From: Eledone cirrhosa | Lineage: Eukaryota | DNA length: 64,000 nucleotides | NCBI GenBank assembly: GCA_964016885.1 | Contig: OZ024742.1 | Location: forward strand, 1,364,001 to 1,428,000 | Direction: 5' to 3' | In this document: in pieces, positions 1-64,000 of the stretch | Position numbering within the stretch: position 1 is the first letter of the stretch | Layout of the letters: each line of letters opens with the position of its first letter | The notes under the pieces: model-generated | Databases searched by the model: none | What the model saw: only the letters and a program-made list of their open reading frames with translations | What the model was told of the DNA's origin: nothing | Program-made: the position numbers and the translations under genes

Positions 1-23
1 CACAGACCCTCCATCTCAACTCA

Positions 24-61
24 CCTTTTGAAAAGCAGAACTGCGAAACCACCGGTAAAGG
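24..61 (+). ncRNA. Minimal type I hammerhead ribozyme, U3:A8 core variant
   Basis: CCTT-TTGAAAA-GCAG(aa)CTGC-GAAA-CC(acc)GGT-A-AAGG. Helix I CCTT/AAGG, core UUGAAAA (C3-G8 replaced by U3-A8), helix II 4 bp, GAAA, helix III ACC/GGT, GUA cleavage triplet. Confidence 0.6.
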
Positions 62-143
62 AACCAAATAAATATATATATTTTTTTTTAAATAAGACTC
101 CAGTTGCATTTTCGATTTCATCTTTATTTCTTTATATATATAT

Positions 144-340
144 AATGATAGGGACCGGGGTCCCTATCATTCCACTGCAAAGTGGTCGTGTAGGTGCCAC
201 GGCAAAAAAGCACCCAGCACTCACTGTAAATGAGGTTGGTGTTAGGAAGGGGATCCAGCTGTAGAAATCAAGCCAGAATCAGTTCCCGTCCCACCCTTGC
301 AAGCAGGGAAAAGCGGACGTAAAATGAAATGAATGAATGA
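144..340 (+). mobile_element. 5'-truncated CORE-type SINE with RTE-derived tail
   Basis: Near-identical to the 3' two-thirds of the full copies at 54861, 55816 and 62416; ends in GCGGACGTAAAATGA-type tail. Confidence 0.85.
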
Positions 341-342
341 AG

Positions 343-372
<30 letters not shown>

Positions 373-375
<3 letters not shown>

Positions 376-745
376 ATTCCAGTTGCTAATCACTTTACCA
401 TGTCAGTTGTCACAAACAGTCATAGCCGGCATAGGCTGGGGTTTGAATTCTGTCGATCGATTGGTTATTGATTAGGCGATACCCACTGATGAAGCCACAT
501 AAGCCAATTATGCATTGTTGCATAATATATGCAGACAGAGGGTGCAGTGCACCTTACTTCTGCATTAAGTGTGGCCGAAACTCGAGTCCGGGAACTATTA
601 CAGGCACCCGTTTTACGTGTGTTGTATTGAAGCAAATAACTATGTGTATACTCTGGGAATGTATCTTACATTGCCTATTGAGTACGCTGAGATACAACCG
701 GTACTGGCATTGATAAATATGCTGGGTCAATTCAACTCATTATAT
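373..745 (+). mobile_element. Penelope-like pseudo-LTR fragment carrying a hammerhead (copy 1)
   Basis: About 370 bp duplicated at 55436-55800, flanked by (TA)n, contains a hammerhead motif. The PLE assignment is inference from the known hammerhead-PLE association. Confidence 0.6.
482..592 (+). ncRNA. Type I hammerhead ribozyme with extended branched helix II
   Basis: CCCA-CTGATGA-AGCCACA...TGTGGCC-GAAA-CTCGAGT-C-CGGG. Palindromic helix III ACTCGAGT, GUC triplet. The helix II insert holds hairpins ATTATGCA/TGCATAAT and ATGCAGA/TCTGCAT. A.C mismatch next to the cleavage site. Confidence 0.7.
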
Positions 746-864
746 ATATATACATAACGCTTGGCTCCACAGTATTTTATATCTCTCTCTCATATATGTG
801 CATAAACATATATATACAGTGGCGGACTGGGTCTAAAATATTGGTAGCCAGGAGATGAAGGAGG

Positions 865-3552
865 CCCACGTACAATTAGAATGAAGGGGCTCACCGACAT
901 ATAGAATAAAAGGGTCCCACCGACATATATAATAAAGGGGCCGCACCTACATATAGAATGAAGGGGGCCCCACCTACATATAGAATGAAGGGGGCCGACC
1001 TACATAGAATAAAGGGAGCCGACCGACATATAGAATGAAGGGAGCCGACCGACATATAGAATGAAGGGAGCCGACCGACATATAGAATGAAGGGAGCCCA
1101 CCTACATATAGAATGAAGGGGGCCCACCTACATATAGAATGAAGGGGGCCCACCTACATTTAGAATGAAGGGGGCCCACCTACATATAGAATGTAGGGGG
1201 CCCACCTACATATAGAATGAAGGGGCCCACCTACATATAGAATGACGGGGCCCACCTACATATAGAATGAAGGGGCCCCACCGACATAGAATAAAGGGGC
1301 CCCACCGACATATAGAATGAAGGGCCCCACCGACATACAGAATGAAGGGGCCCCACCTACATACAGAATGAAGGGGCCCCACCTACATATAGAATGAAGG
1401 GGCCCCACCGACATATAGAATGAAGGGGGCCACCTACATATAGAATGAAGGGGGCCACCTACATATAGAATGACGGGGGCCCACCTACATATAGAATGAA
1501 GGGGGCCGCCTGCATAGAATAAAGGGGGCCACCTACATATAGAATGAAGGGAGCCCACCTACATATAGAATGAAGGGGCCACCTACATATAGATGGGGCC
1601 ACCTACATATAGAATGAAGGGGGCCACCTACATGTAGAATGAAGGGGTCCACCTACATATAGAATGAAGGGGGCCACCTACATATAGAATGAAGGGGCCC
1701 CAATGACATATAGAATGAAGGGGCCCCACTGACATATAGAATGAAGGGGGCCACCTACATATAGAATGAAGGGGGCCACCGACATATAGAATGAAGGGGG
1801 CCACCAACATATAGAATGAAGGGGCCCCAATGACATAGAATGAAGGGGCCCCACTGACATGTAGAATGAAGGGGGCCCACCTACATATAGAATGAAGGGG
1901 GCCACCTACATATAGAATGAAGGGGGCCACCTATATATAGATTGAAGGGGGCCACCTACATATAGAATGAAGGCGGCCACCTACATACAGAAAGGGGGCC
2001 CACCTACATATAGAATGAAGGGGGCCACCTACATATAGAATGAAGGGGGCCCACCTACGTATAGAATGAAGGAGGCCCACCTACATATAGAATGAAGGGG
2101 GCCACCTACATATAGAATGAAGGGGCCCCACCGATATATAGAATGAAGGGGCCTCACCTACATATAGAATGAAGGGGGCCACCTACATATAGAATGAAGG
2201 GGGCCCACCTACGTATAGAATGGAGGCCCACCTACATATAGAATGAAGGGGCCCACCTACATATAGAATGAAGGGGACCACCTACATATAGAATGAAGGG
2301 GCCCCACCGATATATAGAATGAAGGGGCCTCACCTACATATAGAATGAAGGGGGCCACCTACATATAGAATGAAGGGGGCCACCTACATATAGAATGAAG
2401 GGGCCCCACCGATATATAGAATGAAGGGGCCTCACCTACATATAGAATGAAGGGGGCCACCTACATATAGAATGAAGGGGGCCACCTACATATAGAATGA
2501 AGGGGCCCCACCGATATATAGAATGAAGGGGCCTCACCTACATATAGAATGAAGGGGGCCACCTACATATAGAATGAAGGGGGCCACCTACATATAGAAT
2601 GAAGGGGCCCCACCGATATATAGAATGAAGGGGCCTCACCTACATATAGAATGAAGGGGGCCACCTACATATAGAATGAAGGGGGCCCACCTACGTATAG
2701 AATGAAGGAGGCCCACCTACATATAGAATGAAGGGGCCCACCTACATATAGAATGAAGGGGGCCACCTACATATAGAATGAAGGGGTCCCACCGATATAT
2801 AGAATGAAGGGGCCTCACCTACATATAGAATGAAGGGGGCCACCTACATATAGAATGAAGGGTGCCACCTACATATAGAATGAAGGGGGCCACCTACATA
2901 TAGAATGAAGGGGCGCCCACCTACATATAGAATGAAGGGGGCGCTCACCTACATATAGAATGAAGGGGGCCACCTACATATAGATGATGGGGCCACCTAC
3001 ATATAGAATGAAGGAGGCCCACCTACATATAGAATGAAGGGGGCCACCTACATATAGATGATGGGGCCACCGACATATAGAATGAAGGAGGCCCACATAC
3101 ATATAGAATGAATGGGGGGGCCACCGACATATAGAATAAAGGGGCCCCACCAACATATAGAATGAAGAGGCCCCACCGACATATAGAATAAAGAGGCCCC
3201 ACCGACATATAGAATGAAGAGGCCCCACCGACATATAGAATGAAGAGGCCCCACCAACATATAGAATGAAGGGGGCCACCTACATATAGAATGAAGGAGA
3301 CCCACCTACATATAGAATGAAGGAGGACCACCTACATAGAGAATGAAGGGGGCCCACCTACATATAGAATGAAGGGGCCCACCTACATATAGAATGAAGG
3401 GGGCCACCTACATATAGAATGAAGGGGCCCCACCGATATATAGAATGAAGGAGGAGCCCACCTACATATAGAATGAATGGGGCCCACCTACATATAGAAT
3501 GAAGGGGGCCACCTACATATAGATGATGGGGCCACCTACATATAGAATGAAA
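865..3552. repeat. Satellite, ~25-27 bp unit CCACCTACATATAGAATGAAGGGGG(C)
   Basis: About 100 tandem copies with variable G/C runs. Confidence 0.97.
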
Positions 3553-6500
3553 TGGAACTGTGTCAGTGACCAAGTGGAAACAGTGGAACTGTGAGAGTGA
3601 CCAAGTGGCAAACAGTGGAACTGTGTGAGAGACCAAGTGGCAAACAGTGGACTGTGTCAGTGACCAAGTGGCAAACAGTGGAACTGTGTCAGTGACCAAG
3701 TGGAAACAGTGGAACTGTGAGAGTGACCAAGTGGCAAACAGTGGAACTGTGTGAGAGACCAAGTGGCAAACAGTGGACTGTGTCAGTGACCAAGTGGCAA
3801 ACAGTGGAACTGTGTCAGTGACCAAGTGGAAACAGTGGAACTGTGAGAGTGACCAAGTGGCAAACAGTGGAACTGTGTGAGAGACCAAGTGGCAAACAGT
3901 GGACTGTGTCAGTGACCAAGTGGCAAACAGTGGAACTGTGTCAGTGACCAAGTGGAAACAGTGGAACTGTGAGAGTGACCAAGTGGCAAACAGTGGAACT
4001 GTGTGAGAGACCAAGTGGCAAACAGTGGACTGTGTCAGTGACCAAGTGGCAAACAGTGGAACTGTGTCAGTGACCAAGTGGAAACAGTGGAACTGTGAGA
4101 GTGACCAAGTGGCAAACAGTGGAACTGTGTGAGAGACCAAGTGGCAAACAGTGGACTGTGTCAGTGACCAAGTGGCAAACAGTGGAACTGTGTCAGTGAC
4201 CAAGTGGCAAACAGTGGAACTGTGTCAGTGACCAAGTGGCAAACATTGGAACTGTGTCAGTAACCAAGTGGTAAACAGTGGAACTGTGTCAGTGACCAAG
4301 TGGCAAACAGTGGAACTGTGTCAGTGACCAAGTGGCAAACAGTGGAACTGTGTCAGTGACCAAGTGGCAAACAGTGGACTGTCAGTGACCAAGTGGCAAA
4401 CAGTGGAACTGTGTCAGTGACCAAGTGGCAAACAGTGGGCTGTCAGTGACCAAGTGGCAAACAGTGGAACTGTGTCAGTGACCAAGTGGCAAACAGTGGA
4501 ACTGTGTCAGTGACCAAGTGGCAAACAGTGGAACTGTGTCAGTGACCAAGTGGCAAACAGTGGAACTGTGTCAGTGACCAAGTGGCAAACAGTGGACTGT
4601 CAGTGACCAAGTGGCAAACAGTGGTACTGTGTCAGTGACCAAGTGGTAAACAGTGGTACTGTGTCAGTGACCAAGTGGCAAACAGTGGAACTGTGTCAGT
4701 GACCAAGTGGCAAACAGTGGAACTGTGTCAGTGACCAAGTGGCAAACAGTGGACTGTCAGTGACCAAGTGGCAAACAGTGGACTGTGTGAGAGACCAAGT
4801 GGCAAACAGTGGAACTGTGTCAGTGACCAAGTGGCAAACAGTGGAACTGTGTCAGTGACCAAGTGGCAAACAGTGGAACTGTGTCAGTGACCAAGTGGCA
4901 AACAGTGGAACTGTGTCAGTGACCAAGTGGCAAACAGTGGACTGTCAGTGACCAAATGACAAACAGTGGAACTGTGTCAGTGACCAAGTGGCAAACAGTG
5001 GTACTGTGTCAGTGACCAAGTGGCAAACAGTGGAAATGTGTCAGTGACCAAGTGGCAAACAGTGGAACTGTGTCAGTGACCAAGTGGCAAACAGTGGAAC
5101 TGTGTCAGTGACCAAGTGGCAAACAGCGGTACTGTCGGTGACCAAGTGGCAAACAGTGGTACTGTGTCAGTGACCAAGTGGCAAACAGTGGACTGTGTCA
5201 GTGACCAAGTGGCAAACAGTAGAACTGTGTCAGTGACCAAGTGGCAAACAGTGGAACTGTGTCAGAGACCAAGTGGCAAACAGTAGAACTGTGTCAGTGA
5301 CCAAGTGGCAAACAGTGGACTGTCAGTGACCAAGTGGCAAACAGTGGAACTGTGTCAGTGACCAAGTGGCACACAGTGGAACTGTGTCAGTGACCAAGTG
5401 GCAAACAGTGGAACTGTGTCAGTGACCAAGTGGCAAACAGTGGAACTGTGTCAGTGACCAAGTGGCAAACAGTGGAACTGTGTCAGTGACCAAGTGGCAA
5501 ACAGTGGTACTGTGTCAGTGACCAAGTGGCAAACAGTGGTACTGTGTCAGTGACCAAGTGGCAAACAGTGGAACTGTGTCAGTGACCAAGTGGCAAACAG
5601 TGGAACTGTGTCAGTGACCAAGTGGCAAACAGTGGTACTGTGTCAGTGACCAAGTGGCAAACAGTGGAACTGTGTCAGTGACCAAGTGGCAAACAGTGGA
5701 ACTGTGTCAGTGACCAAGTGGCAAACAGTGGAACTGTGTCAGTGACCAAGTGGCAAACAGTGGACTGTCAGTGACCAAGTGGCAAACAGTGGAACTGTGT
5801 CAGTGACCAAGTGGCAAACAGTGGAACTGTGTCAGTGACCAAGTGGCAAACATTGGAACTGTGTCAGTGACCAAGTGGCAAACATTGGAACTGTGTCAGT
5901 GACCAAGTGGCAAACAGTGGACTGTCAGTGACCAAGTGGCAAACAGTGGAACTGTGTCAGTGACCAAGTGGCAAACAGTGGAACTGTGTCAGTGACCAAG
6001 TGGCAAACATTGGAACTGTGTCAGTGACCAAGTGGCAAACATTGGAACTGTGTCAGTGACCAAGTGGCAAACAGTGGACTGTGTCAGTGACCAAGTGGCA
6101 AACAGTGGACTGTCAGTGACCAAGTGGCAAACAGTGGAACTGTGTCAGTGACCAAGTGGCAAACAGTGGAACTGTGTGAGAGACCAAGTGGCAAACAGTG
6201 GACTGTCAGTGACCAAGTGGCAAACAGTGGAACTGTGTCAGTGACCAAGTGGCAAACATTGGAACTGTGTCAGTGACCAAGTGGCAAACAGTGGACTGTG
6301 TCAGTGACCAAGTGGCAAACAGTGGACTGTCAGTGACCAAGTGGCAAACAGTGGAACTGTGTCAGTGACCAAGTGGCAAACAGTGGACTGTCAGTGACCA
6401 AGTGGCAAACAGTGGAACTGTGTCAGAGACCAAGTGGCAAACAGTGGAACTGTGTCAGTGACCAAGTGGCAAACATTGGAACTGTGTCAGTGACCAAGTG

Positions 6501-9500
6501 GAAAACAGTGGAACTGTGTCAGTGACCAAGTGGCAAACAGTGGAACTGTGTCAGTGACCAAGTGGCAAACAGTGGAACTGTGTCAGTGACCAAGTGGCAA
6601 ACAGTGGACTGTGTCAGTGACCAAGTGGCAAACAGTGGACTGTCAGTGACCAAGTGGCAAACAGTGGAACTTTGTCAGTGACCAAGTGGCAAACAGTGGA
6701 TTGTCAGTGACCAAGTGGCAAACATTGGAACTGTGTCAGTGACCAAGTGGCAAACAGTGGAACTGTGTCAGTGACCAAGTGGCAAACAGTGGACTGTCAG
6801 TGACCAAGTGGCAAACAGTGGTACTGTGTCAGTGACCAAGTGGTAAACAGTGGTACTGTGTCAGTGACCAAGTGGTAAACAGTGGTACTGTGTCAGTAAC
6901 CAAGTGGTAAACAGTGGAACTGTGTCAGTAACCAAGTGGCAAACAGTGGACTGTCAGTGACCAAGTGGCAAACAGTGGTACTGTGTCAGTGACCAAGTGG
7001 CAAACAGTGGAACTGTGTCAGTGACCAAGTGGCAAACAGTGGAACTGTGTCAGTGACCAAGTGGCAAACAGTGGACTGTCAGTGACCAAGTGGCAAACAG
7101 TGGAACTGTGAGAGTGACCAAGTGGCAAACAGTGGAACTGTGTCAGTGACCAAGTGGCAAACAGTGGACTGTCAGTGACCAAGTGGCAAACAGTGGACTG
7201 TCAGTGACCAACTTACAAACAGTGGAACTGTGTCAGTGACCAAGTGGCAAACAGTGGAACTGTGAGAGTGACCAAGTGGCAAACAGTGGACTGTGTCAGT
7301 GACCAAGTGGCAAACAGTGGAACTGTGTCAGTGACAAAGTGGCAAACAGTGGAACTGTGTCAGTGACCAAGTGGCAAACAGTGGAACTGTGAGAGTGACC
7401 AAGTGGCAAACAGTGGAACTGTGTCAGTGACCAAGTGGCAAACAGTGGACTGTCAGTGACCAAGTGGCAAACTGTTGACTGTCAGTGACCAAGTGGCAAA
7501 CAGTGGAACTGTGTCAGTGACCAAGTGGCAAACAGTGGACTGTGTCAGTGACCAAGTGGCAAACAGTGGAACTGTGTCAGTGACCAAGTGGCAAACAGTG
7601 GAACTGTGTCAGTGACCAAGTGGCAAACAGTGGACTGTGTCAGTGACCAAGTGGCAAACAGTGGAACTGTGTCAGTGACCAAGTGGCAAACAGTGAAACT
7701 GTGTCAGTGACCAAGTGGTAAACAGTGGAACTGTGTCAGTGACCAAGTGGCAAACAGTGGAACTGTGTCAGTGACCAAGTGGCAAACAGTGGAACTGTGT
7801 CAGTGACCAAGTGGCAAACAGTGGACTGTGTCAGTGACCAAGTGGCAAACAGTGGAACTGTGTCAGTGACCAAGTGGCAAACAGTGGAACTGTGTCAGTG
7901 ACCAAGTGGCAAACAGTGGAACTGTCAGTGACCAAGTGGCAAACTGGTACTGTGTCAGTGACCAAGTGGCAAACAGTGGAACTGTGTCAGTGACCAAGTG
8001 GCAAACAGTGGACTGTCAGTGACCAAGTGGCAAACAGTGGACTGTCAGTGACCAAGTTGCAAATAGTGGAACTGTGTCAGTGACCAAGTGGCAAACAGTG
8101 GAACTGTGAGAGTGACCAAGTGGCAAACAGTGGACTGTGTCAGTGACCAAGTGGCAAACAGTGGAACTGTGTCAGTGACAAAGTGGCAAACAGTGGAACT
8201 GTGTCAGTGACCAAGTGGCAAACAGTGGAACTGTGTCAGTGACCAAGTGGCAAACAGTGGAACTGTGAGAGTGACCAAGTGGCAAACAGTGGAACTGTGT
8301 CAGTGACCAAGTGGCAAACAGTGGACTGTCAGTGACCAAGTGGCAAACAGTGGACTGTCAGTGACCAAGTGGCAAACAGTGGAACTGTGTCAGTGACCAA
8401 CTGGCAAACAGTGGACTGTGTCAGTGACCAAGTGGCAAACAGTGGAACTGTGTCAGTGACCAAGTGGCAAACAGTGGAACTGTGTCAGTGACCAAGTGGC
8501 AAACAGTGGACTGTCAGTGACCAAGTGGCAAACAGTGGACTGTCAGTGACCAAGTGGCAAACAGTGGACTGTGTCAGTGACCAAGTGGCAAACAGTGGAA
8601 CTGTGTCAGTGACCAAGTGGCAAACAGTGGACTGTCAGTGACCAAGTGGCAAACAGTGGTACTGTGTCAGTGACCGAGTGGCAAACAGTGGAACTGTGTC
8701 AGTGACCAAGTGGCAAACAGTGGAACTGTGTCAGCAACCAAGTGGCAAACAGTGGACTGTATCAGTGACCAAGTGGCAAACAGTGGAACTGTGTCAGTGA
8801 CCAAGTGGCAAACAGTGGTACTGTGTCAGTGACCAAGTGGCAAACAGTGAAACTGTGTCAGTGACCAAGTGGCAAACAGTGGAACTGTGTCAGTGACCAA
8901 GTGGCAAACAGTGGACTGTCAGTGACCAAGTGGCAAACAGTGAAACTGTGTCAGTGACCAAGTGGCAAACAGTGGTACTGTGTCAGTGACCAAGTGGCAA
9001 ACAGTGGTACTGTGTCAGTGACCAAGTGGCAAACAGTGGAACTGTGTCAGTGACCAAGTGGCAAACAGTGGAACTGTGTCAGTGACCAAGTGGCAAACAG
9101 TGGAACTGTGTCAGTGACCAAGTGGCAAACAGTGAAACTGTGTCAGTGACCAAGTGGCAAACAGTGGTACTGTGTCAGTGACCAAGTGGCAAACAGTGGT
9201 ACTGTGTCAGTGACCAAGTGGCAAACAGTGGAACTGTGTCAGTGACCAAGTGGCAAACAGTGGACTGTCAGTGACCAAGTGGCAAACAGTGGAACTGTGT
9301 CAGTGACCAAGTGGCAAACAGTGAAACTGTGTCAGTGACCAAGTGGCAAACAGTGGACTGTGTCAGTGACCAAGTGGCAAACAGTGGACTGTCAGTGACC
9401 AAGTGGCAAACAGTGGAACTGTGTCAGTGACCAAGTGGCAAACAGTGGAACTTTGTCAGTGACCAAGTGGCAAACAGTGGAACTGTGTCAGTGACCAATT

Positions 9501-12500
9501 GGCAAACAGTGGAACTGTGTCAGTGACCAATTGGCAAACAGTGGAACTGTGTCAGTGACCAAGTGGAAAACAGTGGACTGTGTCAGTGACCAAGTGGCAA
9601 ACATTGGAACTGTGTCAGTGACCAAGTGGCAAACAGTGGAACTGTGTCAGTGACCAAGTGGCAAACAGTGGAACTGTGTCAGTGACCAAGTGGCAAACAG
9701 TGGTACTGTGTCAGTGACCAAGTGGCAAACAGTGGAACTGTGTCAGTGACCAAGTGGCAAACAGTGGAACTGTGTCAGTAACCAAGTGGCAAACAGTGGA
9801 CTGTGTCAGTGACCAAGTGGCAAACAGTGGAACTGTGTCAGTGACCAAGTGGCAAACAGTGGAACTGTCAGTGACCAAGTGGCAAACAGTGGTACTGTGT
9901 CAGTGACCAAGTGGAAAACAGTGGAACTGTGTCAGTGACCAAGTGGCAAACAGTGGAACTGTGTCAGTGACCAAGTGGCAAACAGTGGAACTGTGTCAGT
10001 GACCAAGTGGTAAACAGTGGAACTGTGTCAGTAACCAAGTGACAAACAGTGGAACTGTGTCAGTGACCAAGTGGCAAACAGTGGACTGTCAGTGACCAAG
10101 TGGCAAACAGTGGAACTGTGTCAGTGACCAAGTGGCAAACAGTGGACTGTCAGTGACCAAGTGGCAAACAGTGGAACTGTGTCAGTGACCAAGTGGCAAA
10201 CAGTGGAACTGTGTCAGTGACCAAGTGGCAAACAGTGGACTGTCAGTGACCAAGTAGCAAACAGTGGAACTGTGTCAGTGACCAAGTGGCAAACAGTGGA
10301 ACTGTGTCAGTGAACAAGTGGCAAACAGTGGAACTGTGTCAGTGACCAAGTGGCAAACAGTGGAACTGTGTCAGTAACCAAGTGACAAAAAGTGGAACTG
10401 TGTCAGTGACCAAGTGGCAAACAGTGGAACTGTGTCAGTGACCAAGTGGCAAACAGTGGTACTGTGTCAGTGACCAAGTGGCAAACAGTGGAACTGTGTC
10501 AGTGACCAAGTGGTAAACAGTGGTACTGTGTCAGTGACCAAGTGGCAAACAGTGGAACTGTGTCAGTGACCAAGTGGCAAACAGTGGAACTGTGTCAGTG
10601 ACCAAGTGGCAAACAGTGGTACTGTGTCAGTGACCAAGTGGCAAACAGTGGAACTGTGTCAGTGACCAAGTGGCAAACAGTGGACTGTCAGTGACCAAGT
10701 GGCAAACAGTGGTACTGTGTCAGTGACCAAGTGGCAAACAGTGGAACTGTGTCAGTAACCAAGTGGTAAACAGTGGACTGTCAGTGACCAAGTGGCAAAC
10801 AGTGGACTGTCAGTGACCAAGTGGCAAACAGTGGACTGTTAGTGACCAAGTGGCAAACAGTGAAACTGTGTCAGTGACCAAGTGGCAAACAGTGGAACTG
10901 TGTCAGTGACCAAGTGGCAAACAGTGGACTGTCAGTGACCAAGTGGCAAACAGTGGAACTGTGTCAGTGACCAAGTGGCAAACAGTGGAACTGTGTCAGT
11001 GACCAAGTGGCAAACAGTGGAACTGTGTCAGTGACCAAGTGGCAAACAGTGGAACTGTGTCAGTGACCAAGTGGCAAACAGTGGACTGTCAGTGACCAAG
11101 TGGCAAACAGTGGAACTGTGTCAGTGACCAAGTGGCAAACAGTGGAACTGTGTCAGTGACCAAGTGGCAAACAGTGGACTGTCAGTGACCAAGTGGCAAA
11201 CAGTGGAACTGTGTCAGTGACCAAGTGGCAAACAGTGGAACTGTGTCAGTGACCAAGTGGCAAACAGTGGAACTGTGTCAGTGACCAAGTGGCAAACAGT
11301 GGACTGTCAGTGACCAAGTGACAAACAGTGGAACTGTGTCAGTGACCAAGTGGCAAACAGTGGAACTGTGTCAGTGACCAAGTGGCAAACAGTGGACTGT
11401 CAGTGACCAAGTGGCAAACAGTGGAACTGTGTCAGTGACCAAGTGGCAAACAGTGGAACTGTGTCAGTGAACAAGTGGCAAACAGTGGAAATGTGTCAGT
11501 GACCAAGTGGCAAACAGTGGTACTGTGTCAGTGACCAAGTGGCAAACAGTGGACTGTTAGTGACCAAGTGGCAAACAGTGAAACTGTGTCAGTGACCAAG
11601 TGGCAAACAGTGGAACTGTGTCAGTGACCAAGTGGCAAACAGTGGAACTGTGTCAGTGACCAAGTGGCAAACAGTGGAACTGTGTCAGTGACCAAGTGGC
11701 AAACAGTGGACTGTCAGTGACCAAATGACAAACAGTGGAACTGTGTCAGTGACCAAGTGGCAAACAGTGGAACTGTGTCAGTGACCAAGTGGCAAACAGT
11801 GGAACTGTGTCAGTGACCAAGTGGCAAACAGTGGAACTGTGTCAGTGACCAAGTGGCAAACAGTGGACTGTCAGTGACCAATTGGCAAACAGTGGAACTG
11901 TGTCAGTGACCAAGTGGTAAACAGTGGAACTGTGTCAGTGACCAAGTGGCAAACAGTGGAACTGTGTCAGTGACCAAGTGGCAAACAGTGGACTGTGTCA
12001 GTGACCAAGTGGCAAACAGTGGAACTGTGTCAGTGACCAAGTGGCAAACAGTGGAACTGTGTCAGTGACCAAGTGGCAAACAGTGGAACTGTGTCAGTGA
12101 CCAAGTGGCAAACAGTGGAACTGTGTCAGTGACCAAGTGGCAAACAGTGGAACTGTGTCAGTGACCAAGTGGCAAACAGTGGAACTGTGTCAGTGACCAA
12201 GTGGCAAACAGTGGACTGTCAGTGACCAAGTGGCAAACAGTGGACTGTCAGTGACCAAGTGGCAAACAGTGGACTGTCAGTGACCAAGTGGCAAACAGTG
12301 GAACTGTGTCAGTGACCAAGTGGTAAACAGTGGAACTGTGTCAGTGACCAAGTGGCAAACAGTGGAACTGTGTCAGTGACCAAGTGGCAAACAGTGGAAC
12401 TGTGTCAGTGACCAAGTGGCAAACAGTGGACTGTCAGTGACCAAGTGGCAAACAGTGGACTGTCAGTGACCAAGTGGCAAACAGTGGACTGTCAGTGACC

Positions 12501-14037
12501 AAGTGGCAAACAGTGGAACTGTGTCAGTGACCAAGTGGTAAACAGTGGAACTGTGTCAGTGACCAAGTGGCAAACAGTGGAACTGTGTCAGTGACCAAGT
12601 GGCAAACAGTGGACTGTCAGTGACCAAGTGGCAAACAGTGGAACTGTGTCAGTGACCAAGTGGCAAACAGTGGAACTGTGTCAGTGACCAAGTGGCAAAC
12701 AGTGGACTGTCAGTGACCAAGTGGCAAACAGTGGAACTGTGTCAGTGACCAAGTGGCAAACAGTGGAACTGTGTCAGTGACCAAGTGGCAAACAGTGGAC
12801 TGTCAGTGACCAAGTGGCAAACAGTGGACTGTCAGTGACCAAGTGGCAAACAGTGGAACTGTGTCAGTGACCAAGTGGCAAACAGTGGAACTGTGTCAGT
12901 GACCAAGTGGCAAACAGTGGAACTGTGTCAGTGACCAAGTGGCAAACAGTGGACTGTGTCAGTGACCAAGTGGCAAACAGTGGACTGTCAGTGACCAAGT
13001 GGCAAACAGTGGACTGTCAGTGACCAAGTGGCAAACAGTGGACTGTCAGTGACCAAGTGGCAAACAGTGGAACTGTGTCAGTGACCAAGTGGCAAACAGT
13101 GGAACTGTGTCAGTGACCAAGTGGCAAACAGTGGTATTGTGTCAGTGACCAAGTGGCAAACAGTGGAACTGTGTCAGTGACCAAGTGGCAAACAGTGGAA
13201 CTGTGTCAGTGACCAAGTGGCAAACAGTGGACTGTCAGTGACCAAGTGGCAAACAGTGGAACTGTGTCAGTGACCAAGTGGTAAACAGTGGAACTGTGTC
13301 AGTGACCAAGTGGCAAACAGTGGAACTGTGTCAGTGACCAAGTGGCAAACAGTGGACTGTCAGTGACCAAGTGGCAAACAGTGGACTGTCAGTGACCAAG
13401 TGGCAAACAGTGGACTGTCAGTGACCAAGTGGCAAACAGTGGAACTGTGTCAGTGACCAAGTGGTAAACAGTGGAACTGTGTCAGTGACCAAGTGGCAAA
13501 CAGTGGAACTGTGTCAGTGACCAAGTGGCAAACAGTGGACTGTCAGTGACCAAGTGGCAAACAGTGGAACTGTGTCAGTGACCAAGTGGCAAACAGTGGA
13601 ACTGTGTCAGTGACCAAGTGGCAAACAGTGGACTGTCAGTGACCAAGTGGCAAACAGTGGAACTGTGTCAGTGACCAAGTGGCAAACAGTGGAACTGTGT
13701 CAGTGACCAAGTGGCAAACTGTGGACTGTCAGTGACCAAGTGGCAAACAGTGGACTGTCAGTGACCAAGTGGCAAACAGTGGAACTGTGTCAGTGACCAA
13801 GTGGCAAACAGTGGAACTGTGTCAGTGACCAAGTGGCAAACAGTGGAACTGTGTCAGTGACCAAGTGGCAAACAGTGGACTGTCAGTGACCAAGTGGCAA
13901 ACAGTGGAACTGTGTCAGTGACCAAGTGGCAAACAGTGGAACTGTGTCAGTGACCAAGTGGCAAACAGTGGAACTGTGTCAGTGACCAAGTGGCAAACAG
14001 TGGAACTGTGTCAGTGACCAAGTGGCAAACAGTGGAA
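3553..14037. repeat. Satellite, 32 bp unit GTGACCAAGTGGCAAACAGTGGAACTGTGTCA (29/31 bp variants)
   Basis: About 10.5 kb uninterrupted tandem array; the first ~630 bp is a 126-bp four-monomer higher-order repeat. Confidence 0.98.
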
Positions 14038-14129
14038 CAAAGATGTTGACCCCAATAAATGTGAAGGAAATTGAACAGTTTTGTGTTTTTGAATTATTAA
14101 ATGACTCTTCTATGATGTAATTGTTTTAG

Positions 14130-14650
14130 TTTCAACAGTCTCAGATCAAGTCACTTGCCAGACATGTACAACACAGTCTCAGATCAAGTCACCTGCCATA
14201 CATGTACAACACAGTCTCAGATCAAGTCACTTGCCAGACATGTACAACACAGTCTCAGATCAAGTCACCTGCCATACATGTACAACACAGTCTCAGATCA
14301 AGTCACTTGCCAGACATGTACAACACAGTCTCAGATCAAGTCACCTGCCATACATGTACAACACAGTCTCAGATCAAGTCACTTGCCAGACATGTACAAC
14401 ACAGTCTCAGATCAAGTCACCTGCCATACATGTACAACACAGTCTCAGATCAAGTCACTTGCCAGACATGTACAACACAGTCTCAGATCAAGTCACCTGC
14501 CATACATGTACAACACAGTCTCAGATCAAGTCACTTGCCAGACATGTACAACACAGTCTCAGATCAAGTCACCTGCCATACATGTACAACACAGTCTCAG
14601 ATTAAGTCACTTGCCAGACATGTACAATTCCAAATTATTTCATTGTTACG
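14130..14650 (+). CDS. Candidate coding exon of unidentified gene A, containing an in-frame 38-bp minisatellite
   Basis: Acceptor ttgttttag at 14121-14129 and weak donor G|gtagta at 14651. Frame FNSLRSSHLPDMYN...SKLFHCY is open throughout and ends in phase 1, matching the exon at 17128. Confidence 0.35.
14135..14627. repeat. 38-bp minisatellite, 13 copies, alternating two variants (76-bp dimer)
   Basis: ACAGTCTCAGATCAAGTCAC(T/C)TGCCA(G/T)ACATGTACAAC; TCAGAT recurs every 38 bp from 14141 to 14597. Confidence 0.97.
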
Positions 14651-15728
14651 GTAGTATAAGAATAGTAGGTTATTAGAATCATTAGAATGTTATAGTTAAA
14701 GCTTTGTAGCATTTGTTTCTGCTCTTTATAGTTTGAGTTCAATTCCCACTGAGGTGACCCGTGCTTTTCGTCCTTCTGAGGGTCGATAAAATCAACTTTC
14801 CCCTTCTTCCAAATTGTCATGTATGTGAAGTTATATGGAAAATAAAATTAGTTTTAAAAAAGCCAGTTACGATGAAGCTATGTTTATGTAAACATAAGTA
14901 GATCACAACACGTTCTTTTCTATCAAATGCTGATATCACAAGCATTGATAGACAGGGTAGTTGTATAGCCCTAGGTTAGTCCTGATCAACTAGTCCTGTG
15001 GTAGTGCTGGTACCATTATAGACTACACTCAGTACACTCTGTAAAGTGGTAGTGTTGGTGCCATGATAAATACACCCAGGACCCTCTGTAAAGTGGTAGT
15101 GTTGGTGCCACAATAAATCTGGTTGTCGTTATGAAGGGCATCCAGTGATAGGATCCAAGCCAAAATAAGGAATATATGAACAAGATATCGTCTTGGATTG
15201 TGAGGATACGTCCAACCCATGCCAACATAACGGACGTATGATGATGATGGTTGTGATGATATTTAACACTAGACTTAGCGAGAGATGTCAGCTGCTCCAA
15301 GAGAGCCTGAGTTATTACATAACATTAAATACTGTCACACCACCGAAGACTGGGTTTTAGCTTCCCTAACAAATTAAATATGTTCCTTACCTCCGACGGG
15401 ACCTCTACGTGAACCTCACTAGACCTGCTAAAAGAAATAGCAACCGAATCTCCCTCAACTCATATCGAGCGTCTTTAAATAGGGAAGAACACAGAAACTT
15501 TAGTGCTGAATTCTCTTTAAGGAGACAGGATGGCCATGGCTGGAATGCTTTTGATCATGGGTCTGTTCCATCAGGCTTGACCTAGGGCTAAACAACAGCA
15601 ATAGCTGGTGTTCATATGACAGGAAAAAGACATTGTGAGGGGTGTTAACCGTGGTAACCAATCGCTAGCTACAGAGTCAGTGCGTGTGTGTACACAAACA
15701 CAGTCACATGTGTGTGTGTGTGTGTATA

Positions 15729-15758
15729 TATCTACAATACTTTCTATACCTTTCATTC

Positions 15759-15793
<35 letters not shown>

Positions 15794-15915
15794 TAAAAGG
15801 TATAGAAAGTATTGTAGATAGAAGCCAACAGTATTCCATAATATATAAGTGACTATAACGTCAAAATGGAAAAATAGTTAACGTAAGATGTGGGAAAATA
15901 ATTCAAACTCAATTT
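15729..15915 (-). mobile_element. Dispersed repeat with short inverted end around (TA)n
   Basis: 15791-15915 is the reverse complement of 46215-46347; 15729-15760 is an inverted copy of its end across a TA run. Confidence 0.6.
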
Positions 15916-16139
15916 TAAAAAAAAATCAAGACATCGACATATCCACAGAATTTTGTGAAATCCATAGAGAGAGAGAGGGGGAGGGGGGGGGGAGAAGGGA
16001 GAGTGTCTTTCCACACAATGTACTGTTATACTGTGTGGAAAGACGAAAGCTAGAAAGTTAAAACATGGAAACACTTTAGAATGTAAAGATAAACGACATA
16101 TTTGAGAAAGAAGGAAAAAGACAGAAATATAGGCATAAT

Positions 16140-16310
16140 AATTGTTTCTAGTTTTGGCACAATTACCCAGTACATTACTGGTACTTTATTTTATCGACCA
16201 CGTAAGGATGAAAGGCAAAGTTAACTTCGGCGAGTTTGAACTCAGAACATGAAGGGCCATAACTCTATGCTGCAAAGCATGGTGTCTGACGCTCTACCAA
16301 TACTGTCAAA
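16140..16310 (-). mobile_element. tRNA-derived SINE family 2 (GACTTTGCCTTTCATCCTTACGGGGTCGATAAAATAAAGTACCAG domain)
   Basis: Reverse complement of the copy at 35620-35800. Confidence 0.8.
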
Positions 16311-16358
16311 CCAGATAAAAATGACTGTGTACAGTGCTCATATATAGTGTATGTGGCT

Positions 16359-16397
<39 letters not shown>

Positions 16398-16455
16398 GAG
16401 ACCATCACTAATCTATTAATGTCGATGTAATTCTTATATCGATATTACTTGGGCA

Positions 16456-16579
16456 TCCACTGATGAGTTCATAAGAGCCCGCTTGTGTATAAAACTATTG
16501 GTTATATACAAGTTTCTACATAACCTGGAAACTATTTATCCCAAATTGTAGAAATCTTATAACGAAACGGCCGTCTGGA
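16456..16579 (+). ncRNA. Type I hammerhead ribozyme, intact core, branched helix II
   Basis: TCCA-CTGATGA-GTTCATAAGA...TCTTATAAC-GAAA-CGGCCGT-C-TGGA. Helix I TCCA/TGGA, palindromic helix III ACGGCCGT, predicted cleavage after C16575. Confidence 0.85.
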
Positions 16580-17127
16580 AGGAAAGAGATATTTATTTAT
16601 GTCTCATATAAAATAATACAACCAGCTATCCACGGAATACTGACTAGTTAGCACCCCAAACACTAAATTGGGAATATACTTAGGTATATCCTAACGTTTG
16701 TTGAGTGAGATGGAGTTGGTCAGGGTATCGCTTAAGGATTTCTCTGTTAATGTATTAAATATATATATATATACGAATCACATGCTATATATATATAGGA
16801 GAGAGAAACAGGCAAGTAATGAGAACTAGAAAGATATATAGATAGGATGAGAAAGAGAGAGAGATATTGAGAGAGATGTGAGAGAAAGACATGGGAGTAG
16901 TGGGGTAGGTAGGGATGTGTCTGGTGTGTGTTGGACAAAGAGACTAGCAGACAGTGAAATAGACATTTTAAGTAGACAAAGTGATGGGAAGATAGAAGAG
17001 AAATGGAAGATACACATGAAACATAGAGAAAGGACTGCTTTTGAATGGATTAGTGAGAGGAAGAGCAGTGCCTGTGGCCCTTTAAAGAGGTAGGAAAGGT
17101 GAGAGGAATGAAGGATATTAACTTCAG

Positions 17128-17169
17128 ATGAGGAACCTGGTCCACAACAAAGTAGACTCCTAACAGCAG
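17128..17169 (+). CDS. Candidate exon of unidentified gene A ((D)EEPGPQQSRLLTA)
   Basis: ttcag acceptor and CAG|gtgagg donor, 42 nt; only the phase 1-1 frame is open; joins the exon at 21139 in frame. Confidence 0.5.
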
Positions 17170-17823
17170 GTGAGGTGGTGCTAGTAGGGATGTTAATGTG
17201 ATGAGACAGAGAAAGATGAAAGAAGAGAGAGATGGTGGTTAAATGACTTCAATATACGAGATTTCTTCTAGGGATGATGATGAGAGAGAGAGGATGATGA
17301 TGATGAGAGAGGAAGAGGAGAAGATGACGATGATGAGAGAGAGAATGACGACGATGATGGTGAGAGAGATGGCGACAATGATGAGAGAGAATGACGATGA
17401 TGATAATGAGAGAGTGAGAAGGAAGGGAAGATGACAACGATGGTGGCGATGAGAGAGGTGGCGATAAGAGAAAACCAAAAAATATAGTTAGAAAATAAGA
17501 GACGATGAAATAAAGAGAATAGAGAGACAGAAATGAAATGGTGAGATGAAAGATAAATAAAGTACCAGTAATGCATTGGGTATTTGCTGGCCTTGTGCCT
17601 AAAGTAGAAACAATTATATTTCAAATAACGATGAAAATGAGAGAAAGGGGGGGGGGGGATATGTGAATATGACAACGTCACAAGATTTTGTTGGATAAAT
17701 GAATATTTAGTAATATGTAGTAAAGCAAAGACCCCGTCTTCAGCATTACATATCCAACATACAATATCTCTCTTATACCAATTTATCGATTTCACTTCCT
17801 GCGTTTCGTGGTGAAAATGTGTA

Positions 17824-17879
<56 letters not shown>

Positions 17880-17950
17880 AGGGCGGTGCCCCAACATGGC
17901 CTCAGCCGGATGGCTGGAACAGGTTAAGAGTAAAAGAGTAATATATATAT

Positions 17951-18017
<67 letters not shown>

Positions 18018-18259
18018 ATGTGTATATTATGTGTATGTATGTGTGCATGTATATGTATGTATGTCTGTGTATATATGTGAGTATGTATATGTGTATATAT
18101 ATGTGTATTATAGTACCTGAGCTGCTGCTGATTACAGTGTTAACGAAATATACACCCATGTTACGTTACATGGGTGACACGTATATTAAATATACACACA
18201 ATTACATATACAGGCACACACACGTACATACATTCAGACACACACGTCTATGAATTCTA

Positions 18260-18848
18260 ATGATGAGGATGTGATGGTGGTAGTGGTGTTGGTGGTTGTG
18301 ATGATGGTAGTGGTAGTGGTAGTGGTTGTGATGGTGGTAGTGGTGGTAGTGATGTTGGTGGTTGTGATGGTGCTACTGTGATGGTGTTGGTAGTTGTGAT
18401 GGAGGTGGTGGTGATGGTACTGATGTTGATGGTGGTGGTATTGGTGGTTGTGATGGAGGTGTTGGTGGTTGTGATGGAGGTGGTGGTGATGGTACTGATG
18501 TTGATGGTGGTGGTATTGGTGGTTGTGCTGGAGGTGATGGTGTTGGTGGGTGTGATGGAGGTGGTGGTGTTGGTGGGTGTGATGGAGGTGATGGTGTTGG
18601 TGGTTGTAATGGAGGTGATGGTGTTGGTGGTTGTGATGGAGGTGGTGGTGTTGGTGGGTGTGATGGAGGTGGTGGTGTTGGTGGTTGTGATGGAGGTAGT
18701 GGTGTTGGTGGTTGTGCTGGTACTGCGATGTTGATGGTGGTGATTGTGGTGGTGTTGATGGTGGTTGTGGTGGTGATGTTCATGGTGGTTGTGGTGATGT
18801 TGATGGTGGTTGTGATGGTGGTGGTGGTGAAGGTGGTGGTGGTGGTGT
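18260..18848. repeat. (GGT/GAT)-rich low-complexity repeat
   Basis: Degenerate trinucleotide array. Confidence 0.9.
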
Positions 18849-18931
18849 CACGAGAGAGCTATTTTTATGATGGTAAAAGAAAACATCCTAAAAGGATGTA
18901 AACTTATAAAAAAAAAACGTATATATCTATG

Positions 18932-18997
<66 letters not shown>

Positions 18998-19308
18998 GTA
19001 TATGTAGGTATGTCTGTGTGTGGATGGATGTGTTTATGTAACAAAGTGTTTGTTAAAATATCAAAATCCCAACATATATATGTGTGTGTATATATGTTAT
19101 ATTAATATAACCTATACGTATCTAGATGTGTGTGCGTGTATATATATATATATATATATATTATACTAAAGTGTGTATATATGTGAGGCTATAACATGAC
19201 TTTATACCTATATGTATAAATGTAAGTATATGTCATACCAATGTATGTATGTATTAAAGCAAATATAAAAACCTTAACATAACACACACACAATATATAT
19301 ATATATAT

Positions 19309-19525
19309 ATAGGAACGAGTAGGACCCCGACGGCTGAGCTCAAGCCGTTTCGACGGCTAATTCTGGACTAAATGACTCATTTAGTCCAGAATTAGTCGTC
19401 GAAACGGCTTGAGCTCAGCCGTCGGGGTCCTACTCGTTCCTATCACCCACTCTACTACCCTAAGTATTGAGTACTTTGGTGCGTTATGGTCTATCTGGTT
19501 CCTTACCACATTTCCTTCGTGTTAT
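19309..19525 (+). mobile_element. Fold-back element: 135-bp palindrome containing the 3' half of a hammerhead
   Basis: 67-bp arms with one mismatch, centred on 19376; contains GAAACGGCTTGAGCTCAGCCGTC; second copy at 43622-43804 on the - strand. Confidence 0.7.
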
Positions 19526-19759
19526 ATATATATATATTTATATATAGTAATAATAATAAATGTGAAGACTAAAATCCAAAGAGGGCTCGATAAGGATAAA
19601 TATATATCAAATATATAAGAACCCTAGAGCAAATATTTATTAAAATAACAGATTAAAGATCCCGTTAAGGGTGAAAGCAGCGATTCTTTGCTTAAACTTT
19701 AATCTGTTATTTTAATAAATAAATATATATATATATATGCAATATTAATAAATGGAAAC

Positions 19760-19825
<66 letters not shown>

Positions 19826-20427
19826 CATAGGCAGAGAGGGATTCATCATTATAAATTTGGCCAGCAGCTCCTTATATTTATCTGTATCAAGGAAACTAAT
19901 GTCTTAAGAGTGAAAGAAGACAAAAGAACAGACTCACACAGGCACTTACGTACACAGGCACTTATGTACACACACACAGGCACTTACGTACACACACACA
20001 GGCACTTACGTACACACACACAGCCACTTACGTAACACACACACACACACAGGCACTTACGTACGCACACACACAGGCACTTACATACACACAGGCACTT
20101 ACATACACACACACACACTCACATACATAGAGAGATAGACACACATAGTCATACATAGATAATTGTTTCTACTTTAGGCACAAGGCCACCAATAACCCAG
20201 TGCATTACTGGTACTTTATTTTATCGACCCCGTAAGGATACATAGAGACATACATAATGACACCCACATACAGACACACTGACACACACACACACATACA
20301 TATACAACGTTTTGTAAATACATAATGACATGTTTATAATATATTTCCTGTTTATGTTATATTACACACATACATACTTATACACACAAAAGCGCCTGTA
20401 AAATTTGGTATATATATACAAATTGAT

Positions 20428-20545
20428 CTGAGTTCAAATCCCGCCGAGGTTGACTTTGCCTTTCATCCTTACGGGGTCGATAAAATAAAGTACCAGTAAT
20501 ACACTAGGTATTTGCTGGCCTTGTGCCTAAAGTAGAAACAATTAT
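20428..20545 (+). mobile_element. SINE family 2, partial
   Basis: B-box-like GAGTTCAAATCC plus the central domain matching 35683-35800. Confidence 0.8.
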
Positions 20546-21138
20546 TAATATATAACATTAGCTGTTATGCTGTGTTGTGTATGTGTGTATATATATATAT
20601 ATATAAGTCCGGCCGCATTGATGTATATGTGTGTGTGTGTTATATAGTCTGTACATAAAACATAAGTGGCTAGCTGTTATATATACACAGGCGGTGTTGA
20701 AACCTATCACACACCTTACGTTAATTTCATTTTATAACAACAACAATGTCTTTGACAGTAACAACAGAACAAAAGAATGATTACAATTGGAATAATAATT
20801 GTCTCCAGTATTAAGGCACAATTACATGATACAGCGTATATATATGTATATATGAGTGTTGTGGATGTATACAGGGTGTATGTGTACAGGGTGGATGTAT
20901 ATAGTGTGGATGTATACAGGGTGTATGTATACAGGGTGGATGTATATAGGGTGTATGTATACAGGGTGGATGTATATAGTGTGTATACAGGGTTTAGCGA
21001 AATGTATATTACGGATTTTAATAAGCCAAAACCAAATGAATATGGCCTCGGATTTTTATTGATAGATACATATACATACATATATATGTGTATATATATA
21101 TTTATATACACACACACACACCTATGTATGTGTTCCAG

Positions 21139-21236
21139 AAAGTCAACATATAGTGGAGGTACAGTCTGTATATAGTGAACTATTATGGAATGATCCCCCA
21201 GTTCATGGCCAGCGGTGCCAGACACTAAAAATCAAG
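21139..21236 (+). CDS. Candidate exon of unidentified gene A ((E)SQHIVEVQSVYSELLWNDPPVHGQRCQTLKIK)
   Basis: gttccag acceptor and AAG|gtaaaa donor, 98 nt, phase 1 to 0; non-repetitive island within microsatellites. Confidence 0.55.
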
Positions 21237-21691
21237 GTAAAATTTTGGATTATTTTTGGACAGGAAAAGATGGAGAAAGTCTTATAATCCATAATTCCGC
21301 AATAAAACCTTCTGCTTCTCTGTATTTCTCATCTGTTTTCTCTCCCTGTAAGTTACCATTTCAAGGAATTAAATATTACTAATATTATTAGAAAAGATAT
21401 AAAATAACAAGTTTTCTTCTTCTTACCTCGAATTATGGCGAATTACTGGAGACTCTTGGAACAGATTATTCCGATAATTCTTAACTCCATCACAAACACC
21501 TTTATATTTATTGTGTGTATATATGTGTGTGTGTATATATGTGTGTGTATATATATATATGTGTATATATATTTGTGTGTATGCATATATATATATATGT
21601 GTGTGTATAACGTGTGTATATTCGTGTAAATATATGTATGAATGAATGTATATATATGTATATCTATATATTTAGATAGATATGTGTGTGT

Positions 21692-21728
<37 letters not shown>

Positions 21729-21974
21729 TAAATTCTATGTATGTATATATTATAACAAGGTGGTAGAAAAGACGAAGTAGTTATGTTATGTTATGTTATG
21801 TATATTTAAAAAAGCCAAATATCCAGTAAAGTAGTGAAACCTCATGTATGTTTAGTTCCTTGGTATATAATATTCTGGTGTATATAATCACAGATATACA
21901 TATATAAAGCAGGGTCAATGTAGAGAAAAAGATGAGGGAAACACTGTTACGGCTGCCATGGCCGTTTGGCACTA

Positions 21975-22305
21975 ACTACTCTCTCTATTACTATTACTCT
22001 ATCACTCTCTCTCTATTACTATTACTCTATCACTCTCACTCTCTCTATTACTATTACTCTATTACTATTACTCTATTACTCTCTCTATTACTATTACTCT
22101 ATCACTTTCATTCTCTCTATTACTATTACTCTATCATACCCACTTTCTCTATTACTATTACTCTCTCACTCTCACTCGCTTTTACTATTACTCTATCAAT
22201 CTCACTCTCTCTATTACTATTACTCTATCACTCTCACTCTCGCTATTACTATTATTCTATCACTCTCACACTCTCTATTACTATTACTCTCTCACTCTCA
22301 CTATA
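21975..22305. repeat. CTCT/ATTACT compound minisatellite
   Basis: Repeated CTCTCTATTACTATTACTCTATCA-like units. Confidence 0.9.
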
Positions 22306-22353
22306 ACTCATTCATTGGTTAGTTTCTCTCCCTCTCTCTATATATTTTACTGT

Positions 22354-23040
22354 CTGTGCTCCTGCGGAGAAGGGTTGCACACGTATTGGTACACTGCTCG
22401 GGCATTGCCGATCTGTGGGGCTATGTCGAACGACTGCTGTCAAGGGTGGGACCGATCCGGTTGACCACCGAGTCTATTGTAACGATCAAGCCGCCTCCCC
22501 TCTTCAAAAACGAAGGAGAGGTGGTGTTTCTGTGCGTAATAGCCATGGCAAATGGGGTTGTATGGTGGACGCGTCTGAAAGGACTGAGGTCAGACACCTT
22601 TCTCTCTGGCCAACAACTGGTCCGTTTCTTCCGATATCATTTCGGAAGAAGGATCAGGATGGAGAGAGAGGTGCTCCACCCCAGCCGTTTTTATGAGAGA
22701 TGGGTGAAAGTGGCGAGAATGGCCCGTGTGAATGGGCCTTCACTCTACATCAGACTATAGGTGAGGAAGATGAAAGATCAAGGGAGCACCCCCTCTCTGT
22801 GCTCCTGAGGAGAAGGGTTGCACACTTTTTTCGGGGGTGTGTGTGCGACCCCCCAAGGCGCCTCCTCCCTATTGAGGATTTTGTTATTAAATTTATTTTT
22901 GTTATATTTTATATATTATTTTTTATATCTTGTTATTGCCTCCTCCTTATTGAGGACGCCTTGTTATGTAAACTCCCCCCCCCCCCCATTGTACTTGTCC
23001 CACTTGTTGATGCCCTGGTGGCAAATAAAAAGAAAGTTAT
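22354..23040 (+). mobile_element. Tx1/L1-clade non-LTR retrotransposon 3' fragment (copy 1)
   Basis: Near-identical to 23827-24480; ORF2 C-terminus, 3' UTR, AATAAA. Confidence 0.8.
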
Positions 23041-23129
23041 CTGTATCTAGATAGATAGGTAGATAGATAGATAGAGAGATAGATAGAGAGAGAGAAAGAG
23101 AGAGAGAGAGATGTATCGGTTTGTCTCTA

Positions 23130-24480
23130 TCTTCGTATTACATGTCGGGCGGAGGTGGCGAACACTTATATAGCGTCCGTCATCTACTACCGCCTGACCG
23201 TTGTGCCTTGCCCAAGGGAAACGCTCGCCAAAATGGAGCGCGCACTCTTCCAATTCCTTTGGAAGAAGCGGGCTCCTATGGTGAGGAGATCCATCTGCTG
23301 TCAACACCCTTTGAAAGGAGGGCTGGGGATGCCGTGGCTAATGATACGTAAACACGCATTAAGGCTACGGCACCTCCAGGTATTCCTGACCGGTCAACCG
23401 GTGTGGGCCCCGTTTGTGAGGCGAGCCTTTCCCAGACTCATCTCACTCACCGAGCTGCAATCCTGGGTCAAGCAAAGACCGAGAAAACTGGGCACCTGGC
23501 ACACCGAGTGTGCCCAGGCGCTCACGGCTCTCTGGTAGGCGGACCCGGCTGTCAGTGGAGAATCCACCTCGTCATTCTATAGAGGGCTGGTGGTTAGCAG
23601 GTGCAACAACGCCTTCGGAGAAGCCCTAGGCATGGAGGAAGACGAACTGAACAACCTGTTCGGTAGGACATTCAGTCAGGGACCCATGGATAACTTCCAG
23701 AGGTCCCTGGCCTGGCAGTGCTACCGAAGGGCTCTGCCCGTTCGAGAAAGGCTCTACAGACACGGGCGCCCGGGTAGGGACCCCTCGAAAAAGATCTGTC
23801 CCAGATGCGTGTGCGACGAGGAAACCGTTGCACACGCTTTGGTACACTGCTCAGGCATTGCCGATCTGTGGGGCTATGTCGAACAATTGCTGTCAAGGGT
23901 GGGACCGATCCGGTTGACCACCGAGTCTATTGTAACGATCAAGCCGCCTCCCCTCTTCAAAAACGAAGGAGAGGCGGTGTCTCTGTGCGTAATAGCCATG
24001 GCGAAAGAGGTTGTATGGTGGACGCGTCTGAAAGGACTGAGGTCAGACACCTTTCTCTCTGGCCAACAACTGATCCGTTTCTTCCGATATCATTTCGGAA
24101 GAAGGATCAGGATGGAGAGAGAGGTGCTGCACCCCAGCCGTTTTTTATGAAAGATGGGTGAAAGTGGCGAGAATGGCCCGTGTGAATGGGCCTTCACTCT
24201 ACATCAGACTATAGGTGAGGAAGATGAAAGACCAAGGGAGCACCCCCTCTCTGTGCTTCTGAGGAGAAGGGTTGCACACTTTTTTTCGGGGGTGTGTGCA
24301 ACCCCCCAAGGCATCTCCTCCCTATTGAGGATTTTGTTATAAAATTTATTTTGTTATATTTTATTTTATTTTTATATCTTGTTATTGCCTCCTCCATATT
24401 GAGGACGCCTTTTTATGTAAACTCCCCCCTTTTGTATCTGTCCCACTTTTGATGCTCTGGTGGCAAATAAAAAGAAAGTT
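23130..24480 (+). mobile_element. Tx1/L1-clade non-LTR retrotransposon, 5'-truncated and decayed ORF2
   Basis: FLW...GGLGMP post-RT motif and a CPRC-x7-H-x4-C zinc knuckle (zf-RVT-like); stop at 23536 and frameshift near 24145; polyA signal. Confidence 0.85.
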
Positions 24481-24557
24481 ATATATATTATATATATATA
24501 TCTATATCTTTCTATCTATATATCTATCTCTGTATCTATCTATTTATATATCTGTCT

Positions 24558-24912
24558 TTGGAAGAAGAATCAGGATGGAGAGAGAGGTGCTGTACCCCAG
24601 CAAGTTTTATGAAAGGTGGGTGAAAGTGGCGAGAATGGCCCGAGTGAATGGGCCTTCTCTCTATATCAGCCTGTAGGTTGAGGAAAAGAAGGAGGAGAGG
24701 AAAGGAGTACAAGCTCTTCGTACTCCTGGAGATGAGGGTTGCACATTTTTTTCGGGGGTCTGTGTTACCCATATAAACTGTCTCCCTCTATTGGGGAAAA
24801 TCGACTAACTTTTAAATTCCATCTGTGATAACATTTTACACGTTTTTATTGTATGTAAACTTCCCCCTTTGTATTTGTCCCCTTCTTTTGTGCCCCTGTG
24901 GCTAATAAAGAA
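24558..24912 (+). mobile_element. Tx1/L1 3' fragment (copy 3, diverged 3' UTR)
   Basis: FGRRIRMEREVLYPSKFYERWVKVARMARVNGPSLYISL matches the other two copies. Confidence 0.8.
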
Positions 24913-24949
24913 ATATATCTATTTATATATCTGTCTATCTTCTAACTAC

Positions 24950-26270
24950 ATCTCTCTCTCTCTCTATCTATCTCTCTCTCTCTCTGTCATTTATTTAGCC
25001 CCTCTCTTTTTGTCTCTTATTTACTCTCCCCCTCTCTGTCTACGTCTCTTTTAATTACTCTTTCTCTTTACATATCCTTTCATTCTTTTTTCTTTCTATC
25101 ATTTTTAATTACACTTTCTCTTTCAATCTCTTTTATCTCTCTCTTATTTACTCCACTCTCTCTCTCTCTCTTACTTACTCCACTCTCTCTCTCTCTCTCT
25201 CTCTCTTATTTACTCCACTCTCTCTCTCTCTCTCTCTTACTTACTCCACTCTCGCTCTCTCTCTTATTTACTCCACTCTCTCTCTTTTATTTACTCCACA
25301 CTCTCTCTCTCTCTCTTACTTACTCCACTCTCTCTCTCTCTCTCTTATTTACTCGACTCTTTTTCTCTTTCTCTCTTGTATTTACTCGTTCTCTCTCTCT
25401 CTCTCTCAGTTGTTTACTTTTTCTCTTTTAGTGTCTGTGTATTTCTTTCTCTCTCTCTCTATTTCTCTGCCTGTCTCTTAATCTTTCACCGTCTTTATCC
25501 CCCCCCCCTCTATCTCTCTATCTATCTATTACTGTCTCTAGTCACGTACTCTTTCACCTCCCTCTCTACTTCACACCCTCTCTCTCTCTCTCTCTCTCCC
25601 TCTCTCTTTAGTCAATCCTATAATCTCTTATAGTCACACTTTTACTCTGTAACTTTCTCCCACTATCTTTTACTCTCTCTCTTACTCAAATACCCACACC
25701 TACAGGCTACCCCCTCTCTCTCTCTCTCTCTCTTTCTCTCTTACGTGTTTATTTATGTATCCTTCCTTTCTTTAATTCGTCTTCTAATCCCCCTCTCTCT
25801 ATTCTATTAGTATTTCTCCTGTTATATCTGCCATTCACTATCATATTTTTTCTCTCTTTGTTTAGTCAGTATTTCTCCTACTATTTCTCCTGCTATCTCT
25901 CTCTCTATTTATCTATCTTTTCGTATTCGTTCTCTTTCTTTATCTTCGTCTTACTCTCAACCACATTTTCCCGTTTTACCGCTCCCATTCTCTCTTTCTC
26001 TCTCTCTTTTATATATCTTCTTTTTCTTTTTACTCCTACCATTGTTCTCCTTTTCTCTTTCTTTCTCTCTGTCCACCTTGGGGATTTTCTCTCCCCCTCT
26101 TTGTCCAATAGACCTTTTCTCCTTCACCTCTCCCTTCTCCCCCCCTCTTTCTCTCTAAAACTTCATATAATTATCTACATCCGTCACTACCACCTCCCCT
26201 TCCTCCCTCTCCTTATATTAATCTCTTCATCTCTCTCTCACTCCTTCTCCCCCCTCTTGTCCTATCCTCA
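24950..26270. repeat. CT-rich low-complexity region / (TC)n microsatellites
   Basis: Pyrimidine-rich strand with TTACTCCACTC(TC)n units. Confidence 0.85.
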
Positions 26271-26339
26271 ATGTCTTCTTCCTCTCTGGACCTATTCCAC
26301 TCTTATATTTATCTCTACCGCCACTCCCAGCGGTCGATG

Positions 26340-26900
26340 GACCTACTAGAAACAGCAGTTAAATGTCCCTCAATCCGTACATTACCCTCTTATCAAGACA
26401 CATCAGTCAATGTTATCCAGGGCTACATTATTCCTGAAGGAACAGTCGATATGGTCATGGTTGGATGGGACGTTTGATCCTAGATCCGTTTAAATCTCTC
26501 AATCCTCTACACAGTCGCTCGACATGCTAGATATAACAGCCAAATTTCCCTCAATCCACCCCGTACCGCACCCAAAATTTTATAAAAGATACATCGATAA
26601 TATTGTCTTGGATATAATATATTCTTGAAGAAAATATGGAATGGCCATTGCTGGAACGGCTTTGATCATATAAGGATGTCTGTCTGCCTCTGTCACTGCT
26701 GGCCTAGGGTTAAACGAGAAACGCCATCTCATAACAAATAATCCTCTATGCAGTCACTGGACATGCTAGAAATAGGAGTTAAATCTCACTCAAATTACAC
26801 CCGGTTGTCTTAAATAATGAAGTCCACTGTTTCAAGAGAAAAAGACTGGAATTGTGTTGTCTACTAAACTAGAGTTGATATAGGGTTAAACAGCTATAAC
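26340..26900 (+). repeat. Three degenerate tandem copies of a dispersed SINE-like repeat (GCTAGAAATAGCAGCCAAATCTCCCTCAA...GGCTAAACAAC)
   Basis: Similar segments at 15420-15600, 35040-35112 and 38230-38270. Confidence 0.55.
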
Positions 26901-27492
26901 ACCGTCCAACTAATCTCTTCTTTCGGTACTTCACTGCGACCATTCTCAGTCACGTCTTCGAGTTTGATTCTCCGACATGACGCCATCGCCACCATCAACA
27001 TATGATTTACCCTCTCCCTCTCTCTCTCCAACATCATCATCATAGTCCTTAGCTTCCTACCTCCCCTACCACCACCACCACCATCATCATCATCACCATG
27101 ACACTTTGCCTCTCTCCCTCTTCTTCACCTTCTATCATCATCATCGCCACCATCAACATAGTCCTTAGCATTTTCCTACCTCCATCATCATCACCATCAA
27201 CAACAGCATATCCTTTGTCTTCTTCTTGTCTCTCCTCCTTCTCCATCAACATCACCACCACCCCTGCTTCATACCACCACCCTACCTCCTCTATCCCCTC
27301 CTTCATATCAGCACCACCACCAGTCCTTCATACCACCACCCTACCTCCTCTACCCCCTCCTTCATACCACCACCCTACCTCCTCTACCCCCTCCTTCATA
27401 CCACTACCCTACCTCCTCTACCCCCTCCTTCATACCACCACCCTACCTCCACTACACTAATGTCAGTGGTGACTTCTCATGTTCTTGAGCCC

Positions 27493-30400
27493 AGAACCAG
27501 ATCCCTACACACAACTATCGCGGCGGGGTTGACCCCTGAACCAGATCCCTACACACGGCTATCGGGGTGGGGTTGACCTCTGAACCAGATCCCTACACAC
27601 AGCTATCGCGGCGGGGTTGACCCCTGAACCAGATCCCTACACACGGCTATCGGGGTGGGGTTGACCTCTGAACCAGATCCCTACACACGGCTATCGGGGT
27701 GGGGTTGACCCCTGAACCAGATCCCTACACACGGCTATCGGGGTGGGGTTGACTCCTGAACCAGATCCCTACACACAGCTATCGGGGTGGTGTTGACCCC
27801 TGAACCAGATCCCTACACACGGCTATCGGGGTGGGGTTGACTCCTGAACCAGATCCCTACACACAGCTATCGGGGTGGTGTTGACCCCTGAACCAGATCC
27901 CTACACACAGCTATCGGGGTGGGGTTGACCCCTGAACCAGATCCCTACACACAGCTATCGGGGTGGGGTTGACCTCTGAACCAGATCCCTACACACAGCT
28001 ATCGGGGTGTGGTTGACTCCTGAACCAGATCCCTACACACAGCTATCGGGGTGGGGTTGACCTCTGAACCAGATCCCTACACACAGCTATCGGGGTGGTG
28101 TTGACCCCTGAACCAGATCCCTACACACGGCTATCTGTGTGGGGTTGACTCCTGAACCAGATCCCTACACACAGCTATCGGGGTGGTGTTGACCCCTGAA
28201 CCAGATCCCTACACACGGCTATCGGGGTGGTGTTGACCCCTGAACCAGATCCCTACACACGGCTATCGGGGTGGGGTTGACTCCTGAACCAGATCCCTAC
28301 ACACAGCTATCGGGGTGGGGTTGACTCCTGAACCAGATCCCTACACACAGCTATCGGGGTGGGGTTGACTCCTGAACCAGATCCCTACACACAGCTATCG
28401 GGGTGGGGTTGACCCCTGAACCAGATCCCTACACACAGCTATCGGGGTGGGGTTGACCTCTGAACCAGATCCCTACACACAGCTATCGGGGTGGGGTTGA
28501 CCCCTGAACCAGATCCCTACACACAGCTATCTGTGTGGGGTTGACTCCTGAACCAGATCCCTACACACGGCTATCGGGGTGGGGTTGACCCCTGAACCAG
28601 ATCCCTACACACAGCTATCGGGGTGGGGTTGACCCCTGAACCAGATCCCTACACACAGCTATCTGTGTGGGGTTGACTCCTGAACCAGATCCCTACACAC
28701 AGCTATCGGGGTGGGGTTGACCCCTGAACCAGATCCCTACACACAGCTATCGGGGTGGGGTTGACTCCTGAACCAGATCCCTACACACAGCTATCGGGGT
28801 GGGGTTGACCTCTGAACCAGATCCCTACACACAGCTATCGGGGTGGGGTTGACCTCTGAACCAGATCCCTACACACAGCTATCGGGGTGGGGTTGACCTC
28901 TGAACCAGATCCCTACACACAGCTATCGGGGTGGGGTTGACTCCTGAACCAGATCCCTACACACAGCTATCGGGGTGGGGTTGACCTCTGAACCAGATCC
29001 CTACACACAGCTATCGGGGTGGGGTTGACCTCTGAACCAGATCCCTACACACAGCTATCTGGGTGGGGTTGACTCCTGAACCAGATCCCTACACACAGCT
29101 ATCTGGGTGGGGTTGACTCCTGAACCAGATCCCTACACACAGCTATCGGGGTGGGGTTGACCTCTGAACCAGATCCCTACACACAGCTATCTGGGTGGGG
29201 TTGACTCCTGAACCAGATCCCTACACACAGCTATCTGGGTGGGGTTGACTCCTGAACCAGATCCCTACACACAGCTATCTGGGTGGGGTTGACTCCTGAA
29301 CCAGATCCCTACACACAGCTATCTGGGTGGGGTTGACTCCTGAACCAGATCCCTACACACAGCTATCTGGGTGGGGTTGACTCCTGAACCAGATCCCTAC
29401 ACACAGCTATCTGGGTGGGGTTGACTCCTGAACCAGATCCCTACACACAGCTATCGGGGTGGGGTTGACCTCTGAACCAGATCCCTACACACAGCTATCG
29501 GGGTGGGGTTGACTCCTGAACCAGATCCCTACACACAGCTATCGGGGTGGGGTTGACTCCTGAACCAGATCCCTACACACAGCTATCGGGGTGGGGTTGA
29601 CCTCTGAACCAGATCCCTACACACAGCTATCGGGGTGGGGTTGACTCCTGAACCAGATCCCTACACACAGCTATCTGGGTGGGGTTGACTCCTGAACCAG
29701 ATCCCTACACACAGCTATCGGGGTGGGGTTGACTCCTGAACCAGATCCCTACACACAGCTATCGGGGTGGGGTTGACTCCTGAACCAGATCCCTACACAC
29801 AGCTATCGGGGTGGGGTTGACTCCTGAACCAGATCCCTACACACAGCTATCGGGGTGGGGTTGACCTCTGAACCAGATCCCTACACACAGCTATCGGGGT
29901 GGGGTTGACCTCTGAACCAGATCCCTACACACAGCTATCGGGGTGGGGTTGACTCCTGAACCAGATCCCTACACACAGCTATCGGGGTGGGGTTGACCTC
30001 TGAACCAGATCCCTACACACAGCTATCGGGGTGGGGTTGACTCCTGAACCAGATCCCTACACACAGCTATCGGGGTGGGGTTGACCTCTGAACCAGATCC
30101 CTACACACAGCTATCGGGGTGGGGTTGACTCCTGAATCAGATCCCTACACACGGCTATCGGGGTGGGGTTGACTCCTGAACCAGATCCCTACACACGGCT
30201 ATCGGGGTGGGGTTGACCTCTGAACCAGATCCCTACACACAGCTATCGGGGTGGGGTTGACTCCTGAACCAGATCCCTACACACAGCTATCGGGGTGGGG
30301 TTGACTCCTGAACCAGATCCCTACACACGGCTATCGGGGTGGGGTTGACCTCTGAACCAGATCCCTACACACAGCTATCGGGGTGGGGTTGACTCCTGAA

Positions 30401-33400
30401 CCAGATCCCTACACACAGCTATCGGGGTGGGGTTGACCTCTGAACCAGATCCCTACACACAGCTATCGGGGTGGGGTTGACTCCTGAACCAGATCCCTAC
30501 ACACGGCTATCGGGGTGGGGTTGACTCCTGAACCAGATCCCTACACACAGCTATCTGGGTGGGGTTGACTCCTGAACCAGATCCCTACACACAGCTATCG
30601 GGGTGGGGTTGACGCCTGAACCAGATCCCTACACACAGCTATCGGGGTGGGGTTGACTCCTGAACCAGATCCCTACACACGGCTATCGGGGTGGGGTTGA
30701 CTCCTGAACCAGATCCCTACACACAGCTATCGGGGTGGGGTTGACCCCTGAACCAGATCCCTACACACGGCTATCGGGGTGGGGTTGACCCCTGAACCAG
30801 ATCCCTACACACAGCTATCGGGGTGGGGTTGACCTCTGAATGAGATCCCTACACACGGCTATCGGGGTGGGGTTGACCTCTGAACCAGATCCCTACACAC
30901 AGCTATAGGGGTGGGGTTGACCCCTGAACCAGATCCCTACACACAGCTATCGGGGTGGGGTTGACCTCTGAACCAGATCCCTACACACAGCTATAGGGGT
31001 GGGGTTGACCCCTGAACCAGATCCCTACACACGGCTATCGGGGTGGGGTTGACCTCTGAACCAGATCCCTACACACGGCTAACGGGGTGGGGTTGACCTC
31101 TGAACCAGATCCCTACACACAACTATCGGGGTGGGGTTGACCTCTGACCCAGATCCCTACACACAGCTATCGGGGTGGGGTTGACCCCTGAACCAGATCC
31201 CTACACACGGCTATCGGGGTGGGGTTGACCTCTGAACCAGATCCCTACACACAGCTATCGGGGTGGGGTTGAGCCCTGAACCAGATCCCTACACACGGCT
31301 ATCGGGGTGGGGTTGACCTCTGAACCAGATCCCTACACACAGCTATCGGGGTGGGGTTGACCCCTGAACCAGATCCCTACACACAGCTATCGTGGTGGGG
31401 TTGACACCTGAACCAGATCCCTACACACGGCTATCAGGGTGGGGTTGACCTCTGAACCAGATCCCTACACACAGCTATCGGGGTGGGGTTGACCCCTGAA
31501 CCAGATCCCTACACACAGCTATCGGGGTGGGGTTGACCTCTGAACCAGATCCCTACACACAGCTATCGGGGTGGGGTTGACCCCTGAACCAGATCCCTAC
31601 ACACGGCTATCGGGGTGGGGTTGACCTCTGAACCAGATCCCTACACACAGCTATCGGGGTGGGGTTGACCCCTGAACCAGATCCCTACACACGGCTATCG
31701 GGGTGGGGTTGACCTCTGAACCAGATCCCTACACACGGCTATCGGGGTGGGGTTGACCTCTGAACCAGATCCCTACACACAGCTATCGGGGTGGGGTTGA
31801 CCTCTGAACCAGATCCCTACACACGGCTAACGGGGTGGGGTTGACCTCTGAACCAGATCCCTACACACAACTATCGGGGTGGGGTTGACCCCTGAACCAG
31901 ATCCCTATACACAGCTATCGGGGTGGGGTTGACCCCTGAACCAGATCCCTACACACGGCTATCGGGGTGGGGTTGACCTCTGAACCAGATCCCTACACAC
32001 AGCTATCGGGGTGGGGTTGACCCCTGAACCAGATCCCTACACACAGCTATCGGGGTGGGGTTGACCCCTGAACCAGATCCCTACACACAGCTATCGGGGT
32101 GGGGTTGACCCCTGAACCAGATCCCTACACACAGCTATCGGGGTGGGGTTGACCCCTGAACCAGATCCCTACACACAGCTATCGGGGTGGGGTTGAACCC
32201 TGAACCAGATCCCTACACACAGCTATCGGGGTGGGGTTGACCCCTGAACCAGATCCCTACACACAGCTATCGTGGTGGGGTTGACCCCTGAACCAGATCC
32301 CTACACACGGCTATTGGGGTGGGGTTGACCCCTGAACCAGATCCCTACACACAGCTATCGGGGTGGGGTTGACCCCTGAACCAGATCCCTACACACGGCT
32401 ATCGGGGTGGGGTTGACCCCTGAACCAGATCCCTACACAGCTATCTGGGTGGGGTTGACCCCTGAACCAGATCCCTACACACAGCTATCGGGGTGGGGTT
32501 GACCCCTGAACCAGATCCCTACACACGGCTATCGGTGTGGTGTTGACCCCTGAACCAGATCCCTACACACGGCTATCGGTGTGGTGTTGACCCCTGAACC
32601 AGATCCCTACACACGGCTATCGGGGTGGGGTTGACCCCTGAACCAGATCCCTACACAGCTATCTGGGTGGGGTTGACCCCTGAACCAGATCCCTACACAC
32701 AGCTATCGGGGTAGGGTTGACCCCTGAACCAGATCCCTACACACAGCTATCGGGGTGGGGTTGAACCCTGAACCAGATCCCTACACACAGCTATCGGGGT
32801 GGGGTTGACCCCTGAACCAGATCCCTACACACGGCTATCGGTGTGGTGTTGACCCCTGAACCAGATCCCTACACACGGCTATCGGTGTGGTGTTGACCCC
32901 TGAACCAGATCCCTACACACGGCTATCGGGGTGGGGTTGACCCCTGAACCAGATCCCTACACACAGCTATCTGGGTGGGGTTGACCCCTGAACCAGATCC
33001 CTACACACAGCTATCGGGGTGGGATTGACCCCTGAACCAGATCCCTACACACGGCTATCGGGGTGGGGTTGACCTCTGAACCAGATCCCTACACACAGCT
33101 ATCGGGGTGGGGTTGACCCCTGAACCAGATCCCTACACACAGCTATCGGGGTGGGGTTGACCCCTGAACCAGATCCCTACACACAGCTATCGGGGTGGGG
33201 TTGACCCCTGAACCAGATCCCTACACACAGCTATCGGGGTGGGGTTGACCCCTGAACCAGATCCCTACACACAGCTATCGGGGTGGGGTTGAACCCTGAA
33301 CCAGATCCCTACACACAGCTATCGGGGTGGGGTTGACCCCTGAACCAGATCCCTACACACGGCTATTGGGGTGGGGTTGACCCCTGAACCAGATCCCTAC

Positions 33401-34607
33401 ACAGCTATCTGGGTGGGGTTGACCCCTGAACCAGATCCCTACACACAGCTATCGGGGTGGGGTTGACCCCTGAACCAGATCCCTACACACGGCTATCGGT
33501 GTGGTGTTGACCCCTGAACCAGATCCCTACACACGGCTATCGGGGTGGGGTTGACCCCTGAACCAGATCCCTACACAGCTATCTGGGTGGGGTTGACCCC
33601 TGAACCAGATCCCTACACACAGCTATCGGGGTAGGGTTGACCCCTGAACCAGATCCCTACACACAGCTATCGGGGTGGGGTTGAACCCTGAACCAGATCC
33701 CTACACACAGCTATCGGGGTGGGGTTGACCCCTGAACCAGATCCCTACACACGGCTATCGGTGTGGTGTTGACCCCTGAACCAGATCCCTACACACGGCT
33801 ATCGGTGTGGTGTTGACCCCTGAACCAGATCCCTACACACGGCTATCGGGGTGGGGTTGACCCCTGAACCAGATCCCTACACACAGCTATCTGGGTGGGG
33901 TTGACCCCTGAACCAGATCCCTACACACAGCTATCGGGGTGGGATTGACCCCTGAACCAGATCCCTACACACGGCTATCGCTGTGGTGTTGACCCCTGAA
34001 CCAGATCCCTACACACGGCTATCGGTGTGGTGTTGACCCCTGAACCAGATCCCTACACACGGCTATCGGGGTGGGGTTGACCCCTGAACCAGATCCCTAC
34101 ACACGGCTATCGGGGTGGGGTTGACCCCTGAACCAGATCCCTACACACGGCTATCGGGGTGGGGTTGACCCCTGAACCAGATCCCTACACACAGCTATCG
34201 GGGTGGGGTTGACCCCTGAACCAGATCCCTACACACAGCTATCGGGGTGGGGTTGACCCCTGAACCAGATCCCTACACACAGCTATCGGGGTGGGGTTGA
34301 CCCCCTGAACCAGATCCCTACACACGGCTATCGGTGTGGTGTTGACCCCTGAACCAGATCCCTACACACGGCTATCGGTGTGGTGTTGACCCCTGAACCA
34401 GATCCCTACACACGGCTATCGGTGTGGTGTTGACCTCTGAACCAGATCCCTACAGACAGCTATCGGGGTGGGGTTGACCCCTGAACCAGATCCCTACACA
34501 CGGCTATCGGGGTGGGGTTGACCCCTGAACCAGATCCCTACACACGGCTATCGGGGTGGGGTTGACCCCTGAACCAGATCCCTACACACAGCTATCGGGG
34601 TGGGGTT
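27493..34607. repeat. Satellite, 44 bp unit CCAGATCCCTACACACAGCTATCGGGGTGGGGTTGACCCCTGAA
   Basis: About 160 tandem copies with regional variant blocks; rare variants at 32711 and 33021 recur exactly 920 bp later. Confidence 0.98.
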
Positions 34608-35382
34608 AGCTACCAGCAGTCCCGTGAGGTAGAGTGGCAGTTCCAACGTGTCTCCCTCACCGTCCTCCGGGTCACTGTCTTCTCCATCCTGTCGGGACCC
34701 CGGGGGGTGCAGCTAAGGCATCCCTCACATTGAGGTGCAGTGTTTCTCCCTCTCCCTCTCTCTTTCTTTTATTGCTGAATTCTTTTTCTTTTTTTCATTT
34801 CCTTTTTGTTTTGTTTTTTCTTTTCTTTTGTTTCCTTTAATAGTGTTTTGTTTTTATATAAACCGCTTTCAGCCGTAGAAACCAATCTGGAAACAGCTCT
34901 GTGTGACACGGTCATCTCATCTGACTTTCTCACAACTCGACTAACCCATGCTAGCGTGGAAAAATGGAAGTTAAACTGTGGTGATGATGATGGTGATGGT
35001 GGTGACACTGAATAATGAAGACTTAGTGGAAAATAAAGTCAGGATATTCATGGCTGGAACATCGTTGATCATATATCTGTTGGATCAAGACTGACCGAGG
35101 GTTAAACAACAACACTACTATATGACACTGTATAGATGGAAACAATACAGAAAATGTAAAGCAGGGGGAATAACTCTTTCTTTCGTGTATTAAAATTGAA
35201 AAGAAAAACTTTGTTTATTGCCAATATCAGTTCGGTTCGAGAATACTTATCATCAAAGACGATCCAGCCACGAGCCTCCTGTCTTTTTAATGGGGGTGTC
35301 TAGGACTTCCCATTCCTTTTCATTTAAGCTGCTATTCCTAGTAAGTGACAACACCAGTTAGAGACTCTTTTGTGTTGTGCAG

Positions 35383-35466
35383 GTAACCAGTGCTGACCTG
35401 AACAACGAGGGAATGAAAGAAAGCTCGTTCCTGGAAGAAAAGCTCATCAAAGTCAAATTGAAATAA
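35383..35466 (+). CDS. Candidate terminal exon of unidentified gene A (VTSADLNNEGMKESSFLEEKLIKVKLK*)
   Basis: tgtgttgtgcag acceptor, phase 0 matching the exon ending at 21236, TAA overlapping AATAAA. Confidence 0.5.
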   Translation, partial: VTSADLNNEGMKESSFLEEKLIKVKLK

Positions 35467-35619
35467 AATAATTCATCTTTCAGGCCACATGTATTTATAG
35501 GGCCTGTTCTGTTGAGGCCATGTTTAACGATGAGGAGGGGAAAGTGGGAAGGGCCTTATTCGTGTGGCGGCAGGACGGTTCTGGCGAATTGTGGCCACTT
35601 CCAATAGAATATCATTGGA

Positions 35620-35800
35620 TTGGCAGTATCGGTAGAGGGTCGGACGCCATGCTTTCCAGCATAGTTACGGCCCTTTCCATTCTGAGTTCAAATCCCGCCG
35701 AGGTTGACTTTGCCTTTCATCCTTACGGGGTCGATAAAATAAAGTACCAGTAATGCACTGGGTAATTGCTGGTCTTGTGCCTAAAGTAGAAACAATTATA
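35620..35800 (+). mobile_element. SINE family 2, near full length
   Basis: A-box-like TGGCAGTATCGG, B-box-like GAGTTCAAATCC and conserved central domain; further copies at 14700-14800, 17562-17615, 20160-20237 and 36060-36215. Confidence 0.8.
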
Positions 35801-36409
35801 TATTTCTTAAGAGATTGACCCCTCTTGGTGCTGTTGGAGATTGAGTTGTTTAAACCCCATGTCTGTTGGGATCTCCTTTGGGAACCTCCTTAAAAAATAA
35901 TATAAATATTTTTAGAAATTATAAATAACGTATAAATTGTATAAATGCTATGGTATGGTCCCGTAACTCCTGATGGAGTCCGGGGCCTGAGTACGGCAGA
36001 GTTCTACCAAAGAAGGATAGAAAGTGAGAGAGAAGAAGTGAGAAAAAGATATAGAGGAAAAATCGACACCAGTACTAGACTGGTACTTTTCTATCGACCT
36101 CGAATGGATGAAAGATAAAGTTGATTTCCGTGGATTTGAACTTTGAGAGCAGAGTGTCGAAACGAATACCGCAAAGCATTCTATGTGACGCTCTAACGAC
36201 TTTGACAATTCGCTGCCTATAATCAACTATACAATAATATAAAGAGATATAATGTTGAGGGGGTATTTACACTGCTACCATACAACCAGCACACACTTCT
36301 GTAGGGTATATATATAGCAAAGGTAAATATTTATATACAAAGTTCAAATGTTTGTAGAGAATTATGTATGATAGATAAAATTATTATATTGGTCTGAAGA
36401 AAAGGCAGA

Positions 36410-37765
36410 CATATCCAGTCGGTGGCATTCGAAACGTTTGCGGGATTCGGGCTGCTAACTGCGAGGTTCTTGTCTTCACTGGCAGCACGCCTAACCGAGG
36501 TAACAAACTGTTTACAGAGTCCTTCCCTTCCATTGCGGTACCTCCCCCGTCGCATTCGAGTCAATCTTCCAATCGAAGATGGTTGGCTTTCAGCAGTTGC
36601 TAAAGAATATCGAATCAATCGAACCCCATCAAGTTTTTTTCAGACTCAGAAACTACCTTTCGATTCCTAAGCTTCTATATCTGCTCAGGGTCAGCCTTTC
36701 TCACAGATTTCCGTCCTGCCTCCAGCGCTTCGACGACCTAATCTTCGAGAGACTCGAGTGCTTCGTCAATGCCAGGCTCTCTCCAGAGTCCCGCGATCAG
36801 GCTGCGTTACCCAAGTGATTTGGGGGTCTTGGTCTTCGTAAGTGTTCGTCCCTCTCCCTCCCCTGCTTCTTTTCCTCAACCCACGCTTGCTCCACCCTGG
36901 TGAGCAACACCCTCTCCTCTCCAACATGGACTAGTTCCAACAGGGAGTTGGATGAAGCTATCCAACAATGGAGTGAGTTGGGCTTGTCTCTTCCTGAGAA
37001 GGTGGAGGACAGTCGAAGTCAGAGAACTTGGGACAGCATAAATTCGAGGGCCACCTGCGACTCCCTCTTCGTCCAGTCAGATCAGTTTGCAAGGTGCCGC
37101 TTACTGTCTGCAAGCGCCAAATACTCAGGTGACTGGGCTGTCACCCTACTCGTGGCTAATGTTGGTGGCCTACTCGGCTTGGGCGAACTTCGCGTCTCTA
37201 TTGCCCTCAGAGTGAGAGCTGACGTCTGTACGGGTCTGAGGTATCGATGTGGCAAACTCCTCGACTCCACAGGCCTCCACTAGATTTCTTGCCGCCTGAA
37301 TGCCGGCCGCTTCGCGCATCACACTGAGCTAAACCTTATTCTCAAGAGAGCTTTGGCTCAGGCAAACATCCCCTCAATCTTGGAACCATCTGGGTTGTCC
37401 AGAAGTGATGGGAAAAGACCTGACAGCCTAACTCTGTGCCCCTGGTCGAGAGGCAAATGCCTTGTCTGGGACGCCACAGTTAGTGACTCTTGCTTCTTCC
37501 CACATCCTAGATACTGCGTTTAAGGCGAGAGCCTCGGCTTCCGTAGCCGAACGGAACAAAATCCTAAAATACCGTGATCTTTCGGTTAACTACATTTTCC
37601 AGCCTGTGACGTTCGAGACGTTTGGGGGAGTCGGGCTACTGACTGCGAGATTCCTATCTTCACTGGCGGCTCGCCTAACAGAGGTAACAAATAAAGCTCG
37701 TGAGGGCGCTTGGTTGTTCCAGCGCATCAGTTTCGCCATCACCCGAGGTAACGGTATCTCTTTTA
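36410..37765 (+). mobile_element. CRE-clade-like non-LTR retrotransposon, decayed 3' half (RT thumb, zinc knuckle, restriction-like endonuclease)
   Basis: PKLLYLLR...QAALP*FGGLGLR, SGDW, RCG..LD..GLH..SC, EPSGLSRSDGKRPD...LVWDATV, KYRDL, ETFGG, LFQRISFAITRGN; stops and one frameshift. 36410-36510 duplicates the C-terminal piece. Confidence 0.85.
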
Positions 37766-38279
37766 TCAAAGTGATTTCATATATATATGCGTGTGTGTGT
37801 TGTGTGTATGTGTACAAACAATATATACTAAATGATTGCGTGTCTACGTTCCTGCCTAAACTCCAATGTTGTTTATGTTGTGTCACTTTATGTCCTATAA
37901 TATAGCGCTTCGACAAGCGGTGACTGATAAAATAAGTACCAAACTTAAATACAGTTGCTACATTAACTAATGTGCTCTTTCCTATTCAAAATTGCAGAGT
38001 ATGATTTGAAAATATTTTGGCTGCTATTTCTAGTAAATTGGCGACTATGTCAGGTAGATGTCCTTGAAATAAATTCTTGCTAAAACGAAGTTCAAGGCCT
38101 GATGTATCCTAGCGAGATCCATAAGTGTCATAAATCACATTTACCAACTTTTATCATTCGAAGTACCTTCTGCTTCGTGAAATAAAATGTATTAATAAAA
38201 GCTCTACTGGCATCCTGTGTAGTGACTCTACCTGCTAGAAATAGTAGCCAATTTTACCTCACATCAAAACCTCTGCTCG

Positions 38280-38510
38280 CCACTCTCGGAGAGAGGGGCG
38301 GTTGAACCTGTGGGAGTGGAGACTTCGAACGTCCTTGGCCCCAACCGGACCACATCCCTACTCACTGCTATCGGAGTAGAGTTGGCTGCCCACAAGTGCG
38401 AGTCCAGCAAGGTGGGGTGGCTATTCCAGCAAGGTGGGGTGGCTACTCCAGCATATCTTCCTCACCATTCTCCGGGACAATGTCTCCTCAATCCTGTCTC
38501 CCGGGACCAC
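38280..38510 (+). mobile_element. CRE-like endonuclease fragment
   Basis: VETSNVLGPNRTTSLLTAIGVELAAHKCE..VGWLFQ aligns with 48600-48720. Confidence 0.7.
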
Positions 38511-38627
38511 CAGGCGGATTGACCCTTGAACAGCGAGTGGTATATACAAATGAGAGAGGACGGGAGGTGGTAACTGTTGTTATTTTCTGCCATCTGGTGT
38601 TCATACCACGACAGGCGGTTACACTAG

Positions 38628-41525
38628 CGGTTGTCTACCACAATCTCCACTCAGTCTCTACCATACCCAGGAGTAATTACTCGGCTGTCTACCACAATCT
38701 CCACTCAGTCTCTACCATACCCAGGAGTAATTACTCGGCTGTCTACCACAATCTCCACTCAGTCTCTACCATAGCCAGGAGTAATTACTCGGCTGTCTAC
38801 CACAATCTCCACTCAGTCTCTACCTTAGCCAGGAGTAATTACTCGGCTGTCTACCACAATCTCCACTCAGTCTCTACCATAGCCAGGAGTAATTACTCGG
38901 CTGTCTACCACAATCTCCACTCAGTCTCTACCATAGCCAGGAGTAATTACTCGGCTGTCTACCACAATCTCCACTCAGTCTCTACCATAGCCAGGAGTAA
39001 TTACTCGGCTGTCTACCACAATCTCCACTCAGTCTCTACCATAGCCAGGAGTAATTACTCGGCTGTCTGCCACAATCTCAACTCAGTCTCTACCATAGCC
39101 AGGAGTAATTACTCGGCTGTCTACCACAATCTCAACTCAGTCTCTACCATAGCCAGGAGTAATTACTCGGTTGTCTACCACAATCTCCACTCAGTCTCTA
39201 CCATAGCCAGGAGTAATTACTCGGTTGTCTACCACAATCTCCACTCAGTCTCTACCATAGCCAGGAGTAATTACTCGGTTGTCTACCACAATCTCCACTC
39301 AGTCTCTACTATACCCAGGAGTAATTACTCGGTTGTCTACCACAATCTCCACTCAGTCTCTACTATACCCAGGAGTAATTACTCGGCTGTCTACCACAAT
39401 CTCCACTCAGTCTCTACTATACCCAGGAGTAATTACTCGGCTGTCTACCACAATCTCCACTCAGTCTCTACCATACCCAGGAGTAATTACTCGGCTGTCT
39501 ACCACAATCTCCACTCAGTCTCTACCATAGCCAGGAGTAATTACTCGGCTGTCTACCACAATCTCCACTCAGTCTCTACCTTAGCCAGGAGTAATTACTC
39601 GGCTGTCTACCACAATCTCCACTCAGTCTCTACCATAGCCAGGAGTAATTACTCGGCTGTCTACCACAATCTCCACTCAGTCTCTACCATAGCCAGGAGT
39701 AATTACTCGGCTGTCTACCACAATCTCCACTCAGTCTCTACCATAGCCAGGAGTAATTACTCGGCTGTCTACCACAATCTCCACTCAGTCTCTACCATAG
39801 CCAGGAGTAATTACTCGGCTGTCTACCACAATCTCAACTCAGTCTCTACCATAGCCAGGAGTAATTACTCGGCTGTCTACCACAATCTCAACTCAGTCTC
39901 TACCATAGCCAGGAGTAATTACTCGGCTGTCTACCACAATCTCCACTCAGTCTCTACCATAGCTAGGAGTAATTACTCGGCTGTCTACCACAATCTCCAC
40001 TCAGTCTCTACATAGCCAGGAGTAATTACTCGGCTGTCTACCACAATCTCAACTCAGTCTCTACCATAGCTAGGAGTAATTACTCGGCTGTCTACCACAA
40101 TCTCCACTCAGTCTCTACCATAGCCAGGAGTAATTACTCGGCTGTCTACCACAATCTCCACTCAGTCTCTACCATAGCCAGGAGTAATTACTCGGCTGTC
40201 TACCACAATCTCCACTCAGTCTCTACCATAGCCAGGAGTAATTACTCGGCTGTCTACCACAATCTCCACCCAGTCTCTACCATAGCCAGGAGTAATTACT
40301 CGGTTGTCTACCACAATCTCCACTCAGTCTCTACCATAGCCAGGAGTAATTACTCGGTTGTCTACCACAATCTCCACTCAGTCTCTACTATACCCAGGAG
40401 TAATTACTCGGCTGTCTACCACAATCTCCACTCAGTCTCTACCATAGCCAGGAGTAATTACTCGGTTGTCTACCACAATCTCCACTCAGTCTCTACCATA
40501 GCCAGGAGTAATTACTCGGTTGTCTACCACAATCTCAACTCAGTCTCTACCATAGCCAGGAGTAATTACTCGGCTGTCTACCACAATCTCCACTCAGTCT
40601 CTACCATAGCCAGGAGTAATTACTCGGCTGTCTACCACAATCTCCACTCAGTCTCTACCTTAGCCAGGAGTAATTACTCGGCTGTCTACCACAATCTCCA
40701 CTCAGTCTCTACCTTAGCCAGGAGTAATTACTCGGCTGTCTATCACAATCTCCACTCAGTCTCTACCATACCCAGGAGTAATTACTCGGCTGTCTACCAC
40801 AATCTCCACTCAGTCTCTACCTTAGCCAGGAGTAATTACTCGGCTGTCTACCACAATCTCCACTCAGTCTCTACCATACCCAGGAGTAATTACTCGGCTG
40901 TCTACCACAATCTCCACTCAGTCTCTACCTTAGCCAGGAGTAATTACTCGGCTGTCTACCACAATCTCCACTCAGTCTCTACCTTAGCCAGGAGTAATTA
41001 CTCGGCTGTCTACCACAATCTCCACTCAGTCTCTACCATACCCAGGAGTAATTACTCGGCTGTCTACCACAATCTCCACTCAGTCTCTACCATAGCCAGG
41101 AGTAATTACTCGGCTGTCTACCACAATCTCCACTCAGTCTCTACCATAGCCAGGAGTAATTACTCGGCTGTCTACCACAATCTCCACTCAGTCTCTACCA
41201 TAGCCAGGAGTAATTACTCGGCTGTCTACCACAATCTCCACTCAGTCTCTACCATAGCCAGGAGTAATTACTCGGCTGTCTACCACAATCTCCACTCAGT
41301 CTCTACCATAGCCAGGAGTAATTACTCGGCTGTCTACCACAATCTCCACTCAGTCTCTACCATAGCCAGGAGTAATTACTCGGCTGTCTACCACAATCTC
41401 CACTCAGTCTCTACATAGCCAGGAGTAATTACTCGGCTTTCTATCACGATCTCCACTCGGAAGTCTCTACCATAGCCAGGAGTAATTACTCGGCTGTCTA
41501 CCACAATCTCCACTCGGAAGTCTCT
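38628..41525. repeat. Satellite, 54 bp unit GGCTGTCTACCACAATCTCCACTCAGTCTCTACCATAGCCAGGAGTAATTACTC
   Basis: About 53 highly homogeneous copies, each with the palindrome GAGTAATTACTC. Confidence 0.98.
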
Positions 41526-42011
41526 GCGTTGCCGAGGATTAATTCGTCTACATGGGATGTTGTAAGCGTTAAATACGACACAGGGGTGTTCAGGTTCTCT
41601 TCAAGATCGTACGATCAACACTCCCACCAAGAGCAGGTAGTCCAGATAGAAGATATCTCTACCTTTTGATCCAAGCTTCACTAGCTCTAAACTCTCGTCA
41701 GTAGACTACACCTGATTGACGAGCATGCGGCTCCCTTCTTGTTGATAAACTGTTTCACAATGTTGAAACGTTTCTATACCTTCCGCAGTATCACGTGTTA
41801 CATGTTGCAGCAATGCACCTTACATTGCAGTTGTTGATGCCTGTATCTGTGGTGGTGCGGAGGAGGGAGATATGCAACAACTTAGAGCCAAGTCGCCAAC
41901 GGAAATATGACGCAATCCAATGTAACAAAGTTTCGGACAGCAGTCCTTCTTTACCAGCACTGTATGTTTCCTCCCTACTTCGCAACTCTATAGATTAAAG
42001 TCTGTCTTGGA

Positions 42012-42260
42012 GGCTCATCAGGCCGGAGCTTATCTTAATTTGTGTGGTGTTAAGCGACTGAGAGTATAAGATTCCCCTCTGGATAGGATGCCAGTCCATC
42101 ATAGAGTTAAACTCTCAGCTACTGCTGGTACTTATTTTCAGTTGAGTATACTGGGGCAACGTGAAATGAAGTGTTTTGCTCAAGAACACTACACACAACC
42201 CAGTCCAGGGCATTATGATAGTAAGTTCAACACTCTAACAATTACGCCGCACGTCTCCAT
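42012..42260 (-). mobile_element. CORE-type SINE with a different 3' tail
   Basis: Same CORE-like block (reverse complement of CTTGAGCAAAACACTTCATTTCACG) but an unrelated tail. Confidence 0.65.
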
Positions 42261-42519
42261 AACTCTATGGTGCATGGAGAAACACCGTACCCTCGCAGTC
42301 AACTGGTACTCAACTAGGCAGTGGCTGTCTGTCTCGTCCTCGGCGCTTGACTGGGGTCAGCCACCCAATCTACGAGCAACACAAATGCTGCTATGGATCC
42401 ATAACAAACCCTTTCGATCTTCATCCACAGTCATGTCGGAGTGAGGATCACTTCCGAGGCCAAGTCACTCTTAACGATATTATTAAGTATTTCTGGGACG
42501 TTGCTAGCTTCTATTTCTA

Positions 42520-42885
42520 ACTCAGGTCGGTGGTGTTAGACCGAGAGGACGATAAAAGGCCAGGTGGTATAACAATCTACTCGTCTCGCGGTAGTAAGCC
42601 CCTCATTTGGGACATTTCCTTCAGCAGCAACCTGGTAAATTCAGCGGCGGATTCAGGTTTCGCTGCTCGACAAGTTGAAGATCGCAGATTGTTGACGTAT
42701 CGGCTGCTTTTCGATAGATTTGTGGTTAAACCAATAACGGTGGAGACCTCTGGTGTTCTGAGTCCTCGAACCATTTCCCTACTTGCTGCTATTGTGGGAC
42801 TGAGGTGACAACCCACAGAAGTTGGAATGACTCTTTCAGTGCATCTCCCATGCTATCCTCCGGTGTAACGTTTTCTCTCTTCTGT
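42520..42885 (+). mobile_element. CRE-like endonuclease fragment
   Basis: DDKRPGGITIY..GSKPLIWD...PITVETSGVLSPRT. Confidence 0.7.
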
Positions 42886-43331
42886 CTTCTAAAACCACGA
42901 AGTAACATATGCCTAAGATTCCGCACGTCTGAGATACAGAACAGACGAATGTGGGGAGGGTGCTGATAACCTTTCAGAGGCTGGGTCATGCTGTTATCCT
43001 TGGCCACTTTACACTACACACATATACATACACACACAAGACGCAACACCAATCTCCAGTAAAATCTATTATTGGTAAATGAGAAATCTTAACAAAGTTA
43101 TCTGCCCTTATCCAATCTATAATCTTGTAATGGCGCTGACTTAACTGCAGAACATTTCTGCAGTATTTTCTATGTTTTTACCTTCGCGTTCGATGATATC
43201 TATTTGTAAGGCTAATTTTTTATTGTTCCAAGGAAATTTTACAAACCATTTTCATCGATTTCAGATGTTTTATATTGTGTAATTTGTTCTTTTCTTTAAA
43301 AAACGCATCCACAACAAGCAGAGCTGTAAAA

Positions 43332-43470
43332 ATGGGTACTCATGTAGTTGGTGATCAGCGCTCGGTGATGGAAGAGAAGAGAAGTGTGTTTCAAAATCGA
43401 CCATCTATGTCAGGTTCACCTCCTCTTAATTATGCAGCTTCACAACAATCACCTCGCCAAACCCAGACAG
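43332..43470 (+). CDS. SLC25A46: SLC25A46 first coding exon (probable)
   Basis: AAAAATGG start, MGTHVVGDQ...SPRQTQT, strong CAG|gtgagt donor, phase 1 joining the exon at 48888 in frame. The peptide itself is not recognisably conserved. Possible upstream acceptor at 43264. Confidence 0.65.
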
Positions 43471-43621
43471 GTGAGTGCATTTTCTTACCTTCTTTATATT
43501 ACATATATATATATGTTTACATTCATTCATTCAACTAATATAATCAACTCCGACAAACCTCCAATAACGTATGATATAATATAATATATATACGTATCAT
43601 ATCATATAATATATATATATA

Positions 43622-43804
43622 ACGAAGTGTGGTAAAGAACCAGATGGACCATAACGCACCAAAGTACTCAATACTTAGGGTAGTAGAGTGGGTAATAGGA
43701 ACGAGTAGCACCCCGACGGCTGAGCTCAAGCCGTTTCGACGGATAATTCTGGACGTCCAGAATTAACCGTCGAAACTACTCGTCGGGGTGCTACTCGTTC
43801 CTAT
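43622..43804 (-). mobile_element. Fold-back half-hammerhead element (copy 2)
   Basis: Reverse-complement homolog of 19309-19525; palindrome at 43695-43804. Confidence 0.7.
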
Positions 43805-43825
43805 ATATATATATATGTATATATC

Positions 43826-43859
<34 letters not shown>

Positions 43860-43909
43860 TTTATTTATGTATATTATTTATATATGTATATATATATATT
43901 TATATATGT

Positions 43910-44195
43910 ATCATCATCATCATTTTACGTCCGCTTTTTCTGCAGCTGGATGCCCTTCCTAACACCAACCTCATTTACAGTGAGTGCTGGGTGCTTTTTT
44001 TGCCGTGGCACCTGCACGACCACTTTGCAGTGGAATGATAGTCCCTATAATCTCATTTCTACAGCTGAGTAAACTGGAGCAATATGAAATAAAGTGTCTT
44101 GCTCAAGGAAACAACACATCACCCGGTCTGAGAATTGAACTCACAACCTTTCGATTGCAAGGCCAATGCTCTAACCACTAAGCCATGTGCCTCCA
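43910..44195 (-). mobile_element. CORE-type SINE, internally deleted
   Basis: Reverse complement of 54861-55200 with deletions. Confidence 0.85.
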
Positions 44196-44898
44196 TATAT
44201 ATATATTTATGTATGTATATATATATATTTATATATATATATATATATTTATGTATGTATATATATATATTTATATATGTATGTATATATATATATTTAT
44301 ATATGTATGTATGTATATATATATTTATATATGTATGTATATATATATATATTTATATATGTATATATATATTTATATATGTATATATATATTTATATAT
44401 GTATATATATATGTATGTATATCATCATCATCATCATCGTTTAACGTCCATGTTCCACGCTTGCATGGTTTGGACGGGGGTTTTGCCACTTGAAGCAAGA
44501 GTGGTTGTCCTGCTCGTATAGGACTGTCTGGCGGGTTTTCTACAGCTGGATGCCCTTCCTAACACCAACCATATTTACAGTGTGGGGCTGGGAGGTTTTT
44601 ACCGTGTTACCTACACGGCCACAATATATATATATTTATATATGTATGTATATATATATATATTTATATATGTATGTATATATATATATTTATATATGTA
44701 TATATATATATTTATATATGTATGTATATATATATTTATATATGTATATGTATATATATTTATATATGTATGTATATATATATATTTATATATGTATGTA
44801 TATATATAGATTTATATATGTATGTATATATATATATATATATTTATATATGTATGTATTCAGTTGAAAATTGCAAACTTGACTGTCACCACACATTA

Positions 44899-44937
44899 TG
44901 AACCTGAAGATTGCGAAAGCATGAAAGTACTTGTTCA
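44899..44937 (+). ncRNA. Minimal type I hammerhead ribozyme
   Basis: TGAAC-CTGAAGA-TTGC(GAAA)GCAT-GAAA-GTACT-T-GTTCA. 5-bp helix I, GNRA-capped helix II, palindromic helix III AGTACT, CUU triplet. Confidence 0.75.
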
Positions 44938-45122
44938 ATTAGCACTTAACATTTAATATTCTATCATACTATTTCATTATAATACCATTATAAATTTTAA
45001 AGGATTGTAAATAAAACGAGTAAATCAGACAAAGTTGGAATTCCTCTTATTAATATAATCTTCTATACACAATCATACATACCCGTGTATATCTATCTAT
45101 CTATATATATTTATATATGTAT

Positions 45123-45189
<67 letters not shown>

Positions 45190-45192
<3 letters not shown>

Positions 45193-45449
45193 AGGTCGAA
45201 ACAAATGAGGTCGTGTAGGTGTCACGACAAAAAACTCACAGTCCACGCTGTAATGTGGTCGTGTAGGTAACACGGTAAAAACCTCCCAGCCCACACTGTA
45301 AATGTGGTTGGTGTTAGGAAGGGCATCCAGCCGTAGAAATCCTGCCAGACAGTCCTATACGAGCAGGAGAACCACTCTTGCTTCAAGTGGGAAAACTCCC
45401 GTCCAAACCCATGCAAGCGTGGAATATGGACGTTAAACGATGATGATGA

Positions 45450-45450
<1 letters not shown>
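45190..45450 (+). mobile_element. Headless RTE-tail SINE-like element (subfamily b)
   Basis: GTTAGGAAGGGCATCCAGCCGTAGAAA block and (GAT)n tail; inverted relatives at 44422-44625 and 50035-50300. Confidence 0.75.
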
Positions 45451-45498
<48 letters not shown>

Positions 45499-45506
45499 AC
45501 ACGACC

Positions 45507-45544
<38 letters not shown>

Positions 45545-45657
45545 TAAACGGAATAGAAAATGCTGACAAATTGTTCACAGTTGAAAAATGGTTTAATTAG
45601 GAATAAAAGAGTATTGATTGTATGGGTTAGTATTCAGTTGTGGTTTTAATTTTTTAA

Positions 45658-45696
45658 TTTTTTACCGGTTGCGCATTTCTAAATGCTTTTCAAAAA
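45658..45696 (-). ncRNA. Degenerate hammerhead of the U3:A8 family
   Basis: Minus strand TTT-TTGAAAA-GCATTT(ag)AAATGC-GCAA-CCGGT-A-AAA with A13C; upstream CACGGACACTCTATCTCAA resembles positions 1-19 CACAGACCCTCCATCTCAA. Confidence 0.45.
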
Positions 45697-45969
45697 TAAT
45701 TTTGAGATAGAGTGTCCGTGCTGTTTGCTCTGATCTGATTGTAAATATATATATATGTATATATATTTATATATGTATGTATATATATATTTATATATGT
45801 ATGTATATATATATTTATATATGCATGTATATTTATATATGGATGTATATATATATATTTATATATGTATGTATATATATATTTATATATGTATGTATAT
45901 ATATATATTTATATATGTATGTATATATATATATTTATATATGTATGTATATATATATATTTATATATG

Positions 45970-46010
<41 letters not shown>

Positions 46011-48384
46011 GGTTTGAAGTTTGTTGGAGAGAATGTGCTTGGAATACGAAGGGCCAGTCTTGTTATATATGTATGTATATATTTATATATGTATATATAT
46101 ATCAGTATTTACCAGTCTTAAAATAGACCATTATTCAGCAGAGTGCTCGATACTTGGGATAGAGTGTGAGGTGGTAACTGGCCCCGACTCTCTCTAATAT
46201 TATATATATATATATTTTGAATTGAGTTTGAATTATTTTTTCCCACATCTTACGTTAACTATTTTCCCATTTTGACGCTATAGTCACTTCTATATTATGG
46301 AATACTGTTGGCTTCTAGCTACAATACTTTCTATACCTTTCATTCATATATATATATATATGTGTGTGTGTGTGTATAATGAAGCAAAAGTTAACATGTT
46401 AGAATTTACTTCATTTATTCCTTATACAATCGCTGTTATATATTCCGATAACATATTTTACCATATATATAATACTATCATGTTATATATAACATTGTGT
46501 ATAATATATACAATATAGAATATTATACTAAATATAATATAATATATACAGTGATATATATATTATATATATACAATATTATATCTATGTTAAACGGTCA
46601 AATCTGTGGAATTCTTTCCTCCTGGATTCGAAGATTATTAAAGTATGTCTGTTATTTTAGAAAATCGTTGAATAAATTATTGAATAAATAAGTTTTTTTC
46701 CCTTAACAAGTTGATTCCAGAGTTTTCTGTTTTGTTTTGTGATTTTCGGCTTCATTTTCATTTCACTGACGTCAGTGGGAGGTGCGTTATGGCATGATCG
46801 CCACAACATCACTTCATTTCCCTTCTAGAATTCTATATTAATCTAAAACTTAAGTATCTGTTGTGAGAACATTCACAATATTTAAGGATCGATATTTCCC
46901 CTTTCCTTGGTCGATATGTTTATAGAAAGAGGAGGTGACCTTGTCATGTACTGATTGTTGTTGTTCCAGTTGTTGTCTGTATGGTTATTTACCGGTTTCA
47001 GTAGTGTAACTACACCATTTTTAAATATCTCACGGATATTTACTTTAACAGTTTCAACTATTTACTTACACAGTATCGATTATTGTGACTAGCTTCGATC
47101 TCTCATTTGATGTTTCGGAAGAAGAAAAGAAGAAAAAAACGTAACTTGTAACTCTTAGTAACAAATGTGTGTGTGTGTGTGTATGTATGTATTTGCATGT
47201 GTGTATGTATAATTCGTATAAGAAATACGTGTTAGTGATTCTGATAAACATTTATATATGTGTATGTAAACATCGGTGTGTATAATTCTTATAACTGCTT
47301 TTGTGTCTTGAATTCTTATAAACATTGTGTGTGTGTGTGTTTATGTATATATGTGTGTATGTATATAAGTGTGTGTGTGTTTATATGTGTATGTATATAA
47401 GTTTGTGTGTGTTTATGTATATATGTGTGTATGTATATAAGTGTGTGTGTTTATGTATATATGTGTGTATGTATATAAGTGTGAGTATGTTTATGTATAT
47501 ACGTGTGTATGTTTATGTATATACGTGTGTATGTATTTGTAATTCCTATAACAAATGTGTGTTTTGAATTCTTATAAACGTGTGTGTGTGGCCAACTTGT
47601 TAAGAGGTGTATTTCACAACCATGAAGTCTGGGTTTAATCACATACACCATTGACATCTTGGGCAAGTACCTTAGTGAGTGAAATAGAGTTGATTGAAGC
47701 TGGTTTGAAGTTTGTTGGAGAGAATGTGCCAGTCTTGTTATATGGGCCAGTCTTGTTATATGCTGTATCAGACTGGATCTCCCTAAGAATTGTTGGTGGT
47801 ACACGTATATGTGGAGTGCTCAGCCACTTAGACATTGGTCATTCTGTTGATCAAACAACTGGACACTCATTGTCAAAACCAAGAATTTGCTGACAGAATT
47901 TTGACTTAATGACCATAGGATTTGCACCTAGAGAGTTCCCCTCCGAGGCATAAATCTGGGCAAGGTTGTTTGTGGAAGAGCAGCAGTCACCCATACATAC
48001 CAGTCTCTCCTCTCCAGACAACTGATGTTGTCCAAAGGAAAGGCAATGAATAATACAGCTTGGTACCAGTGACGTGTCGTGCTCAAGGACACAATACACA
48101 CCACCCAGTTCTGGAATTGAACCCACAACCTCACAATTGTGAATACAACTCTCCTAGTATATATATAGAGGTGTCTAATGCCTTCACACACACACATATG
48201 TGTAGAGAGGGTGGTATCTAATGCAATTCCATACGTAACCATTCCATCGTGGACACTTTCGGCCTCCACCTGCTTTCCTGTAGCCACAGTGCCGGCCGCC
48301 TTCACGCCATGCTGCCCTGAACGAGGTCATAAAGCATGGCTTGGACACTGCAGGCTTCCCTTCCCAGCTCGAGCCGGTGGGGCT

Positions 48385-48770
48385 GGATCGCGGGTACGCC
48401 AAAAGCCAGATGGCATGACCATCTTCATGTTCCGCGGTGGCAAACCCCTCGTCTGGGGTGCCACTTGCACCGACACTTTCAGCAGCCGCAACCTGGTGCA
48501 GTCTGCGACTAACCCAGGTTCTGCTGAACGTCGGACTGAGGGGGCCAAATTCTTCAAATACCGGTCGCTCTCCGACAGGTTTGCGGTTGTACCCTTGGCA
48601 GTGGAGACTTCTGGTGTCCTCGGCCCTAGGGCTCCCTCCCTACTCACCACCATAGGCGCTCAGCTGGCCAGCCGCAGGTGTGAGCCTTGCTAGTTGGAGT
48701 GGCTTTTCCAGCACGTCTCCCTTGCCGTCCTCCGAGGAAACGCCTTCTCCATTGTGTCCGCCAGGGCTGT
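48385..48770 (+). mobile_element. CRE-like endonuclease C-terminal fragment
   Basis: [21 protein letters not shown]...KFFKYRSL...PLAVETSGVLG...EWLFQHVSLAVLRGNA. Confidence 0.8.
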
Positions 48771-48887
48771 GGGGAGACAAGCCGATTATATTACGAATTC
48801 TGTTGAATAGTCTTAAATACTTCAATACTTGAGAAATGTACCATCTTGATGAGTTTTTTTATATTTATTTATCTGTTCTTTATGTAG

Positions 48888-48927
48888 ATATTGTCCGTTT
48901 TACTGGCATGGCTGTTGGAATATCAAG
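48888..48927 (+). CDS. SLC25A46: SLC25A46 exon ((D)IVRFTGMAVGIS)
   Basis: tatgtag acceptor and AG|gtaagt donor, 40 nt, phase 1 to 2; resembles vertebrate NRFAGFGIGLAS. Confidence 0.85.
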
Positions 48928-48959
48928 GTAAGTCTGTTACGTCTTATTTTCCATCTATA

Positions 48960-49323
48960 AGTAGTATTAGTAGTGGTGGTGATGGTAGAGGTGGTGGTGG
49001 TGGTGGTACTGGTGGTGGTGGTTGTAGTGGTGGTAGTGGTAGTGGTGGTAGTAGTTGTGGTGGTGATGGTGGTAGTAGTCGTGGTGGTGATGGTGGTAGT
49101 AGTAGTGGTGGTGGTGCTGGTAGTGGAGGTAGTAGTGGTGGTGGTGGTGGTAGTAGTGGTGGTGGTGGTGGTGGTAGTGGAGGTAGTAGTAGTGGTGGTG
49201 CTGGTAGTAGCAGTTGTGGTGGTGATGGTGGTACTAGTAGTGGTGGTGGTGGTAGTAGTGGAGGTGGCATTGGTAGTTGTAGTAGTAGTAGTGGTGGTGG
49301 TGGTAGTAGTGGTAGTGGTGGTG

Positions 49324-49355
<32 letters not shown>

Positions 49356-49375
49356 GGTGTTGGTAGTTGTAGTAT
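48960..49375. repeat. (GGT)/(AGT) trinucleotide repeat
   Basis: Low-complexity array. Confidence 0.9.
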
Positions 49376-50420
49376 TGTGCCAATAACATCTTCATGTTTT
49401 TTAAAAACTCCACAAAAACATTGAACCAAGGACTTGCCCTGATATATACATGTATCATCATCATCATTTTAACGTCCACAGTTCCTTCTAGCACGGGTTG
49501 GTTAGACCATGTCAGTACTGAAGTAGGGCTGCTGATGTCCTGGACAGTCTCACATTCCACTGTGCACAGGAGAGGTTATGTCTTTGACACAACTGAAAGT
49601 CCTCCCAACCCTTGTTTGGCAAGCTTTCTATGGATGCCCTTCCTATCAGCAACCAATTTACAGAGTGTACTGTGTGTATTTATCATTTAGATCACCTAGA
49701 CTAGGGAGGTTGTCTTGTAGATCACCAACACAAGGGAGGGTGTCATGTCTTTGACATGACTGAAAGATCCTCCAGTGTGTATGTCATCAACATAATCATT
49801 TAACATCCATTTCTCCACGCTAGCAGGGTTAGACAGGTTGTCCTGTTGTGAGATAAGCCAGATCAGATGACCTTGTCTTGCTCCTACAGAACCATTTCTA
49901 ACTTGGTTTCTATGGCTGGATGTCTCTCCTAATGTCAACCATATCTACAGTGCATACTGGGTGATTGTTATCATGACACCAAAACATGTATGTAGTAGAG
50001 GTAGTGTATATATATATATATATATATATATATTATCATCATCATCATCATCGTTTATTGTCCATCTTCCACGCTAGCATGGGTTTGGACGGGAATTTTC
50101 CCACTTGAGGCAAGATTGGTTGTCTTGCTCGTATATAGGACTGTCTGGCGGGTTTCTTACAGCTGGATGCCCTTCCTAATACCAACCACGTTTACAGTGT
50201 GTACTGGGAGGTTTTTACCATGTTACCTACATGGCCACATTACAGCGTGGACTGTGTTTTTTTTGTCGTGACACCTACACGACCGCATTTGTTTCGGACT
50301 GGATGTTGTGGTACCAACATAACTTTACATTGGAAGGGGTGGTGTTGATGGGGTGGGGGTAGTGGGACGGGGATGTATTTTTGTTAGAGGTGCCTACTGA
50401 CTGTAGGTTTCGCTTTGTAC

Positions 50421-52480
50421 TTAAGCAAGGCAGGTCTTCTGTATTACTGTGTAGTGCCAAAGATCTCGGTCCAGTGACATTGTCTTGGAGAGGTGTAAGT
50501 GTGTGAGGTCAGAATTTATCAAATCGTCCCAGGTTTTTCTGGGTCTGCCTACTCCGTGGCTACCGTCTATTTTTATTGCCCTGCACTTTTTTATACAGCT
50601 GTCATCTTTCATGCGCATCACGTGACCGTACCAACGTAGTCTTCTCTCGAGTAAACAGCATCTGATCCCTCTTATTCCTAATTTCTCCCTTAGTTCGTTT
50701 ATGGTTTGCCGTTCACGTATATTACTATTACACATCCAGCGGAGCATGCAAGCTTCGTTCCTCTCCAGTCTGTGTATATCCTCAATGCCCAGGTCTCCCT
50801 GCCATGTAACATTGCTGTTCGTATGCAGGCATCGTACAGCCTGCCTAAACATTTTTAGAGAGAACCCTTTAGCGGCTAATAGTGGTAAAAGCTCTCTGAA
50901 CTTTTTCCATCCCGTTCTGACTCTAGCTACTGTCAGAGCACCCTCCCCCACTGCTGATTTTGTCACCCAGGTAACGGAAGGTGTCCACTATTTCTATAGA
51001 ACCATCTGTGCAATGGAACGAGCTAGTATTCTGTGGGCACTTGCTGCTACTTATTGCACCTGAGCACCGGCCACATATAAAATCTATATTCTTAGTTAGC
51101 TTACCTGTCATCCCACTACATCTTTTATGCACCCATACTTTGCATTTGGGACATAAAATGGAGTTTCTGCCTACTCCTTTCCTACAGACTGAGCATGGCC
51201 ATTTCCCAGATGGGACCGGTGCCCTATTTTCCTTCCTACAAACTAGAACTTTAGTCTTAGACAGGTTAATTTTAAGGCCTTTTGATTCTAGGCCATGCTT
51301 CCATGTTTGGAATTTCTTCTCTTGTTCGGCCATTGATTCAGCTATGAGCGTTAGATCATCAGCGTATAGGAGTTCCCATGGGCAGCCGATCTTGAACTCC
51401 TCTGTTATAGCCTGAAGGGCAATAATAAATAGGAGAGGGCTAAGGACGGAGCCCTGATGAACACCAACTTTTACGCTAAACTCTTCACTATATTCGTTGT
51501 TAATTCTAACCTTGCTGACTGTTTCTTTATACATGGCTTGTATAGCTCTCACAAGCCATTCATCAACACCTAGTTTTCTAAGAGCCTACTAGATAATGGA
51601 GCGGGGGACTCTGTCAAAGGCTTTCTCCAAGTCAACAAAAGCTTAGTATAGGGGTTTACTTTTAGCTAGGTATTTCTCCTGTAGTTGTGTAGTTGTCGTA
51701 CAATGAAAAGAGCGTCTGTGGTACTTTTACCTGACACAAACCCGAATTGCATTTCATCTAGATCAATTCGCTCTCTGATTAGTTGCGCTATTACTTTTTC
51801 TGTGACCTTCATGACCTGGTCAATTAGTTACCCCTATCTAGGGCATCTCCTTTACCCTTGTAGCAGTTAATGATGAAGCTGCTACGCCAGTCCTTCGGAA
51901 CGACCCCATTCTGTATGACTTGGTTTACTATCCGGGTGACCATAGTGTGTCCCACCGTTCCAGATGCTTTCAGCATTTCAGCATCTATTTCCGAAGGCCC
52001 AGCCACCTTACCCGTCTTCATATCTTTGATTGCCTTACCTATTATACTACCTTCAACTAGCACTGCTGGTCCCTCTATTGGATCGATGTGAGGGGGACTG
52101 TCTTTCTCCCAATTATTCTCCTCATTTAGTAGCGTTTCGTAGTGACACTTCCAAGCTACCTTCTTATCAGCGTCAGTGGTGGCAAGTACACCATCATCAT
52201 TAAGGACACACTTCTCCCCGACAATATCAGGGTTTTCCTTGACACATTGCCTAGCAATCCTGAACACCTCACGTTTTTGGTCCTCGCGTTGTAGAACATG
52301 CTTGAACTTTCTTTCCTCTGCTTCCCTTCTTGCGAAGTACACTTGTCTCCTAGCTTCCCTCCTGGCCACTTGATAGTCTTCTCTACTTCCCCCATCCCGC
52401 CATACTTTCCAAGCCTGCTTTTTGGCCTTAATTGACTCCTCCACCTTACTGTTCCACCACCACGTTACTCTCCTCCTGCC
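50421..52480 (-). mobile_element. RTE-clade LINE, 5'-truncated and decayed
   Basis: WWN..V, K.GK.AGP, FGF..G.ST, FVDLEKAFD, GVHQGSVLSPLLF, LLYADDL, PHD-like CxxC cluster, RLRWYGHVMR, GRPRKTW; stops and frameshifts. Confidence 0.92.
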
Positions 52481-52517
<37 letters not shown>

Positions 52518-52679
52518 CAGATTTCAACGTTTTCATCTACCAAATTCCACTCACAAGTCATTGGTTATATTTATATTTTACTCACAGCTCTTTAGTTTTT
52601 GCTTAATTATATTTTTTTTACTTTAATGTTTCAAATATTTTATTTTTATGAAAAAAGTCAAATATCTGTTATGTTGTAG

Positions 52680-52737
52680 CTTGTTTGCTGAGAAGCTGTT
52701 ATCACATCCCTGTATTGTACTTCGGCGACAGTGTCAG
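52680..52737 (+). CDS. SLC25A46: SLC25A46 exon ((S)LFAEKLLSHPCIVLRRQCQ)
   Basis: gttgtag acceptor and CAG|gtaatt donor, 58 nt; HPCIVLRRQCQ is the SLC25A46 form of the carrier signature. Confidence 0.93.
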
Positions 52738-53789
52738 GTAATTACATTGATATCACACATGTTGATTGCTACATCTTGTGAGAAGAGTGCCATCCCTTCA
52801 TTGAACATTGTACCATCATGTGCACGCAGGTGACCTTTCAGATCAGCTGAAATAAAGCTGAATTATTGTGGAGGTGCCACGGAAAAAAGCAGCCATCACT
52901 CACTGTAAATGAGGTTGGTGTTAGGAAGGGCATCCAGCTGTAGAAATCAAGCCAGAATCAGTTCCTGTATGAGCAAGACAAGGTCACCCGACCTAACATT
53001 GCCCACAACAGGACAACCCATCTAACCCATGCTAGCGTTGAAGAACGGACGTAAAATGGTGATGATGATGATGATGATATATATATATATATGTGGCTGA
53101 CAGTTGAGAGAATAGAGTACTCAATACTGAACTAGAGTTTTAATATTCATTTTATTAAATTATAGGGTCATCTGATGACCCTGTGATAAGCAGGCAAAAC
53201 TTCAGAGTAACAAGACTCACTATTTAACCATAATGAAATTTATATATATATAAGTCCCACCCTTGCAAGCAGGGAAAAGCGGACGTAAAATGATGATGAT
53301 ATAAATGATAAATGTTATCGTCATCATTCATCATCATCGTTCAACATCTTCCACGCTAGCATAGGATATATATAAATGTATGAGTAAAATTTGTTTGTGT
53401 AGATAAGTGTGCAAACAAAAATAAAACAAGATTGCTTACCAAAGTATCTCAACATGATCGTTGTAGATTCCAGTAACAGTCCAATAAGAGGGATCAGATA
53501 TACTGTTTGTATTAAGTATGTCTATACATACATACATATGTATGCATGCATATACGTGTGTGTACACGTACGTTGGAATACGTATGGATGTACACATATA
53601 TGTATATATATACATGTGCATGTACGCGTATCTGTGTGTGTATGTACATGTGTTATGTCCTCTTCCTTATATTGTGTACGTGCATGTATATGCATATATG
53701 TATATTTATGTGCATGTATGCATGTGTATGCGTATGTATGTATGTATGTATATATATATATGTATGTATGTATATGTATATGAGAGATA

Positions 53790-54370
53790 TTGAGAGAGAG
53801 ACTGAGCATAAGAGGAATCAAATGCTGTGTGCAGGAGAGGCGGTTGCGTTGGTATGGACATGTGATGCGTATGAAGGATGACAGCTGCATAAAAAGGTGC
53901 AGAGCACTAGAAGTCGATGGAAACCGCGGAGTGGGGAGACCCAGGATGACCTGGGATGAGGTGATAAAAGCCGACCTTACCTAATTACACCTCTCAAAGG
54001 CGATGACACACGACCGTGACCTCTGGCGTCACGCAGTAATACAGAGTACCCGACCTCCCATGGGTACAATCTGAAGCATATAGACAATATGCCCCCACAC
54101 CCCCCACTGTAAGGTGGTCGTGGAGGTGCCACGGCAAAAAAGCACCCAGCCCACACTGTAAAGTGGACGTGTAGGCGCCACGAAAAAGCACCCAGCACTA
54201 ACTGTAAATGAGGTTGGTGTTAGGACGGGCATCCAGCTGTAGAAATCAAGCCAAATCAGTTCCTGTATGAGCAAGGCATGGTCAGCCGACCAGACACTGT
54301 CCACAACAAGACAACCCGTCTAACCCATGCTAGCGTGGAAGAACAGACGTAAAACGGTGATGATGATGAA
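53790..54370 (+). mobile_element. RTE 3' fragment followed by SINE body
   Basis: RRLRWYGHVMRMKDD..GRPRMTWDEV, near-identical to 58135-58375, then GGGCATCCAGCTGTAGAAA and a (GAT)n tail. Confidence 0.85.
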
Positions 54371-54530
54371 TGTATGCATTTAAGTATATGCGTATAACAT
54401 TTTTTTGTCTACATATGTACATATTGTATGTATGTGCGTGTTTTTGTATATTTACGTGTGTATACATATGTGTATGTGTCTGTCTCTCTCTCTATATATA
54501 TGTATAGGCTTGTGTGGGTATATGTGTGTG

Positions 54531-54833
54531 CTTGCAAGGGTGGGACGGGAACTGATTCTGGCTTGATTTCTACAGCTGGATGCCCTTCCTAACACCAACC
54601 TCATTTACAGTGAGTGCTGGGTGCTTTTTTGCCGTGGCACCTCCACGACCACTTTACAGTGGTATGATAGGGACCCCCAGTCCCTATCATCTCATCTCTA
54701 CAGCTGAGTAAACTGGAGCAATGTGAAATAAAGTCTCTTGCTCAAGGAAACAACACATCACCCGGTCTGAGAATTGAACTCACAACCTTTCGATTGCAAG
54801 GCCAATGCTCTAACCACTAATCCATGAGCCTCC
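54531..54833 (-). mobile_element. CORE-type SINE
   Basis: Reverse complement of the adjacent + copy. Confidence 0.9.
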
Positions 54834-54860
54834 ATATATGTATATATATATATATATATA

Positions 54861-55200
54861 TGGAGGCACATGGCTTAGTGGTTAGAGCATTGGCCTTGCA
54901 ATCGAAAGGTGAGTTCAATTCTCAGACCGGGTGATGTGTTGTTTCCTTGAGCAAGACACTTTATTTCACATTGTTCCAGTTTACTCAGCTGTAGAAATGA
55001 GATGATAGGGACTGGGGTCCCTGTCATTCCACTGCAAAGTGGTCGTGGAGGTGCCACGGCAAAAAAGCACCCAGCACTCACTGTAAATGAGGTTGGTGTT
55101 AGGAAGGGCATCCAGCTGTAGAAATCAAGCCAGAATCAGTTCCCGTCCCACCCTTGCAAGCAGGGAAAAAGCGGACGTAAAATGAAATGATGATGATGAT
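54861..55200 (+). mobile_element. Full-length tRNA-derived CORE-type SINE with RTE tail
   Basis: A box TGGCTTAGTGG, B box GAGTTCAATTC, CORE-like CCTTGAGCAAGACACTT...CAGTTTACTCAGCTGTAGAAATG, tail identical to the RTE end at 62224, (GAT)n. Confidence 0.9.
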
Positions 55201-55435
55201 ATATATATATATATATATATTGTGAGTGTGTGTATGCATGTATACATTTGTGTCTGTGTATATATACGTATATGTTTGTGCTATTTCTAATAACCATCCT
55301 TTCACCTCTTAGTAATTTGTGTGTGAGAGACGTTGGCTGAGAGCTTTTGACGGGAACGAGAAGATTTGTTTTCTATTCTCCCGCCACCATGTAAAGTTTG
55401 TAAATCTGTGGCTGGTCGAGGGACAGAGTTGTATC

Positions 55436-55800
55436 GGATTCCAGTTGCTAATCGCTTTACCATGTCAGTTGTCACAAACAGTCATGACCAACATGGGCTG
55501 GGGTTTGGATTCTGTCGATCGATTGGTTATTGATTAGGCGATACCCACTGATAAAGCTGCATAAGCCGATTATGCATTGTTGCATATTATATGCAGACAG
55601 AGGGTGCAGTGCACCTTACTGCTGCATTAAGTGTGGCCGAAACTCGAGTCCGGGAACTATTACAAACACCCGTTTTATGCGTGTTGTATTGAAGCAAATA
55701 ACTGTGTATACTCTGGGAATGTATCTTACATTGCCTATTGAGTACGCTGAGATACAACCGGTACTGGCATTGATAAATATGCTGGGTCCATCAACTCATT
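55436..55800 (+). mobile_element. Penelope-like pseudo-LTR fragment with degenerate hammerhead (copy 2)
   Basis: Homolog of 373-745; core CTGATAA (G8A) at 55548-55554, GAAACTCGAGTC retained. Confidence 0.6.
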
Positions 55801-55815
55801 ATTATTATATATATA

Positions 55816-56160
55816 TGGAGGCACATGGCTTAGTGGTTAGAGCATTGGCCTTGCAATCAAAAGATTGTGAGTTCAATTCTCAGACCGGGTGATGTGTTGT
55901 TTCCTTGAGCAAGACACTTTATTTCACATTGCTCCAGTTTACTCAGCTGTAGAAATGAGATGATAGGGACTGGGGTCCCTATCATTCCACTGTAAAGTGG
56001 ACGTGTAGGTGCCACGGAAAAAAACCACCCAGCACTCACTGTAAATGAGGTTGGTGTTAGGAAGGGCATCCAGCTGTAGAAATCAAGCCAGAATCAGTTC
56101 CCGTCCCACCCTTGCAAGCAGGGAAAAGCAGACGTAAAATGAAATGATGAAAATGATGAT
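55816..56160 (+). mobile_element. Full-length CORE-type SINE
   Basis: Same family as 54861-55200. Confidence 0.9.
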
Positions 56161-56166
56161 ATATAT

Positions 56167-57435
56167 GTAAATATCTTTAAGTCGTTTGGAAGCCTCGACA
56201 ATGCAAACAGACAGAGTAGGAGACACCAGACACAAGAGACAGAGAGGCACCGAAGGCAAGTGCTTCCTTAAAATGCCACACCTGGGCGAGAATACCACCA
56301 ACGCTATCCGCAAGGCTATACGGAGGGAGGGCCTTGACATCCACCTAGCCCACTCGGGCCCCTCCCTGCGAAGATGCCTCTCCAGGAAACCCGGGAAATC
56401 AACTGACGCGTGCTCCCTCAGAGACTGCCCGATACGCCATGCGAACACTTGCCTATGGACATACGTCGTGTATAAGATAGAATGTGACAGGTGCAACCAA
56501 TACTATATAGGTAGCACAATCCGACCTTTGCACATCCAGATCAAGGAACACACTAAAACCAGGGCCTCGTCTTTCCGGAAACACATAGACAAATGCGGAA
56601 ACAAAGACGGAAGGCCCATTGTCACAATTCTAGCGACTGAAAGAAACGGCACGTTACGTATCAAGGAAGCACTTTTTATCAAACGCCTGGAACCGCAAAT
56701 AAACAATCGATCCGAGAGAAGCGAAATAAGGTGGTTGGTTTAAGTTAACAAATGATGCAGCAACACACGCACACACACACACAAGCGAGACAACTACACA
56801 CGCACACGCACACACACACACACAGTAGCATTCCACCATACGAACATACTACACTGCCAATACAGAGGAACAAGGCAACAACACACACACACTCAAGCGA
56901 GACAACAACACACGCACACACACACACAGTAACATTTAACAAACAGGCAGAGAATGGACTGACAGCTAGTGCCACCACACTCCCACAATTGAAAGAACTA
57001 CTTCGGCCGCTGACCTCTGCCCGACCGACCCCATTTCACGCGCACGCGCGCTCTGCTGAATACCTCAGATATTGAAAACAACAAACAGCGGAGGACGCGT
57101 TTCGCACCTTTCCGACAGACAACCTTTCCCCCACCCCGGAAAAAAACCCCAGTTGATGGATGTGAATCCGAAATATATAGGGACAATTAAATCTCTCCCA
57201 AGGTAACTCTCTCTCGTGTTGTTATTTTAATTTTATCCTTTATACTCTTTCCTTCATTCCTCTGCACGTCTTATACACGCCACGCATCTCAACGTACACC
57301 CACTTACATCTCTCTCTCCACCACCGGATCTTGTTACCCGGAGATTTACCCATTTGCATTGTCAAGGCTTCCAAACGACTTAAAGATATTTACCTATTAT
57401 TCCACAATGCTTCAAGGAAACTTCAATACTCTCTT
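56167..57435 (+). mobile_element. Penelope-like element, 5'-truncated: GIY-YIG endonuclease plus pseudo-LTR
   Basis: ORF to 56743 with VVYKIEC.RC.QYYIGSTIRPL..IKEH...EALFI...PQIN; degenerate hammerhead at 57147-57182; 41-bp inverted repeat 56167-56207 / 57353-57393. Confidence 0.9.
57147..57182 (+). ncRNA. Degenerate minimal hammerhead in the Penelope pLTR
   Basis: CCC-CAGTTGA-TGGAT(gtga)ATCC-GAAA-TATAT-A-GGG; two substitutions relative to CUGAUGA. Confidence 0.5.
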
Positions 57436-57446
57436 ATATATATAAG

Positions 57447-58432
57447 ACCGGATGCCCATGGGAACTCCTGTATGCAGATGACTTCGCACTTATAGCTGAA
57501 TCTATGGTAGAACTAGAGAAGAAGTTCCAAACTTGGAAGCAGGGACTAGAAAGAAAGGGTCTCAAAGTCAACCTGACAAAGAATAAGGTCCTTGTAAGTA
57601 GACGAGAAAACAGAACCCAGATTCCCTCAGGGAAATTGCCTTGCTCAGTATGTAGGTAGGAACTCCATTCTCTGCCCCAAATGCAAACAATGGGTACACA
57701 AGAGATGTAGTGGGATCTCAGGAAGTTTAACTAAGAATGTAGGTTCACATGTAACAACTGCGCTGGGACAGCAAGCAGCAAATGACTACAGGAAACAAGA
57801 ACCACCAAACTCTGGGAGGGCTCTGTAGAAACAGTAGACAGCTTCTGCTACCTAGGTGACTGAATTAGCAGCAGAGGTGGGTGTTCGGAAAGTACAATAA
57901 TAGGGTAAGAACGGGATGGAAGAAGTTCGGGGAGCTACTGCCACTGCTAGCTGCAAAAGGCTTTTACCTCAAAATGAAAGGCAGACTGTATGATGCATGT
58001 ATACGAACAGCAATGTTACATGGAAGTGAAACCTGGGCGCTGTCTGTGGAAGACTTGCGTAGATTAGAAAGAAACGAAGCTCCGATGGAAGTGTAATTAG
58101 TAATATACGCGAACAGCAAAGCATAAATGAATTAAGAGAGAGACTGAGCATAAGAGGAATCAAATGCTGTGTGCAGGAGAGGCGGTTGCGTTGGTATGGA
58201 CATGTGATGCGTATGAAGGATGATAGCTGCTTAAAAAGGTGCACAGCACTAGAAGTTGATGGAAACCGCGGAGTGGGGAGACCCAAGATGACCTGGGATG
58301 AGGTGATAAAAGCCGACCTTACCCAATTACACCTCTCAAAGGCGATGACACACGACCGTGACCTCTGGCATCACGCATGCTAGCATGGAAAATGGTCGTT
58401 AAACGAAGATGATGATGATGATGATGATGATA
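57447..58432 (+). mobile_element. RTE-clade LINE 3' fragment
   Basis: GCPWELLYADD, Cys cluster, RTGWKKF.ELLPLL, LHGSETW, RLRWYGHV, (GAT)n tail; multiple lesions. Confidence 0.9.
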
Positions 58433-59115
58433 TATAATTCTCCCCCACCTTTCGTTGTCAACCCGTCCCTTTATGCTTTCATTTTATTTCCTATCCTTTA
58501 TTTTTTGATTTTATTTATTTATATCTGTTCCCCCAACTACTTCCCAATGTGTCGTCGGTTGGTATTGTACATACGTAGTATAAAGCCTATATGTGTGCGC
58601 ACATTTAAGTATCCACATTTATGTGCGTGTGTGTATATATATCTTTACGATTACGTCTATGTGCACACATAGGTGTAAGTGTGCGCGCGTGTGTGAACTT
58701 AAGTATGTCTGTGTATATGTGCGTGTATAGGCAGATGTGCGTATGTATGTTTACACTGTTTGTATGTGCTAGAGTGGATATAATTATGTGTGTATGTATG
58801 TGTATATGTATATATATATATATATATACGTTAATACTGAGTACGTGTATTAATACGCGCCTGCGTTTGCGCATATGTGAGCAAAAGATCACACGCATAT
58901 GTGTGTATTTGTATTTCCATGCAGACACACACATACTTATGTGTGAATGTATATGTTTACGTACTATTACGTTTATGCGTGATTTTGTTTATGTATTTGG
59001 ATATTTATTTATTAATTTTTTTCCCCTCAATTTTTGCCCATTATTTTATTTCAGCCTCACTTTCATTTATCCTATACTCTGTTTTCAAATCCATATTACT
59101 ATTTCATAAATAAAT

Positions 59116-59180
59116 ATTTCTTCTAATGAATGAAGACAGACATAAATATCTGTCTTCAAGAAACCACTGGTAAATGAAAT
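59116..59180 (+). ncRNA. Type I hammerhead with G5A substitution (probably inactive)
   Basis: ATTTCTT-CTAATGA-ATGAAGACAGA..TCTGTCTTCAA-GAAA-CCACTGGT-A-AATGAAAT; 10-bp helix II. Confidence 0.55.
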
Positions 59181-60095
59181 AATTATCTTATGTTGTTTAT
59201 TACATAATTAATAAGCTCTGTAGCCTACATAGAGCACTCTCTTTTCCTTTACCTTTCCTACCTACGGAAATACTTCATTCATATATATATATGTATATAG
59301 TGTACATGTGTGTTTATGTAAAGTAAATTTTCACCCCTCAGGTTTTTTTTGGGAGTTTTATTCTAACTCATTACTTTTTCATAGCTAATTTTTTATTTTT
59401 TTTATTATTTTATTTCCTACTGTCTCTGTCCCTCCAAATTATATCTTTTCTACCTCTCTTGTTAGTCCAGTTGCCTTTTATTCACAACGGATAGCAGTGG
59501 AAATATCTTTACTGCAAGATGCAACAAACTTACCTCGTATTTTGAAATCTTTCTGAAGAAATGCAATATTTAATGTATTGCTAGTGAATGGGCACAGTAA
59601 TAATATTGATATGCAACCAGCACTATGTAGACTTATATTGTATTGAAACATATATTATAGAATGAACTTTTGATAAAATACTTCACTTTTTTTTACACTT
59701 CACGCCTAGTGTTTGTTTTTCCTATACATTTAAATATATATATATATATATACAAGACGGGCTTCCTCAGTTTCCTTCTACCTGGTCATCTCAAGGTTAC
59801 AGATGATACTTGCCCAAGGTGCCATACTATGGGATATATCTTGAGACTGTGGTTATAAATTGACCTTCTTAACCACATAGCCATGTCTACATCTCCAATC
59901 AGTAGTTTCACCATTTACTATACTATTTCTTAACTCCCACCAACTCCACGATAAAGTATTAACAGATGTTACACCATCTAACTCTTTTACTTGTTCCAGC
60001 CATTTGGCTGAGGCCATGCAGGGGCACCACCCCTATGGTCTTTAATCTACAATGTCTGTATTTACTGTAATTTCTCATCTAATTTTTATATGCAG

Positions 60096-60173
60096 GTTCA
60101 CTATAATGCCAGGTCTTACCATTTAACACCTTTCACACTCTTCCAAATAATTGTAAACCTGCAACAGAAACAG
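60096..60173 (+). CDS. SLC25A46: SLC25A46 exon (VHYNARSYHLTPFTLFQIIVNLQQKQ); gene continues beyond the window
   Basis: tatgcag acceptor and CAG|gtaggt donor, 78 nt, phase 0-0; resembles vertebrate VNYHAQHYHLTPFT. Confidence 0.93.
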
Positions 60174-60324
60174 GTAGGTCTTATCTCTGACTTCATCCCT
60201 TATCACAACCATTGTCATAGCAGTTGTCAACATCACAACTATTGTCATAGCAGTTGTCAACATCAGTCATAATCAACATCATTGTAGTTGTCATTGTTAA
60301 TATTATTAGTTATGATCTTAGTTA

Positions 60325-62285
60325 GTGTACTTAGCACACAGGGAGGTTGAGGGTAGGAGGTTTGCCAATGTTCTGCGACGGGAAGATCAGAGGCATGCGG
60401 TGTTCCACATTGCAAGGCAGTGTGTCAATGCAAATCAGGATGTTGTTGGAGATAAATGTGTCCGGAATGATGCCGGTGTACTTAGTGTCACGAATGGTCA
60501 GAAAAAGGAGGCCTGGAAATGTCATGATGAGAGACTGATAAATGTGGAGAACGAATGGGAGAGAGAGAAATTACCCTTAGTAGATCCGACAGAGGGACCA
60601 TTGAGATTGACGAATATAGGGTCCAAGAGGCGATTAAGGAAATGAAAAATGGTAAGGCTGCTGGACCATCGGGAATAGTTGCTGAGATGCTGAAGGCATC
60701 AGGATACGTAGGCACTAAACTGGTTGCACGCATCATCAATCAGGCTATATATGGTGGTGTCATACCCAAAGACTGGTGCAGCAGTATTCTCATAAATTGC
60801 TACAAAGGTAAAGAGATGCTCTGGAGAGAAGCAATTATAGGGGTATAAAACTGATGGATCAGGTTATGAAAGTGGCAGAAAGGATTTTAGCACAACTAAT
60901 TAGAGAAAGGGTCAAACTAGATGAGATGCAGTTTGGTTTTGTGCCTGGCAAGAGTACAACAGATTCCCTCTTCTTGGTGAGACAATTACAAGAGAGATTC
61001 TTAGAGAAAAATAAGCCACTATACTTAGCCTTTGTTGACCTAGAGAAGGCCTTTGATAGGGTACCCCGATCTGTCATCTGGTGGTCCCTAAGGAAACTAG
61101 GTGTTTAGGAATGGCTTGTGAGGACAGTGCAAACTTTGTACAGAGGTACTGTCAGTAAAGTCAGAGTAGGAATGGAGTTTAGTGAGGAATTCCAGGTACA
61201 AGTAGGAGTACATCAAGGTTCGGTCCTCAGCCCGCTCTTGTTCATTATAGTCCTCCAAGCCATAACACTGGCTGTCCATGGGAATTTCTCTATGCTGATG
61301 ATCTGGTTCTTATAGCAGAATCTGCAGAGGAGCTAGAGAATAAATTCTGGCTATGGAAACAGCAGTTGGAAGCAAGAGGACTAAGAGTGAACCTAGCTAA
61401 GACAAAAGTGTTGATGAGTAGAAAAGAGGACAAATCCCTGATTCCGTCAGGGAAATGGCCATGTTCGATATGCAGAAAAGGAACTGGCATAAATTCTATA
61501 AAATGCACACGATGCAGATCCTGGGTACACAAGAGATGTAGCGGGATAGCAGGCAAACTAACAGGTAGGGAGAAATATGTATGCAGTAGATGTACGGGAA
61601 ATTAGACAGTAGAAGTCGCATTGATAGATACACTTTTCAAATGCAGGCGGGTGCTATAGAAGTGGTGGATAGCTTCCGGTACCTAGAAGATCATTAGCAT
61701 GGGAGGGGGGTGTTCCGAGGCCATAGTATCTAGAATAAGGACGGGTTGGAAGAAGTTTAGGGAGCTGCTTCCTCTGTTGACGAAGAAGGGTTTCTCCCTG
61801 CGTACGAAAGGCCGGTTATATGATGCCTGTGTGAGGAGCGCGATGTTGCATGGTAGTGAGACATGGGCAGCAACTGCAGAGGATATGCGACGGCTGGAGA
61901 GAAATGAGGCAAGCATGCTCCGTTGGATGTGCAGTGTAAATGTGCGTGAACGACCCAGCATAAATGTGTTGAGAGAGAAACTGTGTCTGAGAGGGATAGA
62001 ATGTAGTGTACGGGAGAGGAGACTGAGGTGGTATGGACATGCGCATGGAGGATGACCGATGGGTGAAGAAGTGCCAGGAATTGCCAGTTGAAGGAAGACA
62101 TGGTAGAGGTAGACCACGAAAAACATGGGCGGAGGTGGTGAGAACAGACCTCAGATTGCTCAAGCTCACGGTGGAGATGATGGAGGACCGTGACAAGTGG
62201 AGAGATGCTGTGCTGAATAAGACCCGTCCCACCCTTGCAAGCAGGGAAAAGCGGACGTAAAATAATGATGATGATGATCATCATC
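60325..62285 (+). mobile_element. RTE-clade LINE, 5'-truncated and decayed, with intact 3' end
   Basis: GKAAGPSG, QFGFVPGKST, AFVDLEKAFDRV, GVHQGSVLSPLLF, YADD, PHD-like finger, GRGRPRKTW, (GAT)n tail. Confidence 0.93.
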
Positions 62286-62415
62286 GAGAATGGTGGATTA
62301 GTAGCAGAGTTAGTAGAGTGACCGACAACATGCTTTGTGGTATACAGTTACATTCCTTTACGTTCTCAGTTCAAATTAATACATACATACATTTAACATC
62401 ATTTAACATTCATTA

Positions 62416-62750
62416 TGGAGGCACATGGCTTACTGGTTAGAGCATTGGCCTTGCACTCGAAAGGTTGTGAGTTCAATTCTCAGACCGGGTGATGTGTTGT
62501 TTCCTTGAGCAAGACACTTTATTTCACATTGCTCCAGTTTACTCAGCTGTAGAAATGAGATGATAGGGACTGGGGTCCCTATCATTCCACTGCAAACTGG
62601 TTGTGGAGGTTCCACGGCAAAAAAGCACCCAGCACTCACTGTAAATGAGGTTGGTGTTAGGAAGGGCATCCAGCTGTAGAAATCAAGCCAGAATCAGTTC
62701 CCGTCTCACCCTTGCAAGCAGGGAAAAAGTGGACGTAAAATGATGATGAT
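62416..62750 (+). mobile_element. Full-length CORE-type SINE
   Basis: Same family as 54861-55200. Confidence 0.9.
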
Positions 62751-63104
62751 ATTTCCCTGCTAGCGATATATATATTGAGGTAGTGTCCTAGCATCAAATA
62801 CTGTTGATGGTTGAATGGAACATATTGAGGTAGTGTCCTAGCATCAAATACTCTTCATGTCACCTTTTTCATCATTATCATCGTTTTTACATCCATTTTT
62901 TTTCCACTCTTGCATGGGTTTATATATATATATATATATATAGAATTTGGATTTAATGCTCTGAAATAGCGATATATATGTGAAGACAAACAGAATATTC
63001 GAAAATATTCTGTATGTTTATAATAAACATTTTGAAGACCTAATCGCTATAGAATAGAATACGTCACGTATTACAATTTGAGATTCTCGATAAAAGCAAG
63101 GGAA

Positions 63105-63147
63105 GTAACCTACGCGTTTCATTCTTATTAGAAATCATCAGGATTAC
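63105..63147 (-). ncRNA. Type I hammerhead ribozyme (retrozyme unit, - strand)
   Basis: Exact reverse complement of 63470-63512. Confidence 0.88.
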
Positions 63148-63469
63148 ATATCCAATGCTTTTATCGAGAATGACACAGCTAGAGACTTATAGAATACTTA
63201 GCTGTGTACAGGAACTGGTTTGAAAGAGCGGTTGCCGGTCCGGCAGAAATTAGAATTTGGATTTAATGCTCTGAAATAGCGATATATATGTGAAGACAAA
63301 CAGAATATTCGAAAATATTCTGTATGTTTATAATAAACATTTTGAAGACCTAATCGCTATAGAATAGAATACGTCACGTATTACAATTTGAGATTCTCGA
63401 TAAAAGCAAGGGAAGTAACCTACGCGATAAGTCTCTAGCTGTGTCATTCTCGATAAAAGCATTGGATAT

Positions 63470-63512
63470 GTAATCCTGATGATTTCTAATAAGAATGAAA
63501 CGCGTAGGTTAC
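63470..63512 (+). ncRNA. Type I hammerhead ribozyme (retrozyme unit)
   Basis: GTAATC-CTGATGA-TTTCT(aata)AGAAT-GAAA-CGCGT-A-GGTTAC; intact core, palindromic helix III ACGCGT, predicted cleavage after A63506. Confidence 0.9.
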
Positions 63513-63781
63513 TTCCCTTGCTTTTATCGAGAATCTCAAATTGTAATACGTGACGTATTCTATTCTATAGCGATTAGGTCTTCAAAATGTTTATTATAAA
63601 CATACAGAATATTTTCGAATATTCTATGTTTGTCTTCACATATATATCGCTATTTCAGAGCATTAAATCCAAATTCTAATTTCTGCCGGACCGGCAACCG
63701 CTCTTTCAAACCAGTTCCTGTACACAGCTAAGTATTCTATAAGTCTCTAGCTGTGTCATTCTCGATAAAAGCATTGGATAT

Positions 63782-63824
63782 GTAATCCTGATGATCTCTA
63801 ATAAGAATGAAACGCGTAGGTTAC
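63782..63824 (+). ncRNA. Type I hammerhead ribozyme (retrozyme unit)
   Basis: Same as 63470 with one T>C in helix II; predicted cleavage after A63818. Confidence 0.85.
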
Positions 63825-64000
63825 TTCCCTTGCTTTTATCGAGAATCTCAAATTGTAATACGTGACGTATTCTATTCTATAGCGATTAGGTCTTCAAAAT
63901 GTTTATTATAAACATACAGAATATTTTCGAATATTCTATGTTTGTCTTCACATATATATCGCTATTTCAGAGCATTAAATCCAAATTCTAATTTCTGCCG

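Follow-up and report, generated by a model that had tools for sequence, protein, structure and literature searches.

Two-armed hammerhead arrays in Eledone cirrhosa point to a Penelope-mobilised retrozyme family, probably copied from single RNA circles

The hammerhead repeat at the right end of the window (the whole stretch of 64,000 nucleotides analysed here) belongs to a 312-nt family that is very probably a retrozyme mobilised by Penelope-like elements (PLEs). The insertion itself reads as a non-LTR retrozyme, and a PLE enzyme travelling repeatedly round one RNA circle is likely to have copied it. The retrozyme class and its mobilisation by PLEs are already known or proposed, and the sequence class is an ordinary one: a metazoan non-LTR retrozyme is known from mussel, and Cervera and de la Pena (2020, PMC7229834) already suggested that the templates are circles and that mobilisation is likely due to PLEs. 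What does the present family add? The identity of the enzyme moving animal retrozymes and the circle as its template have been proposed since 2020, resting on co-occurrence and resemblance. Here, a PLE-specific footprint lies on pure non-coding arrays, and the two likely starts of reverse transcription are mapped to about 30 nt. A literature search, which had most subscription journals, paper supplements and repeat databases outside its scope, found neither the 312-nt family nor a PLE footprint in retrozymes.

The initial annotation took 62941..64000 for a single tandem run. This does not hold: 62941-63426 is a minus-strand arm with a third core at 63141, and it meets the forward arm head to head at 63426/63427. 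The inversion and the two fixed ends, both overlooked at that stage, are the most informative features of the element. In the genome sequence the insertion extends 583 bases beyond the window end, and both of its ends lie within (TA)n. Its parts are the following.

62921..62940, no strand: (TA)n run, left end of the insertion and target site; a second (TA)n run lies past the right end, outside the window.
62941..63426, minus strand: inverted arm, 1.56 units of the 310-nt variant; its 3' end, at unit 168-172, forms the outer ('tail') end.
62941..62971, minus strand: one-sided tail of ~30 nt (unit 142-172), absent from the other end; PLE tails are described in PMC8557442 and PMC11167929.
63105..63147, minus strand: type I hammerhead motif of the inverted arm, core 63141, predicted cut between 63111 and 63110.
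63426..63427, no strand: point where the two 5'-truncated arms meet head to head, unit 307 facing unit 233.
63427..64000 and on to G000:C3:1428583, plus strand: forward arm, 3.7 units in total; inner end at unit ~141, in (TA)n.
63446..63534, plus strand: hammerhead 1 with its 16-bp helix I extension (63446-63461 pairs with 63519-63534), core 63476, predicted cut after 63506.
63507..63818, plus strand: cut-to-cut monomer of 312 nt, the predicted circle.
63637..63678, plus strand: putative RT start region, inner start at unit 131-141, inside the TA run of the unit itself; outer start at unit 166-172.
63782..63824, plus strand: hammerhead 2, core 63788, predicted cut after 63818; one private helix II mismatch.

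The RT start region surrounds the 5' strand of a stem that is kept in every related family. The inverted arm carries an arm-specific 2-nt deletion in both of its units.

By its sequence features, the element falls within the definition of a metazoan non-LTR retrozyme. The unit is 312 nt long with 99% identity between copies, in line with the near-identical 310-312 bp repeats first described. Its GC content is 0.38, and the absence of an ORF is borne out by a longest open stretch of 56 codons over the six frames of the concatemer. The arrays are bordered directly by (TA)n and have no LTR/PBS/PPT structure. The hammerhead motif, present on one polarity of the unit only, consists of a 6-bp helix I, a helix II that begins with a U-U mismatch in most units, a 2-bp helix III and a GUA site. 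The initial annotation was right about the palindromic helix III, and the 16-bp extension of helix I and all the hairpins it listed pair without mismatch. Its claim of an intact hammerhead in each unit stands for the cores at 63476 and 63788 and for their GUA cuts after 63506 and 63818, and fails for helix II at 63788, where a private change disrupts one pair. Circular folding of 63507-63818, suggested there as a check, gives -69.7 kcal/mol, and the monomer is more stable than its shuffles (z = -5.0; 0 of 100 shuffles equally stable). The suggested Rfam search does return a hammerhead, below the gathering score: the best match is Hammerhead_HH9 with 20.6 bits against 52 (E = 0.12), and at E up to 1 the region 60000-64000 yields only sub-threshold hammerhead, tRNA and hairpin-driven microRNA matches. 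Moreover, the minimum-energy fold predicted for the hammerhead region engages core bases in other pairs and competes with the active fold. Given this fold and the sub-threshold score, strong monomer cleavage is not expected. Cleavage would probably be weak and take place as dimers, because helix III has 2 bp and is palindromic. For Xenopus retrozymes, one of nine predicted dimers is reported to cleave (10.64898/2026.07.22.740005).

How general is the two-armed layout? The 66 stretches fetched from the genome gave 67 insertions (two stretches contained a second insertion; six search loci that repeat larger stretches were left out, as was L047, an apparent duplicate of L025). Two arms are present in 54 of the 67, every one of them head to head, and 13 are single-armed; the loci were picked as best or exact-core matches, which inflates both arm length and the two-armed share. 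For the same reason, many loci having been chosen by exact core match, core conservation within the 312-nt family was not used as evidence. In 48 of the 54 two-armed insertions one arm stops at unit 130-141 (~141), in the TA run that belongs to the unit, and the end of its partner lies at 162-174 (~168). The remainder comprises one insertion with two tail ends and five with one other end, one of which is a spurious short second arm. TA adjoins 110 of 116 classified 3' ends, the arm junctions overlap by at least 1 nt in 41 of 54 cases, and arms reach up to 11 units. For these insertions in (TA)n a TSD is not definable. The inner arm is the longer one in 27 insertions and the tail arm in 21, so that neither arm is simply a fold-back copy and both appear to be RNA-primed. 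Fold-back of a single cDNA as the source of the second arm was rejected on the arm lengths together with the young PLE copies described below. A long-read fold-back artefact was rejected as well, since the two ends differ in a constant manner and are seen again in independent contigs. Contigs of run X1, which behaves like genomic DNA, have loose TA ends at both positions, 63675 and 63959, among the loose ends listed (8 of 39). Runs X4 and X6, from two other organisms, gave one contig each, of unit length plus ~30 nt, which a circle or a tandem alike would yield. At L004, L019, L023 and L026, composite TA-rich motifs recur in several copies in either flank, which could reflect target slippage or reiterative copying.

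This two-armed, two-ended organisation is recognisably a PLE footprint. In endonuclease-positive Neptune-type PLEs (Craig et al. 2021, PMC8557442; Arkhipova et al. 2013, PMC3846280; Frangieh et al. 2024, PMC11167929), copies likewise show a head-to-head, inverted, 5'-truncated arm and a tail of 30-40 nt at one end, the footprint set out in PMC8557442 and PMC3846280. These elements also share with the 312-nt family two internal RT start sites, microsatellite targets and a hammerhead upstream of the starts. In vitro, a PLE has two adjacent RT start sites, nicks and extends both target strands and is predicted to act as a dimer, the tail being the interval between the two internal starts (PMC11167929). 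The 312-nt family differs from Neptune-type PLEs in having no ORF and in forming pure arrays, with arms of up to 11 units, and from the PLE families examined here in that its unit has no DNA similarity to their pLTRs.

Which PLEs does this genome hold? A GIY-YIG search, with 150 of 10,595 candidates scored, led to 40 fetched loci that cluster into 8 families. Those inspected carry RT, a CxxC linker and GIY-YIG, which makes them apparently Neptune-type, a label that follows the linker described in PMC8557442. One PLE subfamily is very young, with 46 stop-free matches of which 32 have an identical score. Its 4,734-bp unit has ORFs of 455 and 784 codons, with RT and GIY-YIG above the Pfam cut-offs, and in the match list for 19 loci all 10 clearly two-armed copies pair an inner end with a tail end at a distance of 33 nt, as in the footprint of the 312-nt family. 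A second young PLE family is present. The intact young PLE is found at G000:C5:17085500-17099000 (L132 2424-10000 and L133) as two head-to-tail copies that are 100% identical; its two ORFs overlap, and the overlap contains a T-rich run, possibly a site of frameshifting. It carries a hammerhead-like motif with a U3-A8 core and an altered GAAA. Hammerhead motifs with the U3-A8 core occur in several PLE families here (L073-L092, L107-L126), three of which have a short motif in common in their tails; the retrozyme tail lacks it. A U3-A8 core is tolerated in hammerheads.

Is the unit then no more than the terminal repeat of one of these elements? By blastn it has no similarity to the pLTRs of the 8 families (40 GIY-YIG loci; 150 of 10,595 candidates scored) and shares no DNA with the two young subfamilies. 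None of the PLEs examined sharing DNA with it, the unit is not the pLTR of any of them. PLE coding sequence is joined to the array at none of the 80 sampled loci; at 16 of them PLE fragments occur nearby, as separate insertions or across an assembly gap. The match lists for 60 loci of related families show no joined PLE coding sequence, and the 15 arms of single-armed insertions have no PLE arm on the 5' side. One candidate retrozyme-PLE chimera (L103) was discarded, an assembly gap separating the two. At L017 3376-4684, a 312-nt-family insertion sits in a TA run just 3' of a PLE terminal-repeat hammerhead-like motif.

The family is large. The exact 34-nt core pattern has 514 matches in the 3.0 Gb genome and a looser pattern 14,206, with none for the reversed control in either case, which supplies the genome-wide copy number that the initial annotation had asked for. 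Unit matches are spread over at least 11 contigs. Most of the 14,206 looser cores belong to a younger sister subfamily, 96% identical and 310-311 nt long, whose units within one insertion are nearly always identical. Very young insertions already hold up to 16 cores, which favours an array length set at insertion.

These data bear on a proposal made for vertebrates, in which Li, Clavereau and Pollet (2026, 10.64898/2026.07.22.740005) link retrozymes to pLTRs and propose local amplification. Applied here, the unit would be nothing more than the pLTR of some coding PLE: single copies or short stumps of it would have inserted, and unequal exchange at the site would have built up the array. Xenopus retrozymes do resemble pLTRs (10.64898/2026.07.22.740005), and local duplications are found in some of our arrays (L018, L060). 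Set against this are the 80 array loci, none with joined PLE coding sequence, the inverted arms, both multimeric and of one common haplotype, and the 16 cores reached in very young insertions. In contrast to the preprint's model, the data favour a length set at insertion and argue against local amplification as the origin of the arrays; we consider the pLTR route very unlikely. The initial annotation had itself named the unit being only the pLTR of a coding PLE as the competing case. Nothing at the 80 loci or in 8 to 9 PLE families corresponds to it, while an unsampled coding parent could still exist.

If arrays are born long, do their units come from a pool or from a single source? Comparison of 353 unit pieces gives a divergence of 0.63% for units in the same arm, 0.66% for units in opposite arms of an insertion and 1.82% for units at different loci. 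At 13 polymorphic sites, the major allele is fixed in 623 locus-site cases and the minor allele in 114, which leaves 17 mixed cases where 322 would be expected had a pool supplied the units. Of 89 informative cases, 81 show the same allele in both arms of the insertion. Pairs from the sister subfamily (73 monomers, from 9 of 14 stretches) behave in parallel, differing by 0.18, 0.07 and 2.80 bases within arms, between arms and between loci, respectively; the 9 loci hold 7 haplotypes. Cut-site crossings are exact, without indel, in 263 of 263 cases, and 5' ends show no enrichment at the cut site (3 of 123, against 3.5 expected). Together, the clonality, the exact crossings and the lack of a 5'-end pile-up indicate a bottleneck of one unit per insertion, which is re-expanded at insertion. 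A monomer circle is probably the simplest explanation of this bottleneck. Local exchange between units also occurs, to judge from 24 partly shared alleles within insertions, the mosaics at position 190 (6 loci mixed), the arm-specific deletion and a long heterogeneous array of a related family on contig C14, described below. Alleles that break a stem make up 3 of 25 insertion-fixed and 63 of 197 single-unit alleles (p = 0.04), a weak sign of selection on the RNA.

Could the enzyme have read a linear RNA instead? One possibility is PLE-driven insertion from an uncut multimeric transcript of a long uniform source array, with circles as a side product. Uncut RNA is the main PLE substrate in vitro, where hammerhead cleavage is not needed (PMC11167929), and multimeric retrozyme RNAs are reported in axolotl (PMC7229834). 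The weak predicted ribozyme fold also fits such a template, exact cut-site crossings are equally compatible with it, a few arrays are mosaic (L024, L048, L059), and apparent clonality could stem from a set of long uniform source arrays, although each haplotype would then require one of its own. On a linear multimer, though, a new mutation stays in one unit, yet 25 distinct alleles are fixed across entire insertions. Likewise, copying cannot lengthen arrays, yet arrays of 12 to 19 units have locus-specific haplotypes, and no independent pair of loci shares two separate mosaic alleles at the same rank. We regard this route as unlikely. The other possibility is a cut linear monomer on which the enzyme jumps repeatedly from the 5' end to the molecule's own 3' end, without a covalent circle. 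The long helix I extension would keep both monomer ends together and the clonality is compatible with it, while excluding jumps between different molecules. Template jumps usually leave scars. With 263 of 263 crossings free of insertion or deletion and no pile-up of 5' truncations at the cut site, such jumping appears highly improbable.

With a circle as the preferred template, the following sequence of events can be envisaged. Arrays would be transcribed, and the transcripts cut by the ribozyme, probably weakly and as dimers. Host RNA ligase would close the cut monomers to circles. A PLE protein, probably a dimer, would nick both strands of a (TA)n target and prime two cDNAs on one RNA, at unit ~141 and at unit ~168. 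Each cDNA would roll for 0.2 to 11 turns until a random stop, and the two cDNA ends would then be joined, mostly by short microhomology. We lean, if only somewhat, towards a wider reading: that the insertion is the record of one PLE dimer rolling round a single ribozyme-made circle from two starts, that thousands of very young insertions would thus show retrozymes to move as circles by PLE TPRT and to be born as arrays, and that circles are perhaps behind PLE tandems generally. This last extension is suggested because the young coding PLE also occurs as identical head-to-tail copies of 4.7 kb. As an intact, very young PLE is present in the same genome, the existing in vitro assay could compare circle and linear templates.

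How far does the unit's structure extend beyond this family? Two further families are 70-80% alike over part of the unit and collinear throughout. Both fixed ends are shared by the related families, with the inner end of family B at 147 (family B judged by eye). A 50-pair structure has 95% of its cells paired in 16 monomers across families, compared with 31-48% in slid controls, and 12 of the 50 pairs are altered on both sides, helix II being among the covarying parts. These figures come with limits: the structure was derived from the same sequences, no more than three or four independent lineages are represented, and the alignment is off by three columns in helix I of the two closest rows. 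By eye, one related family combines the U3-A8 core form with a full helix III, and a hairpin shows a GCAA-type loop in place of a UUCG-type loop; both types are stable loops. The young non-coding non-LTR retrozyme of the initial annotation, possibly mobilised by Penelope, thus gains support from copy number, PLE footprint, clonal arrays and cross-family covariation, all read from sequence.

Metazoan non-LTR retrozymes, as described in PMC7229834 and 10.64898/2026.07.22.740005, resemble the family in many respects: non-coding tandem units of 150-450 bp with one type I hammerhead each, a GC content below 50%, no LTR/PBS/PPT, a self-paired monomer, thousands of copies and PLEs in the same genome. 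The HHR_Amex motifs of axolotl are also similar, with a weak helix III and a helix II that has a U-U mismatch at its base. The main texts of these papers describe tandem arrays only, with no inverted arms or tail, whereas the 312-nt family is two-armed with two fixed ends. Known metazoan retrozymes sometimes have longer TSDs, in contrast to (TA)n insertions with no definable TSD. For them cleavage and circles have been demonstrated, while the 312-nt family is known from its sequence. Plant LTR retrozymes and hammerhead viroids or satellite RNAs are also small structured hammerhead RNAs with a (here predicted) circle (PMC7229834, PMC7761336). In these the hammerhead is described as type III; the 312-nt family has type I and no LTR/PBS/PPT. 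Unlike viroids and satellite RNAs, it has its ribozyme on one polarity and shows no sign of RNA-to-RNA replication or infectivity. The 'viroid-like' label first given to this family finds no support as far as RNA-to-RNA replication is concerned.

Other hammerhead repeats were seen in the same genome. A ~28-unit array of related family B at G000:C14:23499000-23508200 (L225-L227) has periodic variation, which suggests local, satellite-like growth. Another hammerhead tandem family, with a period of ~500-530 nt, occurs on both strands (L024 2530-7638, L144 7644-9734, L020, L117). Short palindromic mini-elements in (TA)n (L116 8700-8906, L123 2530-2730, L054, L055, L135) centre on two back-to-back hammerheads whose helix II is like that of the 312-nt family. 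Elsewhere in the window, 56195-56716 is a remnant of a PLE coding region, 55% identical to the L117 family, and 60000-62280 holds a broken LINE, which we take to be RTE-like, with RT motifs and short repeats at its 3' end. A tRNA-like SINE lies at 62426-62483 (sub-threshold in Rfam), and long minisatellite arrays occupy 855-14038, 27485-34607 and 38628-41515, with periods of 26, 32, 44 and 54 bp.
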